DNA from: Thermoanaerobaculia bacterium
GTDB lineage: Bacteria > Acidobacteriota > Thermoanaerobaculia > Gp7-AA8
Direction: 5' to 3'
Length of the DNA stretch: 64,000 nucleotides
Assembly (NCBI GenBank): GCA_035536275.1
Contig: DATLOL010000056.1
Coordinates: 1,339-65,338 of the forward strand
Within the stretch, counting starts at the first letter, position 1. Every line of letters begins with the position of its first letter. A model generated the notes under the pieces. The model searched no databases, had not been told where the DNA came from, and saw only the letters and a program-made list of their open reading frames with translations. Shown here one piece after another: positions 1 to 64,000 of this stretch. The translations under genes and the position numbers were made by a program.

Positions 1-1930
1 CGATCGTCTGCGGGAACCAGGTCTTCACGCGCTTGCCGTCCTTCATCGGCGCGGAGAAGCGCGCTGAGCGCATCGCGCGCAACGCTGCCTCGTCCATGCC
101 GAAGCGGTTCACGCCGCGAAGCAGCTTCACGTCCGTGACTTCGCCGCGCTCGCTGATCAGCGCGGTGACGACGATCGTCGCGGCAATCTTCTGCTGCCGC
201 GCGATGGGCGGATACATCGGCGTGATGGGACGGGTGGGACGCGGCTGGACGTCGAGATCCGCGTACGCCACGACGTCCCCTTCGCGAACCGTGGCCACTA
301 CCGGAGCGGGCGCCGGCACCGGCGTGGCCACCGCCGGCTGCGTGACCTGCGGTGCGACGGTCTGGGTCTGCACCGGCGTGACCGGGGCGGGCACTTCTTC
401 CGTGCGCGCGGCCGTCTCGCGGCGCTGCTGATCGAGTTGCGCGGCGGTCATCGCCGGACGCTCTTCCGCGGCCGAGGTCTGCACCGGCGTGGTCGACGGC
501 GTCACCGTCGGGACGGGGGCGTTCTTCGACTGCTGCCGCTTGAGCTGCTCCATGTAGTCGTTCTGGAGCTTCATCATCTCGGCCTGGAGCTTGGACTTGA
601 CCGCGTCCTCGAACGCCTGTTTCTGCGTGCCGGGATCGGCCGTGCCGGTTGTTGCCGCGGTGCTGTCGGCGACGACGATCGGCTCGGGGAGCGCGGGCGC
701 CTTCTGCACCGGCGCGGGCGTGGAAAGCATCTGCGCGGCGGTGGGCGTGGCGGCGGGCGCGGACTGGCGTCCGAACATCCACCATGCGCCGCCGCCGAGG
801 GCGGCGAGGACGACGCCGGCGGCGATGGCGATGAGCGGCATCCTGCTCTTCGGCGCCTCGTCGTCCATCACCGCGGCGGATGCTTCGAACGGCGACCTCT
901 GCACGGGCGGTGCGGCCACGGGCACCGGCGCCGGCTTCGGCGTCTCGAGATACGGCGCGAGATTGAGCTTCGACTCCTTGTCGCGCTCGATCGCTTCCGT
1001 CTCCATCTCCTTCTTCAGGAGATTGGAGAGATAGAAGGCGAGGTTGAAGGTCGTGGCCGAGTACTTGCCGCCGTGAGCGAGCGACGACACGGCCTGCTTC
1101 ATGTCGCTCATCGACGCGTAGCGCATCGACGGGTCGAGGTTGAACGACTTGTCGAGGAGGACCCGGATGTCGTCCGGGATCGGAGTGCCGGTCGTCGTCC
1201 TGGCGGCGCGGACCGCGGAGACGAACGCGCTCGCGGTCATCGCGTCGGGCGGCTCCTGTCCGGTGACGAGCAGGAAGAGGATCGCGCCCATGGCGAAGAC
1301 GTCCGCGCTCTTGGGCGCCTGTCCCGACGTGCGGTACTCCGGCGCGAGGTAGCGCCCGATCTCCGCGGCGATCTTCGGATCGTGCTGCACCGCGGCGAGC
1401 ACGCCCGCACCGAACTGGTGGCCGGCCACGCGGATCTCACCGTCGTCGCTGATCCAGATGAACTGCGGCAGGAGCGCGCCGTGCGAGAGGCGTCCGCTGG
1501 AGCCGTCGCGCAGGTCGCCGGTCGTCGCCAGCGAAAGCGCGACCTTCTCGGCGATGACGATGGCCTGATCGATGGGCAGCGGATTCGGCTGCACGTCCTT
1601 GCCGCCGCGTGCGCGGTCGACGATGTGCCGCAGCGAGCGGCCGCCCGCGTAGTCCCACGCGAGGAACGGCACGCCGTCGGCGATGCCCGCGACCTGATCG
1701 CGGACGAACGACGTTCCGGTGAGCTGCGCCACGACGCGCGCCGCGGTGTCGGCGCTTGCGGTCAGCGCGCCGCGGTCACCGCCGGAGAGGCGACGCAAGG
1801 CGACGGTGGTGCCGATCTGGCTCCCGTCGATCCGGCCGGCGCGCCAGAGGTCCCCCAGCGAATCCTGCTCGAGTTTCTTGAAAAGGATGTACGGACCGAA
1901 CTGCTCGTACGGCTTGTTGCGCGCAGCCAT
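1..1930 (-). CDS. Degenerate protein-kinase-like domain, single TM, Pro/Ala/Thr-rich linker and C-terminal TonB_C domain protein (3' end runs off the window)
   Basis: My own minus-strand translation from ATG 1930-1928 (MAARNKPYEQFGPYILFKKLEQDSLGDLWRAG...) stays open to base 1. It is absent from the ORF track because no stop lies in the window. It has a kinase-like fold signal ('YLAPEY', 'DVFAMGAILFLLVTGQEPP') but no HRD or DFG ('LSHGALLPQ', 'AGHQFG'). TM is 'MPLIAIAAGVVLAALGGGAWWMF'. The C-terminus 'ATIVVTALISERGEVTDVKLLRGVNRFGMDEAALRAMRSARFSPAMKDGKRVKTWFPQTI' is TonB C-terminal-like. Confidence 0.75.
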   Translation of the reverse strand, partial: MAARNKPYEQFGPYILFKKLEQDSLGDLWRAGRIDGSQIGTTVALRRLSGGDRGALTASADTAARVVAQLTGTSFVRDQVAGIADGVPFLAWDYAGGRSLRHIVDRARGGKDVQPNPLPIDQAIVIAEKVALSLATTGDLRDGSSGRLSHGALLPQFIWISDDGEIRVAGHQFGAGVLAAVQHDPKIAAEIGRYLAPEYRTSGQAPKSADVFAMGAILFLLVTGQEPPDAMTASAFVSAVRAARTTTGTPIPDDIRVLLDKSFNLDPSMRYASMSDMKQAVSSLAHGGKYSATTFNLAFYLSNLLKKEMETEAIERDKESKLNLAPYLETPKPAPVPVAAPPVQRSPFEASAAVMDDEAPKSRMPLIAIAAGVVLAALGGGAWWMFGRQSAPAATPTAAQMLSTPAPVQKAPALPEPIVVADSTAATTGTADPGTQKQAFEDAVKSKLQAEMMKLQNDYMEQLKRQQSKNAPVPTVTPSTTPVQTSAAEERPAMTAAQLDQQRRETAARTEEVPAPVTPVQTQTVAPQVTQPAVATPVPAPAPVVATVREGDVVAYADLDVQPRPTRPITPMYPPIARQQKIAATIVVTALISERGEVTDVKLLRGVNRFGMDEAALRAMRSARFSAPMKDGKRVKTWFPQTI

Positions 1931-1991
1931 GATGGTGGACCCCCGGGACTTTTTGTGGACGGGGAAGAATACCATCGATTTTGCAAAATGT

Positions 1992-3035
1992 TCACGGCCG
2001 CGCCGCTGGCGGCTGGGCCTGTTGCTGCTCCGCGCGGCGCTTGTCGCGGAAGTACTGGCGCTGCCACTGCTCGACGTTTCTGTTGTGCTCCTGCACGTTC
2101 GTCGCGAAGACGTGCGAGCCGTCGTTTCGCGCGACGAAGTAGAGGTACGGCGTGGCCGCGGGAGCCGCCGCGGCGCGCAGCGATGCCAGTCCCGGATTCG
2201 CGATCGGGCCGGGCGGCAGGCCGGGGGTGCGGTAGGTGTTGTACGGAGAGGCGAGCTGCAGGTCGGCCTTGCGGATGTTGCCGTTCCAGGTGCCGGCGAG
2301 CTTCATCGCGTAGATCACGGTCGGGTCGGCGCCGAGGAGCATGCGCTTGCGCACGCGGTTCACGTAGACCGACGCCACGATCGGTCTCTCGTCCGGCCGC
2401 TGGGCCTCGGTCTCCACGATCGACGCGAGCGTCACCGTCTCGTGCGGATTCAGTCCCGTCGTGATCAGCGCGATCTCGTTGCCCCAGTGCTTGCGGAAGT
2501 TCGCCACCATGGCCTTGACGATGGTCGCCGCCGGCGTTCCCGGATCGAACTTGTACGTGTCGGGGAAGAGATACCCCTCCAGTGACGCGGCGTCGGGCGC
2601 GATGTCGCGGATGAGGTCCGGCTCTCCGGTGATCTTCTTCCACTCGTCTTCCGAGCCGAACCCGGCGTCGCTGAAGATTTTCCCGACGGCGAAGCGGTCC
2701 AATCCCTCGCGGATGGTGATGCTGGCCAGGATCACGTCGCCGCGAACGAGCTTGTCGATCACCGCGACCGGGGAGAGCGGCTTGTCGAACTCGTAGACGC
2801 CGGCCTTGAGCGAGTCGCGACCGCGGGCGAGCTTCATGTAGACCAGCGGGATCCACTCGTCGCGGATGACGCCTTCCTTCTGCAACTGCTGGAGGATCGC
2901 GGAGGTGCGCAGGCCGCGGCGGATCTCCACGCGCTTCTTCGGCTCGGAGTAGCCCTTGTACGGCGTGTCGACGGCGCGCCAGAAGAACCATCCTCCGCCG
3001 AGGGCGAGGAGCACGCCGAACACGGCCACGGTCAT
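1992..3035 (-). CDS. mltG: Endolytic murein transglycosylase MltG (YceG-like)
   Basis: 347 aa. N-terminal TM 'VAVFGVLLALGGGWFFW' is followed by YceG-like blocks: 'ITIREGL', 'LEGYLFPDTYKF', 'LASIVETEA', 'VYVNRVRKRMLLGADPTVIY', 'SPYNTYRTPGLPPGPIANPG'. Confidence 0.9.
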   Translation of the reverse strand: MTVAVFGVLLALGGGWFFWRAVDTPYKGYSEPKKRVEIRRGLRTSAILQQLQKEGVIRDEWIPLVYMKLARGRDSLKAGVYEFDKPLSPVAVIDKLVRGDVILASITIREGLDRFAVGKIFSDAGFGSEDEWKKITGEPDLIRDIAPDAASLEGYLFPDTYKFDPGTPAATIVKAMVANFRKHWGNEIALITTGLNPHETVTLASIVETEAQRPDERPIVASVYVNRVRKRMLLGADPTVIYAMKLAGTWNGNIRKADLQLASPYNTYRTPGLPPGPIANPGLASLRAAAAPAATPYLYFVARNDGSHVFATNVQEHNRNVEQWQRQYFRDKRRAEQQQAQPPAARP

Positions 3036-3085
3036 CAGGGAGCGGAAGACCTTGCGGCATCCGCCCCGTTCGTTACGGCGTCTGG

Positions 3086-3490
3086 CTATGACAGCCTCCG
3101 TTGCCGGTCGTCGAGATAGGACTGGAGGATCACCGCGGCGGCATGCATGTCGATGTCTTTCTGCGCCTCGCGGCGGTTCTTTCCGGAGTCGCGGAGGCGC
3201 TCCATCGCTTCGACGGTGGAGAGACTCTCGTTCCAGAGCTCGACCGGTTTGCAGGTTTTCTGCCGCAGGGCGTCGGCGAAGGCGCGGTACTTGTCATCGC
3301 CGGCTGACGCGTGCCTGCGCTCGGGGATGCCCACCACGAACAGCTGCGCGTCGAGCTCGCGCCCGAGGCGGTCCAGCTTCTCCACGACGTCTCCTTCATT
3401 GCGCATGACCGAGTGCGGTGAGGCCACGACGCCGGAGTCGCTGACGGCGACGCCGATGCGCTTCGCGCCGAGGTCGATGGCGATGATCAC
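3086..3490 (-). CDS. ruvX: YqgF/RuvX-type putative pre-16S rRNA nuclease (Holliday junction resolvase-like)
   Basis: 134 aa with a GTG start. 'IIAIDLGAKRIGVAVSD' is the RNase H-fold N-terminus; 'DMHAAAVILQSYLD' is a typical YqgF C-terminus. Confidence 0.85.
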   Translation of the reverse strand: MIIAIDLGAKRIGVAVSDSGVVASPHSVMRNEGDVVEKLDRLGRELDAQLFVVGIPERRHASAGDDKYRAFADALRQKTCKPVELWNESLSTVEAMERLRDSGKNRREAQKDIDMHAAAVILQSYLDDRQRRLS

Positions 3491-3500
3491 CGGCGGATCG

Positions 3501-3545
3501 TATACGACCTATACGACCTATACGACGTATAGGACCTATACAATC
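3501..3545. repeat. Five tandem 9-bp units in the divergent ruvX/pilT intergenic region
   Basis: Read directly: TATACGACC, TATACGACC, TATACGACG, TATAGGACC, TATACAATC. It is an AT-rich patch in a GC-rich genome and fills most of the 65-bp gap between the two start codons (3490 and 3556). Confidence 0.9.
3539..3544 (+). promoter_or_regulatory. -10-like hexamer TACAAT inside the last repeat unit, 12 nt upstream of the pilT ATG (short-leader or leaderless transcript possible)
   Basis: TACAAT matches TATAAT at 5 of 6 positions. There is no obvious Shine-Dalgarno between it and ATG 3556. No -35 was assigned. Confidence 0.3.
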
Positions 3546-3555
3546 CTCGCGAATC

Positions 3556-4695
3556 ATGAAGAACTTCAATCTCGACGCCATTCTCGAGGCGATGTTGAAG
3601 GTCTCGGATCGGGTGTCCGATCTGAACTTCTCGGTGGGGCGTCCGCCGCAGGTGGAAGTGGACGGGCAGCTCGTCCCGGTGAACTTCCCCGGCCTGCCGC
3701 GGCTCACGCCGTTCCAGACGGAGATGATCGCCATGCACATGCTGCGCGGCGATCGCGACCTCACCCGCACGCTGATGACCAACGGCTCGGTGGACCTCAG
3801 CTACTCGGTCCCGCAGAAGACGCGCTTCCGGGTGAACGTCTTCGCCCAGCGCGGGACGTACGCGATCGTGCTGCGCGTGATCCCCGAGGGCGTGCCGTCG
3901 CTGGAGTCGCTGAAGATGCCGAAGGAGCTGTGGAACATCGCCGGGCTCAAGAACGGCATCGTGCTGGTCACCGGCCCGACCGGCTCGGGCAAGTCGACCA
4001 CGCTGGCGGCGCTGATCAACGAGATCAATCACAACCACGCGTACCACATCATCACCATCGAGGACCCCGTCGAGTACATGCACCGCCACGTGAAGTCGAC
4101 CGTGAATCAGCGCGAGGTCGGCGCGGACACGCGGACCTTCTCGCTGGCCCTGCGCGCCGCGTTGCGCCAGGCGCCGAAGGTGATCCTCATCGGTGAGATG
4201 CGCGACGTCGAGACCATCGAGATCGCCATGGAGGCGGCGGAGACGGGACACCTGGTGCTGTCCACGCTGCACACCATCGACGCGGCCAAGACCGTCGATC
4301 GCATCATCGGCGTCTTTCCGAAGGATCAGGAGCCGCAGATCCGCACGCGCCTGGCCCAGTCGTTCCGCTACGTGATCTCCCAGCGCCTGCTGCCGAAGAT
4401 CGGCGGGGGCCGCATCGCCGCGCTGGAGATCCTGAAGACCTCGATGCGCACGCGCGACTACGTCATGAAAGGCGAGAGCGAGGGCCGGTCTCTCACCGAC
4501 GCCATGCATGACGGTCTGGTGGACGGCATGCAGGCCTTCGACGACGAGATCGAGAGGTTGTGGAAGGAGCGCGTGATCACCAAGGAGACCGCGCTCGCCT
4601 ACGCCTCCAACCCCGTGAACCTCGCCCTCCGCCTCGGCGACGAGAACCTGCCGCCGGCCGAGGACGGCGAGTCGATGCTGTCGTTGCTGGAGTAG
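3556..4695 (+). CDS. pilT: PilT-family type IV pilus retraction (twitching motility) ATPase
   Basis: 379 aa. Walker A 'GPTGSGKSTTLAALI', 'IITIEDPVEY', 'ALRAALRQAPKVILIGEMRD' (Walker B/Asp box), 'ETGHLVLSTLHT' (His box). Confidence 0.85.
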   Translation: MKNFNLDAILEAMLKVSDRVSDLNFSVGRPPQVEVDGQLVPVNFPGLPRLTPFQTEMIAMHMLRGDRDLTRTLMTNGSVDLSYSVPQKTRFRVNVFAQRGTYAIVLRVIPEGVPSLESLKMPKELWNIAGLKNGIVLVTGPTGSGKSTTLAALINEINHNHAYHIITIEDPVEYMHRHVKSTVNQREVGADTRTFSLALRAALRQAPKVILIGEMRDVETIEIAMEAAETGHLVLSTLHTIDAAKTVDRIIGVFPKDQEPQIRTRLAQSFRYVISQRLLPKIGGGRIAALEILKTSMRTRDYVMKGESEGRSLTDAMHDGLVDGMQAFDDEIERLWKERVITKETALAYASNPVNLALRLGDENLPPAEDGESMLSLLE

Positions 4696-4700
4696 GCACG

Positions 4701-5303
4701 ATGATCCGAATCACCTGCACGAGCTGTCAGAAGCCTCTCTCGCTCGACGAGACCAAGCTGCCGCCGCGGGAGGTGTCGTTCCCCTGCCCGGTGTGCAAGG
4801 CCAGGCTCACCGTCGACAAGCGCACGCTGGAGGCGCCGGCCGCGCCGCCACAGCAGCAGGACGACGACGACGATCACGAGAACGAGCTGGGGGCGAAGGC
4901 GATCATCGTCGGCGCGGACGACGCGGCCCTGCGCAACGCGGCCAAGCTGGTCGGGCTGCTGCCGGTGTACTTTCCCGATCCGGCCCGCGCGCGCGAGTTC
5001 TATCTGCAGGAGTTTCCGCAGCTCGTGGTCCTGCATCCGGCGCAGATGACGGCGCCGCCCCTCGAGTCGATGGGAGCGATCATCTCCCTCGTCCCGAACG
5101 ACCGGCGGAAATCGTTCTTCGTGCTGGTCGCGGACGGCCTGCGCACGATGGACGGCAACGCGGCGTTTCTCTACGGCGTGAACCTGGTCGTGGCCAAGAA
5201 GGATCTGGGGCAGTTCCCGGACATCTACCGCGACGCGCAGGCCGCGCACGAACGGCTGTACGCGAGCATGAACGCGGTGCTGCGGGAACGCCAGTTGGGA
5301 TAA
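4701..5303 (+). CDS. Zinc-ribbon (CxxC...CxxC, MJ0042-like) N-terminus plus receiver-like alpha/beta domain protein, function unknown
   Basis: I place the start at ATG 4701, 6 nt after the pilT stop; the track ORF 4560 has an Arg/Pro-rich prefix that overlaps pilT. 'MIRITCTSCQKPLSLDETKLPPREVSFPCPVCKARLTV' is followed by an acidic linker (QQQDDDDDHENE) and then 'AIIVGADDAALRNAAKLVG...VVLHP'. Confidence 0.55.
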   Translation: MIRITCTSCQKPLSLDETKLPPREVSFPCPVCKARLTVDKRTLEAPAAPPQQQDDDDDHENELGAKAIIVGADDAALRNAAKLVGLLPVYFPDPARAREFYLQEFPQLVVLHPAQMTAPPLESMGAIISLVPNDRRKSFFVLVADGLRTMDGNAAFLYGVNLVVAKKDLGQFPDIYRDAQAAHERLYASMNAVLRERQLG

Positions 5304-5447
5304 GCGCGCCTGCGGCGCGTTGCTGGTTGCTGGTTGTTGGTTCCGGGTGCCGCGTCGTGACCGCACGCTTCTTGCGAGTCGTGTGGCCTTACGACGCCGC
5401 ACGAGCAACCAGCAACGAAACGGGCGCCCTGCGGCGCCCGTTTCGTT
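5303..5447. repeat. Composite inverted-repeat element built from GC hairpins and TTGCTGG/CCAGCAA heptamers
   Basis: Left end: hairpin CGCGCC-TGC-GGCGCG, then TTGCTGG TTGCTGG TTGTTGG. Right end: GCAACCAGCAACG, then the 15-bp hairpin at 5414-5447. A related element lies at 28852-28960. Confidence 0.7.
5414..5447. terminator. Perfect 15-bp stem-loop between convergent genes (probable bidirectional terminator)
   Basis: AACGAAACGGGCGCC-CTGC-GGCGCCCGTTTCGTT, followed by the T-rich GTTGTTCTCGTTTCG. It lies between the + gene ending at 5303 and the - pilin gene ending at 5487. Confidence 0.65.
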
Positions 5448-5486
5448 GTTGTTCTCGTTTCGTCGTACGAGAGAGAGAGACGCGGA

Positions 5487-5975
5487 CTACTGCGACTGAA
5501 TGCCTTCCGGATAGATGCAGAAGTTTCCGTTGGAGAAGACGATGTCGCAGTCGAAGTTGCCGGTGATCTGCGGCGCCTGGACCGAGGTCGGGTCGCCCGA
5601 CTCTTTCTGGTCCGCGCCGAGCGACTCGATCGAGTAGTTGCGGCTGTCGTAGCCGATCTGGAACGCCGTGCCCCAGCCGTCATAACGCGCGAACTTGCGC
5701 GTGTACGTCGGGACCAGCATCGTCTCGATCTTGCTCACGTCGTCCGACGGCAGCGGCCACGAGAGGGTCGCGCCGGCGGCCGCGTACGAGTTGGTGTCCG
5801 TGGCGCGCGCTTCCCACGCCGTTGCGACCGACCGCATGTCGGCCATCGAGCGCTTCTGACGGGAGCGCTGAAGCGCTGTCAGAAGGTTCGGAATGGCGAT
5901 TGCGGCCAGAATGCCGATGATCGCGACGACGATCAGCAGCTCGATCAGGGTAAAACCTTTTTGCTTCCTGTTCAT
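5487..5975 (-). CDS. Type IV pilin / pseudopilin with prepilin-type N-terminal cleavage-methylation motif
   Basis: 162 aa. 'MNRKQKG|FTLIELLIVVAIIGILAAIAIPNLL' is the canonical class III signal. AAGGAGG lies about 6 nt upstream of the ATG. Confidence 0.9.
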   Translation of the reverse strand: MNRKQKGFTLIELLIVVAIIGILAAIAIPNLLTALQRSRQKRSMADMRSVATAWEARATDTNSYAAAGATLSWPLPSDDVSKIETMLVPTYTRKFARYDGWGTAFQIGYDSRNYSIESLGADQKESGDPTSVQAPQITGNFDCDIVFSNGNFCIYPEGIQSQ

Positions 5976-6003
5976 TCAGGCCCTCCTTGCGACGCTGCTA
6001 TCC

Positions 6004-6019
6004 GCAATGCAGGTGCCAC
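6004..6019 (-). promoter_or_regulatory. Sigma-54 (-24/-12) promoter for the pilin gene
   Basis: The minus strand reads GTGGCACCTGCATTGCGG, i.e. TGGCAC-N5-TTGC, an exact match to the RpoN consensus core. It sits about 35 nt upstream of the pilin ATG. Confidence 0.7.
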
Positions 6020-6090
6020 GGAACTGCTCTTTGTTATCAGTGACTTAGGTGCTACTGCAGGCCGAGTCTGACAATTCGCGGCCAAGGGCG

Positions 6091-6107
6091 GTGACAGGAA
6101 TTGTCAC
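6091..6107. promoter_or_regulatory. Perfect palindrome GTGACA-N5-TGTCAC, a candidate enhancer-binding-protein (UAS) site upstream of the sigma-54 promoter
   Basis: GTGACAGGAATTGTCAC lies about 75-100 bp upstream of the -24/-12 element. A nested partner GACAATTC at 6070-6077 is the reverse complement of GAATTGTC (6098-6105). The palindrome overlaps the stop codon of the M20 peptidase gene. Confidence 0.4.
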
Positions 6108-7507
6108 TCCGCTGCCCAGGCCCGGACCACCGAACGCGTGAACTCGATGCCCTCCTGAAACGCGGGGACGGTGATCGACTCGTCCGCGCTGTGGATCGAC
6201 ACCGACTGCGCGAAGTTCACGAGGTACGGCGAGATCCCGTAGCAGACGATCCCCCGGCGACGCAGGAAACGGGAGTCGGTCGCGGAGCGGAAGAGCACCT
6301 GGGCACCCGCCGGGACGCCGTACCGCTTGCTCGCCTCGGCGGTCAGCAGCGCGAAGAGACGCGTGTTCCCGGGCGACGTCGGCACCGGACCCTCGCGCAC
6401 CGGCACGTCGCGTACGACCGCGCCCGTCGGGGCGATGGTCTTCGACAGCCAGGCCAGGCGCGCCGCCGGATCCTCGTCCGGAAGATTGATCATCGTCACG
6501 AGCATCTCCATGCGGCCGTTCCGGTCCTGCGGTCCGCCCGTCGCGACGGAGTTCTGCACGAGATCGCGATAGGTCGGCGGCAGCTTCCAGAAGTGGCCTT
6601 CGCGAATGGTCTTGTCGATGTCCGCGAGCGCGTCGCGGAACTGCAGGCGCGTCGGCGCGGCCTGTTGAAAGTACGCGCGCACCGCGGGGACGACGCGCTC
6701 CGGTTGCCGCGGAAACATCGCCGGCTCGAGCGCGATGCGCGCCGCGCGCAACGACTCGCGTGACGGCGCGGAGACGATGGCCTGCACCAACTGCTTCCCG
6801 CCGATCTCCACTCCGAAGTACGTCAGCCGGTCCCCGATCAGCTCCGTGATCCCGCCCTCGGTGATGCCATACGCCACGCCGTCGAACAGGTCGGGGCGAT
6901 GCGCGAGCAGCCACTGCATGCCCTCGCGGCTGCCGCGCTCTTCCTCGGCCGTCGCGAGAAAGACCAGATCGTGCTCGGGGGCGCGGCCGCTCTTCGCGAT
7001 GTCCACGAACGCGACGAGCTGGCAGATCGTCAGGGCCTTCATGTCCAGCGTGCCGCGGCCCCACATCCGGTCGCCGCCGATGGTCGCGGCGAAGGGATCG
7101 GAGCTCCACCCGTCGCCGGCCGGGACGACGTCGATGTGGTTGAAGAGCAGGAGCGCGTGGCCGGGTCGTCGTCCCTTGATGCGCGCGTATACGTTGAGCA
7201 TCGACGGGGCGGACTCGATGAGCTCCGCGCGCACGCCGTTGTTCTCCAGATACGCGGCGATCCATCGCGCCGCCCGCGCCACGCCCTCGGGCTTCGAGCT
7301 GTCGATGCGCACCAGTTCCTGCAGCGCCGTCACGTCGGGCGTGATCGTCACCGGTCTGGGGATGTAGCGCTGGTCGCTCCGCAGCTCCCTTTGCTCGAAG
7401 AGGTTCCACCGCACCGCCACCGTCGCGATCGCGGCCAGCACGACCACCACGACCGCCGCGGCGATGCGCTCGTTCCGGTGGCGGCGCGGGTCGATTACGC
7501 GTGCCAT
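6104..7507 (-). CDS. M20-family metallopeptidase (ArgE/DapE/CPG2-like) with N-terminal membrane anchor
   Basis: I place the start at ATG 7507 (MARVIDPRRHRNERIAAAVVVVVLAAIATVAV...); the track ORF extends spuriously to 8065. Motifs: 'LLLFNHIDVVPAG', 'WGRGTLDMKA', 'LVFLATAEEERGS'. Confidence 0.8.
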   Translation of the reverse strand: MARVIDPRRHRNERIAAAVVVVVLAAIATVAVRWNLFEQRELRSDQRYIPRPVTITPDVTALQELVRIDSSKPEGVARAARWIAAYLENNGVRAELIESAPSMLNVYARIKGRRPGHALLLFNHIDVVPAGDGWSSDPFAATIGGDRMWGRGTLDMKALTICQLVAFVDIAKSGRAPEHDLVFLATAEEERGSREGMQWLLAHRPDLFDGVAYGITEGGITELIGDRLTYFGVEIGGKQLVQAIVSAPSRESLRAARIALEPAMFPRQPERVVPAVRAYFQQAAPTRLQFRDALADIDKTIREGHFWKLPPTYRDLVQNSVATGGPQDRNGRMEMLVTMINLPDEDPAARLAWLSKTIAPTGAVVRDVPVREGPVPTSPGNTRLFALLTAEASKRYGVPAGAQVLFRSATDSRFLRRRGIVCYGISPYLVNFAQSVSIHSADESITVPAFQEGIEFTRSVVRAWAAE

Positions 7508-9873
7508 CGCCGTCTTACGGGCAGCAGCGCCAGGATGATGAGCAGCACGGCCGCAGCGATCGAGACCTTCGCGCCGTTCGCGGCCAGGGTATTCCGGTAA
7601 CGCATCTCCACCCGGTGCCTGCCGTGGGGAACGACCAGGCCCTGGAAGCCGATGTTCGTGACCTGCGGCTCTACGCGTTTGCCGTCGATGGTGACGTGCC
7701 AGTACTTGTTCGGCGTAACGCTCATGACCAGGAACCCGCGACCCTGGCTCTCGACGTCGATCACGGCGGTGTTGTGCGTTTCGCGATGGCCGCGCACGAC
7801 GCCGCGTCCGGGGACGAAGGACGGCGTGTGGACGAAGGCCACGGCCTCGCTGTAGTCGCCGTGGGAGAGCTTCTGGGCGAAGTCGCGGCGGTCGCGGACG
7901 GTCACGATCTGATCGGCGAAGTAATAGCGCGGATGGAATCCGACGTCCGTGTACTGGATCGCCACGGCGCGTTTCATGTCTTTGTTGACCCGTTTGCGCT
8001 CCGCGTCGAACGGCTTGTACTCGCCGCGGAACCGCACGTTGGCCATGGCCACGAACGGGCGCCACCAGTCCTTGCGGCCGGAGCGCTTGACGTCCCAGAG
8101 CGAGTCGACGAGATCGATGGACGGCAGCAGCGCGGTCTTGTCATAGTCGCGCTCGAGCGCCATCTGCAGCCCCTCGCCGGCGGGCGTCATCGGAAAGAGT
8201 CCGTTGCGCACGATCCAGTACACCGCGTCGCCGGTCGAGAAGTATTTCTTGGCCAGGTCCTCCTGGCCATACCAGTCGGCCTCGTGGAAGACGCGCCAGC
8301 GGTCGCGGTCGCGCGGCAGAGCTCGCGAGGCGATCGGCTCGTCGGTGAAGAAGCGCGCCGGCATGCGCGGGTTGATCTGGTGCACGACCGGCAGCACGTC
8401 GGCGAGCAGGAAGACCAGCATCAGGCCGAGCCAGAGCGGCCGTTTGAGCGTGCGCACGGACCACAGCAGCGCGAAGAGGACACCCCCGCGAATCGCGGCG
8501 ATGATCCAGCCCTCGCGCGAGAGCTCCACCATGCGCTGGGCCGCCTTCGGACCCTTCAGTCCCCACACCTTGATGAACAGCTTCGCGTACCACGGCGTGA
8601 ACGCGAAGATGGTCATGGCCAGGGCGACGATGGTCGTCGCGGCGATGAAGCCGAGGGCTGCGTCGCGGATGGCGTCGTCGCCGGCGAGCATGCGGTCGAG
8701 CAGCTTCGAGGCGAACACCATCATCGCGAACAGCGCGACGAGGATGAACTTCTCGGGGTAGCGGATCGACGTGGCGATGCCCAGGTCGTAGAGCCAGCGC
8801 AGCAGCGGCGTGTGACCGCCGAGGGCGATCAGCAGGGAGAAGATGGAGAGGATGAGGACGAAGCGTCCGCCGCGCGGCCGGACGAAGATCGCGCCGATGG
8901 CGAGCGCGGTCACGAGCAGGCCGCAGTAGACGTTGAAGAGGAACGGCGATCCCATCCCCGGATACAGGCCGCCGCCCCAGTACCACATCACCTGTTTGAT
9001 GGAGATGTGCCCGAGGAAGTTGGGGTAGATCAGCTCCGCGAGCTTGGCCCAGGGGAGACTCCACGCGCTGACGAGCGAGTAGTCGAAGGTGCGCGAGCGC
9101 GCGGACTCGCCGACGTGATCGATGGCGGGGATCATCTGCGCCGCGCCGACCGCGATGGCCGCGGCCGAGATCAGGGCAATGAATGCCACGCGCGAGAGCA
9201 TCTCCGGAATCGCATGCGACCGCGGATGGTCCCACTCCCGCGCCGCATACCAGCCGCGATAGAGGGCGTACATGCCGATGAGCAGGCCGGTCTGCATGAC
9301 CGTCGTCGGCTCGGCGACGAGGAACTGCATGCCCAGGAACAGCGACGCGAGCGCGAAGTCGCGCCGGTTCGGGCGCAGCAGGAAGCGCCGTACGAACAGG
9401 CAGGTCAGCGGGATCCACGCCGCGCAGAAGAGGATCGGCAGGAGGTTGATGTAGGAGAGATAGAGGCCGCCCAGCCCGAAGCAGAACGCGCCGAAGAACG
9501 CCGCAGGTACGCGCAACTGCATCGAGCGCAGAAAGGCGTACATGCCGATCAGGCCGATGTAGATGTGCACGAGGATGTGCAGGCGGTAGCCGAGGTCGTA
9601 GCTGGGGAGGAGGATCAGCCAGGTGAACGGGTAGAAGACCTCGTGCTCGGGATTCGCGGCGATCGGCTGCCCGGCCGAAAAATGGCGGTTCCAGTAGGGG
9701 AACTCGCCGTCCTGCACGATGTCCCGCAGGATGTGCTTGGTCGGGTAGTAGTAGCGCGTGAGATCGCGCATGTAGAAGTTGTCCGTCCCGGCCAGCACGT
9801 CGACGAAGAACAACGTGGCGATGAGGGAGAGGAGCGCGATCGCGAAGAGATCGTGTCGCCGGGCGTCGGTCAC
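7495..9873 (-). CDS. YfhO-like polytopic membrane protein (GT-C-type glycosyltransferase candidate), paralog 1
   Basis: GTG start at 9873 forms a GTGA overlap with the stop of the upstream paralog. The track fuses it into a 1508-aa ORF. 'DLFAIALLSLIATLFFVDVLAGTDNFYMRDLTRYYYPTKHILRDIVQDGEFPYWNRHFSAGQPIAANPEHEVFYPFTWLILLP'. It has many TM segments and a C-terminal beta-rich domain ending in a TM. Confidence 0.7.
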   Translation of the reverse strand: MTDARRHDLFAIALLSLIATLFFVDVLAGTDNFYMRDLTRYYYPTKHILRDIVQDGEFPYWNRHFSAGQPIAANPEHEVFYPFTWLILLPSYDLGYRLHILVHIYIGLIGMYAFLRSMQLRVPAAFFGAFCFGLGGLYLSYINLLPILFCAAWIPLTCLFVRRFLLRPNRRDFALASLFLGMQFLVAEPTTVMQTGLLIGMYALYRGWYAAREWDHPRSHAIPEMLSRVAFIALISAAAIAVGAAQMIPAIDHVGESARSRTFDYSLVSAWSLPWAKLAELIYPNFLGHISIKQVMWYWGGGLYPGMGSPFLFNVYCGLLVTALAIGAIFVRPRGGRFVLILSIFSLLIALGGHTPLLRWLYDLGIATSIRYPEKFILVALFAMMVFASKLLDRMLAGDDAIRDAALGFIAATTIVALAMTIFAFTPWYAKLFIKVWGLKGPKAAQRMVELSREGWIIAAIRGGVLFALLWSVRTLKRPLWLGLMLVFLLADVLPVVHQINPRMPARFFTDEPIASRALPRDRDRWRVFHEADWYGQEDLAKKYFSTGDAVYWIVRNGLFPMTPAGEGLQMALERDYDKTALLPSIDLVDSLWDVKRSGRKDWWRPFVAMANVRFRGEYKPFDAERKRVNKDMKRAVAIQYTDVGFHPRYYFADQIVTVRDRRDFAQKLSHGDYSEAVAFVHTPSFVPGRGVVRGHRETHNTAVIDVESQGRGFLVMSVTPNKYWHVTIDGKRVEPQVTNIGFQGLVVPHGRHRVEMRYRNTLAANGAKVSIAAAVLLIILALLPVRRRWHA

Positions 9874-12200
9874 AGGCGGCGCATTGTAATGAAGGCCAGC
9901 GCGAGGAGCGAGAGCAGCGAGATCGCCGCGCCGATCGCGATGAGCGGATTGCGATAGCGCATCTCCACGATGTGCTGTCCCGCCGTCGGAATGACCACGC
10001 CCTGGAAGCCGACGTTCACCTTCAACGCCTCGGTCTCGGCGCCGTCGATCGTCACCCGCCAGTACTTGTGCGGCGTGACGCTGATGACCAGCAAGGCGCG
10101 GCCCTCGGTCTCGACGAGAATGCTCGCGGTGTTGGCGGTCTCGCGCACGCCGCGGACGACACCACGGTGGAGGACAGGCAATCCTGCCTGTCCGGACAGG
10201 CGCGATCGCCTGTCCTCCACGTACGCCACACCCTTCGTCGATCTGGCCGTGGCCAGGCTGCCAGCAAAGTCCTCCGGAGCGCGAATCGGCACTACGCGCT
10301 CGGCGAAGAAGTAGCGCGGGTTGTCGCCGAGGACGGTGATGCGCACGGGTTGCACGCGGCGACGGTCGCCGCCCACGCGCGCGAGTGCCGTCTGCGGATC
10401 TTCGTACGAGCCGAGGTAGCGCGCGTTGGCCATCGGTGCGATGAGCGCCGGCCAGTCCTTGCGGCCGTGAGCGAGCCAGTACGCGATCTCGACAAAGTCC
10501 GTGGTGGCCCGCAGCGCGGTCTGGTCGTAGTCGACCTCCATCACGCTGCGGATGCCCCAGCGCGCGGGCATCATCGGGCGCATGGCGTGGCGGCGGATCC
10601 AGTAGAGGTCCGTGCCGATCGTGTACGGACGGAACGCGACGTCCTGGCTCTGCCACTCGATCGCATGCAGCAGCCGCCAGGGCTGGCGGTTGGCCGGGAG
10701 CTGTTTCGCCAGCGGCGGCGGCTCGTTGAGATATGACGCAGGCATGCGCGGTGTGAGCTCCGGAAAGACGAGGCCGAGGTCGAGCACGACGAGCAAGGCG
10801 ACCAGAGCGATCCAGATCCGGCGGCGTGTCATCGGGAGATTGCGCAGCAGCAGGGCGAGCAACGCGGCGAAGAGGACGGCCACGAGCCACGACGTCCGCG
10901 CCCGAGGCAGCATCTCCGCCACCTCGGCCGCGCGCGGCCGCCAGACGCGGACGAACAGATCCGGCTGCAGCATCGTGATCGCGCCGAGGACGGCGGCCAA
11001 TGCGCCGATGACGGCCGCTACGCGCATGGCTGTGCGGCGAAGGCGGTCGTCGCCGGCGAGCATCTGCTCCAGCACGCGCGCGCCGAACACGGTCGCGGCG
11101 AAGACGCCCATCAGCAGGTACTTCTCCGGATAGCGAACCGATTGCGCGAGGCCGAGGTCGTACAGCCATCGCCAGAGCGGTGTGTGCGATCCCAGGGCGA
11201 GCAGCCACGACACGGCCAGAATCGACCCCGTCAGCGCCGCGCCGCGAACGCGGAGCACGAGACCGGCGATCAGCATCACGGCAATGAGCAGTCCCGGATA
11301 GATGCTCATGAAGAACGGCGTGGCGCGGTCGTAGAGCCGCGCGCCCCAGAAGACGTTGACGTCCGGATTGTGATGGCCGAGAAAGTGCGGAAACAGCAGC
11401 TCGCCGATGCGGGCGAGCGGCGCGCTCCACGTCGTCACGACCTCGTAGGTGAAGCCGCGCGCGCGGACGGAGTCCGCGGCGTGATCGACGGCGGGAAGGA
11501 ACATGACTGCTGCGACGGCCAGTGCGGCGACGGAGATCAGCGCCACGCGCAACAGCGGACGCGGGCTGCGCTCCCGAATGCCCAGGGCGATCGCGTACGC
11601 GCCGAGGAGAAAGCCGGTCTGGGCGACGGTCGTGGGCTCGCCGACCAGCATCTGCAGCCCCAGCGACATCGCCGCCAAGCCGAAGTCCCGCGGTCTCCGC
11701 TCCAGCAGATAGCGCCGCGTGAAGAGACAGGTCAACGGCAGCCAGGCCAGCACGAACAGGATCGGCAGCAGGGTGAGGCACGAGAGCACGACGCCGCCCA
11801 TCGCGAACGAGAGCGCGCCGATGAATGCCGCCGCGGGCGAGTTGCGCATCGACCGGAGCAGCGCGTACATCGTCCAGGCGGAGATCTGAATGTGCAGGAC
11901 CAGCAGCAGGCGGAATCCGAAGTCGTAGCTGGGCAGGAGGATCAGCCACGTCAGCGGATAGAAGACCTCGTGCTCGGGGTTTGCGGCCATCGGCTGTCCG
12001 GCGGCGAGGAGCGGATTCCAATAGGGGAACTCTCCGCCGAGGACGATCTCGCGGAGCACGTGCTTGGCGGGGTAGTAGTAGTGAGAGATGTCGCGCAGGT
12101 AGAGCGCGTTGCGCCCTTCGAGGACGTCGATGAAGAAGACGGCGATGATGGCGGTGAGGATCGCCAGCGCGAGAAGGTCGGTGCGCCGCTCGCCGCTCAC
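9870..12200 (-). CDS. YfhO-like polytopic membrane protein, paralog 2
   Basis: 776 aa. 'FFIDVLEGRNALYLRDISHYYYPAKHVLREIVLGGEFPYWNPLLAAGQPMAANPEHEVFYPLTWLILLPSYDFGFRL' is colinear with paralogs 1 and 3. Confidence 0.7.
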   Translation of the reverse strand: MSGERRTDLLALAILTAIIAVFFIDVLEGRNALYLRDISHYYYPAKHVLREIVLGGEFPYWNPLLAAGQPMAANPEHEVFYPLTWLILLPSYDFGFRLLLVLHIQISAWTMYALLRSMRNSPAAAFIGALSFAMGGVVLSCLTLLPILFVLAWLPLTCLFTRRYLLERRPRDFGLAAMSLGLQMLVGEPTTVAQTGFLLGAYAIALGIRERSPRPLLRVALISVAALAVAAVMFLPAVDHAADSVRARGFTYEVVTTWSAPLARIGELLFPHFLGHHNPDVNVFWGARLYDRATPFFMSIYPGLLIAVMLIAGLVLRVRGAALTGSILAVSWLLALGSHTPLWRWLYDLGLAQSVRYPEKYLLMGVFAATVFGARVLEQMLAGDDRLRRTAMRVAAVIGALAAVLGAITMLQPDLFVRVWRPRAAEVAEMLPRARTSWLVAVLFAALLALLLRNLPMTRRRIWIALVALLVVLDLGLVFPELTPRMPASYLNEPPPLAKQLPANRQPWRLLHAIEWQSQDVAFRPYTIGTDLYWIRRHAMRPMMPARWGIRSVMEVDYDQTALRATTDFVEIAYWLAHGRKDWPALIAPMANARYLGSYEDPQTALARVGGDRRRVQPVRITVLGDNPRYFFAERVVPIRAPEDFAGSLATARSTKGVAYVEDRRSRLSGQAGLPVLHRGVVRGVRETANTASILVETEGRALLVISVTPHKYWRVTIDGAETEALKVNVGFQGVVIPTAGQHIVEMRYRNPLIAIGAAISLLSLLALAFITMRRL

Positions 12201-12204
12201 GGCC

Positions 12205-12987
12205 TCACGACGCGACGGGGGCCGCCGTGCGCGAGGGCACGCGGTCGCGGAAGATCCGGTGACTCCAGATCCGCTTTTTGTGCAGCTTGTAGAAGACCAT
12301 CGTCTTGAGGATGCCCAGGCCGTAGCGCACGCCGCGCCAGAATCCGACCTGCGAGGCCTCGTCGAAGTATCGCGTCCGGATCGGCACCTCGGTGATCTTC
12401 AGCCCCTTCGCCACCGCCTGGGCGATGATCTGGGTGTCGAACACGAAGTTGTCGGAGTTGGCCTCGAAGTTCACCGTGTCCAGGAATCGCTTCGTGTACG
12501 CGCGGAAGCCCGAGTGGTACTCGGAGAGGTAGACGTAGAAGGTCGCGTTCTCGATCATCGTCAGGAAGAGATTCGCGAAGTACTTCCACTTCGGCATGCC
12601 CCCTTCGATGGGCCGGCCGCCGAGCATGCGTGAGCCGAAGACGGCGTCGGCCTCGCCGCGAAGGAGCGGCTTCACGAGCTCGGGGATGATGGTCGGGTCG
12701 TACTGGTGGTCGGGATGGACCATGACCATGATCTCGCCGCCCAACTCCTCCATCGCGGTGCGATAGCAGGTCTTCTGGTTGCCGCCGTACCCGCGGTTCT
12801 GCTGGTGCACGACGGTGTGCAGCCCGAGCTTGCGCGAGAGCTCGACGGTACCGTCTTTCGAGCAGTCATCGACGAGCAGGATCTCGTCCACCCAGTCCTT
12901 CGGGATGTCGTCATACGTCGCCTGGAGCGTGCGCTCGGCGTTGTATGCGGGGAGTACGGCGATGACTTTCTTCTCGTGGAGGGGCAT
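12205..12987 (-). CDS. GT2-family polyprenyl-phosphate glycosyltransferase (CsbB/GtrB/DPM1-like)
   Basis: 260 aa. 'VIAVLPAYNAERTL', 'ILLVDDCSKDGT', 'QQNRGYGGNQKT', 'VMVHPDHQYDP' (DxD-like). It ends 4 nt before the start of paralog 2. Confidence 0.85.
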   Translation of the reverse strand: MPLHEKKVIAVLPAYNAERTLQATYDDIPKDWVDEILLVDDCSKDGTVELSRKLGLHTVVHQQNRGYGGNQKTCYRTAMEELGGEIMVMVHPDHQYDPTIIPELVKPLLRGEADAVFGSRMLGGRPIEGGMPKWKYFANLFLTMIENATFYVYLSEYHSGFRAYTKRFLDTVNFEANSDNFVFDTQIIAQAVAKGLKITEVPIRTRYFDEASQVGFWRGVRYGLGILKTMVFYKLHKKRIWSHRIFRDRVPSRTAAPVAS

Positions 12988-13011
12988 TGCGGCGGCGCGG
13001 AGGATAGCACG

Positions 13012-15165
13012 TCACCGCAAGCGCCACAGCAGCGCCAGGAGGGTCACGAGAGAGACCATCCCGCCGATGAAAAAGAGCGGATTCCGATAGCGCATCTCCA
13101 CCACATGGCGTCCCGGGGGAACGCTCACGCTCTGGAAGCCGACGTTCGCGACTTGCGTACTTGTCGTGTTTCCGTCGACCATCACGCGCCAGTACTTGTG
13201 CGGGGTGACGCTCATGTACAGCGCATCGTTTGCCGCGGCGTCGACTTCGATGCGCGCGGTCGTCGGCGTCTCCTTCACGCTCCGCACTGCGCCGTGTTGC
13301 ATCGAGTAGCGCGGCGACGCCGGCAGGTGCAGCAGGCGTACGGGTCGCTGCAGGTCCGGCGGCTGATGGAAGACCGCCACGGCGCAGACGTTCGCCGCGC
13401 GCGCTGCCTTCTCCAGCCACGCCGGGTCCTTTCCGCTCATCGCCCAGACGGCGTCGACAAAGTCGGCGGTCGGCAGCAGCGCGGTGCGCTCGAGATCAGT
13501 CTCGATCGCGGTGGCGATCCCCCACGATCCCGGCATCAGGGGATACATGGCGTTGCGGTGCGTCCAGTAGAGCGTCGGCCGTTGCGTCAGATACGCGCCG
13601 CCCGGCTGCCACCCCGCGACGTGGAGCAGCCGGCAATCGCGATGTCGCGCGTGAAACTCGCGCGCCACGGTGGGCATCTCGTCAAAGTACGAGCGGGGCA
13701 TGCGCGGCGCGATCTCCGGCACGAGCAGGCCGAGGTCGAGGAGGACGAGGGTCATGGCGAGGGCCAGCCAGACCGGCCGCCGCACGCGCGCGAGGTTGCG
13801 GAGGAGGATAAACAGCAACGCCGCGCGACCAGCCGCGAGCAGCCATCCCGAGCGCGACGCGGGCAGCATCTCCGCGATCATCCGCGACGACGGATTCCAC
13901 ATCCGGATGAAGAGCGGCGCGTAGAGAGACGTCAGCGCGAACACCGCGATCGCGCCGAGCACGATGGCCACCACCGCCGCCACGCGCTTCGCCGCGCGAA
14001 TGACCGTCTCATCGCCCGCCAGCAGGCGATCGAGCACGCGCGCGCCGAACACCGTCAGCGCGAAGAGCGCCATGAGGATGAATTTCTCGGGATAACGGAT
14101 CGCGCGCGCGAGGCCGAGGTCGTAGAGCCAGCGCCAGAGCGGCGTGTGCCCGCCCAGGGCGAGGAGGATCGAGAGCGCGACGAGAATGCACGTGATGCGG
14201 CGTCCGCGCACCCCCGCGACGACTCCCGCGATCGCCAGCACGGTCATCACGATGCCGGGATAGATGCTGCGCACGAACGGCACACCGCGCTCGCCGTAGA
14301 GCGGGGAGCCCCAATAGACCGCGCGGCCGTTGAGCATCTGGTGTCCGAGGACGTTGGGGTTGAAGAGCTCCGCGAGGCGGGCGGCGGGCATGCTCCAGCT
14401 CACGACGCGATCGAAGGCGAAGCCACGGCTGCGGACGGAGCCGCGCGCGTGATCGGCGGCCGGGAGGAACTGCACCATCGCCAGCAGCACCGCCACGATG
14501 CAGAGCAGGGCCACGATCGCGACGCCGCGTCCGCGACGCTTCTCCAGCGCGTAAAAACCGAGGATCGTCCCGGTCTGGAGCAGCACGGCGATCTCGCCCA
14601 GGAGCACTTGCACGCCGAGGAACAGCGCGGCCAGCGCGAAGTCCCGTCTCGCGCCATGCACGAGAAATCGCCGCGCGAAGAGGCAGGTCCAGGGCAGCCA
14701 CGCCAGCGTGAGCAGGATGGGAACGAAGTCGTGGACGGCGAGCACGGCGACGAGCGCGAACGAGAGCGCGGCGGCGACGCTGGCCGGCGGGCCGGCGTCC
14801 ATCGATCGGAGCAGCGCGTACATCCCGATCGCCGCGATGAAGAGATGCAGCAGCAGAAAGAGGTTGAAGCCGTACGTGAAGCTGGGCAGGAGGATCAGCC
14901 AGGCCGGCGGATAGAAGACCTGGTGCGCGGGATTGGCCGCCATCGGCTGGCCGCCGCCGATCCAGCGGTTCCACGACGGGAACTCGCCGGCCAGGATCGT
15001 CTCGCGCAGCATCGTCTTCGACGGATGCGCGCCGAACACGAGATCGCGGATGTAGAAGGTGCCGGTGCCGAGGAGGACGTCCGCGAAGAAGAGGGTCAGG
15101 ACTGCCGCGACGACGACAATTCCTGCTGCACCCGCTCGCTCACGGGGACTCCCGCTTCCTCGCAT
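13012..15165 (-). CDS. YfhO-like polytopic membrane protein, paralog 3
   Basis: 717 aa. 'LFFADVLLGTGTFYIRDLVFGAHPSKTMLRETILAGEFPSWNRWIGGGQPMAANPAHQVFYPPAWLILLPSF'. The start is uncertain because the annotated start overlaps the sirC-like gene by 70 nt. Confidence 0.65.
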   Translation of the reverse strand: MRGSGSPRERAGAAGIVVVAAVLTLFFADVLLGTGTFYIRDLVFGAHPSKTMLRETILAGEFPSWNRWIGGGQPMAANPAHQVFYPPAWLILLPSFTYGFNLFLLLHLFIAAIGMYALLRSMDAGPPASVAAALSFALVAVLAVHDFVPILLTLAWLPWTCLFARRFLVHGARRDFALAALFLGVQVLLGEIAVLLQTGTILGFYALEKRRGRGVAIVALLCIVAVLLAMVQFLPAADHARGSVRSRGFAFDRVVSWSMPAARLAELFNPNVLGHQMLNGRAVYWGSPLYGERGVPFVRSIYPGIVMTVLAIAGVVAGVRGRRITCILVALSILLALGGHTPLWRWLYDLGLARAIRYPEKFILMALFALTVFGARVLDRLLAGDETVIRAAKRVAAVVAIVLGAIAVFALTSLYAPLFIRMWNPSSRMIAEMLPASRSGWLLAAGRAALLFILLRNLARVRRPVWLALAMTLVLLDLGLLVPEIAPRMPRSYFDEMPTVAREFHARHRDCRLLHVAGWQPGGAYLTQRPTLYWTHRNAMYPLMPGSWGIATAIETDLERTALLPTADFVDAVWAMSGKDPAWLEKAARAANVCAVAVFHQPPDLQRPVRLLHLPASPRYSMQHGAVRSVKETPTTARIEVDAAANDALYMSVTPHKYWRVMVDGNTTSTQVANVGFQSVSVPPGRHVVEMRYRNPLFFIGGMVSLVTLLALLWRLR

Positions 15166-15791
15166 GCTCTGGCGATCGTCTCATACGCCTCGGCCCGTCT
15201 GCCGTCGCGCAGCATTTCCAGAATGCCCCGGGCGATGATCCCGTCGAAGAAGCGTTTGCGATCGACGTCGGTGGGGAGCACTCGCTTCGCGCCTTCGCGC
15301 AGCGTGCCCAGGACGTCGTTCACCTCGGCGTACTCCGGACCGATGCTGCGCTGCAGGTCTTCCTTCAGCGTGCGTGCGAGCGCGGGCGACTTGCCGCCGG
15401 TCGAGACGGCCACCTGGATCGAGCCCGACTCGATGATGGCCGGGACGATGAACTCGCAGAGCGGGGTCACGTCGACGACGTTGACCGGGATGCGCCGCGC
15501 GCGGCAGTCGGCGGCGATCTGCTCGTTCACACTCTGCACGTCGGTCGAGGCGATGACGAGGCTCGCACCATCGAGATCGGACGCGTCGTACGGTTTGCGC
15601 TTCAGAGCGAGGCATCCCTCGCGCGCCCACTGCTCGATCTCATCGGTGAACTCGGGCGAGACCACGGTCACGCGCGCGCCGTACTTCATCATCGTCTCGG
15701 CCTTGCGGGCGCAGACGTTGCCGCCGCCGATGATCACGACGCCGCGGTCTTCGATGTCGATGTAGATCGGGTAGTAGGGGTAGCGTTTCAT
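15096..15791 (-). CDS. Precorrin-2 dehydrogenase / sirohydrochlorin ferrochelatase (SirC/Met8/CysG-N type)
   Basis: I place the start at ATG 15791 (MKRYPYYPIYIDIEDRGVVIIGGGNVCARKAETMMKYGARVTVVSP...). The Rossmann 'VVIIGGGNVA-like' motif and 'QVAVSTGGKSPALARTLKEDL' are typical of siroheme synthase N-terminal domains. The track prefix is encoded by the heptamer repeat. Confidence 0.8.
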   Translation of the reverse strand: MKRYPYYPIYIDIEDRGVVIIGGGNVCARKAETMMKYGARVTVVSPEFTDEIEQWAREGCLALKRKPYDASDLDGASLVIASTDVQSVNEQIAADCRARRIPVNVVDVTPLCEFIVPAIIESGSIQVAVSTGGKSPALARTLKEDLQRSIGPEYAEVNDVLGTLREGAKRVLPTDVDRKRFFDGIIARGILEMLRDGRRAEAYETIARACEEAGVPVSERVQQELSSSRQS

Positions 15792-15842
15792 GTGCTGAGT
15801 GCTGAGTGCTGAGTGCCGCACCCAGCACTCAGCACTCAGCAC
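15792..15842. repeat. Heptamer-built hairpin: (GTGCTGA)n ... (TCAGCAC)n fills the whole glyA to sirC-like intergenic gap
   Basis: 15792-15810 (GTGCTGAGTGCTGAGTGCT) is the exact reverse complement of 15824-15842. The element abuts the ATG at 15791 and lies 4 nt from the glyA stop (15847). Confidence 0.9.
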
Positions 15843-15846
15843 CTTC

Positions 15847-17112
15847 TCAGTAAATCGGGAACCGGTCACACAACTCTTTCACGCCCTTCTTCACTTCCTC
15901 GATCGCGGCGGCGTCGCCCTTCGCGTCGAGCGCGCGGGCCATGAGCCTGGCGATCGTGCCCATCTCCGTTTCGAGCAGGCCGCGCGTGGTCACGGCAGGC
16001 GTGCCGATGCGGACGCCCGAGGCCACCATCGGCTTCTGCGTGTCGAAGGGGATGGTGTTCTTGTTCACGGTGATGTTGGCCGCCTCGAGGATGTTCTGCG
16101 CGTCCTTGCCGGTGATGCCTTTCGAGAAGACGTCGGTCATGAAGAGGTGGTTGTCCGTGCCGCCGGAGACGATGCGGAAGCCGGTGTCTTTCACCGCCTC
16201 GCACAGCGCCTTCGCGTTCTTCACGATCTGTCCCTGGTAGGCCTTGAACTCCGTCGACAGCGCTTCCCGGAAGGCCACCGCCTTGGCGGCGATGATGTGC
16301 ACGAGCGGGCCGCCCTGCACGCCCGGGAACGCGGCGCGGTCGAGGTCCTTGGCGTGCTTTTCCTTGCACAGCACCAGCCCCGCGCGCGGTCCGCGCAGAG
16401 TCTTGTGCGTGGTGGTGGTGACGAAGTCCGCATACGGAACGGGTGAGGGGTGATGTCCGGTGACGACGAGGCCGGCGATGTGGGCGATGTCGGCCATCAT
16501 CAGCGCGCCCACGCCGTCGGCGACCTCGCGGATGCGCTTGAAGTCGATGACCCGCGAGTACGCCGACGCCCCGCAGATGATCATCCGCGGCTTCGACTCC
16601 TCGGCGATGCGCTGCATCTCGTCGTAGTCGATCAGCTCATCTTCCTTGCGCACGCCGTAGGCCACGACCTTGAAGTCGCGGCCGCTGTATGAGAGCGGAT
16701 GGCCGTGAGTGAGATGGCCGCCGTGCGAGAGGTCCATGCCCATGATCGTGTCGCCCGGCTTGAGCATGGCGAAGTACACGGCCATGTTCGCCTGCGAGCC
16801 GGAGTGCGGCTGCACGTTCGCGTGCTCGGCGCCGAAGAGCTCCTTCGCGCGCTGGATGGCGATGTTCTCGACGATGTCCGTCGGCCCGCAGCCGCCGTAG
16901 TAACGCTTGCCCGGATAGCCTTCCGCGTACTTGTTCGTGAAGACCGACCCCATGGCCGTGAGCACGGCCGTCGAGACGTGGTTCTCGGACGCGATCAGCT
17001 CGAGCGTGTCGTTCTGACGCGTCGTCTCGAGCTTGATGGCGTCGAAGATGTCGGGATCGGTGTCGGCGAGGCTGCGGTGCAGAAAATCGTGGCCGATAGC
17101 GGCTGTCGTCAT
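15847..17112 (-). CDS. glyA: Serine hydroxymethyltransferase
   Basis: 421 aa. '[11 protein letters not shown]', '[17 protein letters not shown]', '[13 protein letters not shown]' (PLP lysine). Confidence 0.95.
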
Positions 17113-18311
17113 GGCCGCGCGATCTTATCGAAAAAAGCGATGGCGGCACCGGCGAGATAGAGCGAGCCGGTGATGACGATGTTGCGCTCATCCGCCGCCA
17201 GTGCCGCGCGGAACGCATCGTCCGGATCAGGGATCGCGATCACGCCTTCGAAGGAGTCCGCGCGTACCGATCGCGGGGGATAGGGCTCGGTGGCGATGAT
17301 GCGGTCGAAGAGCGGGAAGAGCTTCTCGACCACGGGCAGTACGGCTTTGTCGCTCATGATCCCGAAGACGAGCAACCGCGGACGGGCGACGTTGGCGTCG
17401 AAGTAAGGCGCCGTCCGGGCGATGGCGTGGGCGTTGTGGCCGCCGTCGATCCACACTGTTTTCCCTGCGTGCTCGATGCGCTCGAGCCGTCCGCGCCACT
17501 TCGTGTTGCGCACGCCTTCTTCGATGGCACGCTCGTCGATGCCGAGCTCGCGTGCGGTTCGCACGGCCAGTGCCGCGTTGCGTTTCTGAAAGTCACCGGC
17601 CAGCGGCGTCTCGTGCTCTTCGGTCACGTGAATCAGGCGATTGCCGAACTTCTCCGCCCGCTGGCGCAAGACGTCCAGCACGATCGGGTCGTCGTTCGAC
17701 GTCAGCGCGACGGCGCCGCGGTGAATGACCCCGGCCTTCTCGCGCGCGATGGCGCGGAGGGTGTTGCCGAGGTACTCCATGTGATCCATGCCGACCGGGG
17801 TGATGACGCTGGCGATCGGCTCGACCACGTTCGTCGCATCGAGCCGCCCCCCCATCCCGACTTCCAGCACGGCGATGTCGCACGTTGCTTTCGCGAACGC
17901 GAGAAATGCGATCAGGGTCAGCGCCTCGAAGTAGGTCGGCGTGATTCCCGGAGCGTTCTGCAGGTCGACGATGCACTCGTCGAGCAGTTGCGGATCGATC
18001 ATCGCGCCGCCGATGGTCCAGCGCTCCCGGAGATCGACGAGATGCGGCGACGTGTAGTGCCCGACGCGCCTCCCCGCCGCCTGAAGAATCGAGGCCAGCA
18101 TCGCGCTGGTCGAGCCTTTCCCGTTCGTGCCGGCGACGATGATCGACGGATAGGCGCGATGGGGGTTACCGAGGGCGCGCAGCAACGCGCGCATGCGGGT
18201 GAGGCCGGGGCGGATGCCGGAGCCCTGGAGGGAGTCGAGCCACTCGAGTCGTGCTGAGTGCTGAGTGCTGAGTGCTGAGTGCGCAGAAGACGGTTGGGCG
18301 GGTCTCAGCAC
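17109..18311 (-). CDS. folC: Folylpolyglutamate synthase / dihydrofolate synthase
   Basis: '[20 protein letters not shown]', '[14 protein letters not shown]', '[16 protein letters not shown]'. ATGA overlap with the glyA start. The 5' end is uncertain: the only in-frame start upstream of the conserved 'LEWLDSL' is a GTG inside the heptamer hairpin. Confidence 0.85.
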
Positions 18312-18331
18312 TCAGCACCCGGCACTCAGCA
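18251..18331. repeat. Second heptamer-built hairpin, (GTGCTGA)4-5 ... spacer ... (TCAGCAC)n, between accD and folC
   Basis: GTGCTGAGTGCTGAGTGCTGAGTGCTGAGTGCG, a 20-nt spacer, then CTCAGCACTCAGCACCCGGCACTCAGCAC. It ends at the accD stop codon and contains the putative folC start. Confidence 0.9.
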
Positions 18332-19177
18332 CTACTTGCCCGTGAAAATCCGCAGGAAGCGCCCGATCGCCGTCTTCATCTCCGGCCGCGGCGTGATCAT
18401 GTCCACCATCCCGTGTTCCACCAGGAACTCGCTGCGCTGGAAGCCCTCCGGCAGGGTCTGGCGGATAGTCTGTTCGATGACGCGCGGTCCGGCGAAACCG
18501 ATCAGCGCCTTCGGCTCGGCGATGTTGAGATCACCGAGCATCGCGTACGACGCGGTGACGCCGCCCGTGGTCGGGTCGGTGAGAATGGAGATGTACGGCA
18601 GCCGCGCCGCGCTCAGGCGCGCCAGCGCGGCGGAGATCTTGGCCATCTGCATGAGAGACAGGATGCCTTCCTGCATGCGCGCGCCGCCGGAGCACGAGAC
18701 CACGATCAGCGGCTCCTTCTTCTCGACGCAGCGCTCGATGGCGATAGTGATCTTCTCGCCGACCACGGAGCCCATCGAGCCGCCCATGAAGGCGTACTCC
18801 ATCGCGCAGATGACGACCGGCATCCCCTCGAGCTTCCCCTCGGCGCAGAGGACGGCGTCGCCCTGTCCGACGCGCTGCTGGTAGACCTTCAGGCGGTCGG
18901 CGTAGCGTTTCGTGTCGCGGAATCCGAGGGGATCGCCGGAGCGGATGTCACCGGCGAATTCCTTGTACTTGTTGTCGTCGAAGAGGATCTCGAAGCGCTC
19001 GCGCGCGGTGAGCCGGAAGTGGTAGCCGCACTTGGGACAGGTGTTGAAGTTCGCCTCCACCTCTTTGCGGTAGACGATCTCTTTGCACTCGTCACATTTG
19101 ACCCACAGCCCCTCGGGAATCGCGACCTGACGGTCCACCGCTTCCTTCGGTTTCTTCTCCTTGCGGAACCACGCCAT
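18332..19177 (-). CDS. accD: Acetyl-CoA carboxylase carboxyltransferase beta subunit
   Basis: Start at ATG 19177 (MAWFRKEKKPKE...). Zn ribbon 'CDECKEIVYRKEVEANFNTCPKCGYHFRL'; 'GGSMGSVVGEKI', 'SCSGGARMQEG'. Confidence 0.9.
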   Translation of the reverse strand: MAWFRKEKKPKEAVDRQVAIPEGLWVKCDECKEIVYRKEVEANFNTCPKCGYHFRLTARERFEILFDDNKYKEFAGDIRSGDPLGFRDTKRYADRLKVYQQRVGQGDAVLCAEGKLEGMPVVICAMEYAFMGGSMGSVVGEKITIAIERCVEKKEPLIVVSCSGGARMQEGILSLMQMAKISAALARLSAARLPYISILTDPTTGGVTASYAMLGDLNIAEPKALIGFAGPRVIEQTIRQTLPEGFQRSEFLVEHGMVDMITPRPEMKTAIGRFLRIFTGK

Positions 19178-19228
19178 GGGGCGGGACTCTAGCATAGGCA
19201 GGCGGCACGGCCGCCGGCGCTGGTTGGC

Positions 19229-20479
19229 CTAGCCTTCTTGTGCGTTTGTCGCCAGAGGCGCGCGCTGCGTATTGCTCGCCGAGAGGGCTCCGATCAGCAG
19301 CGCCAGCATCGGCGTGAGGATGACGCGCGGGGACGAGCTTTCGATCCACCAGACCGGATCGGGGTAGTGCACGTAGAAGTAAACCGTGGCCCCGGTGGTG
19401 AGCAGAGCGATCGACACGGGAGCGAGTGCGCGGCGCCAGTTCCCGATCGCGATGAGCACGATCGGAACGAGATACGGCAGCCACCACAGCTCGAACTTCG
19501 CGACCTTCAGCAGTGTCTTGAGCGTGACCGGCAAAGCCGACCAGTAGATGGGCAGCGTCGCGCCGCTGTACATGTAATACAGACCGTTCCTGAACACGAA
19601 CGCCATCCATGCGGCGAACAGCAACGCCGCGGGCGTGATCACGATGAAGGCCTGCTTCGGTCGACGCAGCATGATCAGGATCGTGAGGAAGACCGCGATG
19701 GCGAAGGTCGTTCCTTCGAGCTTCGTGTAGACCGCACCGGCGAGCGACATCGCCAGGAGGAACGTCTGCGTCCTCCGGTCGTCGATGAAGACCAGCGCGG
19801 CGATGGCGATGGTCTCGAAGAGCAACAGCGGTGGCTCCGCGCATCCATGGGGATAGGCGAGGGCGAAGGCGTAGGCGAGGGTGGCGGCGACGAGCATCGT
19901 GCCGATCGCGTCGCGCGACCAGACACGGATCACGAGCAGGGTCGGGATCATGAACAGCGGTCCCGCGAGGACGGCCGCCCACCAGGGAAACTGATGGGAG
20001 AAGAGATTGGAGAACGAGAGGAGCAGGGTCTGCAGCGGCGGATAGTCGACGGTGAGCTGCGGCCAGGTCTTGAGCACGTCCGGATCGAGCCCGCCTGCGC
20101 GGAACCAGCGGATCGCTTTCGGCCCCCAGGTGAACGCGAGATCGCCGCACGAGCTGCGCGCGGTGACGACGCCGTAGAGCGTCATCAGCCAGGCGACCGC
20201 CGTGCCGATGTCGGCGACATGCCACTGGATGCGCTCCACCGTCGCGCGAGGCCGTTTGTAGACGCCGAAGCCGATCACGATCGCGAGCAGCGTGAAGAGC
20301 ACGGCGCGGCTCCACTCGATCCCGATCACGGAAAGCGCGGACATCAGCAGCGCGACGATCAGCGCTCCTGCCGCCGTGGCCACGCTCCAGCGCGCACTCA
20401 CCGGCGTCCACCGCCACACGATCATGCCCACGAGAGGCAGGATCAGATAGGCGAGCAGACCGAGGATTTCCGTCGTCAT
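19229..20479 (-). CDS. Polytopic integral membrane protein (many predicted TM segments), possibly a GT-C-type glycosyltransferase
   Basis: 416 aa, hydrophobic throughout, with periplasmic-loop-like segments. No diagnostic motif recognised. Confidence 0.45.
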   Translation of the reverse strand: MTTEILGLLAYLILPLVGMIVWRWTPVSARWSVATAAGALIVALLMSALSVIGIEWSRAVLFTLLAIVIGFGVYKRPRATVERIQWHVADIGTAVAWLMTLYGVVTARSSCGDLAFTWGPKAIRWFRAGGLDPDVLKTWPQLTVDYPPLQTLLLSFSNLFSHQFPWWAAVLAGPLFMIPTLLVIRVWSRDAIGTMLVAATLAYAFALAYPHGCAEPPLLLFETIAIAALVFIDDRRTQTFLLAMSLAGAVYTKLEGTTFAIAVFLTILIMLRRPKQAFIVITPAALLFAAWMAFVFRNGLYYMYSGATLPIYWSALPVTLKTLLKVAKFELWWLPYLVPIVLIAIGNWRRALAPVSIALLTTGATVYFYVHYPDPVWWIESSSPRVILTPMLALLIGALSASNTQRAPLATNAQEG

Positions 20480-20901
20480 CGGCGTTTGTAGAGGAAGCCT
20501 TCCGGGAAGCTCGCGACCTTCTCGTAGCTTGCGTGCGCCAGTTCCTCGTGGATCGAGATCACGTAGTCGGGCTTGAGCTCATCGATCTTCTGCGGGACGA
20601 GGTGCTGGCGGGGGAGCATCCCCAATCCCGTCAGCCAGTGCGTCTGATCGTAGTTCGGCGCCTCGGCCGGCTTGAGCACGGTGACCTTCGCGCCGCGCGG
20701 CAGGAGCGGCTCGGCGCGGCGGCAGAGCACGATCGCGTCCGCGCTCGGGAATCGCGCGGGCCACACGTGGTCCTGAATCGTGGGCGGGAAGAAGTCGAGG
20801 TACGGTCCGCCGAGCCAGTGGTAGCGGCGGACCAGCGCGACGAGGAAGACGATCGCCGCCGCGCAGATCACTACGCGGCGGCCGATCTCTCTAGATCTCA
20901 C
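20476..20901 (-). CDS. Membrane-anchored hypothetical protein
   Basis: 141 aa, GTG start, N-terminal TM 'VVICAAAIVFLVALV'. ATGA overlap with the downstream membrane protein suggests a functional pair. Confidence 0.4.
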   Translation of the reverse strand: MRSREIGRRVVICAAAIVFLVALVRRYHWLGGPYLDFFPPTIQDHVWPARFPSADAIVLCRRAEPLLPRGAKVTVLKPAEAPNYDQTHWLTGLGMLPRQHLVPQKIDELKPDYVISIHEELAHASYEKVASFPEGFLYKRR

Positions 20902-21949
20902 GGAACATGTATGGACGGAGCACGTCGAGGCGCTCGTCCAGTTTGGTCACATCGATGTAGCGCAGGGTCGCGGCGACCGAGGAGAGCAGCGAGTTGCCAT
21001 CCTGCGGCGTGTAGCAGAAGCCAACGATCTTGCGCGGGTTGGGCACGGCGAGGGTCGACGTCGGCACGACCGTCTGGGACAGGATGCGCCCGTAGTAGCC
21101 GTGGTCGCGGCCGAACGAGAAGATCTGGTTCACGCTGCGCTTGTTGGTCACGGCGACGCGCGGGTTGTTGCGCAGCGCGGCCTTCACTTCCTCGAGCGTC
21201 GTGTCGTGCTTGAGGTCCAGATCGAACCAGAGCGTGTGCATGTACTGCGTGTTGATCTTGATCGCGGAGGAGAAGAGGTTCAGCTTCTCGCCGACGGTCT
21301 GGAAGAGGTGATACGCGTCGCGGGCGTGATGCGTCCCGAAGTCCGGATCGTCGTGCTTGCCCGCCTCGGGCGCGGCGATGAACGACTTCGTGTCCGAGAC
21401 GTCGTTCGCGCGGCGCATGCAGACGAAGCGGCCCGCTTCGAGGCTCAGCTTCTCCTTCTGCGTGGCCAGGGTCTTGAGGAGGACGGAGATGTTGTGCGTG
21501 TTGCACGACACCACCTGCACGAAGCGATCGTCCGGGCTCTGGATCTCGTCGTTGATGCCACGGGCGTACGGCGTACCGAAGCCGAACTCGGACCCCTGGG
21601 CGAGGTAGCCCTTCGGGCCCTTCATGCGCAGGTAGTACTTCTGCTTGTTGTCGTTGCCGGCGGGCGTGCAGTCGACGACGACCGTGGCCCGCTCGATGGC
21701 CTCGTCGGCGGTGTAGGCGACGCGGTGTCCGAGCCGCGCGAACTCGTCGCGGGCTTCCTCGTCGGCGGCGAGGTTCGCGCCGCGGTTGATGAGGAAGTCG
21801 ACCATGGCCCGGTCGTTCGGCGCGGGAGTGCGCTTGTGAAAGGTGACCTCGTCGATGCCCCAGGCCTTCTTGAAGTCCGTGAACAGCCCGATCAGCGGCT
21901 CGCCGATGGTGCCGGTGCCGATGACGTGCACGATGGTTTTATTGGTCAT
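20891..21949 (-). CDS. Type II (archaeal-type) glyceraldehyde-3-phosphate dehydrogenase-like NAD(P)-dependent oxidoreductase
   Basis: 352 aa. Rossmann N-terminus 'VHVIGTGTIGEPL' and a catalytic-Cys block 'VVSCNTHNI' that resembles the archaeal GAPDH 'SCNTT' motif. Confidence 0.5.
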   Translation of the reverse strand: MTNKTIVHVIGTGTIGEPLIGLFTDFKKAWGIDEVTFHKRTPAPNDRAMVDFLINRGANLAADEEARDEFARLGHRVAYTADEAIERATVVVDCTPAGNDNKQKYYLRMKGPKGYLAQGSEFGFGTPYARGINDEIQSPDDRFVQVVSCNTHNISVLLKTLATQKEKLSLEAGRFVCMRRANDVSDTKSFIAAPEAGKHDDPDFGTHHARDAYHLFQTVGEKLNLFSSAIKINTQYMHTLWFDLDLKHDTTLEEVKAALRNNPRVAVTNKRSVNQIFSFGRDHGYYGRILSQTVVPTSTLAVPNPRKIVGFCYTPQDGNSLLSSVAATLRYIDVTKLDERLDVLRPYMFREI

Positions 21950-22043
21950 GCAGGAAGATTTGCTCCTCAGGTGAGAATCGGGCGCGGATCATAGCAGAGG
22001 GAGCAATTTGACAGCGCGGGGCGGGCGTTGCATGTTGTTGGGT

Positions 22044-22280
22044 ATGGGGAAGATTGTCGAGATTGCCGAGGATGAGCTGGCCCAGCGAGCACGCGCGAGC
22101 GGGATGACGATTCCGGAGTTGGTCGCGCACGAACTGGGGATGGTCGTGCCGAAGCGTCCTTTGGACGAGATCCTCGATGAGGTTCTCCGTGAGCCGGTCG
22201 TGTATCTCGGTTCGAGCACGGCCGATATCATTCGCGAGTTGCGGGGGCCGCTGCCCGAAGACGATGCCGATCGTCGTTGA
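22044..22280 (+). CDS. VapB-type antitoxin (ribbon-helix-helix N-terminus), copy 1
   Basis: MGKIVEIAEDELAQRARASGMTIPELVAHEL... is RHH-like. The C-terminal tail 'IRELRGPLPEDD' is shared with copy 2. It overlaps the downstream PIN gene. Confidence 0.5.
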   Translation: MGKIVEIAEDELAQRARASGMTIPELVAHELGMVVPKRPLDEILDEVLREPVVYLGSSTADIIRELRGPLPEDDADRR

Positions 22281-22645
22281 CGCGTCAGCGCTCGTCGACG
22301 TGTACGTTCGCAGCGACGCCGCACGAGCAATCTCCTCCCGCATCGCGGGCGAAGTGCTGCATGCTCCTGTGACGATCGATGCTGAGATCGTGCATTCGCT
22401 TCGACGCCAGACACTCGCCGGGCGTATCGAAGTCGCTCGCGCCGAACGGGCGTTGCGTCGGTGCGATCACCAGGCATCCAATCGAGGTCCTCGTACCGCG
22501 CATGTGGTTCCTCCGCCAGAACATCACGGCTTACGACGCGTCTTACGTCGCCCTCGCCGAATCCCTGAACCTCCCGCTTATCACCCGTGATGCCCGCCTC
22601 GCCCGTTCCACCGGCCACGCGGCCCGCATCGAGTACATCGCGTAG
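22264..22645 (+). pseudogene. vapC: vapC (PIN-domain toxin), copy 1, split by a frameshift near 22450-22465
   Basis: The N-terminal half 'MPIVVDASALVDVY...APVTIDAEIVHSL...ERAL' is in the frame of ORF 22177. The C-terminal half 'AITRHPIEVLVPRMWFLRQNITAYDASYVALAESLNLPLITRDARLARSTGHAARIEYIA' is in the frame of ORF 22379. The intact paralog (22916-23326) is colinear across the junction. Confidence 0.6.
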
Positions 22646-22716
22646 AATCGCGCCCGGGCGCTCATAGCAGAGGGAGCAATTTGACAGCGCGTGGCGGGCG
22701 TTGCATGTTGTTGCGT

Positions 22717-22956
22717 ATGGGGAATGTCGACGAAATGACGGAGCAGCAACGGCAGGTGGCGGAGCTTCTGCGGGATCTCGAAGCGTTGCCACCCGGGCAT
22801 CAGCTCCGGGGCGAGGAGCTCATGTCTTTCATCCGACGACTGCCGAAGCTCGACCTGCCGGAGAACTGGACATCTGCCGACGACATTCGCGAGTTCCGCG
22901 GGCCGCTTCCTGAAGATGATCCGGAGTACCAGCGCAACATCCTCGGTCGTCGTTGA
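22717..22956 (+). CDS. VapB-type antitoxin, copy 2 (divergent N-terminus)
   Basis: MGNVDEMTEQQRQVAELLRDLEAL...ADDIREFRGPLPEDDPEYQ. It has the same promoter-proximal sequence and C-terminal tail as copy 1. Confidence 0.5.
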   Translation: MGNVDEMTEQQRQVAELLRDLEALPPGHQLRGEELMSFIRRLPKLDLPENWTSADDIREFRGPLPEDDPEYQRNILGRR

Positions 22957-23326
22957 CGCGTCGGTGCTCGTCGACGCCTTTCTCGTAGGCGTTCGACCCG
23001 CCGCGTCGCGTGTCATGGACGCACATCTCCACGCGCCGGTCACGATCGACGCCGAGTTCCTGCACGCCATGCGTCGACGCTGGCTCACAAAGATCGTCGA
23101 TGACGAGCATGCTCAGAGCGCGTTGTCGATCTTTCGCCGCACACCGATTACGCGATACCCGATCGAACCGTTAGTCCCGCGCATGTGGTTCCTCCGCCAG
23201 AACATCACCGCCTACGATGCGTCCTACGTCGCCCTCGCCGAGTCTCTCGACCTCCCGCTCATCACCCGCGACGCCCGGCTGGCCCGTTCCACCGGCCACG
23301 CCGCCCGCATCGAGTACATCGCGTAG
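22916..23326 (+). CDS. vapC: VapC PIN-domain toxin, copy 2 (intact)
   Basis: 136 aa. 'VVVDASVLVDAF' (first acidic residue), 'APVTIDAEFLHAM', 'ITAYDASYVALAESLDLPLITRDARL' (PIN C-terminal Asp). Confidence 0.8.
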   Translation: MIRSTSATSSVVVDASVLVDAFLVGVRPAASRVMDAHLHAPVTIDAEFLHAMRRRWLTKIVDDEHAQSALSIFRRTPITRYPIEPLVPRMWFLRQNITAYDASYVALAESLDLPLITRDARLARSTGHAARIEYIA

Positions 23327-23338
23327 AATCGCGCGCCC

Positions 23339-23812
23339 ATGGCGGCGAAGACCGATTCCGGCGAGAAGTTGATCGCCTCCAACAAGAAGGCGCTGCACGA
23401 CTACTTCATCCTCCAGAAGTTCGAGGCCGGGATCGCGCTCACGGGAACCGAGGTGAAGTCGCTGCGCGGGGGGAAGGCCAACCTCAAGGACAGCTACGTC
23501 ACCCTCAAGGACGGCGAGGCCTACCTGTTCGGCGCGCATATCTCCCCGTACTCCCACGGCAACCTTGAGAACCACGAGCCCGAGCGCACGCGCAAGCTCC
23601 TCCTGCACAAGCGCGAGCTCGAGAAGTTGAAGAAGGAGACGACCGAGAAGGGGCTGACCGTCGTCCCGCTGCGCCTCTACTTCAAGGGGGCCAAGGTGAA
23701 GGCCGAGATCGCGGTCGTGCGCGGCAAGAAGCAGTTCGACAAGCGCGACACCGAGAAGAAGCGCGAGGCCGACCGCGAGACCGCCGCGGCCCTCAAAACC
23801 GCGCGCGGCTGA
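23339..23812 (+). CDS. smpB: SsrA-binding protein SmpB
   Basis: 157 aa. 'NKKALHDYFILQKFEAGIALTGTEVKSLR', 'YSHGNLENHEPERTRKLLLHKRE'. Confidence 0.95.
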   Translation: MAAKTDSGEKLIASNKKALHDYFILQKFEAGIALTGTEVKSLRGGKANLKDSYVTLKDGEAYLFGAHISPYSHGNLENHEPERTRKLLLHKRELEKLKKETTEKGLTVVPLRLYFKGAKVKAEIAVVRGKKQFDKRDTEKKREADRETAAALKTARG

Positions 23813-23816
23813 GACA

Positions 23817-23836
23817 GTGTGGCTCCACAGCCACAC
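23817..23836 (+). other. Stem-loop GTGTGGCT-CCAC-AGCCACAC just after the smpB stop (no T-run)
   Basis: Read directly. A similar GTGTGG...CCACAC stem lies after the lpxC stop (about 24873-24890). Confidence 0.35.
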
Positions 23837-23977
23837 CCCTGACCTTGACGGGGGACAGGCGTAGCGCTTCTACCGCAGTGCCGATCCGCAAGTAAACGCT
23901 GCTGAGTGAACACGTTACCGGAAATCGAACAGTCGTCCCGCCCGTGGCACTCCCCTCGCTCCTGTCCCGCCACAGTC

Positions 23978-24862
23978 ATGTTCGTTCAGCGAAAGACCAT
24001 CAACACCTCCGTCAGCATCTCCGGCATCGGGTTGCACTCCGGTCTTTACACGACCGTCGAGCTCCGGCCGGTGCCCGCGGGGAGCGGCGTGACCTTCGTC
24101 CGCGCCGATCTCAACGGGCTCCGCATCCCGGCCCTGCAGGCGTCCACCACCGCCCTCGACTACGCGACCACCGTCGGAAAAGACGACGTCCAGGTCGGCA
24201 CGGTCGAGCATCTCCTGGCCGCGCTCATGGCCTCCAGCATCACCGACGTCGACATCCACATCGACGGCCCGGAAGTCCCGATCATCGACGGCAGCGCCCT
24301 CCCGTTCATGCACCTCATCGACGCCGCCGGCGTCCGCGACCTCGACGCGGAGGTCTCCGTGCTGCGCCTCAAAGCGCCGGTGGAGATCGTCGACGGCGAC
24401 AAGAGCATCCGCATCGTTCCCTCGAAAAACCTGGTCATCAAGTACAAGATCGACTTCAATCATCCGGTCATCGGCCGCGAGTCGTTCCACTTCGACTTCG
24501 GCCACGACAGCTTCCTGCGCAAGATCGCTCCGGCGCGCACGTTCGGCTTCATGCGCGACGTCGAGAGGCTCCGCGCCGCCGGCCTCGCGCGCGGCGGCTC
24601 GGTCGAGAACGCGGTCGTCCTCGACGACCGCGGCGTCGTGAACGGACCGCTCCGTTTCAAGGACGAGTTCGTGCGCCACAAGATCCTCGACCTGGTCGGC
24701 GACCTGGCTCTGATCGGACGCCCGATCGTGGGCGAGATCACCGCCTACCGCGCCGGTCACGCCCTCCACTCGCGCTTCGTCGCCGCGATCCTCGACGCCG
24801 CCGCGCGTCAGGAAGACGAGCTCGAGACCTCAGTGGCGCGGACTTACGAGCAGTTCGCCTAA
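23978..24862 (+). CDS. lpxC: UDP-3-O-acyl-N-acetylglucosamine deacetylase
   Basis: Start at ATG 23978 (MFVQRKTINTSVSISGIGLHSG...). 'GTVEHLLAAL', 'DGPEVPIIDGSALPF', 'ARTFGF', 'HKILDLVGDLAL', 'AGHALH'. Confidence 0.9.
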   Translation: MFVQRKTINTSVSISGIGLHSGLYTTVELRPVPAGSGVTFVRADLNGLRIPALQASTTALDYATTVGKDDVQVGTVEHLLAALMASSITDVDIHIDGPEVPIIDGSALPFMHLIDAAGVRDLDAEVSVLRLKAPVEIVDGDKSIRIVPSKNLVIKYKIDFNHPVIGRESFHFDFGHDSFLRKIAPARTFGFMRDVERLRAAGLARGGSVENAVVLDDRGVVNGPLRFKDEFVRHKILDLVGDLALIGRPIVGEITAYRAGHALHSRFVAAILDAAARQEDELETSVARTYEQFA

Positions 24863-24893
24863 GCACGCGCCTGTGTGGTAAAAAAGCCACACG

Positions 24894-25418
24894 GTGCGCA
24901 TCTTCTTGCTGACATTCATTTTGGCGGCGCCCTTGGCCGGGGCGCCACCCAATCCGACCATCGAGAGCCTCGCCGCCTCCGCCGCTGCCGGCAAGGTCTC
25001 CGTGCGGTTCTCCCTTGCCGGGGCGTTCGACAACGCGGAGATGGTCGAGGCGCTCCGAAGCGGCCTCCCCACCAGCTTCACCTACACGATCGAGATCTTC
25101 CGCGACCGCCCCAACTGGTTCGACGATTCGATCGAAAAGTCCTCGGTCGAAGTCATCTGCACCTACAACTCGCTCACCCGGGAGTACCTGCTCAACTATC
25201 GCCGCGACCGCCGGCTCGTGCGCTCCGAGACCTTCTCCGACCTGGCCGCCCTGGAGCGCCAGATGGCCACGATCGAGGAGCAGGACCTCTTCGACATCGG
25301 CACGCGCAAGCCGTGGAAGCTGAAAGTGCGGGTGAAGGCGGACCTGATGCGCGGTTGGCTGATGTACGTCATCCCGTGGGAGGTTTCCACCCGCTGGCGT
25401 GAGGCACGGGTGCGATGA
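24894..25418 (+). CDS. Secreted DUF4390-like protein (the usual upstream partner of NtrY-type kinases)
   Basis: GTG start, signal peptide 'RIFLLTFILAAPLAGA', about 174 aa. ATGA overlap with the downstream kinase. The family call rests on context and general sequence style only. Confidence 0.45.
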   Translation: MRIFLLTFILAAPLAGAPPNPTIESLAASAAAGKVSVRFSLAGAFDNAEMVEALRSGLPTSFTYTIEIFRDRPNWFDDSIEKSSVEVICTYNSLTREYLLNYRRDRRLVRSETFSDLAALERQMATIEEQDLFDIGTRKPWKLKVRVKADLMRGWLMYVIPWEVSTRWREARVR

Positions 25419-27496
25419 GTCTCCGCGAGCTCGTCCTCCGCCATCGCAAGGACCCGCGGTTCATCGTGTCCGTGCCGCTGGTGATTCTTGCGGTGACGAG
25501 TCTCATCTACTACGTCACCCAGCAGGCCAAGGAGCTGACGCCCGACGCGCTGGGTAACCGCCTGCTGCTGTTCGTCCTCTGGAACATCAATCTCCTCCTC
25601 ATCATCGGCATACTGTTCGTGCTGCTGCGGGGCGTGGTCAAGCTGGTCCTCGAGCGCCAGCGCGGCATCATCGGCTCGCGTTTCCGCACGAAGCTCGTCG
25701 TGACCTACATCGCCACGTCGCTGCTTCCGGTGATCGTGCTATTCCTCGTCGCGACGGATCTTCTCCACGTCTCCATCGACCGCTGGTTTGCCACGCCCGT
25801 CCGGACCATCGTCAGCAACAGCGAGCAGATCGCGCAGCGCGCGCAGGATCAGACCGCCCGGGTGGCCGAGGGGGCGGCGCGGGAGATCGCGTCGAGCAGC
25901 GATGCCCGCGACGCCGCCCATGTCGACACCGTCCTCGCGCACGTACGCCAGTTCCACAACGTGGACATGGCCGCCGTCTATCGCGGCGGCATCCTCCTCA
26001 AGGCCCAGGCCGACCCGCGCGCGCCGATTCAGGAGGTCGCCGACCCGAGTACGCGCTTCTTCGAGGAAGTCGCGCAGAAGGGGCGGGCCGTGAAGATCGA
26101 CGTCACGACGAGCGGGAAGTGGATCCGCACCGCCGTGCCCATCGCCGGAGACGACGTGGCGCTGGCCGGCGTGTTCCTCCCCTCGACGACGAGTCAGATG
26201 ATCGACCAGTCGATCATCGCCTACCGCGATTTCCAGCAGCTCTACACGCAGCGCGACCGGCTCAAGGCAACGCAGACGATGCTGTTCCTCGCCGTCACGC
26301 TGGCCATTCTCTTCGGCACGCTCTGGACGTCGATCTACGCGTCGCGGCGCATCACCGTGCCGATCAAGGCGCTGGCCGAGGCGACGGCGCGGCTGGCGGA
26401 GGGCGGGTACGGACATCGGGTTGAGGTCGAGGCCACCGACGAGGTCGGGCGCCTGATCACCTCCTTCAACCAGATGTCGGGGACGCTCGCCGAGCAGCGC
26501 CGGCAGCTCACCGAGACCAACCGCTTCATGACCACGGTGCTCGAGAGCGTGAGCACGGGCATCATCGCCTTCACCGACGAGCTGCAGGTCCTCTCCATCA
26601 ACCGCGCGGCGCTGCAGATGCTCGAGCTCGGAGCCGTGAACGCCGGCGTGTCACTCTCGGAGATCCTTGACGGCGATCTGGAGCCCGTCGCGCAGGCCAT
26701 TCAGGAGCTGACCAGCGGTCGAGCACGCGCGCGCGAGGTGGCGGTCATCGTCAACGGCGAGCTGCATTACCTCGAGCTCTCCGCCGCCCGCCTCGGCAGC
26801 GGCGCCGGATGGGTGCTCGCCCTCGAGAACTCCACGCAGCTCGTGCAGGCCCAGAAGCTCGCCGCCTGGAACGAGGCCGCGCGCCGCATCGCCCACGAGA
26901 TCAAGAACCCGCTCACGCCGATCCAGCTCTCCGCCGAGCGGATCGCGCGCAAGTTCGGCAAAGACGACGCGTCCATCGAGGAAGGCTGCCGGATCATCGT
27001 CGACGAAGTCGGCCACCTCAAGCGGATGGTCGACGAGTTCGCGCGCTTCGCGCGCATGCCCGCGATTCATCTGCGCCACGCGCAGCTCGCCGAGATCCTG
27101 CAGCAGGCCTCGAGTCTCTACCGCGACGTGAAGCCGAGCGTGACCATCTCCGTCGACGTCGCGACCGACATCGAGCTGCTCATGGACCCCGAACAGATCC
27201 GCCGCGCAGTCGGCAATCTGCTGAAGAACGCCGTCGAGGCCACCGAGTCGGGCGACATCCGGGTGTCGGCGCGGCGCGCGCCGCATCGCGTCGTCATCGA
27301 GGTCGCCGATCCGGGACGCGGCGTTCCCGACTCCGACAAGGACAAGCTCTTCCTCCCGTACTTTTCGACGAAAGGACGCGGCACCGGCCTCGGCCTCGCC
27401 ATCGTGCACCGCATCGTGCGCGACCACGACGGCCAGATTCACGTGCACGACAACCATCCGAAAGGAACACGCTTCGAGATCGAGCTGCCGGCGTAA
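25415..27496 (+). CDS. NtrY-like membrane sensor histidine kinase (TM, HAMP, PAS, HisKA, HATPase)
   Basis: 693 aa. N-terminal TMs, HAMP 'RITVPIKALAEATARLAEGGYGHRVE', H-box 'RIAHEIKNPLTPIQLSAERI', N-box 'NLLKNAVEA', 'DPGRGV', 'GTGLGLAIV'. Confidence 0.85.
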   Translation: MSLRELVLRHRKDPRFIVSVPLVILAVTSLIYYVTQQAKELTPDALGNRLLLFVLWNINLLLIIGILFVLLRGVVKLVLERQRGIIGSRFRTKLVVTYIATSLLPVIVLFLVATDLLHVSIDRWFATPVRTIVSNSEQIAQRAQDQTARVAEGAAREIASSSDARDAAHVDTVLAHVRQFHNVDMAAVYRGGILLKAQADPRAPIQEVADPSTRFFEEVAQKGRAVKIDVTTSGKWIRTAVPIAGDDVALAGVFLPSTTSQMIDQSIIAYRDFQQLYTQRDRLKATQTMLFLAVTLAILFGTLWTSIYASRRITVPIKALAEATARLAEGGYGHRVEVEATDEVGRLITSFNQMSGTLAEQRRQLTETNRFMTTVLESVSTGIIAFTDELQVLSINRAALQMLELGAVNAGVSLSEILDGDLEPVAQAIQELTSGRARAREVAVIVNGELHYLELSAARLGSGAGWVLALENSTQLVQAQKLAAWNEAARRIAHEIKNPLTPIQLSAERIARKFGKDDASIEEGCRIIVDEVGHLKRMVDEFARFARMPAIHLRHAQLAEILQQASSLYRDVKPSVTISVDVATDIELLMDPEQIRRAVGNLLKNAVEATESGDIRVSARRAPHRVVIEVADPGRGVPDSDKDKLFLPYFSTKGRGTGLGLAIVHRIVRDHDGQIHVHDNHPKGTRFEIELPA

Positions 27497-27499
27497 GTC

Positions 27500-28846
<1,347 letters not shown>

Positions 28847-28851
28847 GGCAC

Positions 28852-28960
28852 GTGGTTGCCGGTGGCTCCGCGCGCCTCCGGCGCGCTGTTCCTGGTTGCT
28901 CGCGGTGCAGCGCCTGAAACCCAGCCAACCGCCAGCAACCAGCAACCAGAAACCAGCAAC
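28852..28960. repeat. CAGCAAC/GTTGCTG heptamer element with an embedded GC hairpin (same family as 5303-5447)
   Basis: GCGCGCC-TCC-GGCGCGC hairpin (28870-28886), CTGGTTGCT on the left, then CAGCAAC CAGCAAC CAGAAAC CAGCAAC (28933-28960) on the right. It lies directly after the ntrX-like stop. Confidence 0.7.
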
Positions 28961-29046
28961 AATCCCGGGAATGCACCTCACCCTCATGGCGTTAGCTGCG
29001 ATGCTTGACAGCGATCCGTGGCATCACTACAGTTCGCCGTCCGTAA

Positions 29047-30517
<1,471 letters not shown>

Positions 30518-30521
<4 letters not shown>

Positions 30522-30793
30522 CTGCTCGCGACTCTCGGGCGCTGCTTCCGCGACTCGATCCATCTTTCGAGATCCGCCGCGTCATAGCGAACACCGCTCG
30601 CAATATTGTCGGTGAGTTTGACCCAGGTGGGACCAACACGGCGTGCTCGCCATTTGCGGAGGCAGAAAATCGTGACACCGAGCCGCTCTGCAGCCTCGGA
30701 TTCGTTCAGGAGTCCGTTCGACTGCACGGCGTCTCCACGATCCGTAGAGCTGAACTGATCACCCGGCAATGCCGCTCTTGATGTCTCTTTCAC
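30518..30793 (-). CDS. xis: Excisionase/AlpA-like HTH DNA-binding protein
   Basis: 91 aa with a GTG start. 'LLNESEAAERLGVTIFCLRKWRARRVGPTWVKL...RYDAADLERWIESRK' is typical of the HTH_17/excisionase family. Confidence 0.65.
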
Positions 30794-31035
30794 GGGGTGA
30801 CGTCCCGTGTTTGAACGTTGCGATCAGTTGGTGGAAGCTCCGACGAAGCAGTCGGCGCTGCACGCTCCGCACGCGATGAGCGCCGTCGCGATTCGGCATG
30901 CCCATCGAGTTGGCCGATGAGCCACGTCACGATCCGGAGGCGATCCGCGAGTACCTCGGGTGGATCGCTCGCTGCGAAGACGAGCGTGAGCGGCTCGCTG
31001 CCGGACGCTTTGATACCGAGTTCGATCCGTTGCAT
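30790..31035 (-). CDS. 81-aa hypothetical protein (about 45 structured residues plus a basic/Ser-rich tail)
   Basis: ATG 31035 is preceded by AAGGAG at 9 nt spacing. The stop forms a GTGA overlap with the xis-like start. 'MQRIELGIKASGSEPLTLVFAASDPPEVLADRLRIVTWLIGQLDG...'. Confidence 0.5.
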   Translation of the reverse strand: MQRIELGIKASGSEPLTLVFAASDPPEVLADRLRIVTWLIGQLDGHAESRRRSSRAERAAPTASSELPPTDRNVQTRDVTP

Positions 31036-31085
31036 CTGGTGTACTCCTTTCAATCGCCCAAAGCCGCACTGCAGCGGCATGCGCG

Positions 31086-31913
31086 TCAATCGGTCACAAT
31101 TGCCTTCTGGTCCGGTGTCGGCGCCGGATCGAACTCGATCAGCCCGACGAGCTCCTCCGACGTGGTATCGATGCGCCAGAACTCCAGCCGGCCACGGTGC
31201 GCATCCACGAGGACCGTGCCGCATCGACGAGCAGGCGGCCGTCGCACTGCGGAGGCGACGCGCTGCACGGTGTCGTGAACGCGCTCGCCGTCGCGCCAGT
31301 CGAGGATATGGGCCGGTATGGTGTCATTCGGGAATGCGAGCGTGAGCGTGCTCGACATCGGGACTAGGTCATGAAGGTGCATCACGGTGGTGGTCGACAC
31401 CGTGTCGCGGAGCGTCTGGAGCAGCGAGCCCGCCAGCACATCGCCGCCTTCGGTGAGGTACGCGCTCGATGCGGGGACCACCTGATCGGCGAGCACGTCG
31501 AGGAGCCGCAGGGTTGCGTCTCGCGCGGCGTCATCCGCAGCGGCGATGCTGCCTGCAAGGCCGAAGCACGTACCGCCAGAGGAGATCGGCCCGCGTCCCA
31601 CGAGCTGCCACAGGACCGCAGTGCCGCGGCTCCCTGCGACGAGGCGGCGCGTGACCGCCACAGAATCCAGTGCTGCAACCAGCACGTGAGCGTGCGTCGC
31701 GCGCGGAAGAACCTGCTCCGCGTCCGCCGTCATCGTTTCGACCACTACATCGCTCGCGCGTGCGCGCATGTGGAGCGCGCCGGCATCGGCGCGCCCTGGC
31801 TTCGCATCGACGAGGAGCCACGAGCCGAGGCGTGCAGGTGCGGTCACGGCGTCCAGAATTCGCGTGCCGCCGCGGTGCACGCCGGCCAGGATGATGTCTG
31901 CGTGGGATGTCAT
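31086..31913 (-). CDS. 275-aa hypothetical protein with a Rossmann-like N-terminal half (weak ThiF/E1-like resemblance, speculative)
   Basis: ATG 31913 forms an ATGA overlap with the vWA gene stop. 'DIILAGVHRGGTRILDAV...WLLVDAKPG', 'HVLVAALDSVAVTRRL', 'GRGPISSGGTCFGLAG'. Confidence 0.5.
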   Translation of the reverse strand: MTSHADIILAGVHRGGTRILDAVTAPARLGSWLLVDAKPGRADAGALHMRARASDVVVETMTADAEQVLPRATHAHVLVAALDSVAVTRRLVAGSRGTAVLWQLVGRGPISSGGTCFGLAGSIAAADDAARDATLRLLDVLADQVVPASSAYLTEGGDVLAGSLLQTLRDTVSTTTVMHLHDLVPMSSTLTLAFPNDTIPAHILDWRDGERVHDTVQRVASAVRRPPARRCGTVLVDAHRGRLEFWRIDTTSEELVGLIEFDPAPTPDQKAIVTD

Positions 31914-33016
31914 GGCATGTCCTCCTCGATCGATTGCGCCGTTGGAAGATCGGAGCAGCGCGTCGCGACGTGCACGCGTGTCGGACCGAAGGCGGCGCCA
32001 GCCGCCGTCCACGCGCTGCGCCGGGCCTGATCCGCGCGCGCGGCGGCGCGTTGCGGCGCGCCCTCTCGCAGCCCACCGAAGTGGAACCCGCAGAGACCGA
32101 ACTCGACATGTCGGAGATCAGGTGCGAGTCCGGCGTTCCGTATGGCGGCGATGAACGGCTCCGGATTCGGAATTGTGGTGTCAAAATCACCGAGCGCACT
32201 CAGCTGCCTGCCATCGCTCAGCAGCACGATCTCCTTCTCCCCCGTGCGCGTTCGCAGCCGATCCGCGGCGATGTACATCGCCTCTACGATGGCGGAGCCG
32301 GCATCGCGGTCACGTTCAAGCGGAAGCGCCGCGACGCGTGCGCGCGCGTCGAGCAGGGCGAGGAGCCGTGCTGCGGCGCTACCGGCAGGAGTTTGGACGG
32401 AAAAGAGCTCCGCCGTCGTGGGGAGGTCCCGGCCGATGCGCAGGATCGTCAACGAACTGCCTTCAGGCGCCGCACGCCCGAGCCATCGGTCGTAGAGGGC
32501 CAGAAGCGAGGCCATAGAGCAGGCGTCTGCCGTCCCGATGGACGGTGAGCGATCGCAGAGGAGGATGACGTGGCGGGCCAGTGACGTACCGGTCGCCCAG
32601 CGCGCGAGATCCACGGGGACGGTCGTGCGGTCGGCAGACAGCACGGTGTCCGGCGGAAACTCCACGCTCCGTGCGGACTGCCACCGCACCAGCGAGCCCG
32701 CCGCGTCTTGGAGCATGCGCATGCTATCCGCCCGAAATGCCGCTTTCGCTCGTAGGACATGCGGCCCCCATCGGACGGGCACAATGATCGGCGCCGTACA
32801 CCGCGCCCCCTCGGCATCCGCGTTCGGCGCGCAGACGCGAAACGTCGAGCCTGCGGCCGTCAGGCTGTCACGCATCCACGTCTCCAACTGCGGCGCCGCG
32901 TCAGCTGTGCGTTGGAGATCCGGAACGAGGACGAGATGGTGCTGCGGCGACGGATAGGGGCCACCGCACGCGGTCGCAAGGGTAGCCAGAATGATCGCGG
33001 CCAGGAGCGTTCTCAT
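31910..33016 (-). CDS. von Willebrand factor A (vWA) domain lipoprotein
   Basis: ATG 33016 is preceded by GGAGGAGG. Signal/lipobox-like 'MRTLLAAIILATLATAC|GG'. MIDAS 'VILLCDRSPSIG' (DxSxS) and 'IVLLSDGRQ'. Confidence 0.7.
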   Translation of the reverse strand: MRTLLAAIILATLATACGGPYPSPQHHLVLVPDLQRTADAAPQLETWMRDSLTAAGSTFRVCAPNADAEGARCTAPIIVPVRWGPHVLRAKAAFRADSMRMLQDAAGSLVRWQSARSVEFPPDTVLSADRTTVPVDLARWATGTSLARHVILLCDRSPSIGTADACSMASLLALYDRWLGRAAPEGSSLTILRIGRDLPTTAELFSVQTPAGSAAARLLALLDARARVAALPLERDRDAGSAIVEAMYIAADRLRTRTGEKEIVLLSDGRQLSALGDFDTTIPNPEPFIAAIRNAGLAPDLRHVEFGLCGFHFGGLREGAPQRAAARADQARRSAWTAAGAAFGPTRVHVATRCSDLPTAQSIEEDMP

Positions 33017-34386
33017 TGCCTCCTCCACATCGTGGCGACGGCCGGCTCGCCGGCAAGCAGATCGTCCCGTCCGTACTGGTGGGCAAGCGCGCCAAAAATT
33101 TGGGTGTCGGCGGTCAGCCCCGCGTCGAGGACGTTCAGCCACGTCTCGCGTTGTTCCTTGATGGCTTCACCGGCTTCAAGGAGGGATTGCAGGTATGACT
33201 GCAGTTCGGCAATCGCCTGCTCATGCTCCGCGTCAAGCCGCGCACGAGCGTCGCCGAGATCGTCCAGGCGGCGTTCGGTGTCGCGCAGCGTGATGCCGAT
33301 GAACGTGATGGCTTGTGTGTGTGTGTCGCGGTCCCTGCGGAACGCGTCGCGCTGCTCGCGGAGTACCGCGAGTGTCTGGCGGTGCCGCGCGAGCTGCGAT
33401 GCGGCCATCGCGCCTCCGAGGAGCATGGCGGCGTGAAACCCGCCGAGCCCGAGATGCGTGATGATCGACTCGGGAGCTCCGCCCGCGGCGACGCTGTACG
33501 TCCCGCGGAGCCACGCGATGAATGCGAGCAGACTGAGGACGAAGACCACGACGCCCGCGGCGGCGACGAGCGGTGCGAACGCCGCATCCTGCGTCGTCCG
33601 CGCCGTGGCGAACCGCACGGTCACGTGCGTGACGAAGCGGAGCAGGCGGACGAGGACCACCGTCACGAAGAATGCAGCACCGACAGTCGGGACGAGGAGG
33701 TGGGCGCCGCGCGAGATGGCCGCAGGCGTGGAGAGGTCAATGCCGCCGGCATCCGCAAGGGCTGTGGTGAGCCACGCCGTCTCCACGCCGAGCGCGAGCA
33801 CATACAGCAGTGCAGCGGTGATGACGGCCGTCCACGTTGGCCACGTCCTGGGCGGCGCTGTTGGCATTTGGAGGGCAGCGGCCTGACAGCGACGGAGTGC
33901 GTCGCGGTGCCTTTCCTGCTGCTCGCGCATCCGGCGTACGTCGGCCGTCACGCGCTGGCGCTCTTCGTCACTTTCCGCAACTCGCCGCATCGTCCGTGCT
34001 CGGCGCACGGTGATTTCGGCAATGACGTACCGAATCGCCGCCGCGAGCGGATGGGTCGCGGCGGGGGGTGGCTCCGCCGACGGATCGCCAAGCACGAAGT
34101 CGGACGGCACGCGGGCATCGAACGAACCCCGCGCGAGCCTGCCCTCCGTCGTGACGTCGAGGGGCGGCAGAAACGGAAGGAGCGGAGAAGGGATCGCGGT
34201 GCGGTACGCCGTGAGGCGGCTCCGCACGAAGGCAGCGCGCGATTGTCCGGCCCTCACCGCCCTGCGGGCTTTGAACCACGCGAGGACACCGCGGCCGCGT
34301 ACGCGCGCGACCGAGAGGGAGGAGGGGCGAGCCTTGACAGCTCGTGAGGGAAATATATCTTTTAGTCTGTCCAGAAGTGGCTGCAT
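33013..34386 (-). CDS. Four-TM protein flanked by long Arg/Glu-rich coiled-coil segments, function unknown
   Basis: ATG 34386 (MQPLLDRLKDIF...) is preceded by GAGGAAG. TMs are about 'WTAVITAALLYVLALGV', 'LLVPTVGAAFFVTVVLVRLL', 'LVAAAGVVVFVLSLLAFIAWL', 'LGLGGFHAAMLLGGAMAA'. ATGA overlap with the vWA gene. Confidence 0.6.
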   Translation of the reverse strand: MQPLLDRLKDIFPSRAVKARPSSLSVARVRGRGVLAWFKARRAVRAGQSRAAFVRSRLTAYRTAIPSPLLPFLPPLDVTTEGRLARGSFDARVPSDFVLGDPSAEPPPAATHPLAAAIRYVIAEITVRRARTMRRVAESDEERQRVTADVRRMREQQERHRDALRRCQAAALQMPTAPPRTWPTWTAVITAALLYVLALGVETAWLTTALADAGGIDLSTPAAISRGAHLLVPTVGAAFFVTVVLVRLLRFVTHVTVRFATARTTQDAAFAPLVAAAGVVVFVLSLLAFIAWLRGTYSVAAGGAPESIITHLGLGGFHAAMLLGGAMAASQLARHRQTLAVLREQRDAFRRDRDTHTQAITFIGITLRDTERRLDDLGDARARLDAEHEQAIAELQSYLQSLLEAGEAIKEQRETWLNVLDAGLTADTQIFGALAHQYGRDDLLAGEPAVATMWRRQ

Positions 34387-34608
34387 CGTGTGCTTCCTCA
34401 AAAGCGTTGTGGATGTGGCCGCGGATGGACCCGCGGCGGTTGTCGCTGCGGAAACGCTCGACCGCGGGAACGGTCGGGCGTTTGTCCTGGCCGGCCTACG
34501 GAGGGCGAGGATGCAGGTAGCTCATGCCACCGCACACTAAACTGTCGAGGCACCCTCAGGCCGCACGACAAGCGCGAAAAAGACCGACAGTAACGACATC
34601 TTCCCGAC

Positions 34609-37251
34609 ATGAACGTGTTGGGGGCCCGTGCGATCATCGTGGGAGCGATGGTTTCGCGAAATCATGCTCCCGAAGACGCACGACGCTACGCGCTCGCGGT
34701 TGACGAATTCATCGCCGCGTACAAACGACGCGAAGGCAAGCGGTGGCACGACGCCAGCGGGCCGAATTCAGTCTTCATGCAGCTCGCGTCCGACCTTCGC
34801 GAGTGGGTCGCGGCCGGGCAGAAAGAGGGCGGCCAAGTCCGTCACGAACGGTCGGGCCTCGCAGACACGATTGCCCTCGACAGCAAAGAAGTCATTGGAA
34901 AGGACTACCTCTCAACCGCCCTAGGACGTATCCGCACCCGGCTCCGAGGGCTAGAGGTGTTTGATCAGCAAGGTTTTTTCTGTGACTCAAGCGCGGTCTG
35001 GCTGCAGATCATCGGCCCCACGCATGACGACGACAAGAGCGTCTGGTTTGACGCCACGTTCACCGAACCGCTCGATGCGCGTTCGCGCAGGATTGGCCAG
35101 CGACTGCCGCCTGCACCGCTCCCGGCGTTGCCACTCCACTTCGTCGGACGGACGGAGCTCGTTGCAGAGGTTGGCCGCCGCCTCACGGATGCCCACCGCG
35201 GTCTCGTCGGCTTCCACGGCGACGCCTTAATCGGTAAAACAGCTACGGCCATCGCCGTTGCGGAGGCCATTCGAGATCGCTTCCCTGACGCGTACTTCGT
35301 CGCGCTCGATGCCAGCCGCGGTGGATCGTCAGACGCACTCACGCTGCTCCGGAAAGTGGTGGGCGCGGGGGCTATCGGCGCCCATGACGATGTCGGCGAG
35401 CTGCGTCGACGATTTCGGGCGGCAATGAGTGGCCGCCGAGGGGTCATCATTTTCGATGACGTGAATCGCGCCGATGCGTTTATCGATCTGGTGCCGCCAG
35501 TAGGCTTCGTGTTCGCCCTCACAACGCATGCGAAACTTCCGATTCCCGGCGTCGACTGGATCGAGGTACCGCGACTGTCCGCGTACGCCAGTCGCGAACT
35601 GATCGAGCGCCTGGGTCCACACATCAATGATGAAGACGCGATCGGCTCCATCGCCGCGTACTGCGAGGGGAACCCCGCTGCTCTCTCCGCCGCAGCCACC
35701 TTTCTCACGCTCAATCGGTGGGACAGCGCGCGGAGCTACGTGATGGACTTGCGGTCGATGGAGTGGGATCTGCTCGCGTCGAGCGTGGTGGCCGATGCAC
35801 CCCTGAAGATCCTGTGTTCTCAAGTCTATGAGAACCTGCCGGAGGAAGCCAAATCTACCTATCGACGGCTTGGGATGTTCTCGGGTCGCTTCTCACATGA
35901 AGCCGCCGGTGCAGTACTCGGTCTCTCGACGCAACACGACCTCGCGCCGCTAATCCGATGCGGAGCGTTGCAGTTTGACGACGCATCTGTTACGTACCGC
36001 GTGCCGCTCATGATCCGCTGGCATGCCCGATCACTGCTCACGGCGAGCGATCGTGAGATCACAGCGCCGGCTCACGCTCAACACTACGCGCGTCTGGCCA
36101 AGCGAACGCTCGAAGGGGGCGAGGTTGCCTGCGAGGAACTGCGGTGGAGTTCTCAGGATCTGTGGGATGCGCTTTCCTTCACCGGCCGCAAGGCCGAAGC
36201 AGACCATGTCCTCACCATGTCGTATCGTGATCTCTGCCGTGTACTGCTGCCAGGACGGTTGCCGCGCCCCTTCGAAGACGCCGATGTCCTCAATATCGAG
36301 GAAATCCTCTTGCACTTTGCGGTGACGGAGAACAGTCCGGCACTTGCGACGGCCTACGCAACGGGATGGCTTCTCGCTGGTCGACGGCATGGGCGCGCCG
36401 ACTACCTCGAAACCGCCCTCCGCCTGGCACCTGAAGATGTCGAGATCGAGCAGCATGCATTTGCGGCTCTCGTGGATGTTGCGCGGCAACAAGCTCCCCA
36501 TTCCGCGAAGAGAGTCGCCGAGGCCTTGGTGCGAGCCGGACAGGCGCGGTCCCCTTCGGAAATCTCCCTTCGCGGGCTCCAAGAAGCCGCGATTCTGTAC
36601 GCACTGCTCGGTTCACCCACGAGAGCCGCCGATGCGCTTGAGTTGTTGCGCCATGGTTTTGGCAAGCTTCAACAGAGGCGATCCGCGGCACAGCGCGCGG
36701 TCCACGTCAGCATTCGAGCGATAGTCGAGCTTGCGCGCCGGCAGTGGAACGCAGCGCTACAAACGCTGCGCCGTGCCTACAGGTTAGGCGACCGGCGCGA
36801 TGAGGCGTTTGACGCGCAGCTGTCGGCACTTGCTGCAATCGCGCACGCCGCTAGGGGGAACACCTCTCGGGCAACATCCCTCGCGAGCGACGCAAGTGGT
36901 TGCTACCGCCGCGACGCCATCACCGGCCTCGCAGCAGCCCACGCCTACATTCGTATGAACGAGTACAAGGAGGCAGCTCGCGCGCTTATGATTGCGTTCG
37001 GACCGCGACGTCGCATGCGTGATGTCCACGACGAATTGTGCCAAGCATTGGCCTACTATCTTCACGCGCAAGTGATGCGCATCATCGACGGCGATCCCGC
37101 GGCTGCGACGGCGAGCGCGATGTCTGCTGAGATGTTGCTGCGACAGCACGGCTCTCGCTTTGCGTCATTCGCGAAGAGGCTCGTTGTGATCCTGCGAAGG
37201 CGTGCGCAGACCGGTACGAACGTTGATCACACCGGGCGATCTCAGACGTGA
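34609..37251 (+). CDS. STAND-class NTPase (NB-ARC-like P-loop plus C-terminal helical/TPR-like repeats) with an unassigned about 190-aa N-terminal domain
   Basis: 880 aa; the start could also be ATG 34648. 'FVGRTELVAEVGRRL...LVGFHGDALIGKTATAIAVAEA' (Walker A GxxxxGKT), 'RGVIIFDDV' (Walker B), then a long Ala/Leu/Arg-rich helical repeat region. Confidence 0.75.
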   Translation: MNVLGARAIIVGAMVSRNHAPEDARRYALAVDEFIAAYKRREGKRWHDASGPNSVFMQLASDLREWVAAGQKEGGQVRHERSGLADTIALDSKEVIGKDYLSTALGRIRTRLRGLEVFDQQGFFCDSSAVWLQIIGPTHDDDKSVWFDATFTEPLDARSRRIGQRLPPAPLPALPLHFVGRTELVAEVGRRLTDAHRGLVGFHGDALIGKTATAIAVAEAIRDRFPDAYFVALDASRGGSSDALTLLRKVVGAGAIGAHDDVGELRRRFRAAMSGRRGVIIFDDVNRADAFIDLVPPVGFVFALTTHAKLPIPGVDWIEVPRLSAYASRELIERLGPHINDEDAIGSIAAYCEGNPAALSAAATFLTLNRWDSARSYVMDLRSMEWDLLASSVVADAPLKILCSQVYENLPEEAKSTYRRLGMFSGRFSHEAAGAVLGLSTQHDLAPLIRCGALQFDDASVTYRVPLMIRWHARSLLTASDREITAPAHAQHYARLAKRTLEGGEVACEELRWSSQDLWDALSFTGRKAEADHVLTMSYRDLCRVLLPGRLPRPFEDADVLNIEEILLHFAVTENSPALATAYATGWLLAGRRHGRADYLETALRLAPEDVEIEQHAFAALVDVARQQAPHSAKRVAEALVRAGQARSPSEISLRGLQEAAILYALLGSPTRAADALELLRHGFGKLQQRRSAAQRAVHVSIRAIVELARRQWNAALQTLRRAYRLGDRRDEAFDAQLSALAAIAHAARGNTSRATSLASDASGCYRRDAITGLAAAHAYIRMNEYKEAARALMIAFGPRRRMRDVHDELCQALAYYLHAQVMRIIDGDPAAATASAMSAEMLLRQHGSRFASFAKRLVVILRRRAQTGTNVDHTGRSQT

Positions 37252-37478
37252 CCAGCGTACGCTCTCCGCACAAGAAGGCCGCTCCACGTCGCCGTGCGGA
37301 GCGGGTGCCGGAACGGAGACCTACCCCAACTCCTCGTGGCCTCCTTCGGCTCGCGTCGGGAACCGAGAAGGGTGGGGATACAGCGATCGCCAAGTTGCGA
37401 GAACAACACGGCTTAGCGTCCGCAAGACGTGGAATCGAATCCACACGCCCAGTCCACAGTGCCAAGGAGAGCGAAACA

Positions 37479-37658
37479 ATGGCCGTCCAGCTCTGCTATA
37501 TCTGCGTGTTCAACAACCCGAAGAAACCCCACGAGCAGCGCCCGTCCTATGCAGACTGCGACCGCTGCAAGCAGCCCACCTGCAAAGGGCATGGGCGCGA
37601 CGTGGACTCAGATCGGTTCTACTGCATTCGATGCCTTCGCGAACTCGGACGCTCGTAG
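37479..37658 (+). CDS. 59-aa zinc-ribbon protein
   Basis: AAGGAGA lies 9 nt upstream of the ATG. 'MAVQLCYICVF...ADCDRCKQPTCKGHGRDVDSDRFYCIRCLRELG' (CxxC...CxxC...CxxC). An alternative GTG start at 37248 would form a GTGA overlap with the STAND stop. Confidence 0.55.
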   Translation: MAVQLCYICVFNNPKKPHEQRPSYADCDRCKQPTCKGHGRDVDSDRFYCIRCLRELGRS

Positions 37659-37839
37659 AGTGCCACCACATGATCTGCTCGCCGGGGATGGGTGGGGCGA
37701 CCGATGAGGCGACTCTCAGGATCGCTCGCGGTGAGGACCGTGGCTTCCGTCCTCGCGAAGTATTCGAGATTGGGGTTCACGCCGGCCGACGTGGGTGGAG
37801 ACGACATCCCGGTCCACCTCGGAAGCGCGCGTGTGGCAC

Positions 37840-38232
37840 CTATGACGTGTTGTTGTGATCCCACGGTTGCGCGATCGTCAGCGGCGGGATCCCGAAGTAC
37901 CGCTCATGGAGAAGCCGAAACACGGCGTCGAGCTGCCGCCAGTCGTCTGCCGTGAAATTGAGGTACGCGCCGAAGATCCCCGACCCCTCCGGCGCATCGC
38001 GGAACAGATCCGCGACGAGGAGCATCCAGAGGCCGCCGTAGAGCTCACTCGTCGTGATGCCCGAGATCGGGTCGAGCACGGACGCCACGGACTTCCCGGA
38101 GATGAGGAGGTCCGCCGCGCGCGCCATGCGGCGGACGCGCTGTTTGTATGTCTTCGTCGGAAGCCCCGAGCGCTCAAGGGCCGCGTGAATGTGCGCGTCG
38201 ATCGCGTCGATCGTGCCCCAATCCCACGTCAC
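37840..38232 (-). CDS. Hypothetical protein (130 aa)
   Basis: ORF only, with non-shadow-like composition ('TIDAIDAHIHAALERSGLPTKTYKQRVRRMARAADLL...'). No motif recognised. Confidence 0.4.
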   Translation of the reverse strand: MTWDWGTIDAIDAHIHAALERSGLPTKTYKQRVRRMARAADLLISGKSVASVLDPISGITTSELYGGLWMLLVADLFRDAPEGSGIFGAYLNFTADDWRQLDAVFRLLHERYFGIPPLTIAQPWDHNNTS

Positions 38233-38497
38233 CGGCCGGCTCTCCTTCGCGCCGGTCGCTGAGATCCAAGGCGAGATTCACCACCTCCGCGACGGCGTGC
38301 GCAAGCGCCTGGTCGCCGACACCGCCAATGAACCACTCCTTGCCCTCCGGCGTCGTGAGGAAGAGCATGCCGCCCGACCCGCCGCTCTGGCCAGCCGAGA
38401 GGCGCCCGTCCTTGAAGACGCTTGCGAGGCCGCGCAAGGCGGCGATGCGCCGGCGGTACTCGTCTTTCGTCACGCGTGCGAGCGTACGCGCAGCCAA
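38174..38497 (-). CDS. Hypothetical protein (107 aa); the 3' end overlaps the next gene by 59 nt, so boundaries are uncertain
   Basis: 'VTKDEYRRRIAALRGLASVFKDGRLSAGQSGGSGGMLFLTTPEGKEWFIGGVGDQALAHAVAEVVNLALDL' looks protein-like; the tail looks like read-through. Confidence 0.3.
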   Translation of the reverse strand: MAARTLARVTKDEYRRRIAALRGLASVFKDGRLSAGQSGGSGGMLFLTTPEGKEWFIGGVGDQALAHAVAEVVNLALDLSDRREGEPAGDVGLGHDRRDRRAHSRGP

Positions 38498-38542
38498 ACG
38501 CGATCAAGTGATTCTCTGTACGACGTAGAGCGTTCACGCCGA

Positions 38543-38788
38543 TCATCCCGCCTTCTCCCGAAACCGCTGGCACCCGCACTTGTACGCCTCCTTGCACCGG
38601 CCGTCCGCCGTCACTGCGTGCGCCCGCTTGCCGTGCCCGCAGACGCACAGGGGTTCAGGCGTGAACGCGGTGCACGTGCAGTCACGGCACGGCCCGCGTG
38701 GCTGTGTCGCCGTGTTCCAGTGCCGGCTCTTCTTGTGCCCGCATGTGCATATGAAGCTCGGGCGGTTGTCGAAGAACGCGTCGGTCAC
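38543..38788 (-). CDS. 81-aa Cys/His-rich putative metal-binding protein
   Basis: GTG start in a GTGA overlap with the upstream peptidase-like gene. The motif C-x-CGH-x-K-x-x-H is duplicated ('CTCGHKKSRH', 'CVCGHGKRAH'), plus 'CRDCTC' and 'CKEAYKCGC'. Confidence 0.5.
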   Translation of the reverse strand: MTDAFFDNRPSFICTCGHKKSRHWNTATQPRGPCRDCTCTAFTPEPLCVCGHGKRAHAVTADGRCKEAYKCGCQRFREKAG

Positions 38789-39420
38789 GGTCGCCCCCGC
38801 CGCACCGCAGCGATCGCGCGCTCCACCGGCTCCCGGTCCTCGGGATCATGCGTGAGGCAGAAGCGCTCCTTCGCCTCGCGCCGCCGGTACGCGCGCCGCG
38901 CGTTCCCCGTCCGCGGCACCCGCACGCCCCCGAGGAACGTCTCGATCTCCTCGCCGTAGAGCACCGGCCGCCGCGCGAGTTCGACCGCGAGCGCCTCGAC
39001 GCGTCGCCACGTCTGCGGGCGTTCGATGAGTGCGCGCGCCTGCTCCTCCGCGTAGTCCGACCACTCGTCGATCAGGCGGTGGTCGGACTCGACGAGCTGC
39101 GCCGACGCGAGGATGCCCTCGTAGTCTGTGCGTGGCACGAGTCCCCCCGCGCCCTCGTAGTGGAAGCGCTTCTGCGCGATGAGCCCCGCATGGAAGACGA
39201 TCATCTCGCGCTCGATCGCGAGCCGCAGCGCGTCGGAGCCGGCCGGGAAGCGGCCGAGTCCCACGTCGCTCGCGAACGTCACGCGTCCCTCGCGCACGCG
39301 GACGTACACGTGGATCGCACCGATCCGGACGCCGAGCTCCCACGCCGCGACCGCATGCCCGGCCTCGTGCACCAAGACATCGGCGAGCGTCACGCCGCGG
39401 TGCAGCCGCGCGATCGTCAT
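38785..39420 (-). CDS. Stand-alone FtsH-like (M41-type HEAGH) zinc-metallopeptidase-domain protein
   Basis: Start at ATG 39420 (MTIARLHRGVTLADVLVHEAGHAVAAWELGVRIGAIHV...). HExxH sits in an FtsH-like context. The track ORF extends spuriously to 39924. Confidence 0.6.
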   Translation of the reverse strand: MTIARLHRGVTLADVLVHEAGHAVAAWELGVRIGAIHVYVRVREGRVTFASDVGLGRFPAGSDALRLAIEREMIVFHAGLIAQKRFHYEGAGGLVPRTDYEGILASAQLVESDHRLIDEWSDYAEEQARALIERPQTWRRVEALAVELARRPVLYGEEIETFLGGVRVPRTGNARRAYRRREAKERFCLTHDPEDREPVERAIAAVRRGRP

Positions 39421-40145
39421 CACCAGTCCCCCTGCTCGGCCGCCTGGTAGCCGTCCATGCCCTTCAGCGCCTCGGTGAGCGTCGGCCGGCGCCACACCAG
39501 CACGGTGTTCGGCTCGACGCCGGGCGCCGGCGGCGTCCGCCATGCGGCACCGGAAGGCACGACGGTTGTGTCGGTCGTGAGGTCCGTGAGGAACGCGGCG
39601 ACCGCTGCTCCATCCATCGACCGCACCGCGCGCAGGTGCTGCGCGAGGAGTTCCACGCGCGTCCACGTGCCAGGATCGTGGAGCAGCACGCGCGCGCGTT
39701 CGCGCTGGTACGCATCCCACGCCGAGCGGACGTAGGTGTCGTACACCAGCCGCTCCATGAGGTCGTGCACGAGCGACCCGTCGTCCCAGCCCCACACCTT
39801 GTGCGACCACCCGAGCGCGAGCGCCCTGCCCACGACGCCGCACTGCACGGTGATGCAGTCTCGCTCCAGCGCGATCCGCGCCTCCGTGCTCGCGTCGTCC
39901 CGCGCGTAGGCGAGCGATGCCCACGCGGCTTCGAAGACGCGATGCCGCCCGTCGAAGATCGCGCGGCGGACCGGGATACCGAAATCAGTGGCGACGACCG
40001 CATGCGTGGCCACGTGGATCGCGTCGGCGCGGTGGAACCGCTCCTCCGGCACGTGATAGATCCGGCAGCGCCACGTCGTCCGGCGCGTCCGGCGGCGGAG
40101 CGTGTGCCGCGGGCCGATGCGCTCGTAGTGCACCTGCTCAGCCAC
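39420..40145 (-). CDS. Paralog of the FtsH-like peptidase-domain protein with a degenerate active site (HVATH instead of HExxH)
   Basis: 241 aa. 'ADAIHVATHAVVATDFGIPVRRAIF' aligns with 'ADVLVHEAGHAVAAWELGVRIGAIH' of the neighbour. Its stop overlaps the neighbour's ATG by 1 nt (TGATG). Confidence 0.5.
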   Translation of the reverse strand: MAEQVHYERIGPRHTLRRRTRRTTWRCRIYHVPEERFHRADAIHVATHAVVATDFGIPVRRAIFDGRHRVFEAAWASLAYARDDASTEARIALERDCITVQCGVVGRALALGWSHKVWGWDDGSLVHDLMERLVYDTYVRSAWDAYQRERARVLLHDPGTWTRVELLAQHLRAVRSMDGAAVAAFLTDLTTDTTVVPSGAAWRTPPAPGVEPNTVLVWRRPTLTEALKGMDGYQAAEQGDW

Positions 40146-40617
40146 GGCGACCGCCTTCCCGGATTACGGCGCGCACCGCGCAGTGCTCGAACGGGTGATA
40201 CTCCCGGACGATGGCGCGTCGCTCGCGCCATGCCGCGTCCGCAATGGCCCCCGGGAACAAGTCGGTGAGCACCACGGGCTCACCGACGAGCCGCCGGAGC
40301 GCGTACACGATCCCGACCGCGCAGACGGCCGTTGGCTCGATCCGCCCCATGCGGATGCGCAGCAAGTGTGCGCGTTCGTACCCGCACTCCCGCGCGAGAT
40401 GCGCTGGCCGGACGCCCCGGCTCCGCAGGTATGACTCCAACAGCGTCGGCCGCGATGGCGCGCCGACAGATTCGGATGGAGGCGTCTCTGGTAGCGCTGC
40501 GTCAGCAGCTGGCAGCGCTGCCGCGGATGCACCGCGCGTGAAAACCGGGACCGCAGCGGTCAGCGCCGCGAAGAGCTGCAGGACGCCACGTCGTGATACT
40601 CCATCGCGCATAGTCAT
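40138..40617 (-). CDS. Protein with a Tat-like signal peptide and an XRE-like HTH region
   Basis: 'MTMRDGVSRRGVLQLFAALTAAVPVFTRGASAA' (SRRxxLQ twin-arginine style), then 'LLESYLRSRGVRPAHLARECGYERAHLLRIRMGRIEPT'. AAGGAG lies upstream. Confidence 0.45.
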   Translation of the reverse strand: MTMRDGVSRRGVLQLFAALTAAVPVFTRGASAAALPAADAALPETPPSESVGAPSRPTLLESYLRSRGVRPAHLARECGYERAHLLRIRMGRIEPTAVCAVGIVYALRRLVGEPVVLTDLFPGAIADAAWRERRAIVREYHPFEHCAVRAVIREGGRRG

Positions 40618-40651
40618 GACTCCTTTCGGTGTCTTTCAGGGGCCAAAAAAA

Positions 40652-41341
40652 TCACTCCTCCTGATCCAATTCAGGGATGCCGTCTTCGCCGAGGTGCGGT
40701 CGTGGTTCGTGGTGTCCATGACAGTCGGTGCAGACCTGCCGGCCGGGTACGTCGCTCACTCGGCCGCAGTACCAGCAGAAGGCGGTGAACCGGTCGTCTT
40801 CGCGCGGGATGAAGTACGGGTAGTGGAGTGCCGCACGAAACCCAGGAATCGCGAGCTCCAACTCGTCGGCGTTGACCGCGCTCGCAAGGTCGAGCAAATG
40901 CCGCTCGAGAACATCGCTCGCGTTCAGGCGCGCCCGAAACTGGTCGCGCTCTGTCTCCGCGAGATAGTGGAGCAGCCGGATCTGGTAGACCGGCAGGAAC
41001 ACCTCGATCTGTTGAATGCGATTGAGCAGCGGGACAACCGAAAGCCGATCGACCGATCCGAGTGCGCCGCTAATCATCCGCGGCGTCCAGCGATCGTGCG
41101 CGAGCTTCGCTACGTCATCCCAAGGAATGACGAGCTGTCCGCCGAACGTCTCTGTCCCGATTCCACCGGTGGCGATCGCCGCATCCACTTCCTCCCGCGT
41201 CGTGCGCGTGAGCCGGAGCGCGTCGGCGAATGGATAGAGCGGAACTCGCTTCACGTACAGCTCGCGGATCAGCGCGCGATCACCGATGCCTCGCTTAGGA
41301 GTCTTGTTAGATCCGGCGGCGGCCCGTGCGCGTCTCGGCAT
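40652..41341 (-). CDS. Hypothetical protein with a C-terminal Cys4 zinc-ribbon
   Basis: 229 aa; 'FCWYCGRVSDVPGRQVCTDCHGHH'. Confidence 0.4.
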   Translation of the reverse strand: MPRRARAAAGSNKTPKRGIGDRALIRELYVKRVPLYPFADALRLTRTTREEVDAAIATGGIGTETFGGQLVIPWDDVAKLAHDRWTPRMISGALGSVDRLSVVPLLNRIQQIEVFLPVYQIRLLHYLAETERDQFRARLNASDVLERHLLDLASAVNADELELAIPGFRAALHYPYFIPREDDRFTAFCWYCGRVSDVPGRQVCTDCHGHHEPRPHLGEDGIPELDQEE

Positions 41342-41493
41342 CGAGTGACTACCTCGTTCGGCGGACGCGCCGGATGTTCCCGGCCGTGTTTACACATCGG
41401 CGAAGCGGTCGCAGACTGAGGGGCGTCGTCCCCCAACAAGCGCCTTTGTGGAAAAGCGTTAGAGTCGCCGGCCGTGCGGAGAAACAGCACGGC

Positions 41494-42099
41494 ATGGCGC
41501 AGAGCCAGCGCGACGATCAGGAAGCGATCAAGTATCTCGAGCGAGGAGAAGTCGAGCGCTTCTTTCGCTGCATTCCAGAGCGAAAAACGCGTGACCTACT
41601 GCTCTTCGATCTCATCTACCGGCACGGCCTACGGCGGAGCGAAGCCGGTCTTCTCGAACTCGAAAACGTGCGGGATGGGAAGGTCTGGATTGCGCGCCGG
41701 AAGCACGGTTTGCCAGGCGCGTATCCGCTTCACCCGCGAAGCAAAGAGCTGCTGGCGCGCTACCTTAAGGAACGACCGCAGGACGGGTCGGTGTACCTCC
41801 TCCGCAGCCGGCGCCATGCTGACCGGCCGCTCTCGGGCGCTGAGGTCAACCGGCTTTTCCACGCCTATGCGACCGCGGCGGACCTTCCCGCCGACCGACG
41901 CCATGTTCACGTCCTGCGGCACTCGATCGGTGTGCATCTGGCCAACGCGAACTGGGACATCGCCGACGTGCAGGATTGGCTTGGCCACCGCCGCATCACG
42001 TCGACTCTCATCTATTTTCGCATCACGAACAAACGGCGCGAAGCCAAGCATCGCTCTTCCCTTCATTCACGAGAGATCGCGCGGACGGATGGCGGCTGA
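41494..42099 (+). CDS. Short tyrosine recombinase (catalytic domain)
   Basis: Start at ATG 41494 (MAQSQRDDQEAIKYL...). 'YRHGLRRSEAGLLELENV' (Arg), 'HVLRHSIGVHLA' (H-x-x-R), 'WLGHRRITSTLIYFRI' (His...Tyr). Confidence 0.75.
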   Translation: MAQSQRDDQEAIKYLERGEVERFFRCIPERKTRDLLLFDLIYRHGLRRSEAGLLELENVRDGKVWIARRKHGLPGAYPLHPRSKELLARYLKERPQDGSVYLLRSRRHADRPLSGAEVNRLFHAYATAADLPADRRHVHVLRHSIGVHLANANWDIADVQDWLGHRRITSTLIYFRITNKRREAKHRSSLHSREIARTDGG

Positions 42100-42608
42100 A
42101 CGCCACGAACGCACGCTTTTCCACATTTTCGTCAAATCGCGACACACGATCCGGACTGGATTTGACGCGAGTTCGATCGACTACCGTCGCTTCATCGGCC
42201 TCAACGACACGCCGGCGTCGTCGTTTCGGGAGTTCATAGATGAGAAGGGATTTCGACATTCCGGCCGGGTCGACGGCTCCATGCTGCCGTCCGCAGTTTC
42301 CCTCGCCTTGCCGAATGGGATGCGCCCCGTCCCGACGCGCGTGAGCGATGGATGCCGCGGAGATTTGCTGGATTTACGACCGCAGATCTGCGCGCTCAAG
42401 TCGACCATCCCATCAGCTCCTCCAACGTCCGGGGTGAAGGGACCGCGATGCTGACCGGAGCCGTTCTTTGGCGCCGCGGACCGAAGGAAGGTCTCGTGTT
42501 CGCGTCGGGACCGCGAACGTGTAGCCCAGCACCTGTTCCCTCGGTTTGGGACCACCCAAGGTAGGGAAAATTCAATCCCCGTCACTCCTACTACTGGAGA
42601 GAAAGGCC

Positions 42609-45041
42609 ATGTTCAACCGCCTAGCGCAGTCGATGTGCATATGCTCGCTCCTGTGCCTGGCCGTCTCAGCGCAAGAGCGTTCACCAGATGGCATTTGGGA
42701 ACTTCCATCGGCCGAGACTGCATCAGCTTTGAAATTCTTGCAGTTCGACGGCACGGGAGGCGCTGAAAGCGCGCGATTGTTGCCCGATCGGCTAATGGAA
42801 GCCTTGGCCTCTGCGCCGCTGGAGAACATCGATGGCGTGAGACCGGTCATCTCTCTTCCAATCCCATCTGAGGATGGTCAGAAATTCGTTCGATTTGCCG
42901 TCGAGCGATCACCGATCACCGAAGAAGACACGCCGTCGATGACCGCCTACCGAGGTCGCGGCGTTGATGATCCGACGACGACGACTCGGTTCGACATCAC
43001 TGAAGCCGGACTCACCGGTATTGTTCTGACACCTGGCGAGACATACTTCATCGCGCCGTTCAAGCTTGAGATGAAGAGCATGCTGCCCGGTGATCTCGGA
43101 AAGGATCTCCACTTCGATTTCGCTAGCTCACGCTTCACGCTGCCTGACGGTGGTCACGACTGCCTCGTTCGACGGAATGACGTACCGAAGCCGGCTCGAA
43201 AAGCTGCCGAAGAACGAAGCGAACCGTTGTCGGCCGACAAGTTTCGGCAGAGAACGTATCGAATGGCGGTGGCCGCGACGAGCGATTACGTGAAGTTCCA
43301 TCACGACCAGCATCCGGAACTCACGGAAATAGAAGCGGCCTATCAGGCAATCCGTACAACGATCAATCTTCTCCGCGGCGTCTATGAACGCGAGTTCGGC
43401 ATCAATTTCGTCCTGGTAAACAAAGCGCGAGATCTCATCTTCGCAGACCCGAAGAAGGACCCTTACGCGGGCAAGAACGTCGACGCGATGCTGGCGCAAA
43501 ACAAGATTGAACTGGACCGGGTTCTCACTTCCTCCGGGTACGATATCGGCCACCTCTTCGCAACGCGGGGAGCCGGCAAAGCGGAGATAGGATCCGTCTG
43601 CGAAGATGCGCGCAAGGCTATGGGGCTGACCGGGGTCAGCGACGCTAGCGCGGATACCTACTTTGCGATCGACTATCTCGCGCATGAAGTCGGTCATCAG
43701 TTCGGCGCCCTGCACACATTCAACGGCACGAAAGGGTTCTGCAAGGGAGGCCGCGTGCGCGAGAGCGCGTTCGAGCCGGGCAGCGGCTGGACGATTATGG
43801 GCTATGCCGGTATCTGTGAAGACCAGGATATCGCAAAGCGCTCGCAGCATTATTTCCATGCAGCGAGTATGCAGCAGATTACCGATGCCTTTTCGACAAC
43901 TGGCGCCTGCGCCAAGATAACGACGGTCACCAATCACGCTCCCATCTTTACTCCCGTACCTGACTATGTCGTGCCAGCCGGCACTCCCGTCGCGCTGCTG
44001 GCAAAGGCCACGGATCGAGACGACAGCAAATCGACCTACGTCTGGGAAGAATATTATCCTCCTGCATTCCGCCCAAGGTGGAAGCCGGAAGATTCACCGC
44101 CCGACGATGACGCGGATGGTCGTCTGCGCCCGCTGCTCACATCGACGTCGACACAGACCCTCGAAAACTTCACTTACAACGAGGACAGAAATCGACTTCA
44201 AACCCTTCCTCGGTCCGGTCGCACCATGAATATTCGCGTGACGGCGAGGGACTCGCGTGGGCGGTATGGCTATGAGGATATTACGCTGAAAGTCGCGAAA
44301 AAGGCAGGACCTTTCGAGATTGTATCGCCCGGAGCGCGGAATGTGTGGATCTCCGGCGACTCCGTCGACATTCGCTGGCATGTTGCAGGGACAAACAAGT
44401 CACCTGTCAATTGCTCACACATACGCGTTCGCCTGTCTCTCGACGACGGCCAGACCTACCCGTACGAGATTGCCGCTGTGGCGCCGAACATCGGAGCTCT
44501 TTCGGCCAAACTGCCGCCGGGAATTCCAGCTTCGGAAACCGCACGCGTGCGGCTTGACGCGGTCGGCAATGTCTTCTTCGCAACATCGCCCAGATTCCGA
44601 ACGGGATCGGTCGCCTCCGCGGCGGTCGCGGGCACTGGCCGCAGTGAACGCGGCGTCGCGTCGGACGAAGACATCCTCACGGCATGCGACATTCGCTCAT
44701 TCGGCGCTGCCGTCGAAGCCTTTGCTGTGGATGCAAACCGATATCCGACTGCTCGGCAGGTTAGCCAAGAGTCATTCGCGAAGAAATACGGACCCGGCTT
44801 CCCGCGCAGTGATGCGTGGGGAAGACCGTTTCGCTATCTCCTCAACGGCGCACAGACGTTTGTCATTGCGTCCGCCGGCGCCGATGGCGCGTTCAGCGCA
44901 AATACAGCGCGGCAATACCTATCCTCCTCGTCACTACATGCGAGCGACGACATCGTCTTTTCAAACGGCGCGCTCATCTATTCCCCTGACCTTCCAGAAG
45001 ACGCCGCGTGTCGTTGCGCTCCGGATGTTTGCGATCAGTAA
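42609..45041 (+). CDS. Secreted reprolysin/metzincin-type zinc metalloprotease with a C-terminal GspG-like (type II secretion pseudopilin globular) domain
   Basis: Start at ATG 42609, with signal peptide 'MFNRLAQSMCICSLLCLAVSAQ'. Metzincin motif 'HEVGHQFGALH'. The C-terminus 'SDAWGRPFRYLLNGAQTFVIASAGADGAFS' resembles the GspG 'D(P/A)WG.PY.Y...S.G.DG' block. Confidence 0.7.
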   Translation: MFNRLAQSMCICSLLCLAVSAQERSPDGIWELPSAETASALKFLQFDGTGGAESARLLPDRLMEALASAPLENIDGVRPVISLPIPSEDGQKFVRFAVERSPITEEDTPSMTAYRGRGVDDPTTTTRFDITEAGLTGIVLTPGETYFIAPFKLEMKSMLPGDLGKDLHFDFASSRFTLPDGGHDCLVRRNDVPKPARKAAEERSEPLSADKFRQRTYRMAVAATSDYVKFHHDQHPELTEIEAAYQAIRTTINLLRGVYEREFGINFVLVNKARDLIFADPKKDPYAGKNVDAMLAQNKIELDRVLTSSGYDIGHLFATRGAGKAEIGSVCEDARKAMGLTGVSDASADTYFAIDYLAHEVGHQFGALHTFNGTKGFCKGGRVRESAFEPGSGWTIMGYAGICEDQDIAKRSQHYFHAASMQQITDAFSTTGACAKITTVTNHAPIFTPVPDYVVPAGTPVALLAKATDRDDSKSTYVWEEYYPPAFRPRWKPEDSPPDDDADGRLRPLLTSTSTQTLENFTYNEDRNRLQTLPRSGRTMNIRVTARDSRGRYGYEDITLKVAKKAGPFEIVSPGARNVWISGDSVDIRWHVAGTNKSPVNCSHIRVRLSLDDGQTYPYEIAAVAPNIGALSAKLPPGIPASETARVRLDAVGNVFFATSPRFRTGSVASAAVAGTGRSERGVASDEDILTACDIRSFGAAVEAFAVDANRYPTARQVSQESFAKKYGPGFPRSDAWGRPFRYLLNGAQTFVIASAGADGAFSANTARQYLSSSSLHASDDIVFSNGALIYSPDLPEDAACRCAPDVCDQ

Positions 45042-45064
45042 ACAGGCAGAGAGGAATTCACATC

Positions 45065-46567
45065 ATGAAGAGTCGTGGAATCATAATCAGCCTCATTCTC
45101 CTGCTGAACGTGACAACTGTCGCTGCACAGAAGCTTGCTCTTGTGACTCGTGTTGGGCGCGGAACTGTGGCACCGAAGAAGGATGCGTTTGCGGCGCTCA
45201 CGGCGACATATTTTACTGGCGATTCCAAGGGTCTTCGAGAGGGTCTCGTCGATCTGCTGAAGGACCCGGTATACCTCGACGCGAACGAGAAATTTATCGA
45301 CGAGATCGTCCACAAGTTCGACTTCGACAGGAATTTCTATTCGTTCATCTTCGTAGCCAAAGACCCGACTGCGAAGGATCCGCAACTGGTACGGGTGCTT
45401 ACCTATCCGAAGTCGTTCGCCGCGTATTACAGGGATGCCGGCGCAACTGAAATCGAGCTGGGGAATGCGTCTCTGCCTGGAGTACAGCAAATCTACGACG
45501 TCTTCCTCTATACCGGAAAGGCCTCCATCGGTATCACCTATACGTACACGGAAACCGAAAACCCACTGAACGCGCAGATGATCGCCGCTGCCAAGCTGGT
45601 CAACTTTGGCGAGATTGCGTCTGCAATCAGCTCACAGGATGTCGTTGCGAAGCAGCTCGAACGCGCAGCGCCTGGTGCCCGGCCCGAAGTGGATCCAGCA
45701 GACAAGGAAGTGGTCTACTTCACCATTTCCAGCGTTTCGATTCCAGCCACGCGTGCCACGGTGACGGCAAAGAGCACGGTCGACTTCGGCGACACTCCAC
45801 AAAAGAAGATTCGCACAGCCTCCATTGATGCACTTGCCGATGTCGAGCTTAGGCACCGCGTGATCTCGCCTTGCGCGCTTGCAATCGCTGAAGCCTCAAA
45901 CAAGGCAGTCCGCGACAACACGGCGGAATCCGACGATCCGCTCATTAAACGAGATGACCTGAAAGCGGCCGTGCGTAAGGCGATCAATGAGGTCCAGGGA
46001 AATACAACTTGCCAGGACGAACCGCAGAAGCCGCCTGTCGAAGCGGTCGCGCTGCGCGCGGACACCATTCGCGCGACGATTGACCGCTTTCTTGCCATCG
46101 CCGACGGCGGTGAGTCGAAACGCATGGAGAACAACACCGTCTATACGAACTCTCCACTCAATCGGTTCAGTTTGGGACTCGTCGCTGGCGGCATCTTCAA
46201 TCCATCGGGCGACGATCGGGTCAAGCTATCCGACGAGGGAAAGGTGGTTGCCGATCCGTTGAGCGGAGCGATCAGTGTCGCCGCACTCTATATCCACCCT
46301 ATGCCATACCTCAGCGGCACGGCCAGACCGTCGCAGGCGGAAAGGGTGCGCTTTATGGTCGGATATGTCGCCACTCCCGAACCAGGGCTTGCTGTCGGTG
46401 TTGCGTACCAGCTCTTTCGTGGTTTGACGATGAATGTCGGATACGCGGGTATGCTGGTCGACAGACTTGCGAAGGATGTCGAGGTAGGAACGACACCAGC
46501 GGTGGAACGTCCTTTCGAGCGAGGGGTAGCGCGTGCATTGTTTGCCGGTTTTGGATACAGCTTTTAA
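45065..46567 (+). CDS. Secreted protein with a C-terminal outer-membrane beta-barrel-like signature
   Basis: Start at ATG 45065 (RBS AGAGGA), with signal peptide 'MKSRGIIISLILLLNVTTVAAQ'. The C-terminal part has alternating hydrophobic strands and ends 'ALFAGFGYSF' (terminal Phe). Confidence 0.55.
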   Translation: MKSRGIIISLILLLNVTTVAAQKLALVTRVGRGTVAPKKDAFAALTATYFTGDSKGLREGLVDLLKDPVYLDANEKFIDEIVHKFDFDRNFYSFIFVAKDPTAKDPQLVRVLTYPKSFAAYYRDAGATEIELGNASLPGVQQIYDVFLYTGKASIGITYTYTETENPLNAQMIAAAKLVNFGEIASAISSQDVVAKQLERAAPGARPEVDPADKEVVYFTISSVSIPATRATVTAKSTVDFGDTPQKKIRTASIDALADVELRHRVISPCALAIAEASNKAVRDNTAESDDPLIKRDDLKAAVRKAINEVQGNTTCQDEPQKPPVEAVALRADTIRATIDRFLAIADGGESKRMENNTVYTNSPLNRFSLGLVAGGIFNPSGDDRVKLSDEGKVVADPLSGAISVAALYIHPMPYLSGTARPSQAERVRFMVGYVATPEPGLAVGVAYQLFRGLTMNVGYAGMLVDRLAKDVEVGTTPAVERPFERGVARALFAGFGYSF

Positions 46568-46866
46568 TCGAGAGTCACCGAGAACCTCTCGGATGCGATT
46601 TCCTTGCTGAAGGCCTTCATCTTTTGGGGGGGCTCGACGGTCACGCCTTCCTCGGCCGCGACCTTCTCTGCGTGAGCATGATCGCGTCGCGAACGGGGCG
46701 AACCTGGAGCCGTCGCCTGCAGGGCTGCGAAACCGGACGGCGCCGGTACGGCCGAAGTGCTGCATTCAGATCGTCTTAGACTGTCGCAGGCCGAGCGTCG
46801 ATCCCCACAGGCGCGGGCTGTTTTCCTTCTTGCGTAGGCAAGCGATAGCCAGCAGAATGTGAGAGA

Positions 46867-47568
46867 ATGACCGCCTTCCACATGCCCTCCGCGCGACGAC
46901 GGAGATTAGTACTTGACCGTCGAACCGTGCTGGCGGTTTGCCGAGAACTCAGCGCCGCATCCGACGACAATCGTTTGGGCAATCCATCCGACCCTCTTTC
47001 GGACCTTATCTACATCGTCATCAGCAACAAAACTGCGCCGGGGATGGCATCGCGCACCTATGCGAATCTGACGCGGCAGTTCAATCGATGGGAAGATCTG
47101 CTCGAAGCACCCATCAGTGCAGTTCGCCGCGTATTGCGACCAGCCGGTCTCGCAGGCGTCAAGGCGCGGCAGCTGCGAGGGGCGTTGCGGAAGATCAAGC
47201 GAGATCTCGGAGAGCTGTCGCTGGATGCGCTCCGAGGCTGGCCCGAAAGACGCCAGCTCGAGTACCTGACCACGCTTCCCGGTGTTTCGGGCAAGGTCGC
47301 GCGATGCGTGATGATGTACACGCTCAACGCGCACGTTCTTCCGGTGGACGCTCACGTACATCGCCTGGCGCGGCGCTTGGGATGGACGAGCCGCAAACGC
47401 GCTGACCAATGCCATGAGGAGCTCGAGGCGATCATTCCGCCGGCGAGCCGATTCGCGTTCCACGTCGGTGCGATCCTAGTCGGCCGCTCGATCTGTCGTC
47501 CACGCGACCCACGCTGTGGAGAATGTCGCCTCCGGAGCTACTGCCCGGCAGCAACGAAAAGCGCATGA
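46867..47568 (+). CDS. HhH-GPD superfamily DNA glycosylase (endonuclease III / Mig-like) with a 4Fe-4S cluster loop
   Basis: HhH 'LTTLPGVSGKVARCVMMY', catalytic Asp block 'LPVDAHVHRLARRLGW', cluster 'CRPRDPRCGECRLRSYC' (C-x6-C-x2-C-x5-C). ATGA overlap with the MTase start. Confidence 0.8.
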   Translation: MTAFHMPSARRRRLVLDRRTVLAVCRELSAASDDNRLGNPSDPLSDLIYIVISNKTAPGMASRTYANLTRQFNRWEDLLEAPISAVRRVLRPAGLAGVKARQLRGALRKIKRDLGELSLDALRGWPERRQLEYLTTLPGVSGKVARCVMMYTLNAHVLPVDAHVHRLARRLGWTSRKRADQCHEELEAIIPPASRFAFHVGAILVGRSICRPRDPRCGECRLRSYCPAATKSA

Positions 47569-48683
47569 ACGGAGCCGCTCGACCGATCGCGATCGACATC
47601 TTCAGCGGAGCGGGCGGCATGTCGTTGGGGTTCGAGCAGGCAGGCTTCGACGTGCCTGTCGCGTACGACATCAATCCGGTCAACGTCGCGACGTACGCTC
47701 GCAATTTTCCGGAGGCGGAATCGATCGAAGCGGACGTTCACAAACTGACTGGAGACGCGATCCTTGCGAAGGCTGCCGTGCGCTCCGTCGACGTGCTCTT
47801 CGGCGGCCCTCCGTGTCAGGGATTCTCCGTCATCGGGAAGCGTCGCGCCGACGACCCGCGAAACGAACTGCTGTTGGAGTTCGCGCGTCTCGTGGACGAG
47901 GTGCGTCCGCGGTACTTCGTCGTCGAGAACGTGGCCGGCCTAACGATCGGTGCCGCTCGGAAGAGCTTGCAGAAGTTTCTTGCGCGGGCGAAGAAAGCAG
48001 GCTATCGCTGCATCGATCCGGTCCAAATCCTCGACGCGAGTCATTTTGGCGTTCCGCAACAGCGACGGCGCGTATTCATTCTCGGCCATCGGGCATCCTT
48101 CCCCGCACCGGCATATCCGGTCGCGCAGGAGGGCGTGTCGCCGACCGTATGGGACGCGATCGGTGACCTCTCGCTGTTGGATCTGCACGCCGCCGACGAT
48201 CGCGGCGATTGCTACGAAGGTCCGCTCGGCGCGCCGTCGACCTACGCAAGCGTCCTGCGCGGAGAAACCGATGACCTCGACGACCTATCGTACGCGCGCG
48301 CGGCGTCGGCCACCGGTCTGCAAGGCTGCGCTCGGAGCGTCCACAGCGTGGTGACGATTCGCCGTTTCGCGAAAACGAAGCCCGGGCATCGGGAGCACGT
48401 CAGCAAGTTTCACCGCCTCGACGCCGCCGGCATTTCGTACACGATTCGCGCGGGCACGGGACCCGAGAACGGCTCGTTCATGGCGTCGCGGCCGATTCAT
48501 CCCGAATACCCGCGGTGCATCACCGTCCGCGAGGCGGCGCGCCTCCACTCCTTCCCGGATTGGTTCCAGTTCGATGCAACGAAGTGGCACGGCTTTCGGC
48601 AGATCGGAAACTCCGTCCCGCCGCTAATGGCGAGGGAGGTTGCGAAGTGCATAATGGCGGCACTTAATCGACGCAAACGCTGA
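47565..48683 (+). CDS. dcm: DNA (cytosine-5)-methyltransferase
   Basis: Motif I 'DIFSGAGGMSLG', IV 'GGPPCQGFS', VI 'VVENVAGL', VIII 'GVPQQRRRVFILG', X 'IGNSVPPLMA'. Confidence 0.9.
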   Translation: MNGAARPIAIDIFSGAGGMSLGFEQAGFDVPVAYDINPVNVATYARNFPEAESIEADVHKLTGDAILAKAAVRSVDVLFGGPPCQGFSVIGKRRADDPRNELLLEFARLVDEVRPRYFVVENVAGLTIGAARKSLQKFLARAKKAGYRCIDPVQILDASHFGVPQQRRRVFILGHRASFPAPAYPVAQEGVSPTVWDAIGDLSLLDLHAADDRGDCYEGPLGAPSTYASVLRGETDDLDDLSYARAASATGLQGCARSVHSVVTIRRFAKTKPGHREHVSKFHRLDAAGISYTIRAGTGPENGSFMASRPIHPEYPRCITVREAARLHSFPDWFQFDATKWHGFRQIGNSVPPLMAREVAKCIMAALNRRKR

Positions 48684-50059
48684 TGGCAACTACCAAGAAA
48701 GCGACGGCGGCCACCGCTCCGAACGCATCGGACCTCGTCGATGCGGAGCCCACGAAGGATCTCTTCATCGAAATGCTCGTCAAGGACATCACATTGATCC
48801 CCGCGATCAAGGACCTCGTGGACAATTCCGTGGACGGCGCGCGAGCCTTGCGAGCGGGATCGACGGCCAAGAATCGGTACGATGGCCTCGAGATCCGAAT
48901 CGACGCCGACAAGAAGCATTTCAAGATCTCGGATAACTGTGGCGGCATCCCGATCGACGTCGCTCGGAACTACGCGTTTCGCTTCGGCAGGCCGAAGGGA
49001 ATGCCTCGAACGCCGCACTCCGTCGGTCAGTTCGGCGTCGGAATGAAGCGTGCGCTCTTCAAGCTCGGGACGAAGTTCTCGATCGACTCGACGGCCGAGC
49101 GATCGTGGTTCAAGCTGGATGTGGACGTGGATGCGTGGCGACAGCGGCCGGAATGGCAGTTCGTTCTTACCGATCATCGCGACAACGAACCGCAGAACAC
49201 CGCGAAGCGCGGAACCACGATCGTGGTGCCTGATCTTCACGACTCAGTGGCCGAGCAGTTTTCGCTCGAGAACTTCAAGACAGAACTCGTGAAGGAACTC
49301 GAAGAAGCTCATCAAGAGAGTCTGGATAGCGGCCTGACGATTACGCTGAGTGGCATCCCACTCCGCACGCGCCCCCTCACGTTGTTGCAAGCGGACGAAC
49401 TGAAGCCCGTGGCGTATTCGCGGACGATTCATGTAAAGGACAAAGGCGACGTCAACGTTCGGATTTACGTCGGCGTCGGAAAATCCGATCCCGTCGCCGG
49501 CGGCTGGTACGTGTTCTGTAACGGTCGCCTGATCGTCGGTGCCGATCAATCCGCAGTGACGGGCTGGGGCGACACCGCAGAAAAAGGGATTCCGCGGTAC
49601 CACGGTCAATTCTCTCGGTTCCGCGGCTTCATTTTCTTCGACGCCGCCGACCCGCTCCTTTTGCCCTGGAATACGATGAAGACCGGCATCGATACGGACT
49701 CCCCACGGTTCCGCGCGGTCCGGCTCGACATGACGCGACTCATGCGTCCCGTCATCGACTTCCTCAACAAGTTGGACGGCGAGAAGGCGAAGTATCCCGA
49801 CGACGACGGCCCTCTCCAGACGGTCGTGCGGTCTGGCAAGGACGTTCGCCTTTCGGAGCTGCCAGACAACGACAAGTTCCTATGGCCGAAGCCGACGCCC
49901 GCGCCGAAATCGAGCGGCGACGCGACGGTTATCAAATACTCGCGACCGACCAACAAGATCAAGGCCGTGAAGGCGGCGATCGGCGCGCGGAGCAATAAGG
50001 AAGTCGGCGAAAAGACGTTCGATTACTACTTCCAAGCAGAGTGTGATGGCGATGGGTAG
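48683..50059 (+). CDS. GHKL-superfamily (MORC/MutL-like, HATPase_c_3-style) ATPase
   Basis: N-box 'KDLVDNSVDGA', G1 'ISDNCGGI', G2 'SVGQFGVGMKRALF'. Its ATG shares its A with the dcm TGA. Confidence 0.7.
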   Translation: MATTKKATAATAPNASDLVDAEPTKDLFIEMLVKDITLIPAIKDLVDNSVDGARALRAGSTAKNRYDGLEIRIDADKKHFKISDNCGGIPIDVARNYAFRFGRPKGMPRTPHSVGQFGVGMKRALFKLGTKFSIDSTAERSWFKLDVDVDAWRQRPEWQFVLTDHRDNEPQNTAKRGTTIVVPDLHDSVAEQFSLENFKTELVKELEEAHQESLDSGLTITLSGIPLRTRPLTLLQADELKPVAYSRTIHVKDKGDVNVRIYVGVGKSDPVAGGWYVFCNGRLIVGADQSAVTGWGDTAEKGIPRYHGQFSRFRGFIFFDAADPLLLPWNTMKTGIDTDSPRFRAVRLDMTRLMRPVIDFLNKLDGEKAKYPDDDGPLQTVVRSGKDVRLSELPDNDKFLWPKPTPAPKSSGDATVIKYSRPTNKIKAVKAAIGARSNKEVGEKTFDYYFQAECDGDG

Positions 50060-51014
50060 TTACGAACGGATCAACTACGCGCTCCGGCCGGCGAAAAGCA
50101 TCGAACGGAAGATGATGGTCGAAGCGCTGCGGAAGCTCGCGCCGTTCGGTGCGGTCTCCGCGTACCGATACATCGGTTTCGGATCGACGTACTTCAGCGA
50201 CTTCGTGCTCGTACACAAGGCGCTCGGTATCTCGAACATGATCAGCATCGAGCAGGATGTCGAGAATCAAGACCGCTTCGCGTTCAATCGTCCGTATCGC
50301 TGCATCGCGATCGAATTCGGGTCGTCCAACGAAGTTCTTCCGACGCTCCCGTGGAACGTCCGGACGATCGGATGGCTGGATTACGATGGTCCTTTAGACG
50401 CTAGCGTGCTCGCCGACGCGCGGTTCTTCGTTGCGACCGCCCGCGCCGGCAGCGTCTTCATCGTCAGCGTAAACGCGGAGCCGGACCGCAAAGCCGGCGG
50501 CGCCGATGCGGAGATTGCGAAGTATCGCCTCGACAAGTTGAAGGAACGAGTCGGCGATCCAAAAGTGCCTGACGACGTGCTCGGCAAGCAGCTCGCGAAA
50601 TGGGGTACGGCCGCCGTGTACCGGCGCATTCTCTCGAATGAGATCGAAACGACGCTCGTCGAGCGAAACGGCGCGCTTGAATCGGGAAGCAAGTTGCGAT
50701 TCAAGCCCCTCTTTCATTTCCGCTACGCGGACAATGCAAAGATGCTCACCGTCGGAGGCTTGTTGTTCGATGAAGGGCAGGAAGTTCTCGTGAACTCTTG
50801 CAACTTCGAAAAGCTGGACTTTATCCGGACCAACGGCGAGCCCTACCTCATCGAGGCGCCGAATCTCACGTACCGCGAGATCCGTCATTTGGATCGGCAG
50901 CTTCCGTGTAGCGCGGTGGCCGACCTCGACGCGCCCGGTGTCCCATCGGACGACATCCGCAAGTACTCGGATGTCTACCGATACTTTCCCACGTTCGCGG
51001 AGACGGAGATCTGA
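50046..51014 (+). CDS. 322-aa unknown protein with a Rossmann/class-I-methyltransferase-like strand pattern
   Basis: It overlaps the GHKL gene end by 14 nt. 'YRYIGFGSTYFSDF', 'NMISIEQD', 'IGWLDYDG', 'SVFIVSVNA'. No family recognised. Confidence 0.5.
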   Translation: MAMGSYERINYALRPAKSIERKMMVEALRKLAPFGAVSAYRYIGFGSTYFSDFVLVHKALGISNMISIEQDVENQDRFAFNRPYRCIAIEFGSSNEVLPTLPWNVRTIGWLDYDGPLDASVLADARFFVATARAGSVFIVSVNAEPDRKAGGADAEIAKYRLDKLKERVGDPKVPDDVLGKQLAKWGTAAVYRRILSNEIETTLVERNGALESGSKLRFKPLFHFRYADNAKMLTVGGLLFDEGQEVLVNSCNFEKLDFIRTNGEPYLIEAPNLTYREIRHLDRQLPCSAVADLDAPGVPSDDIRKYSDVYRYFPTFAETEI

Positions 51015-51017
51015 CGT

Positions 51018-52424
51018 GTGCTTGGGCGGCTGACCGACTACCTCGTCGCGGCCCACGTGCTCGTCGTTATCTTTTTGGTCGTCGCCAACTTTCAGGCGAT
51101 ACGCGCGCTCAGCCGCCGCTCGTTCTCCTATTCGGCGCTCGGATGGTTCGCACATTTCGTGTATCTGTGCGTCGGCCTCACGTCCTACGGAACCGTTGCC
51201 GGCGTTCGCATGTTCGAGCGCCAATGGTGGATCGCTCTCATCAGTCTTAGCGGCGTCGTTGCTTCTTACTTCTTCTGCATGGCGCTCCTTCGCGAGCGTG
51301 ACGGACGGCCGCGGTGGGCCTGGCCGACCGCAATCTTCATACTCGGCGCCGTAGCGGTGAGTTGGCTGGCCGTGCAACTACCGCCGCGGTATGATGCGCT
51401 GCTCGACGGACTGATCGTCTCGCTCGGCTTCGTAGTGCTGGCCGTCTATTACCGCCGCGTGCTCGTCGAAGCGCTACCGACCACCCGCCGCCTGCCGTGG
51501 ATTCCAGTAGCAGGGGCGCTCTGCTACGCGACGTTGCAGCCGTTGTCCCTGTTGGGTGGCGCGAACACCACCTTGGTTCCACAGTCGATATACGTGCTCG
51601 CGATCGCGAGCAAGCTTCTGATGGCGTTCGGGCTGCAAGCGGCGTTCATCGCGCGCGCCGCAGCGGGGGCTCGTCTCTATGGCGCCGCAGCAACCATCGG
51701 GCGGCTAACGCACGAGTTAGGGACTCCGATCGCTCAGATCGGCCTCCAGGTCGAGCGCATCACGCGGATGCTTGACTCGGACAAGACCGAACGGCTGCAG
51801 GATGATTTGTACGCGCTCGATAACGCCGTGCTTCGCGTGAAGGCGACCCTCGCGGCGACGCAGCAGCTGCTGCCGACGCCGGACGACATCATCGACCTGC
51901 ATCGCCTTCTGATGCCGGCCGATGGCGCGGCGCAGCCGCGACGCGAAGCCGTCATCAACGTCAATACGGTCGTGCAACTCGCAATGATGGCGGTCAAGGA
52001 GACGCGGGCAGAGCGCGTTCACTTGACTGTCGCGTACGCGCACAACTGCTGCGTCCGGGCCGATGCGTTCGAACTCACGCAGGTATTCGTGAATCTATTG
52101 CGAAACGCGTACGAGGCATTTCCGAATGGGATCGGAAGCGTCGCGATTCGCACTCAGGGCGATGGCAGCCAAGAAAAGGGCCGGGTCGTCATCTCGGTCA
52201 CCGACGACGGCGAGGGCATCCGGCGCGATCTACTGCCCGTTGTCTTTCGGGACGGCGTGAGCGCGAGGGGCGGTCCCGGTCGCGGATACGGTCTGGCGGT
52301 CGTGCGTTCGATCGTTCAGCGCTACGGCGGCTCCATCACGTTAGAACCCAACGAGGCGCCCGGCGCTACCGGGACGATCGCGACCGTCGTTCTGCCGCGC
52401 GTACGGTGCGGATCGTATGCGTAG
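51018..52424 (+). CDS. Sensor histidine kinase with a multi-TM (about 6-7 helices) membrane-embedded input domain
   Basis: GTG start 3 nt after the previous stop. H-box 'RLTHELGTPIAQI', N-box 'NLLRNAYEA', G1 'DDGEGI', G2 'GRGYGLAVV'. There is no obvious periplasmic domain. Confidence 0.8.
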   Translation: MLGRLTDYLVAAHVLVVIFLVVANFQAIRALSRRSFSYSALGWFAHFVYLCVGLTSYGTVAGVRMFERQWWIALISLSGVVASYFFCMALLRERDGRPRWAWPTAIFILGAVAVSWLAVQLPPRYDALLDGLIVSLGFVVLAVYYRRVLVEALPTTRRLPWIPVAGALCYATLQPLSLLGGANTTLVPQSIYVLAIASKLLMAFGLQAAFIARAAAGARLYGAAATIGRLTHELGTPIAQIGLQVERITRMLDSDKTERLQDDLYALDNAVLRVKATLAATQQLLPTPDDIIDLHRLLMPADGAAQPRREAVINVNTVVQLAMMAVKETRAERVHLTVAYAHNCCVRADAFELTQVFVNLLRNAYEAFPNGIGSVAIRTQGDGSQEKGRVVISVTDDGEGIRRDLLPVVFRDGVSARGGPGRGYGLAVVRSIVQRYGGSITLEPNEAPGATGTIATVVLPRVRCGSYA

Positions 52425-52453
52425 CGCGGACCCGTGCGAGACTGCGTAGGAGG

Positions 52454-53443
52454 ATGATGGTGCCGACCCCGAAGAGCATTGCCACCAAGCCGCGGGTTCT
52501 GTGGCTCGACGACGACGCCGTATACCTCGATGCCATCCGCCAGGCTATCGAGGATCGCGTTGACGTTACGACGGCGACCTCCGCAGACGAAGCGATTGCA
52601 CTGCTCGCGCGCGGCGACTCGTACGACGCCGTCGTCACCGATCTCGTGCTTTCGCCGAACGAGGCGGGCGGCTTGGAGTTCATCAAGTTCGCCAAATCGA
52701 CATCACCCACGACTCCCTTGATCGCCGTATCTGCATTTTCGGCGCGCTACACGCGCGAACTGAACGATCTCGGCGTCGACGCTCTGTTGGACAAATCCGA
52801 TCTGAACCGGGAGGCGCTTATAGATCTCATCGCCTCGATCGTCCGGCAACCCGCGCGAGAGCACGGCTCGATGGAGTTCGTGCGAGAGATTGAAGTTCGG
52901 CGAATCGTCGAAGAAGAGATCAAGAGGCTCGTGCCGGAAAAAGAGCGTACGCTCGATCTTCTCGAGCACGGCCGCTTCGAACTGATAAAGCCGCTCGTGG
53001 GCTACAAGCACGACATCGAACGGCAACTTCTCCGCTTTCCGTACGACAGGAATGTGTTTCTCATGATGAAGTTCCGGTCGACGAACGTCGAATTGGGAGA
53101 GTTCATCATCGAATCGCTGGCGCGTGCGGGGCTGTGCGGCGTCCGGGCGGATCAAGATGCGTGGAACATCACGCGGAACGTGTACAACCCGATCGCGGTG
53201 CTGTATTGCTGCAAGTTTGGTATCGCACTGTTCGATGAGGCCGAGACCGGGCAAGCGTATAGCCCGAATGTCGCGTACGAACTCGGGATGATGCACTATC
53301 AAGGTAAAGAGTGCCTGATTCTGCGCCATGCGTCGCTGCCAGCAGTGCCCTTCGATTTGATCAAAGATCTGTATCAGGAATACTCGAAAGACCTGCAAGT
53401 ACGCGCGCGCGTGGAGGCGTGGTTGCGGCAAATCGCTCCTTGA
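52454..53443 (+). CDS. Response regulator: REC domain fused to a TIR / nucleoside-2-deoxyribosyltransferase-like (flavodoxin-fold) output domain
   Basis: ATG 52454 follows AGGAGG. REC: 'VLWLDDD', 'AVVTDLVL', 'LIAVSAF', 'ALLDKS'. C-terminal domain: 'NVFLMMKF', 'IAVLYCCKFGIALFD', 'SPNVAYELGMMHYQGKECLILRH' (conserved Glu-x-Gly...GK pattern). Confidence 0.6.
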   Translation: MMVPTPKSIATKPRVLWLDDDAVYLDAIRQAIEDRVDVTTATSADEAIALLARGDSYDAVVTDLVLSPNEAGGLEFIKFAKSTSPTTPLIAVSAFSARYTRELNDLGVDALLDKSDLNREALIDLIASIVRQPAREHGSMEFVREIEVRRIVEEEIKRLVPEKERTLDLLEHGRFELIKPLVGYKHDIERQLLRFPYDRNVFLMMKFRSTNVELGEFIIESLARAGLCGVRADQDAWNITRNVYNPIAVLYCCKFGIALFDEAETGQAYSPNVAYELGMMHYQGKECLILRHASLPAVPFDLIKDLYQEYSKDLQVRARVEAWLRQIAP

Positions 53444-53639
53444 TTCCGCCGTCACCCGGTCCAAACATTCAAGATCTCGCAGGAACTGACGAATCGGCCG
53501 AGATCGCTGATTTCGAATCGCATTACCAAGGGCGCGGACGGGGCCCTGTCGCAGGGCGCTCTCACGCGCGGACGGTTGCCATCGCGCCGCGGACCCGTAC
53601 TATGAGGATGGGAGGCGCGACGCGGACGCTCCTCCGTTG

Positions 53640-53713
53640 CGGGGCGTGGCGCAGTCTGGTAGCGCGCTTGGATGGGGTCCAAGAGGTCGCAGGTTCGAAT
53701 CCTGTCGCCCCGA
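53640..53713 (+). tRNA. tRNA-Pro (anticodon GGG), CCA not encoded
   Basis: Manual cloverleaf: acceptor CGGGGCG/CGCCCCG, D-stem GCGC/GCGC, anticodon stem CTTGG/CCAAG with loop ATGGGGT, T-arm GCAGG-TTCGAAT-CCTGT, discriminator A. Confidence 0.85.
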
Positions 53714-54225
53714 TGACACGCGGAGCCTGCTGATCAGAGATCGGCGGCCTTCGCGTAGCGAGCACTTCGTGTTGACGGCGCTGTATCGACGCTCCGTTCT
53801 GCGATTTACGAACTGCACCGATCCGTGCTACGAAGTGCGTGCCCAGCTCTCCTTGACTTCGCCGCATCCAGCGCGCCAGCTGCACACGCACAGGCGCGCT
53901 CTCCGCGACCGCGAATCCAGCGTTTGGGGCTTGCAGACGCCAATAGCGCAGAACCCCCGCCTAGCGCGCCTGCCTGGGGGGACTCCACGCTTAGGAACAC
54001 GATTCACGCGTGTCGTCAACACGCCGTTCTGCGCACGAGCAAGGGGTTTCTCGCGTCCGGTGCGTCGCACGTGGCTGAAATCGAGAGCGTGCCTGCTACA
54101 CGGAGACACCCGCGCTCCTGTCGCAGCCCGCTGTGGGCGCACCCGCAGCGGAGTCGCGCAGTGGAAACGGCGCATGGATGCAGAGAACTCGTCAAGGAGG
54201 GGGCGGTCCCTAACCCCTTCCTCCC

Positions 54226-55275
54226 ATGTTCCCCTCTTCTTCTCCACTCCCACCTGCGCAGTTCGGGATTCCAGTCCCACCTGCGTCTTCTAGCCCGCCG
54301 CCGCCTCTGTTCGGCACGACGGCACTACCGTCCTCGGGCGATGCGCGGCCGGAGAACGAGGAACTGCTGCGCCAAGTGGTCGCTCGGTTCGAGTGCTTCG
54401 CCGACTACGCACTCCACGTGCTGAACCAGAGCCGCATGACGGTGCGGTGGTACCGCGACGCCATGCGCAACTACGTGGCGTTCCTCCGGCTCGGGCTCGG
54501 CCTGCCACCCGACGACTTCCACCGGCGAATCTACGACATCGATGGGTGGGTCCGATGGAACCTCCACGACCGGAAGCTTTCGGCCGTCTCGATGCACGGC
54601 TACTGGCGCGCCGTGAAGCGGTTCTGGAAGGACGTTGCCGCGCGCGACGGCGTCCAGAACCCGTTCGTAGGCAAGCGGCCACCCGCAAGACCGCAGCGCG
54701 TCCCCAAGGCGCACACACCCGACGAGTGCCGCCGCATTCTCGCCGCGGGCGAGAACTACCCGTGGGAGACGCCCTTCCACCGCGCCCGCGCGCTCGCGAT
54801 CCTCGGCACCGCGCTTCTCGCAGGACTCCGGAAGAGCGAGCTGCTCGCACTCGAAGTGCGCGACGTGGACGTGAACGCCGGCACGATCCGGGTCCGCCAC
54901 GGCAAGGGCAGCGGCGGGGGCAAGGAGCGCGTTGCGTACATGCCGGACGAGCTCCGCAGGCTTCTCACCGCGTACAACTCCGCGCGGGCAGCCGCGCACC
55001 TCGTCTGCCCCGACTACTTCGCATCCCTCAAGTACCGGCGTGGCATCAAGCGGGACACGCTCAAGCGGCTCGTGACGTACGTCCGTGCAGCCTCCGGCGT
55101 GAAGTTCACGATGCATACCCTCCGGCACAGCTACGTCTCGTGGCTCGTCCGGTCGGGGGTCCCGCTCCCGGTTGCGAGCGAGCTCGCCGGCCACACGATG
55201 ATTGAGACCACGATGAACTACATCCGCGTCTTCGACACAGATAAGCGTGCGGCGGTTGGCCGACTGCGGATGTGA
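54226..55275 (+). CDS. Tyrosine recombinase/integrase (XerC/D-like)
   Basis: 'LAGLRKSELLALEVRDVD' (Arg), 'HTLRHSYVSWLVRSG', 'LAGHTMIETTMNYIRV' (His...Tyr). The N-terminal Pro/Ser-rich 40 aa make the exact start uncertain. Confidence 0.8.
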   Translation: MFPSSSPLPPAQFGIPVPPASSSPPPPLFGTTALPSSGDARPENEELLRQVVARFECFADYALHVLNQSRMTVRWYRDAMRNYVAFLRLGLGLPPDDFHRRIYDIDGWVRWNLHDRKLSAVSMHGYWRAVKRFWKDVAARDGVQNPFVGKRPPARPQRVPKAHTPDECRRILAAGENYPWETPFHRARALAILGTALLAGLRKSELLALEVRDVDVNAGTIRVRHGKGSGGGKERVAYMPDELRRLLTAYNSARAAAHLVCPDYFASLKYRRGIKRDTLKRLVTYVRAASGVKFTMHTLRHSYVSWLVRSGVPLPVASELAGHTMIETTMNYIRVFDTDKRAAVGRLRM

Positions 55276-55362
55276 AGCTCGAGTCGAGGGCTTCTGGCAG
55301 AGCAGTCGTCAGAGGCCCTCGTGCTCGGGATGTTGACGCTTGGACGAAGACGCGGTCGTCCC

Positions 55363-56154
55363 TTAGTCCCACAGAAGAAGCGGTCCATCGCCGGCATATC
55401 CGATGAAGCCTTGCAGTGTTGTCCGCACCCCCGTGTCGAAGCGGTGGATGGCGTGGAGTCGACGCGCGTTGAAGATGACAAGATCGCCGACTGCGGGACG
55501 CACGACGAGTGTGGGAGGAACGTCCGGCCGGCCGACCGGCACATGGGATCGTCCGTCGATCCAGCCGAACTGCGCCCATATCTCGAGTTCGGCGCCGGTC
55601 GGCGGCACTTCAAGGTAGATATTCGCCGCGAGCTGCTCCACGAGCGGAAAGATTGTCGCGGGCAGGCCGTCGACATGCGGGTAGAGTTCGGAGCTCACGG
55701 ACGTGGCAGCGTTCATGATCCGCGCGATGCCGACGAACATCGGCTTCTCCTCAAATCGCGCGAGCAACGCTCCTGCTGGCCAGACCTCGTCCAGCTCCAG
55801 CCGTAGCTTGTCGATCGGCGAGAGGTATGGCGCGGCAGCAGCTCTGACCTGCCGGATCTGTGGCAACGCATCGGCGTAATATTGCTGCCGCGCCGTCGAA
55901 TCTGACGCCGCGGTCAACACGCTGTTGAACGGCGTTCCGACTCGGTCAACGCCGTAGTAGGCGTACCGGATCGTACCGTGCTCGTGGATCTCATGGTCGT
56001 ACGGCCGTCGGCCGTCATGGTTGGCTAGCCATGACGCAAGTCGTTGGCAGAGTTCCGCGTTTGCGTACGACGCGATGCGCAACGCGAGTGCGCGGCCACT
56101 GAGTAAACGACTGAGGCCATCAGCCGTAAGTGCGGACTCGGTCAGCAGATTCAC
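55363..56154 (-). CDS. 2OG-Fe(II) oxygenase-superfamily-like protein
   Basis: 263 aa. 'LYPHVDGLP' (HxD) and a distal 'ARRLHAIHRF' (His), with beta-rich C-terminal half. Motif-level call only. Confidence 0.45.
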   Translation of the reverse strand: MNLLTESALTADGLSRLLSGRALALRIASYANAELCQRLASWLANHDGRRPYDHEIHEHGTIRYAYYGVDRVGTPFNSVLTAASDSTARQQYYADALPQIRQVRAAAAPYLSPIDKLRLELDEVWPAGALLARFEEKPMFVGIARIMNAATSVSSELYPHVDGLPATIFPLVEQLAANIYLEVPPTGAELEIWAQFGWIDGRSHVPVGRPDVPPTLVVRPAVGDLVIFNARRLHAIHRFDTGVRTTLQGFIGYAGDGPLLLWD

Positions 56155-56879
56155 TTCGCCACACCGCGTCCAGCGCGCCTCCGTGCAATGCAGTTTTCGA
56201 TCTTCACGTCACTGTCGCGCCCGAAGTCTGTTTCGACGGACGAAGCGCGTGGGAACGAGAAACCAGCGTCGGTGAACAAATGCTTGAATTCGCGGAGCGG
56301 GCGGCAGTGCGCGGGCATCGCACGCTCCGGCGAGGTGACCACCTGACGCGCCGCCGCGTGCGCGAGCCCCAAGAGGACGAGCGCCCCTGGTCGCGAGATG
56401 CGATGCATCTCGCGCACGATCGCCTCATGCTGATCAAAGTCGCAGCAGTTCAGCAGCCCGTCCGCAACGAGCAGATCGAAGTAGTGATCGAGGAACGGCG
56501 TCGCCTGCGCGGGCGTCACGATTGGCAGAAAGTCGACACCGTGCTGAACGGCTTCTTCCAATGCCTGTGGCAGCACATCGAGCGCGACGACGGCGACGCG
56601 GAGTCTTGGGTTGTACTGCGTGAGAAACTTCTTCAAGTCTCGCGGGTTCGCCCAGTGAGCGCAGCCGACGATGAGACAGCGCAGCGTGCTAGGACGGCGT
56701 ACGAGCGCGCGTATCAGCCGAACGTTCATAGCACGGGTTGCAAGATCGTTGAAGAAACCGAAGAGCCTCCGCGAGCGGTTTTTCTTGTAGAAGGCGAAGA
56801 AAGTCGCCAGCTTGCTGGCACTCATCGGCGGCGGTCCGGGACGTCGTCCCGATCCTCGATCACGCTTACCAGTACTCAC
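56151..56879 (-). CDS. Class I SAM-dependent methyltransferase-like protein
   Basis: 242 aa. 'LRCLIVGCAHWANP', 'VVALDVLP', 'FDLLVADGLLNCC', 'ISRPGALVLLGL'. ATGA overlap with the oxygenase-like gene. Confidence 0.5.
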   Translation of the reverse strand: MSTGKRDRGSGRRPGPPPMSASKLATFFAFYKKNRSRRLFGFFNDLATRAMNVRLIRALVRRPSTLRCLIVGCAHWANPRDLKKFLTQYNPRLRVAVVALDVLPQALEEAVQHGVDFLPIVTPAQATPFLDHYFDLLVADGLLNCCDFDQHEAIVREMHRISRPGALVLLGLAHAAARQVVTSPERAMPAHCRPLREFKHLFTDAGFSFPRASSVETDFGRDSDVKIENCIARRRAGRGVAK

Positions 56880-57049
56880 GTCTCAGCACCTCCATTACCG
56901 TTCGTGCTCAGAGGGAAGTTCTCGCCGCCCGGCGAGAAAACGATCTGCTTCCTCTCGGTGGCTGGACCCTTCTTCTTGTTAGGGAGTGACCAAGAACCAC
57001 AGTTCCCTACCCTTACCAGCGCCTTGACGTGAGCCGTGTTGGCGAGCGA

Positions 57050-58112
57050 TCAGAACTCAAGCTCAAGGCGATCCGCGGCCGCGAGATGCTCGCCTGAGAA
57101 CACGGCGGAGTAGCGCTGCGTCATCGCGAGGCTCGCATGCCCAGCGAGGTCCATCGTGACGCGATCGTCCGCACCCGTCTGCCGCATGAGCGTCACGTAG
57201 GTGTGCCGGAGGACGTGCGGTGACACCGGTAAGCCAGTCTTCGCGCGGATTGTCGAGAACAGGCGACGGATCGCGCCGTCGCCGATGCGCCGTGCGCCGC
57301 GGAGCGTCAGGAAGTAGGGGTCCGCGGCGGCGTACCCCGCTGCCTCGCGCGCCTCCTCGTACGTGCGAAGAATCGCCGCAAGCTGCCGCGGCATGTACGC
57401 GGTCCGCGTCTTGCCACCGTGGCGCCCCTTACTGCGGACGATGCGGAACGTCTGTGCGGCGGTCTGCACGTGCTTCAGGTCGAGGCGCATCACCTCACCG
57501 CGGCGGAGGCCCGCGAGCGTCATGGAGGCGACGACCGCGAGGTTCCGCGCCGTGAGGAACGCAGGGCCGCGAGCATGCGCGAGGTGCGCGAGTAACCGCT
57601 CCGCGTCGGCGCGCTGGAGCGCGCGCGGCACTGGCGCGCTCGCTGCCGGCCGCCGGAAGAGCCGGAACGGGTTCCAGATCCCATCGAGCGTCGTAAAGCG
57701 ATCGACGAGCGACAGCATCGCGGACCAATAGGACCGCACCGTGCCGTGGAGCACGCCGCGGCCACGGAGCCACGCGATCCACTCCTCCAGCACGCGTGCC
57801 TGCGCGCGCGTCCGGCTCGCCCCGGAGGAGCGTGGTCGTGCTCCCGGTATCGTCGAGGAACCGCCGGAACTGCGCGTACGACGTACGCCACCAGCGCACC
57901 GTCGCGTCGCTTACGCCGTCCACGCCATGCCCGTACCGAACGGCGCGCGCAACCTCCTCGTCGAGCCGCTCGATCGACGCGAACTGGAACGGCCGCGTCG
58001 CGCGCGCTCGCGCCGCGGCGGGTGCCGTTGGACCGAACGGGAGCCACGGTGGCGACGGGACGTGCGCTGGCTGTAAGCCGGACGGGGCGTGCGGATCGAG
58101 CATGCAGGTCAC
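57050..58112 (-). pseudogene. Tyrosine recombinase split by a frameshift at a (GC)n run near 57805-57815
   Basis: The catalytic part (57050-57793) has 'LAGLRRGEVMRLDLKHV', 'HVLRHTYVTLM', 'LAGHASLAMTQRYSAV'. The N-terminal SAM-like core-binding part 'SDATVRWWRTSYAQFRRFLDDTGSTTTLLRGEPDAR' is in the frame of ORF 57495..58112. The frames meet at GACGCGCGCGCAGG. Confidence 0.6.
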
Positions 58113-58113
58113 G

Positions 58114-59769
58114 TTAGGAATTCATGTCGTCGTCGGCCGCAATGCCTGCGGCGCGCATCCGCCGCGCGCTCCGCGCGGCGATCGCATCGTGGAGCGGTGA
58201 CGCGGCCTCCGTGAGCGTCGCGGGCACGCGCGCGCGTTCCCCGTCCTTCCAGGCTAGCATCGCAGCATCGATGCGGGTCCGCAGCTCGCGCGGCGAGAAC
58301 GGCACGGGCACGGGCTTCAGGACTTGGATGCGGCGTGCCTTGTAGGGCCGCCCCTTGAGTAACCAGTAGCACGCGCCCACCGGCAGGTTCGCAAGGTCCG
58401 CCGTGCGCCACGCGATCTCCTCGGGCGCAGTGAGCAGCGGCTCCTCGATGCGTTCGTTCGGGCGCGTCTGCTCGCGCCAGACGCTCCCGAGCGGCTCGAA
58501 GATGTCGCGGGCCAGCGCGCGCGCCTCGGAGTGCGGGAGCCGGAAAAAGAACTGCCGGCCGGTGTTCCCGAGGAGGTGCGGGCGGAAGCTCGGCGGGAAG
58601 AGCGACAGCCCTTGCGCGGCGAGCGTGACGAAGACCCGATACTTGCGCGCCGCGACGAGGAAGTCTTCGAGCCCGCTCTCTGCTGCCGCAAGCACATGCG
58701 CCTCATCGAGCAGGATCGAGTACGGCCGCCGTTTGTCCGGCGGGACGCGCTCGCGCCGGAGCGCGGCGGTCTGGAGCGCATTCACGATCAAGCGCCCCAC
58801 CACGTCGGCGGTCGGCCCGAGATAGCCTTTCGCGAGGTTCACGAGCACGGTGTCGCCGCGGTCAATGACGCCCAAAAGATCGATGGTTGATTGCGGCTGG
58901 CCGAGGAACCGCTGCACCGCAGTCGACCCGAGGAAGGGCTCCAGCTTGTTCAGGACGGCGGAGACGTACATCTCCTCGCGCGCGCCGAAGCGCGAGGTGA
59001 AGTAGCCGCGCACTCCCGCGCTCGCCGTCGCGAGGACCTGCTGGCGCACGGCGGGCAGGAGGAAGAACGACCGGAGCTCGACGAGTGTGATCGGCTCGGC
59101 GCTTTCGATGCACGCCCGCAGCGCGTACCGGGTGATCTCTTCGACCTTCACGCCCCAGCTCCACGACGCGACGTCCTCGCCCGCGTAGAGGCGCTTCAGG
59201 ACGCCGACGAGGAGATCCACGTGGCGTCCGATGTCGACGCCCGCGAGCCGCGTGAGGAGGTTCCAGCCGGGCAGGGTCTCCGGCCGGGTGAAATCGATGA
59301 GGACGAGCCGCGGTGGCGGCGTTGCGACCGCGCGCGCCGCCACGCGCGCGAAGAGATCGCCGTGGAGGTCAATGAGCGTGAAGCCGCGCTGCTCGCGGAC
59401 GTGGTACTGCGCGAGATGCTCCAGCAGCGACGACTTGCCGCTCCCTGTCGCGCCGAGGACGAGGGTGTGTTGGAGGAGATCGCTCGGTGCGAGATGCGTG
59501 GTGATCGGATCGCCACCGGGCACGGCGTACGTGCCAAACGCCATCCCGGTGCGGTTCCGCTGCGCCTGCACGAACGGATCGCGCGCCCAGAACGCCGCCC
59601 AGCCTTGGCGCGCCCTCGCCGTGGACGTGTCGAAGGTGAGCGACAGCGCATCGCGATCCGGGCGAGGCGGTCGGGAGATCATGGAGCGACGGAAGGCCGC
59701 GCGGCATCGGCGGAGGAGCGCGGAGCCCGCGAGGAGGGCGAGGCCGAACGAAGGCATGCGGGTGTTCAT
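58114..59769 (-). CDS. FtsK/HerA/TraD-like P-loop ATPase (conjugative coupling-protein type)
   Basis: Start at ATG 59769 (MNTRMPSFGLALLAGSALL...). Walker A 'LVLGATGSGKSS', Walker B 'YSILLDEAHVL', 'VFVTLAAQGLS'. The track ORF extends spuriously to 60318. Confidence 0.65.
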   Translation of the reverse strand: MNTRMPSFGLALLAGSALLRRCRAAFRRSMISRPPRPDRDALSLTFDTSTARARQGWAAFWARDPFVQAQRNRTGMAFGTYAVPGGDPITTHLAPSDLLQHTLVLGATGSGKSSLLEHLAQYHVREQRGFTLIDLHGDLFARVAARAVATPPPRLVLIDFTRPETLPGWNLLTRLAGVDIGRHVDLLVGVLKRLYAGEDVASWSWGVKVEEITRYALRACIESAEPITLVELRSFFLLPAVRQQVLATASAGVRGYFTSRFGAREEMYVSAVLNKLEPFLGSTAVQRFLGQPQSTIDLLGVIDRGDTVLVNLAKGYLGPTADVVGRLIVNALQTAALRRERVPPDKRRPYSILLDEAHVLAAAESGLEDFLVAARKYRVFVTLAAQGLSLFPPSFRPHLLGNTGRQFFFRLPHSEARALARDIFEPLGSVWREQTRPNERIEEPLLTAPEEIAWRTADLANLPVGACYWLLKGRPYKARRIQVLKPVPVPFSPRELRTRIDAAMLAWKDGERARVPATLTEAASPLHDAIAARSARRMRAAGIAADDDMNS

Positions 59770-60575
59770 CAGATGGTGGTGCGGGTGAGGAGCACGAGGA
59801 AGAGCACGAGTACGAGGACGGCCGTCGCAAGCACCGCGAGGTGCACGAGCGCCCGGCGCAGGAACGGGATCGCGAGATAGCGAAGGAGCAGACGCTCGAA
59901 TCGCGAGGGCGGAGCGGGGTCGGAGACGACGAGTCCGCCGTGTGCCGGATGCCGGGCGAGGAGGGCGCGACGCGCGAGCTTCCGAAGGTGCCAGCGCGCA
60001 TGCGCACGCCCCCGCAGTTTCACCATGCCGACCAGGTGATCGACGTGCGAGTCCGGCCGGTGCGGCTCGCACCAGAGCAGGTAGAGGTACACCGTGAACG
60101 TCGTTCGTCCGACGAGCGGCAGCACCTGCACGAACCAGTGCGTCGGGAGATCCTGCTGCACGGTGCGCTCGGCATGGCGGGCCTGCACGCCTGCGACGAT
60201 CTCCACGAGGACGGTATCGATCCCCCAGAGGTCTTCGACGGAATAGATGAGATGGCCCGAGCGCGTGAGCCGGTCGAGCCAGCGGATGACCCGGCGGTTC
60301 GACACGCGGAGCATCCACGCGAGGTCGTTCACGCGGAGCGCGAGGAGTCCCGTCCGTTGCCGGAGCGCCTTCGCAAGCAGCAGGAGCAGCGCTTCGTCCC
60401 GGCCGACGGCGTCCACGACCACGAAGAATCCGGAGAGGTCGGCGCGCACGGTCGAGATGCCTTCCGGTGGTTCCGGTCGAGGTGTCAGGAACCGGAGGCG
60501 CGTCGAATCCTGGAGCGGATGGTCGGGCCGGGGATGCGGGGCGCCGCTAGGCTGCGGCAGGAAGAACTCCAGCAT
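59769..60575 (-). CDS. Winged-helix-like DNA-binding protein with a C-terminal TM anchor
   Basis: Start at ATG 60575. 'LRVNDLAWMLRVSNRRVIRWLDRLTRSGHLIY', and the C-terminal 'LVHLAVLATAVLVLVLFLVLL'. Its stop overlaps the ATPase ATG by 1 nt. Confidence 0.45.
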   Translation of the reverse strand: MLEFFLPQPSGAPHPRPDHPLQDSTRLRFLTPRPEPPEGISTVRADLSGFFVVVDAVGRDEALLLLLAKALRQRTGLLALRVNDLAWMLRVSNRRVIRWLDRLTRSGHLIYSVEDLWGIDTVLVEIVAGVQARHAERTVQQDLPTHWFVQVLPLVGRTTFTVYLYLLWCEPHRPDSHVDHLVGMVKLRGRAHARWHLRKLARRALLARHPAHGGLVVSDPAPPSRFERLLLRYLAIPFLRRALVHLAVLATAVLVLVLFLVLLTRTTI

Positions 60576-61260
60576 GCGAAGTGATGGATGCAGGGCCGAG
60601 GTCAACGAGGTACGCCATCGACGCGAAGATGCGCCGGAGCGGTGGAGCTGGGAGCGCTTCAGGAGATTGCATGCTCGTTGCGACGATCGGCCGCACGAGA
60701 TGTGCGCGTTGCGCGAGGAGATCCACGACGCCATCGCACGCGAAGTCCACGCGCTCGACGATGAGGAGCGCCGCAGCAAGCGCTGCCTGCATGTCGGAGG
60801 GTGCCGGTGTGCGATCCGCGCGCAGGCGGCAGATCCGCACGGCCGCACGGCCAAACGCCTGCTCGATGAAGCGGATGGATTCGGAGAGGATCGCGGCGGG
60901 TCCCACGAGGAAGAGTCCGCGCCCGCCGTGGATGGTCTCCTCGGCGAACCGGTCGACGTACCGCACGATGGCCTCCGTCGCCGCGACATTGCCGCCAAGC
61001 GGCGCGGCGGGCTCCACGCGCTGCTCGCGCTCGAACTCCACGGTTGCGTAGTGGAGCGCGAGATGGCGCACCATGCGGTCGTCGCCGAACGTCCGGAGAA
61101 TCGCGGCGAAGGTCCGCATCGTGAGCCTGCGGCGGCCGGACGCGTACTGGACGAGCGTGGTCCGGTCGATCCCGAGTTCTCGCGCGAGCCGCTCGGTCGA
61201 CCAGCCCCACTCGTGGGCACGATCGAGGAGGAGCGCGATGATGCGAGGCTTTGGCTGCAC
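60547..61260 (-). CDS. XRE-type HTH protein with an uncharacterised C-terminal domain
   Basis: GTG start; 'WSTERLARELGIDRTTLVQYASGRRRLTMRTFAAIL'. Confidence 0.45.
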   Translation of the reverse strand: MQPKPRIIALLLDRAHEWGWSTERLARELGIDRTTLVQYASGRRRLTMRTFAAILRTFGDDRMVRHLALHYATVEFEREQRVEPAAPLGGNVAATEAIVRYVDRFAEETIHGGRGLFLVGPAAILSESIRFIEQAFGRAAVRICRLRADRTPAPSDMQAALAAALLIVERVDFACDGVVDLLAQRAHLVRPIVATSMQSPEALPAPPLRRIFASMAYLVDLGPASITSHAGVLPAAA

Positions 61261-61722
61261 AGTCAGCGGCTAGGTGGTACGGCCATTGTCGCGGCGCGGC
61301 CGGTTGATAGAGAGCGCGGTGCGCGCGTTCGTGGCACGCTGCCACGCCTCGTTTGCGTCCTCATGCCACGCGCGTAGGCAGGCAGTGTGGCAGGACGCCA
61401 CGCGACACCGGAGGCACGGGCAAGCGGGCATGAGTGTCTGTTCGTCCTGATTCTACGAGGCACGTGTGTGTCAGGTCGTGAGGAGGACGGACAGCGCAGC
61501 GACCCGGCGCGTCTGTGGGGCTTCCAGAAGCCGCACTCCGCGCAATCCCTTGTCGACATCCTTTACAACTCGAAGAAGCGTGGCGCTGTGCCACGCGCGC
61601 TCCGCACGTCGCCGCGGTCTCGAAGCGGTCAGGCCGTGGCGTCCAGCCACGACGCCACCGAGCGCCCACGGCGATGCCGCACGTGGGCGCTACCATCGCA
61701 CGCGCCATTTCCCCAAACCCTC

Positions 61723-62916
61723 ATGGATGCATGCCGCCGCGTGCCGGTACTCGCCGGTGAGAGTCAGGTTGAGTCCGTGCCTTCGCCGCCCGGACTATCT
61801 CCGCATGTGCTCGACTTGCGCGCGGCCGTCGAGGCGGTTCTTGCAGCTGATGCGGCGCGACCGGACGACAGTATTACGCGCGAGCGGTTGCAGGAGCACG
61901 CATCGCATGAGGAAGCCGTTTCTTCGCCTGCAACCTGCGAACGTACGCTTGCAGATTCGGCCGATGGTTCTTGCACCGATATTCGGGTGCAAGAAGCCCT
62001 GCAAGAACCACTGCAACACGTGCTCGAAGGCGAGGTCCACGCCGCGCCAGGTGGTCCCGCCCGGCCGCTTGATCGCGAGATGCTCCTCCGCGCTGTGACG
62101 CTGCGCATTCTGTCGTTTCGCCAGCTCCACGCACTGGCGCTGCCGGGACAACACTTCTCCGGCGTCGGCCGCCGTGCCGCCGTGCTCCAGAAGCTGGGTC
62201 TTGCCACGGTGTGGGAGGACCGGCTCCCGCAAGGCGGCCACCCACGCTACCTCGTTCCCACCGCCGCGGGGATCGCGTGGGCGCACGCCGAGCTCGTCGC
62301 GCGCGCGGCTTCTACGCCACACGCGAGGCTCGTCCGGCACATGCTCGCGGGCGCCAGCAGAAGCCCGCTTCGACTCGCGCCGTCCACCGCGCCGGCGTGG
62401 TTCCCGCACCAGCGCGCGACGAACGAGCTCGCGACGCGCTTCGCGCTCGCCGCGCCGCTCGATGTCACGTGGGCGTCGGCGTGGCACCGGCCGCTCCCGA
62501 ACGCGATCGACAGCCTTCCGCTGCCGCAACCGGATTTCGTCCTTGTGCGGCGGCAGGGCGACGCGAGCTCGCTCATCTTCGGCGAAGTGGACCGCGGGCA
62601 CGAACCGCTCGCGACCTTCGCGCGCGTGAAATCCGAACGCTACGCCGGCCTCGCGGCGTCCCCCGATCTTCTGGAGCGACTCACAGGCTTTCGCTCGTTC
62701 GAGGTGTGGGTGGTGGTGGAGAGCGCGCAACCGCTTGAGCGGCTGTCCGCGCTCCTCGCTGCGACACGGCGAACCTACGGCGCGTCGATGATGCGGTTCA
62801 CGCTTTCTCCGTGGGCACTGGACGCACCCACAGGTGCGATCTGGTTCGACGTCAAGCACGCGCCCGCGCATACGTCGCTTCACCGCCTCGAGCACGCGAA
62901 CCTCATCGCTCCGTGA
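61723..62916 (+). CDS. Replication-relaxation (Replic_Relax)-like protein
   Basis: The frame is open from 61387, and candidate starts are ATG 61723 or ATG 62080. 'LRILSFRQLHALALPG...AAVLQKLGLATVWEDRLPQGGHPRYLVPTAAG' is wHTH-like. 'LPQPDFVLVRRQGDASSLIFGEVDRGHE' matches the nuclease-fold core typical of that family. Confidence 0.5.
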   Translation: MDACRRVPVLAGESQVESVPSPPGLSPHVLDLRAAVEAVLAADAARPDDSITRERLQEHASHEEAVSSPATCERTLADSADGSCTDIRVQEALQEPLQHVLEGEVHAAPGGPARPLDREMLLRAVTLRILSFRQLHALALPGQHFSGVGRRAAVLQKLGLATVWEDRLPQGGHPRYLVPTAAGIAWAHAELVARAASTPHARLVRHMLAGASRSPLRLAPSTAPAWFPHQRATNELATRFALAAPLDVTWASAWHRPLPNAIDSLPLPQPDFVLVRRQGDASSLIFGEVDRGHEPLATFARVKSERYAGLAASPDLLERLTGFRSFEVWVVVESAQPLERLSALLAATRRTYGASMMRFTLSPWALDAPTGAIWFDVKHAPAHTSLHRLEHANLIAP

Positions 62917-63093
62917 CCGTGTGGCCGTGGCAGCGTGCCACGCGGCGCCGCGTCGCGTCACATCACGCGGATGCGGTTTCCGCTGTGGCGCGCCGCCACG
63001 ATGCTTCGTCTCGATCTCGGCCATGCGCACGTGCCGCGGTTCAATAGGCGCGTCGGCAGCGATCGACGCCCCTTCACAAGGCAACTCCCCGGC

Positions 63094-63285
63094 TCACGCG
63101 CCCTCCTCGGCATCTGCCCGTTCGAGCCGCGTGAACGTCTGCGCAAAGAGCGCGGGGCTCGTCATCGGACGTTCCCCGTTCTCGATGTCGCGCACCGTTG
63201 TTGCGGGCAGCCCGAGCGCGCGTGCAAGTTCGTCGACACTCATGCCGAGCGCCAGCCGGCGCGAACGTACTTCCTTGGGTGTCAT
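63094..63285 (-). CDS. Small XRE-family HTH regulator
   Basis: Start at ATG 63285: 'MTPKEVRSRRLALGMSVDELARALGLPATTVRDIENGERP'. Confidence 0.6.
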   Translation of the reverse strand: MTPKEVRSRRLALGMSVDELARALGLPATTVRDIENGERPMTSPALFAQTFTRLERADAEEGA

Positions 63286-63499
63286 CGTGTGGACCGCGTG
63301 ACGCGGTGATTCTATCGCCTTCCTTCGGCGCGAGACTTCGGCGTCCCCTCGCGGGCGATGCGGACCCAGTCGCGACCGGCCGTCGATCATCTGTGTGGCC
63401 ACTGCCACCCCGATCGACCGCGCCGGCGTGCTGGCTCAATCTGCGTCGTTCGCGCGGGGGCGCCGAGACGCGGCGCTCAAGAAGGAGATCACCGCACGA

Positions 63500-64000
63500 A
63501 TGCGCATCATCACCGTGAACTCGCAGCCTTACACCGTTATCAACGGGAAAGACTTCGCCGTCTACCGCTGGTTCGCGCCGGGACAGCACGGACCGCTCTT
63601 CATCCAAGTGGCGGGTCGCACCGCGCTCACGCGCGACGACCTGCCGTCCGACGATTGGTTCGTCATCCCCGGTCGCGATCGCGGCCACCGTCTCGCCACT
63701 GCATGGCGCAAGCCGTGGTTCGACTACCGGCTCGACGCCACCCGGAAGCTCGCGTTCCTCGGGGGTTCGACGGAAGGGTCGTTCTACCTCGCGCTCCGCT
63801 ACCTCGTCCGTCGCTTTGGCCTCGCGGTCAGCGAGACGGAGCTCGCGACGATGAGCGGCACGTTCGCCGGGGGCGGCGACCTGCCGTACCCGCACGTTTG
63901 GAGTATCGCCGATGACCTCGCGCTGTCGTCAGCGAAGCTCGTCACGCTCGATGTGCCGTCGTATTGGGACGCCGATGACGCTCGCAGAGTCTTCGCGGCA
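63500..64000 (+). CDS. Hypothetical protein (5' part; runs off the window)
   Basis: My own translation from ATG 63500 (GAAGGAGA upstream): MRIITVNSQPYTVINGKDFAVYRWFAPGQHGPLFIQVAGRTALTRDDLPSDDWFVIPGRDRGH... stays open to 64000. It is not in the ORF track because there is no stop. Confidence 0.5.
   Translation, partial: MRIITVNSQPYTVINGKDFAVYRWFAPGQHGPLFIQVAGRTALTRDDLPSDDWFVIPGRDRGHRLATAWRKPWFDYRLDATRKLAFLGGSTEGSFYLALRYLVRRFGLAVSETELATMSGTFAGGGDLPYPHVWSIADDLALSSAKLVTLDVPSYWDADDARRVFAA

What the first reader, a model, noticed from the sequence alone, without database searches (positions are those of the whole stretch)
30790..34386. Four-gene cargo operon (4TM coiled-coil protein, vWA lipoprotein, Rossmann-like protein, 81-aa protein) translationally chained into xis-int
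Start/stop overlaps link the genes in series. They are ATGA at 33013-33016, ATGA at 31910-31913, GTGA at 30790-30793 (into the excisionase-like gene) and ATGA at 30518-30521 (into the integrase). Only one gap interrupts the chain (31036-31085), and it carries a strong AAGGAG.

The vWA protein has an intact MIDAS (DRSPS...SDG) and a lipoprotein-like signal, so it is probably extracytoplasmic. The upstream protein has four TM helices between long charged coiled coils. The 275-aa protein shows a weak ThiF/E1-like Rossmann pattern, which is speculative.

I cannot assign the set to a known system. Coupling such cargo to the recombination genes is unusual and suggests either an island-encoded surface or exclusion function, or a conflict system whose expression is tied to excision control. 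The STAND NTPase is divergently transcribed 220 bp away.
Basis: partly seen in the sequence, partly recalled or inferred. Interest (0 to 1): 0.7.

Follow-up and report, generated by a model that had tools for sequence, protein, structure and literature searches.

The report
Unknown three-gene envelope module on island
A mobile island next to a tRNA gene carries a rare, unannotated trio of genes (a membrane protein, a metal-binding surface lipoprotein and a soluble partner) that always travel together, sit among anti-virus genes in other bacteria, and here are joined to the island's cut-and-paste genes; what the trio does is unknown.

Summary
The sequence facts hold. All four start/stop overlaps, the 50-nt gap with AAGGAG, the 4-TM coiled-coil protein (A), the lipoprotein with a vWA fold and complete MIDAS (B) and the NTPase 222 bp away are present.

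The natural unit is three genes, not four. A-B-C plus a conserved leader (31086-34500) is a discrete DNA block. Homology to sister elements ends exactly at the stop codon of C. The 81-aa gene D belongs to the recombination module: one D type goes with xis + tyrosine integrase at tRNA-Gly, an unrelated small gene goes with a serine recombinase at tRNA-Glu.

A, B and C match nothing in Pfam, NCBIfam, PHROGs or PADLOC. They are very rare (5-9 close clusters in 5.8 billion; 78 distant C relatives in 1.84 billion). They occur together in every locus with enough sequence, with changed gene order and two B-C fusions.

Distant copies lie beside Hma, short pAgo/TIR, CHAT, JAB/E1 or ClpC/ClpP genes, and two show no recombinase in the flanks held. 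The trio is therefore an autonomous system, most likely a conflict or exclusion module; this function is inferred. The E1/ThiF idea for C is unproven. The compartment of C is an unresolved paradox.

The parts
33013..34386 (-). Gene A: 457-aa inner-membrane protein. It has a basic N-terminal domain with a coiled coil, four TM helices (about 188-330) and a C-terminal coiled coil. Invariant features are a Glu in TM1 (E202) and the loop motif A-[D/N]-x-x-G-[I/V/L].
   Evidence: ORF and sequence. Hydropathy in 10 homologues. Alignments. Only coiled-coil proteins matched in PDB. No Pfam, NCBIfam, PHROG or PADLOC family. dN/dS 0.39.
31910..33016 (-). Gene B: 368-aa lipoprotein. It has a signal peptide ending LATA|C, an N-terminal alpha/beta domain and a vWA domain with a complete MIDAS (D155, S157, S159, S241, D268). 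Four Cys are invariant (154, 166, 309, 354).
   Evidence: AF2 model pLDDT 71.6. Foldseek matches to vWF A1/A3, CLCA1 and PTMP1 in PDB at E 1e-7 to 1e-3, probability about 1.0, and to viral vWA proteins. Invariant residues. Lipobox in 12 of 13 members. No sequence-profile hit to vWA.
31086..31913 (-). Gene C: 275-aa soluble alpha/beta protein. Its N-terminal half has a beta-Gly-rich loop-alpha-beta-Asp pattern (GxHRGG ... D36-x-K-x-G-R41 ... D83). The C-terminus is an almost invariant hydrophobic-[T/S/N]-Asp. It has its own Shine-Dalgarno (GAGGAGG) and no signal peptide.
   Evidence: Alignments. 78 relatives in 1.84 billion representatives. 73 of 78 end in [T/S/N]-D. No Pfam or NCBIfam family in 50 members. 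Marginal SDR match over the N-terminal part, E 1e-3. hhalign against ThiF, MoeB and FabG negative. AF2 model poor, pLDDT 49.
34387..34500 (-). Conserved leader upstream of A. The core 34401-34460 is 95% identical to L003 and 90% to L002, against about 70% in the neighbouring coding DNA. The predicted RNA is stable. It marks the upstream end of the A-B-C DNA block.
   Evidence: Alignment. Sliding identity. Fold of -50.9 kcal/mol, z -3.4. No Rfam family. blastn block ends at 34489-34501.
31036..31085 (-). Module junction: the 50-nt gap with AAGGAG (31049-31044). DNA homology to serine-recombinase-type sister elements stops here.
   Evidence: Sequence. blastn W-L002 31085-34501 and W-L001 31090-34299. 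Identity profile.
30790..31035 (-). Gene D: an 81-aa protein of the recombination module ('type 1'). Homologues are found only next to the xis/tyrosine-integrase type.
   Evidence: Homologues in L003, L013 and L010 (78%, 49-56% and 39-40% identity). No similarity to the small gene of serine-recombinase loci. dN/dS 0.24. No family hit.
30518..30793 (-). Excisionase-like HTH protein (91 aa).
   Evidence: Pfam HTH_17 E 6e-5, 23.6 bits against a cut-off of 27. PHROG 66 'excisionase and transcriptional regulator' E 6e-8. 95% identical to the L003 copy.
29058..30521 (-). Tyrosine integrase (487 aa). The ORF reads on through the tRNA terminator and into tRNA-Gly on the opposite strand.
   Evidence: Pfam Phage_integrase E 4e-29. 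PHROG 1 E 2e-46. Tail '...GRGRGPDQIRLERETGLEPATSTL' overlaps 29047-29154.
29047..29122 (+). tRNA-Gly(GCC), the integration target at the int end of the island.
   Evidence: ARAGORN. Rfam tRNA 69 bits. Sister elements abut tRNA-Gly (L003, by sequence) or tRNA-Glu (L001, L009).
34609..37251 (+). Divergent STAND-like NTPase (880 aa) in the variable slot of the island.
   Evidence: NB-ARC E 4.4e-5, 23.3 bits against a cut-off of 23.5, P-loop GDALIGKT. This position holds a 23%-identical STAND-like protein in L001 and unrelated genes in L002, L003, L005 and L006.
41326..42099 (+). Short tyrosine recombinase (257 aa, catalytic domain only). It marks the probable far end of the island.
   Evidence: Pfam Phage_integrase E 2e-26. 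39-46% identical to short recombinase ORFs at the same relative position in L001, L002, L005 and L006. G+C falls from 0.66 to 0.58 beyond 42 kb.

Best explanation
Window 31086-34500 encodes an undescribed three-protein module, A-B-C, preceded by a conserved leader.

The parts:
- B is a lipoprotein exported to the periplasmic side. Its vWA domain carries a complete metal-ion-dependent adhesion site (MIDAS).
- A is an inner-membrane protein with four TM helices, two short conserved periplasmic loops and large cytoplasmic coiled-coil domains.
- C is a soluble alpha/beta protein whose invariant C-terminal Asp is a good candidate ligand for the MIDAS of B.

The three act as one complex. It most likely senses or blocks an invader at the cell envelope, making it a conflict, defence or exclusion system.

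In this genome the trio is the constant part of a roughly 13-kb island integrated at tRNA-Gly. Upstream lies a variable slot, here holding a STAND NTPase. Downstream lies an exchangeable recombination module (D-xis-int), which is probably transcribed by read-through from the trio's promoter.

What is shown:
- the anatomy;
- purifying selection on all six genes;
- strict co-occurrence of A, B and C, changes of gene order, and B-C fusion;
- the block boundaries at DNA level;
- the vWA fold, MIDAS and lipobox of B;
- the defence-island neighbourhoods.

What is inferred:
- that the three proteins form a complex;
- the pairing of the MIDAS with the C-terminal Asp of C;
- the topology of A;
- co-transcription with xis-int;
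- the defence or exclusion function itself.
For: Co-inheritance:
- B, C and A have only 6, 9 and 5 close clusters among 5.8 billion.
- They lie side by side in every locus long enough to show it.
- The distant family keeps them together with altered order: B-A-C in L032 and C followed by A in L011.
- B and C are fused in two lineages.

A discrete block:
- blastn homology to L001 and L002 spans only 31085/31090 to 34299/34501.
- Homology to L003 continues into D-xis-int.

B:
- vWA fold.
- Invariant DxSxS...S...D motif plus four Cys.
- Lipobox.

C:
- The terminal Asp is present in 73 of 78 members.

A:
- Invariant TM1 Glu and a conserved loop motif.

Conflict context:
- L010: Hma and short pAgo/TIR-APAZ genes lie directly upstream.
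- L013: a TPR-CHAT protein.
- L032: JAB and E1-E2 genes, then PP2C and a kinase.
- The window and L001: STAND-like NTPases.

Autonomy from recombination:
- No recombinase lies within 10 kb on either side in L032, nor within about 6 kb downstream in L020.
- The recombinase types are interchangeable.
Against: - No function has been tested, and no component matches a validated defence protein (PADLOC).
- In all 10 close loci, and in the distant L010, the trio sits directly upstream of the recombinase. That position would also fit a role in the element's own life cycle.
- Defence-island neighbours could simply be cargo of the same element.
- Compartments do not add up. B looks exported, C has no signal peptide, yet C is fused behind lipobox-bearing B in two lineages.
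- The family is very rare, so the context statistics rest on about 15 loci, many of them related.
Confidence: 0.45

Rival explanations
1. The trio is a backbone function of the island itself. It is an envelope-to-cytoplasm signalling or control device that sets when xis-int (or the serine recombinase) is made, or that helps the island to be maintained or transferred. Being chained to the recombination genes would then be the point of the arrangement.
For: - All 10 close loci place A-B-C, then a small gene, then the recombinase at the island end.
- The distant L010 does the same.
- Gaps of 12-19 nt after C in L004 and L005 leave no room for an independent promoter in the gap.
- No terminator-like site lies on the coding strand.
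- A highly conserved leader could control the whole transcript.
- The trio is constant while the neighbouring conflict genes vary.
Against: - The trio occurs with no recombinase in the flanks held in L032 and L020.
- It works with two unrelated recombinase families and two unrelated small genes, which argues against a specific molecular partnership.
- No DNA-binding, replication or transfer domain was detected in A, B or C.
- xis and int diverge much less than A-B-C between the window and L003 (dS 0.26-0.50 against 0.66-0.86). That suggests separate histories.
Confidence: 0.2
2. The trio is an ordinary accessory envelope function, for example adhesion, envelope maintenance or uptake through a vWA lipoprotein. 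It happens to ride on islands and has no role in conflict or in recombination.
For: - vWA lipoproteins are best known for adhesion and protein-protein contacts (text cited).
- B is predicted to be extracytoplasmic with probable disulfides.
- No toxin, nuclease or NTPase domain was found in A, B or C.
Against: - The family is extremely rare and patchy: it was seen in Acidobacteriota, Myxococcota and Actinomycetota MAGs only.
- Where the surrounding genes could be identified they are conflict-type genes or mobile-element genes.
- That is the pattern of conflict systems rather than of physiological envelope functions.
Confidence: 0.15
3. C is a divergent E1/ThiF-like adenylating enzyme, and the trio is a protein- or small-molecule-modifying pathway related to bacterial ubiquitin-like conjugation systems.
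For: - The N-terminal pattern beta-GxHRGG-alpha-beta-D...R...D resembles E1 motifs when read from the alignments.
- A Foldseek search with the C model lists SAE1, APPBP1, UBA5, ThiF and PaaA among its top hits, at E 4e-3 to 7e-2.
- In L032 the trio lies next to a JAB / 147-aa / 68-aa / ThiF cluster.
Against: - The C model is unreliable (pLDDT 49), and no match reaches E 1e-3.
- A profile of 78 C sequences does not align with E. coli ThiF or MoeB (hhalign probability below 2%).
- No Pfam ThiF hit in 50 members.
- The only sequence match in PDB is to an SDR Rossmann motif, at E 1e-3.
- C is fused behind an exported lipoprotein in two lineages, which is hard to reconcile with an ATP-dependent enzyme.
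- L032 already has its own bona fide E1.
Confidence: 0.1

Closest known systems
TerY-P triad (vWA protein TerY + PP2C phosphatase + Ser/Thr kinase), a validated anti-phage system (own knowledge; included in PADLOC)
   Same: It is a three-gene, island-borne module built around a MIDAS-type vWA protein. A TerY-P-like vWA-like/PP2C/kinase set lies a few kb from the trio in L032.
   Different: The trio has no phosphatase or kinase. B does not hit any PADLOC model at E <= 1. B is a lipoprotein, and its partners are a 4-TM coiled-coil protein and a Rossmann-like protein.
vWA-MoxR ternary conflict systems (own knowledge: Kaur, Burroughs, Iyer, Aravind 2020)
   Same: A vWA domain acts as the interaction hub of a multi-gene conflict module, and such modules are found near STAND, CHAT and TIR proteins.
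   Different: No MoxR AAA+ ATPase lies in or next to the trio in the window. The vWA proteins of those systems are cytoplasmic, whereas B carries a lipoprotein signal.
Gamma-Mobile-Trio (GMT) islands (bioRxiv 10.1101/2023.03.28.534373)
   Same: A conserved trio of proteins defines a family of mobile islands whose variable cargo is rich in defence genes.
   Different: According to NCBIfam naming the GMT trio includes the recombinase itself (GmtY). Here the trio is separate from the recombinase and is combined with either a tyrosine or a serine recombinase. There is no meaningful similarity: the only trace is a sub-threshold int hit to the GmtY model (E 8.5e-3, 15 bits against a cut-off of 340). 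GMT islands are described in Gammaproteobacteria, this family in Acidobacteriota and a few other phyla.
Membrane-anchored defence systems with a 4-TM or motor-like protein plus long coiled coils (Kiwa KwaA/KwaB, Zorya ZorA/ZorB; own knowledge)
   Same: A multi-pass inner-membrane protein with long cytoplasmic coiled coils is paired with soluble partners, and threats are proposed to be sensed at the envelope.
   Different: There is no sequence or profile similarity (PADLOC). Neither of those systems has a vWA lipoprotein. A lacks the MotA/ExbB-type layout.
Membrane-tethered vWA proteins coupled to TolQ/ExbB-like motors (PMC12204202)
   Same: A periplasmic vWA domain tethered at the inner membrane is genetically coupled to a multi-pass membrane protein that has a conserved acidic residue in a TM helix.
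   Different: Those proteins are TM-tethered rather than lipoproteins, and they pair with TolQ/TolR homologues. A shows no TolQ, ExbB or MotA family hit. Those systems are not island-borne.

Membership tests
vWA (von Willebrand factor A) domain superfamily: protein B | Rossmann-like alpha/beta vWA fold | tested here: met
   The AF2 model (pLDDT 71.6, pTM 0.71) matches vWF A1/A3, CLCA1, PTMP1, Ku80 and Rpn10 vWA domains. Foldseek probability is about 1.0, E 1e-7 to 1e-3, and TM-score normalised to target is about 0.5. The top BFVD hits are vWA proteins.
vWA (von Willebrand factor A) domain superfamily: protein B | MIDAS motif DxSxS ... T ... D | tested here: met
   D155-R-S157-P-S159, S241 (in the GSA motif, at the Thr position) and D268 (LLSDG) are invariant in 12-13 members that go down to 28% identity.
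vWA (von Willebrand factor A) domain superfamily: protein B | Significant match to a vWA sequence profile (Pfam VWA families or PDB vWA sequences) | tested here: not met
   No Pfam family at E <= 1 for the window protein. One of 12 members hits VWA_2, at E 0.077 only. Profiles of 6 and 12 sequences find no vWA chain in PDB.
Bacterial lipoprotein (Sec/SPase II substrate): protein B | N-terminal signal peptide ending in a lipobox with an invariant Cys | tested here: met
   MRTLLAAIILATLATA|C. The equivalent [A/G/S]-C follows a hydrophobic segment in 12 of 13 diverse members. No dedicated predictor was available, and export was not tested.
ThiF/MoeB/E1-like adenylating enzymes: protein C | Match to ThiF family profiles or sequences | tested here: not met
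   No Pfam ThiF hit in 50 members and no NCBIfam hit. hhalign of the 78-sequence profile against E. coli ThiF and MoeB gives probability below 2%.
ThiF/MoeB/E1-like adenylating enzymes: protein C | E1 adenylation-domain fold | tested here: inconclusive
   Foldseek with the C model lists SAE1, APPBP1, UBA5, ThiF and PaaA at E 4e-3 to 7e-2. The model has pLDDT 49, and methyltransferases and reductases score similarly.
Tyrosine recombinase / phage integrase: int | Phage_integrase catalytic domain above threshold, gene next to the 3' end of a tRNA | tested here: met
   PF00589 E 4e-29, 102 bits against a cut-off of 27.1. tRNA-Gly at 29047-29122. No attR repeat was found.
Excisionase / MerR-like HTH_17: 91-aa protein | HTH_17 domain above Pfam threshold | tested here: inconclusive
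   23.6 bits against a cut-off of 27. PHROG 66 'excisionase and transcriptional regulator' E 6e-8. The position directly upstream of int fits.
STAND NTPase: 880-aa divergent gene | NB-ARC/NACHT-type P-loop domain followed by repeats | tested here: inconclusive
   NB-ARC 23.3 bits against a cut-off of 23.5, E 4.4e-5. Walker A GDALIGKT. Weak TPR-like hits in the C-terminal part.
Any catalogued anti-phage defence system (PADLOC-DB v2) | Match of A, B, C or D to a defence-system protein model | tested here: not met
   No hit for B, C or D at E <= 1. A gives only LmuB at E 0.054 over a coiled-coil stretch.
TerY-P triad | vWA protein together with a PP2C phosphatase and a Ser/Thr kinase | tested here: not met
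   No PP2C or kinase domain was found in the proteins scanned: A-D, xis, int and the STAND gene, and ten ORFs further right in the window.
vWA-MoxR systems | MoxR-type AAA+ ATPase encoded next to the vWA gene | tested here: not met
   No AAA+/MoxR domain in A, C or D. The only nearby NTPase is the STAND-like gene on the other strand.

The most novel reading that the evidence does not exclude
A-B-C is a new kind of envelope-spanning immune or exclusion system.

A periplasmic vWA lipoprotein uses its MIDAS to hold an acidic ligand. That ligand is either the invariant C-terminal Asp of C or the conserved acidic loop of A, and it is held until an invader displaces it. The 4-TM coiled-coil protein then relays the event across the membrane.

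Because the trio and xis-int are on one transcript, behind one conserved leader, the same event could also trigger excision of the island. Threat sensing would then be coupled to escape of the mobile element.
Probability: 0.15. Interest if true: 0.85.

Novelty: categorically new. Interest (0 to 1): 0.6.

Why it matters
Three co-inherited protein families with no annotation in any library tested form a compact module in defence islands of poorly studied soil phyla.

If it is a defence or exclusion system, it would add an envelope-level sensing mechanism built on a MIDAS lipoprotein. None of the catalogued systems in PADLOC matched it.

The locus also shows unusually clean modular evolution of a genomic island. 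One constant block is joined, at the stop codon of its last gene, to either a tyrosine or a serine recombination module, and on the other side to a variable slot for conflict genes.

The B-C fusion paradox and the invariant C-terminal Asp of C give direct, cheap experimental handles.

Tried and rejected
- attR or direct repeat of the tRNA-Gly 3' end. It was not found by repeat finder, k-mer search or local alignment. The only matches were the T-arm of tRNA-Pro and a similar GC hairpin at 53528-53546. The far end of the island is therefore inferred only from the conserved short recombinase and the G+C shift.
- Sequence-profile routes to a fold for A, B and C. PDB hmmsearch with shallow and deeper profiles gave only coiled coils for A, nothing for B, and one marginal SDR motif for C.
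- hhalign of C against ThiF, MoeB and FabG, with six unrelated E. coli proteins as controls: no signal.
- AF2 of C with the first five-sequence alignment gave pLDDT 49.
- The search for related loci with distant C alignments failed for lack of a conserved 7-10 column stretch.
- With the close C alignment, nothing was found in JGI metagenome contigs or in viral contigs.
- My own degenerate DNA pattern found two true loci in genomes and none in metagenomes.
- tblastn of B and of a distant C against the phage and plasmid collections: no match.
- Rfam on 28.9-35 kb: only the tRNA.
- Weak one-off hits were judged to be chance: baeRF_family10 and TetR_C_25 for C, LmuB and SMC for A, Yip1 for the L010 copy of A.
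- A possible extra N-terminal TM or Tat signal in A, which would put its large domains in the periplasm, was considered and rejected. The hydrophobic stretch is only 8-9 residues long.
- Programmed frameshifting to make a B-C fusion in the window was considered and rejected. There is no slippery site, and C has its own strong Shine-Dalgarno.

Full report
**1. What is in the sequence**

The window has about 66% G+C. NCBI copies of B, C and A carry the source name 'MAG: Thermoanaerobaculia bacterium' (Acidobacteriota).

Six ORFs follow one another on the minus strand between 34386 and 29058:

| Gene | Coordinates | Length |
|---|---|---|
| A | 33013-34386 | 457 aa |
| B | 31910-33016 | 368 aa |
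| C | 31086-31913 | 275 aa |
| D | 30790-31035 | 81 aa |
| HTH protein (xis-like) | 30518-30793 | 91 aa |
| Tyrosine integrase | 29058-30521 | 487 aa |

- ATGA at 33016-33013, ATGA at 31913-31910, GTGA at 30793-30790 and ATGA at 30521-30518.
- A single gap at 31036-31085, with AAGGAG at 31049-31044.

The integrase ORF runs through a terminator hairpin and into tRNA-Gly(GCC) (29047-29122, plus strand). This places the island end at the tRNA. The STAND-like gene starts at 34609, 222 bp from A.

No terminator-like site lies on the coding strand in the whole stretch. The only promoter-like hits are on the other strand.

Against the sister locus L003, dN/dS is 0.13-0.39 for all six genes, so all are real coding genes, D included.

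**2. No known family**

A, B, C and D have no significant hit in Pfam, NCBIfam, PHROGs or PADLOC. The same holds for:
- 50 members of the C family;
- 12 members of the B family;
- 10 members of the A family.

The integrase (PF00589, E 4e-29) and the xis-like HTH protein (HTH_17 just below threshold; PHROG 66, E 6e-8) are ordinary.

**3. The three proteins**

*Protein B.* An AlphaFold model built from six sequences (pLDDT 71.6) matches vWA domains in PDB (vWF A1/A3, CLCA1, the two-vWA protein PTMP1, Ku80, Rpn10) and in BFVD.
- In 12-13 members that go down to 28% identity, the MIDAS residues D155, S157, S159, S241 (at the usual Thr position) and D268 are invariant. So are four Cys: 154, 166, 309 and 354.
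- Twelve of 13 members start with a signal peptide that ends in [A/G/S]-Cys. The thirteenth keeps a hydrophobic N-terminus.
No sequence profile recognises it as vWA.

*Protein A.* It has four hydrophobic helices, flanked by regions that match only coiled-coil proteins.
- Charge distribution puts both large domains in the cytoplasm. That leaves two periplasmic loops of about 18 residues each. This topology is inferred.
- Across 10-11 homologues, a Glu in TM1 (E202), the loop motif A-[D/N]-x-x-G-[I/V/L], an Arg after TM3, and a C-terminal motif are conserved.

*Protein C.* The AlphaFold model is poor (pLDDT 49).
- A full HMMER scan of 1.84 billion representatives found 78 relatives of about 290 aa.
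- The invariant residues are G11, R14, D36, R41, D83, S150 and R169.
- 73 of 78 members end in hydrophobic-[T/S/N]-Asp.
- The N-terminal half reads as beta, Gly-rich loop, alpha, beta-Asp.
- A profile search of PDB gives one marginal match to an SDR Rossmann motif (3wxb, E 1e-3).
- hhalign against E. coli ThiF, MoeB and FabG is negative.
- Foldseek with the poor model lists E1 enzymes among weak hits (E 4e-3 or weaker).
- 'Rossmann-like' is reasonable. 'E1-like' is unproven.

**4. Related loci: the unit is a trio**

Close homologues are extremely rare: 6 clusters for B, 9 for C and 5 for A among 5.8 billion.

Every contig that carries one and is long enough carries all three. The order is A-B-C, with the same 4-nt overlaps at A/B and B/C.

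What follows C differs between loci:
- In the window and L003, C is followed by D, xis and a tyrosine integrase at tRNA-Gly.
- In L001, L002, L004-L009, C is followed by an unrelated 65-73-aa gene and a large serine recombinase. That recombinase abuts tRNA-Glu in L001 and L009.
- D has homologues only in tyrosine-integrase-type loci. These include the distant L010 and L013.

The DNA-level picture agrees:
- Homology of the window to L002 and L001 runs from 31085/31090 to 34501/34299.
- It stops at the stop codon of C.
- Homology to L003 continues to the tRNA.

Upstream, the block ends about 115 nt before the start of A.
- Inside that leader, 34401-34460 is 95% identical to L003 and 90% to L002, against about 70% for the adjoining coding DNA.
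- The leader is predicted to fold stably (z -3.4).
- It matches no Rfam family.

**5. The island**

- The gene in the divergent position is variable: STAND-like here and in L001 (23% identity), unrelated genes in L002, L005 and L006, and a PKD-like protein in L003.
- A short tyrosine recombinase (41326-42099, catalytic domain only, E 2e-26) is homologous to short recombinase ORFs at the same relative position in L001, L002, L005 and L006.
- G+C drops beyond 42 kb.
- The island is therefore probably 29.1-42.1 kb. No attR repeat could be found.
- A-B-C is the constant part of this island family rather than its cargo.

**6. Distant relatives**

| Locus | Source | Arrangement |
|---|---|---|
| L010 | MAG 'Candidatus Gilichinskyi gelida' | A, then a B-C fusion, then three small genes (one D-like, one HTH) and a tyrosine integrase. 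Directly upstream are an Hma ATPase and a short pAgo with TIR-APAZ |
| L013/L014 | metagenome contigs | TPR-CHAT, two large unknown genes, A, a B-C fusion, a D-like gene, then the contig ends |
| L032 | Myxococcales MAG | Order B-A-C, with a B made of the vWA domain only. Then JAB, a 147-aa gene, a 68-aa gene, ThiF, a vWA-like protein, PP2C, a kinase and a HerA/FtsK-like gene. No recombinase within 10 kb on either side |
| L020 | Micrococcales MAG | B-C followed by a ClpC-like ATPase and ClpP |
| L011 | short contig | C followed by an A-like gene |

No relatives exist in the phage, plasmid or viral-contig collections.

The trio thus stays together through changes of gene order and through fusion. 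It is found among conflict genes and does not need a recombinase next to it.

**7. Interpretation**

The best reading (confidence 0.45) is that A-B-C is an autonomous three-protein envelope complex that acts in conflict, as a defence or exclusion system.
- B is outside the cytoplasmic membrane.
- A spans the membrane.
- C is a bound partner.

MIDAS sites complete their metal coordination with an acidic group of the ligand. This is established knowledge of integrin I-domains; complement factor B binding the C-terminal carboxylate of C3b is an example from my own knowledge. The invariant terminal Asp of C and the conserved acidic loop of A are therefore the obvious candidate ligands. This pairing is an inference.

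Co-transcription with D-xis-int is likely but not shown.
- The A-to-int chain has conserved overlaps, no terminator-like site on the coding strand, and gaps after C as short as 12 nt in sister loci.
- Four-base overlaps are common in compact operons (own knowledge). The exchangeability of the recombination module shows that the link is architectural rather than specific.

The main rival (0.2) is that the trio serves the island's own maintenance or excision control. Its fixed position next to the recombinase in 11 loci supports this. The loci without a recombinase in the flanks held argue against it.

**8. An unresolved contradiction**

- B looks exported: it has a lipobox and four invariant Cys.
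- C has its own Shine-Dalgarno and no signal peptide.
- Yet in two lineages C is fused behind a lipobox-bearing B with no intervening TM segment.

Either C works on different sides of the membrane in different lineages, or C is exported by an unknown route, or B is not exported. The first two options would also argue against an ATP-dependent E1-type enzyme.

**9. Novelty and verdict**

None of the three families is in Pfam, NCBIfam, PHROGs or PADLOC. Every source name seen for these proteins is 'hypothetical protein'. Full-text searches found no description of such a module.

The closest analogies are TerY-P, vWA-MoxR systems, GMT islands, Kiwa/Zorya and motor-coupled vWA proteins. They share one feature each and fail on defining components.

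I rate the module as lying outside known kinds of system, while its setting, a tRNA-integrated island with int and xis, is ordinary. Interest is 0.6. The module is real, conserved and unexplained, with clear experimental handles. Against that, it is very rare, its function is not demonstrated, and the contexts rest on about 15 loci.

Noticed in passing
window 34401-34460 (- strand), within the leader 34387-34500: A 60-nt non-coding stretch just upstream of gene A is 95% identical to L003 and 90% to L002, while the adjoining coding DNA is about 70% identical. The predicted RNA structure is stable (-50.9 kcal/mol, z -3.4) and there is no Rfam match. It could be a 5'-UTR regulator, an operator, or the recombination boundary of the variable slot.
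   Followed up: partly
window 41326-42099 (+): A short tyrosine recombinase (257 aa, catalytic domain only, the size of a DNA invertase) is conserved at the far end of sister islands (L001, L002, L005, L006). Its role is unknown: a second integrase, an invertase, or cassette exchange in the variable slot.
   Followed up: partly
window 36037-36058 and 37714-37735: A 22-nt inverted repeat, 91% complementary, brackets the 3' third of the STAND gene and the DNA just downstream. It might be an invertible segment or chance. The alternative reading frame after inversion looked too short for a shufflon-type C-terminus.
   Followed up: partly
L010 10001-11977; L013/L014 10001-11974: Natural B-C fusion proteins (657-658 aa) keep the lipoprotein signal of B and the terminal F-T-D of C. 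This conflicts with C having no signal peptide when it is encoded separately.
   Followed up: partly
window 29058-29200 (-) against 29047-29154 (+): The integrase ORF has no stop until it has read through the tRNA-Gly terminator hairpin and 65 nt of the tRNA gene on the opposite strand. The L003 integrase has the same tail, and the serine recombinases of L001 and L002 likewise read into tRNA-Glu ('...RDSNPC').
   Followed up: yes
window 42546-53443, up to tRNA-Pro 53640-53713: A second region of lower G+C (0.57-0.62) lies beyond the island. It encodes a reprolysin-like metalloprotease with a T2SS pseudopilin-like domain (42546-45041), a C-5 cytosine DNA methylase (47523-48683) followed by a GHKL HATPase_c_3 protein (48683-50059), and another HATPase_c protein (51018-52424). 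It is probably a separate island or a restriction-modification-like cluster.
   Followed up: partly
window 37248-37658 (+) and 38543-38788 (-): Two small Cys-rich, zinc-ribbon-like ORFs. The first is about 90% identical over 59 aa to an ORF in L003 (3252-3482), so it is part of the tyrosine-type island backbone. There are no family hits.
   Followed up: partly
window 38785-40145 (-): The first of two overlapping minus-strand ORFs (38785-39924) carries an HExxH motif (HEAGH) and a weak Peptidase_M50B match (E 4e-4). The second (39420-40145) has no family hit. They may be metallopeptidase-like genes of the variable region.
   Followed up: no
L032 11032-17759: In a Myxococcales MAG the trio (order B-A-C) is followed by a JAB / 147-aa / 68-aa / ThiF-E1 cluster and then a vWA-like / small TM / PP2C / kinase set. 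These look like two further conflict-type systems in one island.
   Followed up: partly
L020 3182-5672 (-): In a Micrococcales MAG, B-C is followed by a two-domain Clp/Hsp100-type AAA+ ATPase and a ClpP protease in place of a recombinase. It was not determined whether this is a functional link or mere neighbourhood.
   Followed up: no
window 53528-53546: A GC hairpin nearly identical to the terminator after tRNA-Gly (GGGCCGCGTCCGCGGCCC) lies about 100 nt upstream of tRNA-Pro. It is probably an independent terminator and was not shown to be an att remnant.
   Followed up: no

What the first reader, a model, noticed from the sequence alone, without database searches (positions are those of the whole stretch)
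46867..53443. Low-GC six-gene cassette (Mig-like glycosylase, m5C MTase, GHKL/MORC-like ATPase, unknown Rossmann-like protein, multi-TM histidine kinase, REC-TIR/NDT-like effector): candidate undescribed defence system
Seen in sequence:
- The six genes are on one strand and almost seamlessly packed. There is an ATGA overlap at 47565-47568 and a shared A of TGA/ATG at 48683. Genes three and four overlap by 14 nt at 50046-50059. A 3-nt gap precedes GTG 51018, and a 29-nt gap containing AGGAGG precedes ATG 52454.
- The cassette sits in the AT-richer half of a tRNA-flanked island, directly before tRNA-Pro.
- Motifs are clear for the C5-MTase (all of I, IV, VI, VIII, X), the HhH-GPD/FeS glycosylase, the GHKL N/G1/G2 boxes, the HK H/N/G boxes and a canonical REC.

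Inference:
- The MTase could mark self DNA.
- The GHKL ATPase and the unknown partner could form a restriction or sensing module. MORC-like GHKL ATPases are known components of R-M-like loci.
- The HK/RR pair would gate a potentially toxic TIR/NDT-like effector. This is conceptually like Detocs (kinase phosphorylating a REC-PNP effector).
- Unlike Detocs, the sensor here is membrane-embedded, there is no separate buffer receiver, the effector fold is different, and the pair is welded to a methylation module.

I do not recognise this gene combination as any named system.
Basis: partly seen in the sequence, partly recalled or inferred. Interest (0 to 1): 0.85.

Follow-up and report, generated by a model that had tools for sequence, protein, structure and literature searches.

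The report
Two unrelated gene modules, fused locally
The six tightly packed genes are real, but they are two independent mobile modules joined only in this narrow lineage: a widespread, uncharacterised module of a DNA cytosine methylase, a MORC-like ATPase and a methyltransferase-fold protein, and a sensor kinase that controls a nucleotide-cleaving-type enzyme.

Summary
All six + strand genes, their overlaps and their motifs are confirmed. Protein 4 is not unknown: it is Pfam PF20553 (Methyltransf_35, E 8e-109), a class I methyltransferase fold.

Comparative data split the cassette.
- **Core pair.** A MORC-like GHKL ATPase plus PF20553. In 80 genomes of bacteria and archaea the ATPase sits directly upstream of PF20553 in 79.
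- **Its neighbours.** 51 of 80 loci have a Dcm methylase alongside, 15 of them also with the HhH-GPD glycosylase. 20 of 80 have DndC-type phosphorothioation genes instead.
- **A phage copy.** A Pseudomonas filamentous phage carries the ATPase–PF20553–Dcm trio.
- **The kinase and response regulator.** They occur in 0 of those 80 loci. Conversely, 0 of 80 loci holding the regulator's output domain have genes 1–4.
- **All six together.** This occurs only in close relatives, as a discrete block with unrelated flanks.

The regulator's output domain models confidently.

No PADLOC model hits genes 3–6, and no nuclease is recognisable.

Verdict: this is a lineage-specific juxtaposition of a paraMORC-type, nuclease-less R-M-like module and a Detocs-like two-component module. 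It is not one six-gene system. Both modules are untested experimentally, and the first deserves testing.

The parts
46822..53443 (+). Discrete six-gene block, a composite of module A and module B
   Evidence: blastn of L001 against the window gives 75% identity over 46822-51012 and 76% over 52877-53435. The flanks are unrelated. G+C is 0.613 against 0.653 for the whole window.
46867..47568 (+). Gene 1: HhH-GPD DNA glycosylase with an FeS-cluster loop. It is EndoIII/Mig-like and the presumed Vsr analogue for T:G repair next to Dcm.
   Evidence: Pfam HhH-GPD E 4e-11; NCBIfam DR2438-type glycosylase E 6e-33, below its cut-off; PADLOC 'Type II nicking endonuclease' E 3e-12. Motifs LPGVSGK, LPVDAH and CX6CX2CX5C are present. 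A homolog accompanies Dcm in 15 of 80 related loci.
47565..48683 (+). Gene 2: C5-cytosine DNA methyltransferase (Dcm)
   Evidence: PF00145 E 7e-65 over the full profile; PADLOC MTase_II E 2e-136. Motifs I, IV, VI, VIII and X are present. It is adjacent to the GHKL+PF20553 pair in 51 of 80 loci.
48683..50059 (+). Gene 3: MORC-like GHKL ATPase with a MORC-like match in its middle region
   Evidence: HATPase_c_3 E 5e-12. The family profile's best PDB match is MORC4, E 0.004; a second, non-significant stretch places GWYVFCNGRLI against the MORC4 middle region. It matches phrog_20521, E 8e-71. None of 25 homologs hits any further Pfam domain. It lies directly upstream of PF20553 in 79 of 80 loci.
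50046..51014 (+). Gene 4: PF20553 (Methyltransf_35), a class I SAM-methyltransferase-fold protein and the obligate partner of gene 3
   Evidence: Pfam E 8e-109. The AlphaFold model has pLDDT 89. Foldseek's best PDB match is Trm1, E 3e-6, followed by many small-molecule O-, N- and C-methyltransferases. GFGS, E69 and WLDYD are invariant. It matches phrog_19983, E 4e-40.
51018..52424 (+). Gene 5: histidine kinase with about six membrane helices in its first 215 residues and only short loops between them
   Evidence: HATPase_c E 2e-19. H, N, G1 and G2 boxes are present. It is 46% identical to its counterpart in L001, against 73-82% for genes 1-4.
52454..52825 (+). Gene 6, N-terminal part: receiver (REC) domain. 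The start codon is more likely 52457 or 52460.
   Evidence: Response_reg E 7e-10, residues 15-124. The DD, D (VVTDLVL), S and K positions are present. The position of the Shine-Dalgarno sequence is shown.
53036..53443 (+). Gene 6, C-terminal part: DNPH1/NDT-like (TIR-related) domain, a predicted N-glycosidase effector
   Evidence: The model has pLDDT 89. Foldseek matches DNPH1, NDT and BcmB at E 3e-4 to 1e-3, with target TM-scores of 0.54-0.68, then TIR domains. Viral NDTs match as well. A weak PF05014 match, E 0.044, covers the YELG region. The domain is 60-87% identical across phyla and is fused to REC, to TIR_2 or to other domains.

Best explanation
The block is a lineage-specific, head-to-tail juxtaposition of two independent mobile modules that are probably co-transcribed.

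**Module A (genes 1-4): a nuclease-less, R-M-like module.**
- Shown:
  - Dcm is a full-length C5-cytosine methylase.
  - The MORC-like GHKL ATPase and the PF20553 methyltransferase-fold protein form an obligate pair.
  - The pair rides next to a DNA-modification module, either Dcm (base methylation) or Dnd/Ssp-type (backbone phosphorothioation).
- Inferred:
  - Dcm marks host DNA.
  - The HhH-GPD/FeS glycosylase plays the Vsr role and repairs T:G mismatches that arise when 5-methylcytosine deaminates.
  - The pair is the arm that acts on unmodified incoming DNA.
    - PF20553 engages specific sites unless they carry the host mark.
    - The ATPase dimer then clamps or compacts the DNA, or recruits a host nuclease.
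    - Replication is blocked without a dedicated endonuclease.

**Module B (genes 5-6): a two-component switch.**
- Shown: a membrane-embedded kinase is paired with a receiver domain fused to a DNPH1/NDT-fold domain.
- Inferred:
  - A membrane or envelope signal triggers phosphotransfer.
  - Phosphorylation activates an N-glycosidase.
  - The enzyme cleaves a nucleotide (dNMP, NMP, NAD+ or ATP class).
  - The logic is that of Detocs, or alternatively of regulated nucleotide metabolism.
For: **Module A**
- A GHKL homolog lies directly upstream of PF20553 in 79 of 80 genome loci from many bacterial and archaeal phyla. The 80th locus has no upstream sequence.
- Dcm is adjacent in 51 of 80 loci and a DndC homolog lies within 10 kb in 20 of 80. 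These two sets do not overlap. Six of the remaining nine loci are truncated contigs.
- Pfam on neighbours in loci lacking Dcm found DndE 12, PAPS_reduct 9, DndB 5 and class-V aminotransferase 6.
- An HhH-GPD homolog is present in 15 of 80 loci.
- Genes 1-4 overlap or abut one another.
- The trio sits in the accessory slot of Pseudomonas filamentous phage PfAC20, where sister phages carry defence genes.
- PHROG families exist for both proteins.
- The pair stands alone next to integrases, Mrr and BglII in L003.

**Independence of the two modules**
- No kinase or regulator hits occur in the 80 PF20553 loci.
- No hits to genes 1-4 occur in the 80 loci with the NDT-like domain.
- The kinase and REC-NDT pair stands alone in L005, L006/L007 and L009.

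**Module B**
- The fold is shown.
- A multi-pass membrane kinase partner recurs in five loci.
- The domain is fused to TIR_2 in P0219.
- L104 has a layout of kinase, receiver protein and REC-NDT.
Against: - No nuclease or any other effector is recognisable in module A, so 'restriction' is inference only.
- The partner modification switches between Dcm and Dnd several times on the PF20553 tree. A simple mark-reading model does not easily explain this.
- The substrate of PF20553 is unknown. Pfam calls it an O-methyltransferase, while the best structural match is a tRNA N2-guanine methylase.
- For module B, neighbours of the NDT-like family are heterogeneous. They include NUDIX, deoxynucleoside kinase and ribonucleotide reductase rather than a clear defence-island signature.
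- No viral contig encodes the NDT-like domain.
- The NDT-like domain is unusually conserved for an immune effector.
- Against full independence of the modules:
  - A 3-nt gap separates gene 4 from gene 5.
  - The whole block recurs with other flanks in L001.
  - A 90%-identical relative keeps the first 48 nt of the kinase gene.
Confidence: 0.6

Rival explanations
1. All six genes form one integrated defence system. Methylation marks self, the GHKL+PF20553 pair senses foreign DNA, and the kinase and regulator gate a toxic NDT-like effector as a second layer.
For: - Gaps of 3 nt and 29 nt separate genes 4, 5 and 6, and the terminator-like pattern matches in the region are no more numerous than in shuffled sequence.
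- The same six genes in the same order occur in L001 and in a second contig, with different flanks.
- L173 retains the first 48 nt of the kinase gene directly after gene 4.
Against: - None of 80 PF20553 loci has the kinase and regulator, and none of 80 NDT-domain loci has genes 1-4.
- The link is confined to relatives with at least about 75% nucleotide identity.
- At 57-63% protein identity each module is already alone (L009, L010, L171, L172).
- Defence genes often cluster without any functional coupling.
Confidence: 0.12
2. The GHKL+PF20553 pair is not an anti-foreign-DNA arm. It is an accessory of DNA modification. It could be a MutL-like helper of damage repair (deaminated 5-methylcytosine, phosphorothioate-linked nicks), or a regulator or second modifier that works with Dcm or Dnd.
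For: - No nuclease is detectable.
- The GHKL protein is of the MutL/MORC class.
- In E. coli, MutL stimulates Vsr-dependent very-short-patch repair (established knowledge).
- An HhH-GPD repair glycosylase co-occurs in 15 of 80 loci.
- The pair tolerates switches between two chemically different modifications.
- PF20553 keeps intact SAM-binding motifs, so it may itself be a modifier.
Against: - The pair also stands without any adjacent modification gene, next to Mrr, BglII and integrases.
- It is carried as a moron by a filamentous phage.
- Its patchy distribution across phyla, with repeated horizontal moves, is typical of defence cargo.
- 65 of 80 loci lack the glycosylase.
Confidence: 0.2
3. 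The kinase and REC-NDT pair is a physiological two-component system. It could control nucleotide-pool sanitation or salvage through a DNPH1-like dNMP hydrolase, in response to a membrane signal. It would not be an immune module and would sit next to module A by chance.
For: - Neighbours of family members include NUDIX (3), deoxynucleoside kinase and ribonucleotide reductase.
- L005 lies among housekeeping genes.
- The domain is 60-87% identical across phyla, which suggests a conserved small-molecule substrate.
- There is no PADLOC hit and no viral copy.
Against: - The distribution is sporadic and often flanked by transposases (L006, L099).
- The domain is fused to a TIR_2 domain.
- A distant homolog is the sole cargo of small enterobacterial plasmids.
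- The kinase and receiver evolve fast while the effector is frozen.
- NDT-like effectors are known in retron defence (papers listed).
Confidence: 0.4

Closest known systems
MORC/paraMORC GHKL ATPases in predicted R-M operons (Iyer, Abhiman & Aravind 2008, PMC2292703)
   Same: - An ATPase with a GHKL domain and a MORC-like middle region, with intact motifs.
- It is linked to cytosine methylases and to a repair enzyme for deaminated 5-methylcytosine.
- It is patchy and horizontally mobile.
- Our family's best PDB profile match is MORC4.
   Different: - Those operons were defined by superfamily II helicases and restriction-fold, HNH or TIR nucleases. None is present here.
- The partner here is a PF20553 methyltransferase-fold protein, which the text we read does not describe.
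- The repair enzyme is an HhH-GPD glycosylase, not Vsr.
- A link to Dnd phosphorothioation is not reported there.
HATPase_c_3-HEF_HK plus Response_reg_2 gene pairs associated with Dcm (Bellieny-Rabelo et al. 2021, PMC8011034)
   Same: - A two-gene pair consisting of a HATPase_c_3 protein and a small partner.
- It is strongly linked to type II C5-methylases.
- It has been proposed to be related to paraMORC.
   Different: - Gene 3 has no HEF_HK match and gene 4 has no Response_reg_2 match, even at permissive thresholds.
- The partner here has a methyltransferase fold.
Detocs (DtcA/DtcB/DtcC; preprint 10.1101/2023.01.24.525353)
   Same: - A histidine kinase passes phosphate to a receiver domain fused to an enzyme that, by its fold, cleaves N-glycosidic bonds of nucleotides.
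- The effector is modular.
   Different: - There is no DtcB buffer receiver.
- The kinase has multiple membrane helices rather than a TPR-type sensor.
- The effector has a DNPH1/NDT fold, not PNP.
- No PADLOC model hits either protein.
- NDT is not among the alternative Detocs effectors listed there, which are REase, TOPRIM and transmembrane.
DNPH1/Rcl, nucleoside 2'-deoxyribosyltransferases, BcmB CMP N-glycosidase and the NDT-like effector of retron Ec86/Eco1
   Same: - The same Rossmann-like fold.
- An invariant YELG glutamate. I recall that the catalytic glutamate of DNPH1 and NDT sits in a similar motif; this was not checked against a DNPH1 or NDT sequence or structure here.
- NDT-like proteins already serve as immune effectors in retrons (papers listed).
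   Different: - There is no significant sequence match to any solved structure.
- The Pfam match is below threshold.
- It is a distinct, very conserved subfamily with its own motifs (NVFLMMKFR, CCKxGIALFDE).
- It is fused to a receiver domain. The substrate is unknown.
Dcm-Vsr and M.MthTI-Mig.MthI pairs (established knowledge, not re-read here)
   Same: A C5-methylase is translationally coupled to an enzyme that repairs T:G mismatches caused by 5-methylcytosine deamination. Mig is likewise an HhH-GPD/FeS glycosylase.
   Different: - T:G specificity of gene 1 has not been tested.
- Gene 1 has a lysine in LPGVSGK. From memory of the EndoIII motif, not checked by alignment here, this may correspond to the lyase lysine of bifunctional EndoIII, which Mig lacks.
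Phosphorothioate-based defence (Dnd with DndFGH, Ssp with SspE, PbeABCD) and BREX, as modification-based systems
   Same: - The GHKL+PF20553 pair lies beside DndC/D/E-type genes in 20 of 80 loci.
- Like BREX, module A has a methylase and an ATPase but no obvious nuclease (BREX comparison from general knowledge).
   Different: - There is no homology to DndFGH, SspE, Pbe or BREX components (no PADLOC or NCBIfam hits).
- In this window the partner is Dcm, not Dnd.

Membership tests
Pfam PF20553 (Methyltransf_35) | Full-length match above the curated gathering score | tested here: met
   Gene 4 scores 364 bits against a cut-off of 27, E 8e-109, covering profile positions 2-308 of 309.
Classical type II R-M system | DNA methyltransferase with complete catalytic motifs | tested here: met
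   PF00145 E 7e-65; PADLOC MTase_II E 2e-136.
Classical type II R-M system | A cognate restriction endonuclease gene next to the methylase | tested here: not met
   Genes 3 and 4 have no nuclease family hit in Pfam, PADLOC or NCBIfam. The gene 4 model is a methyltransferase fold along its whole length. The last ~110 residues of gene 3 were not modelled.
MORC/paraMORC R-M-like operons (Iyer 2008) | GHKL ATPase with N, G1 and G2 boxes and a MORC-like S5 domain | tested here: met
   HATPase_c_3 is hit in 25 of 25 homologs. MORC4 is the best PDB profile match; a second, non-significant stretch places GWYVFCNGRLI against the MORC4 middle region. The acidic residue before the N box is Asp, not Glu, and is nearly invariant. 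The S5 part rests on that weak match only.
MORC/paraMORC R-M-like operons (Iyer 2008) | Conserved linkage to a DNA methylase | tested here: met
   Dcm is adjacent in 51 of 80 loci.
MORC/paraMORC R-M-like operons (Iyer 2008) | An associated superfamily II helicase and/or a restriction-fold, HNH or TIR nuclease | tested here: not met
   None is present in the window cassette. None is a consistent neighbour in the related loci.
HEF_HK / Response_reg_2 pair (PF19191/PF19192) | Matches to both Pfam models | tested here: not met
   No such hit for gene 3, even at E up to 10. None for gene 4 at E up to 0.01. None in 25 homologs of gene 3.
Mza system (MzaB) | NCBIfam MzaB equivalog score | tested here: not met
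   19.9 bits against a cut-off of 850. No Z1 or AIPR genes are present.
Detocs | DtcA-type kinase with a TPR sensor, matching the Detocs profiles | tested here: not met
   Gene 5 has about six membrane helices and no TPR. It has no PADLOC hit.
Detocs | DtcB, a stand-alone buffer receiver gene | tested here: not met
   There is no third gene: the gaps are 3 nt and 29 nt. A relative, L104, does have an extra receiver gene.
Detocs | DtcC: a receiver fused to PNP or to one of the listed alternative effectors | tested here: not met
   The receiver is present, but the effector has a DNPH1/NDT fold. It has no PADLOC hit.
Nucleoside 2-deoxyribosyltransferase / DNPH1 superfamily | The fold | tested here: met
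   Foldseek probability is 1.00, E 3e-4 to 1e-3, with target TM-scores of 0.54-0.68 for DNPH1, NDT and BcmB. Viral NDTs match too.
Nucleoside 2-deoxyribosyltransferase / DNPH1 superfamily | Sequence-family membership (PF05014) and a catalytic glutamate | tested here: inconclusive
   PF05014 scores 14.3 bits against a cut-off of 28.8, E 0.044, over the region holding the invariant YELG. No PDB sequence matches.
Nucleoside 2-deoxyribosyltransferase / DNPH1 superfamily | N-glycosidase or transferase activity | not testable with these tools
   Needs an enzyme assay.
Mig/EndoIII-type HhH-GPD glycosylases | HhH-GPD domain with a catalytic Asp and a 4Fe-4S loop | tested here: met
   PF00730 scores 43.7 bits against a cut-off of 26.2. 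The VDAH Asp and the C-X6-C-X2-C-X5-C loop are present in the sequence. The Pfam FeS model itself is below its cut-off, E 0.0096.
Mig/EndoIII-type HhH-GPD glycosylases | T:G mismatch specificity | not testable with these tools
   Inferred only from the ATGA coupling to Dcm and from co-occurrence in 15 of 80 loci.

The most novel reading that the evidence does not exclude
The GHKL+PF20553 pair is a nuclease-free immune module of the MORC type. A methyltransferase-fold reader engages unmodified sites, and a MORC-like ATPase then entraps or compacts the foreign DNA. Either cytosine methylation or backbone phosphorothioation at the site gives protection. That would be a prokaryotic counterpart, and a possible ancestor, of the eukaryotic coupling between MORC proteins and DNA methylation in silencing. 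It would also be a single restriction-like arm shared by two chemically unrelated modification systems.
Probability: 0.2. Interest if true: 0.85.

Novelty: new variant of a known kind. Interest (0 to 1): 0.55.

Why it matters
- **Module A is widespread but unrecognised.**
  - The scan found 154 encoding stretches among GTDB species representatives, and the protein search found over 1,000 database proteins. They span bacteria, archaea and a filamentous phage.
  - It is still invisible to PADLOC. A published phage survey scored the same trio as an 'incomplete' R-M system consisting of a lone methylase.
- **It may use a new way of stopping foreign DNA.**
  - It is tied to two different DNA modification chemistries and has no recognisable nuclease.
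  - If it defends, the mechanism is likely new.
  - It bears on how MORC ATPases came to work with DNA methylation.
- **Module B would extend known defence logic.** If it is immune, it adds a DNPH1/NDT-type effector and a membrane-embedded sensor to the Detocs principle of defence by two-component signalling.
- **There is a lesson for genome scans.** Seamless packing within one genome is not evidence of one system. Here a comparison across 160 loci split the cassette.

Tried and rejected
- **Named systems**
  - PADLOC, NCBIfam and PHROGs were run on all six proteins.
  - PADLOC matched only the Dcm and the glycosylase.
  - Genes 3 and 4 matched only PHROGs of unknown function.
- **Literature**
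  - Searches for Methyltransf_35 and for PF20553 returned nothing.
  - So did 'phosphorothioation' with GHKL.
  - HATPase_c_3 with phage and methyltransferase returned only one unrelated paper.
- **Island boundaries**
  - The 3' end of tRNA-Pro has no second copy in the window.
  - Direct repeats over 41-64 kb look like chance matches.
  - An integrase-defined island that contains the cassette is therefore not supported.
- **Regulatory signals**
  - The promoter and terminator scans found no more sites than in shuffled sequence.
  - Rfam found only the tRNA.
- **Sequence matches to solved structures**
  - PF20553 and the NDT-like domain have none.
  - The single GHKL sequence gives nothing useful. 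Only the family profile reached MORC4.
- **Viral contigs.** None encodes the NDT-like domain. The phage GenBank collection has none either.
- **Kinase adjacency by BLAST.** This was too insensitive because the kinases diverge fast. Pfam on selected neighbours replaced it.
- **L173 as a clean case of genes 1-4 without the kinase.** Rejected: homology continues 48 nt into the kinase gene and then meets a serine recombinase. This is an insertion or replacement, and the contig ends too soon to tell which.
- **My own ORF calling.** A greedy longest-ORF caller on high-GC DNA is noisy, so neighbour counts from the container searches are lower bounds.

Full report
**1. Observation**

The window holds six + strand ORFs:

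| Gene | Coordinates |
|---|---|
| 1 | 46867-47568 |
| 2 | 47565-48683 |
| 3 | 48683-50059 |
| 4 | 50046-51014 |
| 5 | 51018-52424 |
| 6 | 52454-53443 |

- The ATGA overlap, the TGATG overlap, the 14-nt overlap, the 3-nt gap and the 29-nt gap were all read directly.
- AGGAGG (52448-52453) touches ATG 52454. ATG 52457 or GTG 52460 is therefore the likelier start, and the identical database protein P0121 has 328 residues.
- tRNA-Pro lies at 53640-53713 and tRNA-Gly at 29047-29122. Rfam finds nothing else in 45-56 kb.
- G+C is 0.613 in the cassette and 0.602 over 42-54 kb, against 0.66-0.68 on both sides.
The only unproven part is 'tRNA-flanked island'.
  - The window holds no repeat of the tRNA 3' end.
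  - The one integrase (54226-55275) lies beyond the tRNA.

**2. What the proteins are**

- **Gene 1** is an HhH-GPD glycosylase with the EndoIII-type cysteine loop. PADLOC's closest model is a 'type II nicking endonuclease'.
- **Gene 2** is a complete C5-cytosine methylase.
- **Gene 3** is a HATPase_c_3 GHKL ATPase.
  - A profile of 25 homologs finds MORC4 as the best solved relative (E 0.004). A second, non-significant stretch places GWYVFCNGRLI against the MORC4 middle region.
  - No homolog carries any other Pfam domain.
  - Its AlphaFold model has pLDDT 89 and pTM 0.87.
  - The model is a class I SAM-methyltransferase along its whole length. The tRNA methylase Trm1 is the best match, followed by many small-molecule methyltransferases.
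  - GFGS, E69 and WLDYD are invariant.
- **Gene 5** is a histidine kinase with about six membrane helices and short loops.
- **Gene 6** is a canonical receiver domain plus a C-terminal domain of about 135 residues.
  - The model of the C-terminal 200 residues has pLDDT 89.
  - It matches DNPH1/Rcl, nucleoside 2'-deoxyribosyltransferases and the CMP N-glycosidase BcmB first, then TIR domains.
  - The viral structure library gives NDTs again.
  - At sequence level there is only a sub-threshold PF05014 match over the YELG region.

**3. Is it one system?**

*Loci that encode PF20553*
- An alignment of PF20553 proteins (A1) scanned over one genome per GTDB species returned 80 loci from many bacterial and archaeal phyla.
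- tBLASTn with the six window proteins gave these results:

| Neighbour of PF20553 | Loci (of 80) |
|---|---|
| GHKL homolog directly upstream | 79 (the 80th has no upstream DNA) |
| Dcm homolog alongside | 51 |
| HhH-GPD homolog | 15 |
| Kinase or response regulator homolog | 0 |

- 20 further loci, none of which has Dcm, hold a DndC homolog. It usually comes with DndD and DndE.
- Pfam on neighbours in loci lacking Dcm confirmed DndE, DndC, DndB and a DndA-type desulfurase.
- In total 71 of 80 loci place the pair beside a DNA-modification module. Six of the other nine are truncated contigs.

*Loci that encode the NDT-like domain*
- 80 metagenome loci encoding the domain contain no homolog of genes 1-4.
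- The kinase and REC-NDT pair stands alone in L005, L006/L007 and L009.

*Where all six genes occur together*
- All six occur together only in close relatives: L001 and a second contig.
- DNA homology between L001 and the window runs 46822-51012 and again 52877-53435, with unrelated flanks.
- Within that block the protein identities are uneven:

| Part | Identity to L001 |
|---|---|
| Genes 1-4 | 73-82% |
| NDT-like domain | 87% |
| Receiver domain | 54% |
| Kinase | 46% |

- A 90.6%-identical contig (L173) carries Dcm, GHKL and PF20553. It loses homology 48 nt into the kinase gene, where a large serine recombinase follows.
- At 57-63% protein identity the modules are already apart (L009, L010, L171, L172).

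*Conclusion.* The block is a discrete unit that moves, or has been rearranged, as one piece. It is a recent composite of two modules and not a conserved six-gene system.

**4. Module A**

- The obligate GHKL+PF20553 pair is attached to Dcm or to phosphorothioation genes. This is the strongest and most general result.
- It also occurs elsewhere.
  - It stands alone between integrases, Mrr and BglII.
  - It lies beside dnd and Septu-like genes.
  - It forms a trio with Dcm in the accessory region of Pseudomonas filamentous phage PfAC20, at 30-38% identity.
  - A survey of those phages, using PADLOC, recorded that region as an incomplete R-M system with only a methylase. Sister phages carry toxin-antitoxin, Avs or IetAS genes in the same slot.
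  - Both proteins fall into PHROG families of unknown function.
- On a neighbour-joining tree of PF20553 the partner type is clustered: 12 changes, against a mean of 26 and a minimum of 20 in 1000 label permutations. Even so, it switches between Dcm and Dnd several times.
- I infer an R-M-like module.
  - Dcm marks self DNA.
  - The glycosylase repairs the T:G mismatches that methylation causes.
  - The pair acts on unmodified DNA.
- Because no nuclease is recognisable, the action may be ATP-driven entrapment or compaction of DNA, as for MORC proteins, or recruitment of a host nuclease. PF20553 may serve as a site reader that a base mark or a backbone mark blocks. These steps are inference.
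- A repair or modification-accessory role is the main rival.

**5. Module B**

- The NDT-like domain defines a family of about 1,000 representatives at 50% clustering: 1017 at E up to 1e-3 and 64 at E up to 1e-30.
- It is strikingly conserved, with motifs NVFLMMKFR, CCKxGIALFDE, YELGMMH and PFDLIKDL.
- It is fused to several partners:
  - a receiver domain;
  - TIR_2 (P0219);
  - unknown N-terminal domains;
  - C-terminal extensions.
- Receiver-fused members pair with multi-pass membrane kinases in five loci.
- In L104 the layout is a soluble kinase, an extra receiver protein and REC-NDT. That is the Detocs three-gene layout, although no Detocs model hits.
- Detocs itself uses a TPR-type kinase, a buffer receiver and a receiver-PNP ATP nucleosidase.
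- NDT-like effectors are known from retron defence (papers listed).
- Evidence against a defence role:
  - Neighbours are heterogeneous and include nucleotide-metabolism genes.
  - No virus carries the domain.
- Small enterobacterial plasmids carry a distant homolog as their only cargo.
- I rate an immune, Detocs-like role and a physiological role as about equally likely.

**6. Comparison with known systems and novelty**

- Module A belongs to the kind predicted in 2008, in which MORC/paraMORC ATPases sit in R-M operons with Dcm and Vsr. It parallels the HATPase_c_3 and partner pairs linked to Dcm that were reported in 2021.
- It fails their specific membership tests.
  - There is no helicase or nuclease.
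  - There is no HEF_HK or Response_reg_2 match.
  - The methyltransferase-fold partner and the Dnd link were not found in the papers I could search.
- Module B works like Detocs but is not a member.
- The overall classification is a new variant of known kinds.
- The six-gene 'system' as proposed is not supported. The GHKL+PF20553 module is the part worth experimental attention.

Noticed in passing
window 34609-37251 (+): An 880-aa ORF has an NB-ARC (STAND NTPase) match, E 4e-5. It could be an Avs-like or regulatory STAND protein in the same low-GC neighbourhood.
   Followed up: no
window 53640-55275: A tyrosine integrase (54226-55275) lies on the 3' side of tRNA-Pro. No repeat of the tRNA 3' end exists in the window, so any integrase-linked element extends to the right, away from the cassette.
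   Followed up: partly
L173:3384-4995: In a relative with 90.6% nucleotide identity, homology to the window stops 48 nt into the kinase gene. A large serine recombinase on the opposite strand follows. A mobile element inserted into, or replaced, the kinase and regulator.
   Followed up: partly
L177 (Pseudomonas phage PfAC20, PP058144) 280-3711: A filamentous prophage carries GHKL, a PF20553-like protein and Dcm as ORF1-3 in its accessory region. The publication on this phage listed it as an incomplete R-M system with only a methylase.
   Followed up: yes
L011/L002, L018-L024, L026, L031-L035, L041, L042, L060, L066, L069, L083, L086, L087: In loci without Dcm, the GHKL+PF20553 pair lies beside DndC/D/E-type or Ssp-like phosphorothioation genes. 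An SMC-like ATPase often lies upstream as well; the two loci checked, L002/L011 and L090, also have a 'dnd_assoc_4' protein.
   Followed up: partly
L104:1529-5331: A soluble 612-aa kinase, a 273-aa receiver protein and REC-NDT lie in a row. This is the Detocs three-gene layout with a different effector. There is no PADLOC Detocs hit.
   Followed up: partly
L174 (NZ_OW967268) 1648-2586; L175 (CP052530) 1067-1972: ColE1-type plasmids of 3.6-7 kb in Citrobacter, Klebsiella and Salmonella carry a ~300-aa 'hypothetical protein' with a distant NDT-like C-terminus (32% identity). Apart from an HTH gene it is their only cargo.
   Followed up: partly
P0219; L172:315-1166: The NDT-like domain is fused to a TIR_2 domain in one protein. 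In another contig a TIR_2 gene sits two genes upstream of a REC-NDT gene.
   Followed up: no
L065:11675-13608: A second, very divergent GHKL+PF20553-like pair (about 26% identity) lies just downstream of the first pair in a Planctomycetia contig.
   Followed up: no
window 51018-52850 compared with L001: The kinase (46% identity) and the receiver (54%) have diverged far more than genes 1-4 (73-82%) or the NDT-like domain (87%) within the same block. The sensor and receiver are either evolving fast or were exchanged by recombination.
   Followed up: partly
window 42546-46567 (+): Directly upstream lie a reprolysin-like metallopeptidase (831 aa, with a T2SS-G-like C-terminal stretch) and a 500-aa protein with no family match. 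They lie in the same low-GC stretch and are unrelated to the cassette's flanks in L001.
   Followed up: no

Follow-up and report, generated by a model that had tools for sequence, protein, structure and literature searches.

What does a response regulator do when its output is an enzyme-like domain and not a DNA-binding one? This question is raised by the gene at positions 52454-53443 (+ strand) of the window, i.e., the whole stretch of 64,000 nucleotides analysed here. According to its translation, Pfam, homologue searches and an AlphaFold model, the gene encodes 329 amino acids plus a stop codon, with a receiver (REC) domain followed by a C-terminal domain that we call X. We suggest that this REC-X protein and the histidine kinase encoded next to it form a two-component pair whose output is nucleotide chemistry.

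A histidine kinase and a response regulator with an unusual output

The open reading frame given in an earlier sequence-only reading is present, and its translation matches the one quoted there. The quoted motifs are all found, i.e., LDDD (D19-D21), VVTDLVL (D63), AVSAF (S93), LLDKS (K114), NVFLMMKF (residues 200-207), GIALFD (residues 256-261) and SPNVAYELGMMHYQGKECLILRH (residues 270-292). It is a real gene and not a chance GC-rich reading frame. This is because it has many homologues and the catalytic residues of the receiver are conserved in them. A word-indexed search returned 246 homologues at E<=1e-3, and an exhaustive search with a profile of X matched 1391 clusters at 50% identity. 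On reading of the sequence, the start codon is ambiguous and could be ATG 52454, ATG 52457 or GTG 52460. A Shine-Dalgarno-like AGGAGG, read directly from the sequence (52448-52453, +), abuts ATG 52454, and its spacing is better for GTG 52460. The protein P0001, whose sequence equals that of the window protein across the 202 C-terminal amino acids used as the query, begins at the second ATG.

The receiver covers residues 15-124 (52496-52825, +) and is assigned by Pfam, Foldseek and residue conservation. Its match to Response_reg (PF00072) has an E-value of 6.8e-10 and a score of 39.5 bits, above the cut-off of 30.2 bits. The acidic pocket D19-D21, the phospho-acceptor D63 (codon 52640-52642), S93 and K114 are all in place, and the catalytic residues are kept in 70-73 of the 76 REC-X proteins. 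In the AlphaFold model this part of the protein matches solved receiver domains with TM scores of 0.8-0.88 (Foldseek). The description of a textbook receiver thus stands, with a family score above the cut-off and D20, D63, S93 and K114 conserved. So does that of a helical linker behind it, which the AlphaFold secondary structure places at residues 119-164 (52808-52945, +), with a long helix at 142-164. Judging from the model, this helix is probably an element of dimerisation and signal transmission. A DNA-binding output was rejected, since the Pfam and NCBIfam profile searches gave no match of the window protein to a helix-turn-helix or other DNA-binding family.

The gene directly upstream (51018-52424, +) encodes a sensor histidine kinase (HK) of 468 amino acids, identified by Pfam HATPase_c (E 1.6e-19; residues 349-461) and by many NCBIfam histidine-kinase matches. 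Its stop codon lies 29 nt before the start of the regulator gene on the same strand. The N-terminus (residues 1-220) is polytopic in the membrane, with about 5-7 TM segments in a Kyte-Doolittle scan, and the H-box histidine, H232 (codon 51711-51713), comes directly after the last of them. A homologue search with this membrane domain returned nothing. Among the 12 distinct REC-X loci that were examined, 7 carry a polytopic membrane HK immediately upstream of REC-X (8 of 13 when the close relative L004 is counted). The pairing recurs across diverse Acidobacteriota loci, and the HK has the same build at L001, L004, L005, L006, L009 and L022. Based on the adjacency, the H-box, the HATPase_c domain and the recurrence, we predict that this HK is the cognate kinase of REC-X and passes its phosphoryl group to it.

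Fold and relatives of the X domain

X comprises residues 165-329 (165 amino acids; 52946-53440, +), as judged from alignments, AlphaFold, weak Pfam matches, a transitive link to PF10137 and an hhalign comparison with DNPH1. The alignment-based AlphaFold model of the full-length protein has a pLDDT of 91.9 and a pTM of 0.85, and it contains the beta-alpha domain that had been proposed for the C-terminus (a single-sequence prediction, at pLDDT 35, was unusable). In this model X begins with an N-terminal hairpin and helix (166-194), followed by a five-stranded alpha/beta core with strands at 200-204, 228-230, 255-260, 286-292 and 307-310 and helices between them. N245 (codon 53186-53188) and E276 (codon 53279-53281) are invariant, and N200, R208, R231, D233, D261, N272, K285, D301 and K304 are also conserved in the alignments. 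In relatives at only 26-40% identity, E276 and N245 remain invariant, and N272, D301 and others are nearly so. The family has invariant motifs of its own, i.e., NVFLMMKFR, CCK[YF]GIALFD and NPNVAYELG. Among REC-X proteins the mean identity of X is 69%, while that of the receiver is only 29%.

Neither Pfam nor NCBIfam nor PADLOC contains a model for X, and in Pfam and NCBIfam no match of X itself reaches a curated family threshold. Below the threshold, 26 of 34 X sequences match Nuc_deoxyrib_tr weakly over the segment that contains the Glu. Against PF05014, with its gathering score of 28.8 bits, the window X scores 14.1-14.7 bits and the best member of the family about 21 bits. The same segment gives sub-threshold matches to CAP12-PCTIR_TIR in 6 of the 34 close sequences (best E 0.0036), and among more distant relatives that family is matched by 33 of 136. 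Two distant relatives are matched by the X profile and also exceed the PF10137 gathering score of 24.7 bits, namely P0230 (E 7e-22 to the X profile; 25.2 bits against PF10137) and P0255 (6.5e-20; 25.7 bits). The window protein has no match to PF10137 at all. Thus, on the sequence evidence, X is related to the CAP12/Pycsar TIR family (PF10137) at the superfamily level and is not a member of it.

Aligned by hhalign with a profile of DNPH1, whose sequence was verified against PDB entries, X is colinear over 115 columns (E 1.3e-3, probability 19%), a stronger match than the controls, including a REC control. NPNVAYELG of X falls on SLGVGYELG of DNPH1, so that the invariant E276 is placed on the catalytic Glu of the NDT enzymes; the earlier reading had already pointed to a conserved Glu before a G..GK turn. 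Searches of PDB sequences with X alone, with a profile of the close family and with a broad profile gave no meaningful match. In a Foldseek search of the full-length model against PDB and BFVD, receiver matches dominate, and the BFVD matches to NDT, deoxyribosyltransferase and CMP-hydrolase may stem from the REC half, as the whole chain was searched. This possible origin and the hhalign probability of 19% are counted against the explanation that we favour below.

The definition of the TIR-DrHyd-SLOG (TDS) class of Rossmannoid domains includes conserved residues after strands 1 and 3 (PMC9503650). In X, strand 1 is followed by K206, the conserved R208 and N211, and strand 3 by D261, E262, E264, N272 and E276. 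E276 lies near the beginning of helix 271-282, which follows strand 3 and is where the catalytic Glu is found in PF05014. Sequence and model together support X as a so far uncatalogued family within the TIR-DrHyd(NDT)-SLOG class, at the level of the class. The earlier assignment to a TIR/NDT-like, flavodoxin-type domain holds to this extent. As a match to a curated family it does not, since the profile searches gave weak NDT and CAP12-PCTIR_TIR matches and the DNPH1 alignment, none of them at threshold.

Proposed mechanism and its alternatives

We suggest that HK and REC-X are a two-component pair with an enzymatic and not a transcriptional output, X being a phospho-gated N-glycosidase that likely serves nucleotide depletion or signalling in a stress or anti-invader response. 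We put this at a little better than an even chance. The HK, being almost wholly embedded in the membrane, would sense the state of the membrane or envelope and autophosphorylate on H232, from where the phosphoryl group would be handed on to D63 in the receiver. Once phosphorylated, the receiver may then release or assemble X by way of the long linker helix, probably by dimerisation. X would cleave or transfer the N-glycosidic bond of a nucleotide. For this it would draw on E276, in the helix after strand 3, on N245 and N272, and on both basic and acidic residues of the loops that follow strands 1, 2 and 4. Candidate substrates are NAD+/ADPR derivatives or a (d)NMP or (d)NTP. The likely outcome would be that an essential nucleotide is depleted or that a nucleotide-derived signal is released.

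The architectures of X are consistent with this proposal. X occurs in both bacteria and archaea. Its fusion partners are REC, GAF, guanylate kinase, NUDIX, TIR, SIR2 and AbiJ-N domains. An output or effector role is suggested because X follows the regulatory modules REC and GAF-GAF, sits C-terminally after the AbiJ N-terminal domain, and has fusions with TIR_2 and SIR2 domains of the immune type as well as with an AEP-TOTE/helicase protein. The substrate would be a nucleotide, since Guanylate_kin-X and X-NUDIX fusions exist and NUDIX and double P-loop kinase genes adjoin. A mobile or conflict context is suggested by the surroundings. The window copy lies in a low-GC island beside tRNA-Pro and integrases, and the string of genes to which it belongs also holds a restriction-modification (R-M)-like cluster. 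A search of the window for an att-like repeat of the tRNA-Pro end gave none. There are three integrases, PIN, FRG and a TIR_2 protein at L046, and a Mu/transposon-like region with BrnT at L045. On the 3.6-kb ColE1-type plasmid examined (L048), a distant X protein is the only annotated cargo besides replication, Rop and HTH genes. The X gene of the 3.6-kb Citrobacter plasmid encodes WP_200002678.1. We think that REC-X is probably a conflict or stress effector. Also counted against our explanation are the ordinary chromosomal surroundings or metabolic genes around REC-X at L001 and L047, the lack of a PADLOC model matched by REC-X, HK or X, the lack of X in phage records, the lack of homologues for the membrane domain of the HK, and the 69% identity of X across phyla, which is unusually conserved for an immune effector.

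Could X be something other than an effector enzyme? It might be a non-catalytic nucleotide-binding sensor or protein-interaction module, with REC-X as an adaptor that, once phosphorylated, would bind either a partner protein or a nucleotide signal. An N-terminal effector with a C-terminal sensor is the usual layout of CBASS- and Pycsar-type effectors, and X is C-terminal to bona fide effectors in P0121 (TIR_2) and P0155 (SIR2). Its very high conservation would fit the binding of a universal ligand, and the TDS class includes inactive nucleotide-binding sensor versions (PMC9503650). The existence of such versions, and the fit of the TIR and SIR2 fusions to a sensor, also count against our own explanation. 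However, the invariance of E276 and N245 and the near-invariance of N272 and D301 in relatives at only 26-40% identity is a pattern typical of catalytic residues, the Glu aligns with that of NDT, X stands downstream of REC and GAF in the usual output position, and no partner effector gene is conserved beside HK/REC-X at the loci examined. We regard a sensor as unlikely. We find it similarly improbable that X is an active N-glycosidase with a housekeeping role, i.e., an envelope- or stress-responsive regulator of nucleotide pools comparable to the ppGpp-controlled PpnN or to DNPH1-type sanitation, and not part of immunity or abortive infection. HK/REC-X does occur in several Acidobacteriota classes, sometimes with ordinary metabolic genes (L001, L047). 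In other X architectures the kinases and NUDIX proteins that accompany X are enzymes of a metabolic type, and DNPH1, the closest solved enzyme that can be compared by sequence, is a pool-sanitising hydrolase; the extreme conservation of X and the lack of PADLOC matches also fit. Against this, REC-X is spread patchily over distant phyla at 55-70% identity, the window copy sits in its island and others have integrases, toxins, TIR genes and transposon genes around them, fusions join X to TIR, SIR2, AbiJ-N and AEP-TOTE domains of the immune type, and small plasmids carry distant X proteins as their cargo.

The upstream genes raise a further alternative, in which HK/REC-X is the regulatory arm of an HhH-GPD/Dcm/GHKL-ATPase/PF20553 cluster and X acts on DNA or on modified deoxynucleotides. 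The six genes share a strand (46867-53443) and either overlap or are separated by no more than 29 nt, as in a single operon, and no terminator-like site stands out among them. The same order recurs at L004 with different flanks, and NDT-class enzymes act on deoxynucleosides and modified dNMPs. Nevertheless, the linkage was seen in close relatives only, whose regulators are at least 84% identical in the C-terminal region. L005, with a regulator 79% identical, and all the more distant REC-X loci carry the HK/RR pair without the cluster, so both modules exist independently, and an obligatory link was rejected on this ground. We consider this alternative very unlikely. A literature search for PF20553/Methyltransf_35 found nothing.

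Comparison with known systems

A literature search for REC-TIR regulators found only Detocs-type precedents. Detocs consists of the histidine kinase DtcA, the buffer receiver DtcB and the REC-PNP ATP nucleosidase DtcC (Rousset et al., bioRxiv 10.1101/2023.01.24.525353). On phage infection the kinase and the REC-PNP regulator bring about cleavage of ATP. For defence, the His of the kinase, the Asp of the receiver and the active site of the effector are all required, and the effector domains can be swapped (bioRxiv 10.1101/2023.01.24.525353). Phosphorylation by a cognate kinase had been put forward as an unusual trigger logic for the window protein, and this claim is weakened because Detocs already works in this way. 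In both cases an HK is paired with a regulator that has, in place of a DNA-binding output, a domain of a class that cleaves nucleotide N-glycosidic bonds, as predicted from sequence for X. They are different in that the effector has a PNP/phosphorylase fold in DtcC and is of the TIR/DrHyd class in X, DtcA is soluble and bears TPRs whereas the window HK is a polytopic membrane protein, and a third gene for a stand-alone buffer receiver is absent beside the pair in the window and in the related loci. The lack of a DtcB-like protein is also counted against our explanation. Neither the kinase nor the regulator matched PADLOC-DB 2.0.0 at E<=0.1, a release that presumably contains the Detocs models. 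With no such match for either protein and no DtcB, membership in Detocs was rejected.

Of curated families, the CAP12/Pycsar TIR (PF10137) is closest by transitive sequence evidence, in that the X profile matches, at about 1e-20, proteins that exceed its gathering score. It shares with X an alpha/beta core in which strand 3 is followed by a segment bearing a Glu. However, neither the window protein nor its close family attains the PF10137 threshold, and X has the extra N-terminal hairpin and helix and its own motifs. The fused cyclic-nucleotide sensor there is replaced by REC phosphorylation here. NDT/DNPH1 (DrHyd, PF05014) resembles X in the recurrent weak profile matches over the catalytic segment and in the hhalign alignment, where E276 falls on the Glu of YELG and is followed by a Lys-containing turn and strand 4. 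It differs in the sub-threshold scores (best 21 against 28.8 bits), the strand-1 motif and the lack of a PDB sequence match. Response regulators with enzymatic outputs, such as PleD (REC-GGDEF), PorX (REC-PglZ/phosphodiesterase), CheB and RpfG, share the layout of a receiver, a helical linker and a catalytic output, but none has an output of the TIR/DrHyd class. In the whole-chain Foldseek search PorX and PleD rank first, with matches that come from the REC half.

If our assignment is true, X represents a large unnamed branch of the TIR/NDT class, with 1391 clusters, an invariant catalytic-type Glu and unusual conservation, and once its substrate is defined, a new nucleotide-cleaving activity would join those known from TIR, SIR2, PNP and NDT. 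In REC-X, such an enzyme would come with an on-switch (H232 to D63) that is clean and amenable to genetics, and the Detocs idea of phosphorelay-gated nucleotide destruction would be extended to another effector fold and to a membrane-sensing kinase. A bolder proposal, which is possible but in our view doubtful, is that HK/REC-X represents a defensive two-component system of a new class. Its kinase would detect phage-induced perturbation of the membrane, and Asp phosphorylation would lead an unrecognised TIR/NDT-class branch to destroy NAD+ or a nucleotide. The same X would then serve as the shared catalytic module in guanylate-kinase-X/NUDIX/double-kinase operons, X-NUDIX pairs, TIR-X, SIR2-X, AbiJ-N-X and the single-gene cargo of small enterobacterial plasmids, all of them undescribed conflict systems. 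As a housekeeping pool regulator or a sensor, X would still be an uncharacterised type of response-regulator output. The X homologues on small enterobacterial plasmids provide an easy experimental entry point.

Gene, fold and conserved residues

An intact ORF of 329 codons lies at 52454-53443 (+), and its translation contains every motif quoted in the sequence-only reading, which confirms the observation of this response regulator, here called REC-X. Its start is uncertain by two codons: the ATG at 52454 is abutted by AGGAGG (52448-52453), and the GTG at 52460 is spaced better. In this GC-rich region both strands carry long spurious ORFs, among them a 253-aa antisense ORF at 52703-53464 (-) that overlaps most of the sequence coding for the C-terminal domain (X, residues 165-329). 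We take this ORF to be a GC-rich artefact; the homologues are those of the plus-strand frame. The latter is the real gene, because residues 15-124 match Pfam Response_reg (39.5 bits against a cut-off of 30.2), a search with only the last 202 residues returns 246 proteins at E<=1e-3, and an exhaustive search with the X profile reaches 1391 clusters (50% identity), 776 of them below 1e-10.

The AlphaFold model of REC-X draws on 96 homologues and has high confidence (pLDDT 91.9, pTM 0.85). A CheY-like receiver (residues 14-131) is followed by a long helix (142-164), a hairpin (166-176), a further helix (179-194) and the alpha/beta core of X, with strands at 200-204, 228-230, 255-260, 286-292 and 307-310 and a helix or loop after each. 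The receiver is intact, as had been claimed: it has D19-D21, D63, S93 and K114, and 70-73 of the 76 REC-X proteins conserve these positions. The conserved residues of X come after strands, with R231 and D233 after strand 2, D261 and E262 after strand 3, and P299, F300, D301 and K304 after strand 4. N200, F202 and M204 lie in strand 1 with R208 next, N245 is at the helix following R231/D233, N272 and E276 open the helix following strand 3, and K285 precedes strand 4. N245 and E276 are the sole invariant columns in a broad alignment of X that includes relatives just 26-40% identical.

Conservation within REC-X is strikingly asymmetric, being high in X and low in the receiver and linker. In our family alignment (A1; n=76, several phyla), mean pairwise identity is 68.8% for X (minimum 55%), 28.6% for the receiver and 29% for the linker.

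Class-level assignment of X

Direct searches of Pfam, NCBIfam, PADLOC and the PDB gave no established family for X. The sole Pfam match of X from the window is to Nuc_deoxyrib_tr (NDT; PF05014), sub-threshold at E 0.05 over residues about 247-295; no NCBIfam or PADLOC model matches, and neither do PDB sequence and profile searches. Membership of X in PF05014 or in CAP12-PCTIR_TIR (PF10137) was rejected, X itself being sub-threshold in the direct Pfam search.

Weak matches recur across the family. Nuc_deoxyrib_tr is matched by 26 of 34 diverse X sequences (best 7e-4) and CAP12-PCTIR_TIR by six, always over the same Glu-bearing segment. The X profile also brought in 136 relatives at greater distance, for which the corresponding counts are 11 and 33 (best 6e-7 for CAP12-PCTIR_TIR). 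A transitive link is provided by two proteins, P0230 and P0255, which score 25.2 and 25.7 bits against CAP12-PCTIR_TIR, both above its gathering score of 24.7 bits, and which the X profile matches at 7e-22 and 6.5e-20. In addition, hhalign aligns the broad X profile with that of DNPH1, an NDT-superfamily hydrolase whose sequence was checked against the PDB, at E 1.3e-3 and a probability of only 19%. The alignment is colinear for 115 columns, beginning at strand 1 and ending with the last helix, and places NPNVAYELG of X on the catalytic SLGVGYELG of DNPH1. Both controls score worse: X compared with its own REC domains reaches E 0.042 over 25 columns, and DNPH1 compared with REC reaches E 0.19. 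Members of the TIR-DrHyd-SLOG class hydrolyse or transfer N-glycosidic bonds, or else sense nucleotides (PMC9503650), and the mapped residues of X fit the published definition of this class. Because of these recurrent matches, the transitive link, the profile alignment and the fit to the definition, we treat X as a putative new family of the TIR-DrHyd(NDT)-SLOG class. The earlier call of a TIR/NDT-like domain is thus supported at class level, and at the level of an established family it found no counterpart. A Foldseek search of the full-length model against BFVD also returned NDT-like matches, which are ambiguous between X and REC because REC has a flavodoxin-like topology too.

Architectures and genomic settings

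X is a mobile module. Besides REC-X (about 330 aa), it occurs with a C-terminal beta-rich extension of roughly 150 aa, as Guanylate_kin-X (Pfam, 28.9 bits), X-NUDIX (39.8 bits), TIR_2-X (P0121), SIR2-X (P0155; SIR2 of the Argonaute-associated type by PADLOC), GAF-GAF-X (P0123), AbiJ_NTD3-X (P0240) and a giant AEP-TOTE primase/helicase/kinase-X protein (P0138). Acylphosphatase-X (two clusters), F5/8 type C-X and X followed by a sub-threshold KOW-like motif are found among P0225, P0231, P0229 and P0254. The genome scan found X in Acidobacteriota, Clostridia, Bacteroidota, Planctomycetota, Desulfobacterota-type MAGs, Patescibacteria and one archaeon; no phage record encodes it.

Two of these fusions have recurrent neighbours. 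Guanylate_kin-X heads a cluster in seven loci from different phyla (L016, L020, L023, L024, L027, L028, L036; at about 9.4-13.4 kb in each; Clostridia, delta-proteobacterial, Pyrinomonadaceae, Planctomycetota and Parasutterella genomes), followed by a 440-470-aa NUDIX-containing protein and then one of 430-500 aa that carries two P-loop kinase domains. The double-kinase gene is present in six of the seven (not L027) and is two ORFs in L016, and PADLOC has no system matching the cluster. In Bacteroidota and Patescibacteria, four loci (L035, L037, L038, L039; at about 10.0-11.3 kb) have an X-NUDIX gene with a second, separate NUDIX gene of 126-129 aa directly behind it.

Directly upstream of REC-X is a histidine kinase with HATPase_c (51018-52424), whose H-box holds H232 right behind the membrane domain; this domain has about 5-7 helices and no large extracytoplasmic loop. 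A similarly built kinase directly precedes REC-X in L001, L004, L005, L006, L009/L046 and L022. Other REC-X genes are orphans or follow a Fic-motif protein (HPFxxGNGR; L011, 2178-3668) or a 740-aa GHKL/MORC-like ATPase (L012, 1454-3676). A kinase-less REC-X in L045 lies beside a BrnT toxin gene (9098-9391) in a Mu/transposon-like region. The setting in L046 includes three integrases, PIN_12, FRG and a TIR_2-pentapeptide gene; L001 and L047 have ordinary metabolic genes. In L005 (Thermoanaerobaculia), similar ORF fragments at 7312-7818 and 12115-12420 bracket the kinase/REC-X pair and a small RHH-like ORF, and share 'ALDVT.IEAASKLI.QW.AAG', which we take to be integrase-N-terminus-like. This bracketing suggests that the pair moved as a cassette.

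In the window, GC falls to 0.55-0.63 between 42 and 57 kb (42000-57000), against 0.67-0.71 in the flanks. This stretch was probably acquired, as a single island or several; no att repeat turned up in the window. It holds a Reprolysin-like protease (42546-45041) that ends in a T2SSG tail, a 519-aa protein with no family assigned, and the regulator with its same-strand neighbours. A tRNA-Pro (53640-53713) comes next. Beyond it lie an integrase (54226-55275), a 2OG-Fe(II)-oxygenase-like gene (weak, sub-threshold match) with a methyltransferase (55363-56879, -), a second integrase (57050-57793, -) and a HerA/FtsK/TrwB-like ATPase (58114-60318, -). An 880-aa protein at 34609-37251 (+) is borderline for NB-ARC (STAND NTPase; 23.3 bits against a cut-off of 23.5) and may represent a further gene of conflict type close to the island.

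Proposed mechanism and alternatives

We suggest that the membrane kinase would sense membrane or envelope state, become phosphorylated at H232 and pass the phosphoryl group to D63. The phosphorylated receiver would then activate X through the linker helix, probably by dimerisation, and X would use E276 to cleave or transfer N-glycosidic bonds of NAD+/ADPR-type or (d)NMP/(d)NTP-type substrates. X could alternatively be a non-catalytic sensor. We favour a catalytic X, since the Glu and Asn are invariant across deep divergence and X occupies the output position after REC and GAF and is C-terminal after AbiJ-N. A nucleotide is the favoured substrate because the partners are kinase and NUDIX proteins.

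The pair could be the functional arm of the neighbouring genes, since kinase and regulator end a tight same-strand string of six genes in which every overlap or gap is 29 nt or less. The four upstream genes (46867-51014, +) encode an HhH-GPD glycosylase (labelled 'type II nicking endonuclease' by PADLOC and monofunctional DNA glycosylase by NCBIfam), a C5 cytosine methylase (Dcm), a GHKL HATPase_c_3 ATPase that weakly matches MzaB, and a 'putative O-methyltransferase' of PF20553 (E 8e-109). Together they resemble a restriction-modification system, or a modification-dependent one, that includes a T:G-repair glycosylase. L004 repeats the six-gene order with other flanks (C-terminal region of the regulator 84% identical). 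We nevertheless read the pair and the cluster as island neighbours, not an obligate unit, because L005 (79% identical) and every more distant locus have the kinase and regulator only. The weakest step is an immune or conflict role, suggested by the fusion partners and the mobile or defence-like contexts. X is very highly conserved, PADLOC gives no match and some contexts are ordinary, all of which speaks against such a role; the pair could also be a housekeeping regulator of the nucleotide pool.

Phosphorylation-gated control of an effector had been regarded as an unusual trigger logic, and its novelty is reduced by Detocs. There, a relay from kinase to REC to a nucleotide-destroying effector has been shown experimentally: DtcC (REC-PNP) cleaves ATP and dATP, and defence requires the kinase His and the receiver Asp (bioRxiv 10.1101/2023.01.24.525353). 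The pair described here has another effector fold and a membrane-embedded kinase, lacks a buffer receiver and has no detectable homologue among the PADLOC models. In the searchable literature, which does not reach key older comparative-genomics papers, we found no account of a REC domain joined to one of the TIR/NDT class. The novelty that is left lies in two things: X, a large and uncatalogued family for which no structure has been solved, and the REC-gated form of it.

The small-plasmid proteins of a distant X clade offer a convenient experimental model. These are 301-312-aa 'hypothetical proteins' of ten plasmids (3.6-13.6 kb; Citrobacter, Klebsiella, Salmonella). The X profile matches their C-terminal half, a distant X domain, at E about 2e-21. 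The two plasmids examined are ColE1-type and Rop-bearing, with the X gene at 2543-3481 in NZ_CP054299.1 (L048; 3576 bp, Citrobacter) and at 1067-1972 in CP052530.1 (L049). On the 3.6-kb plasmid, it is the sole annotated gene besides the replication, Rop and HTH genes.
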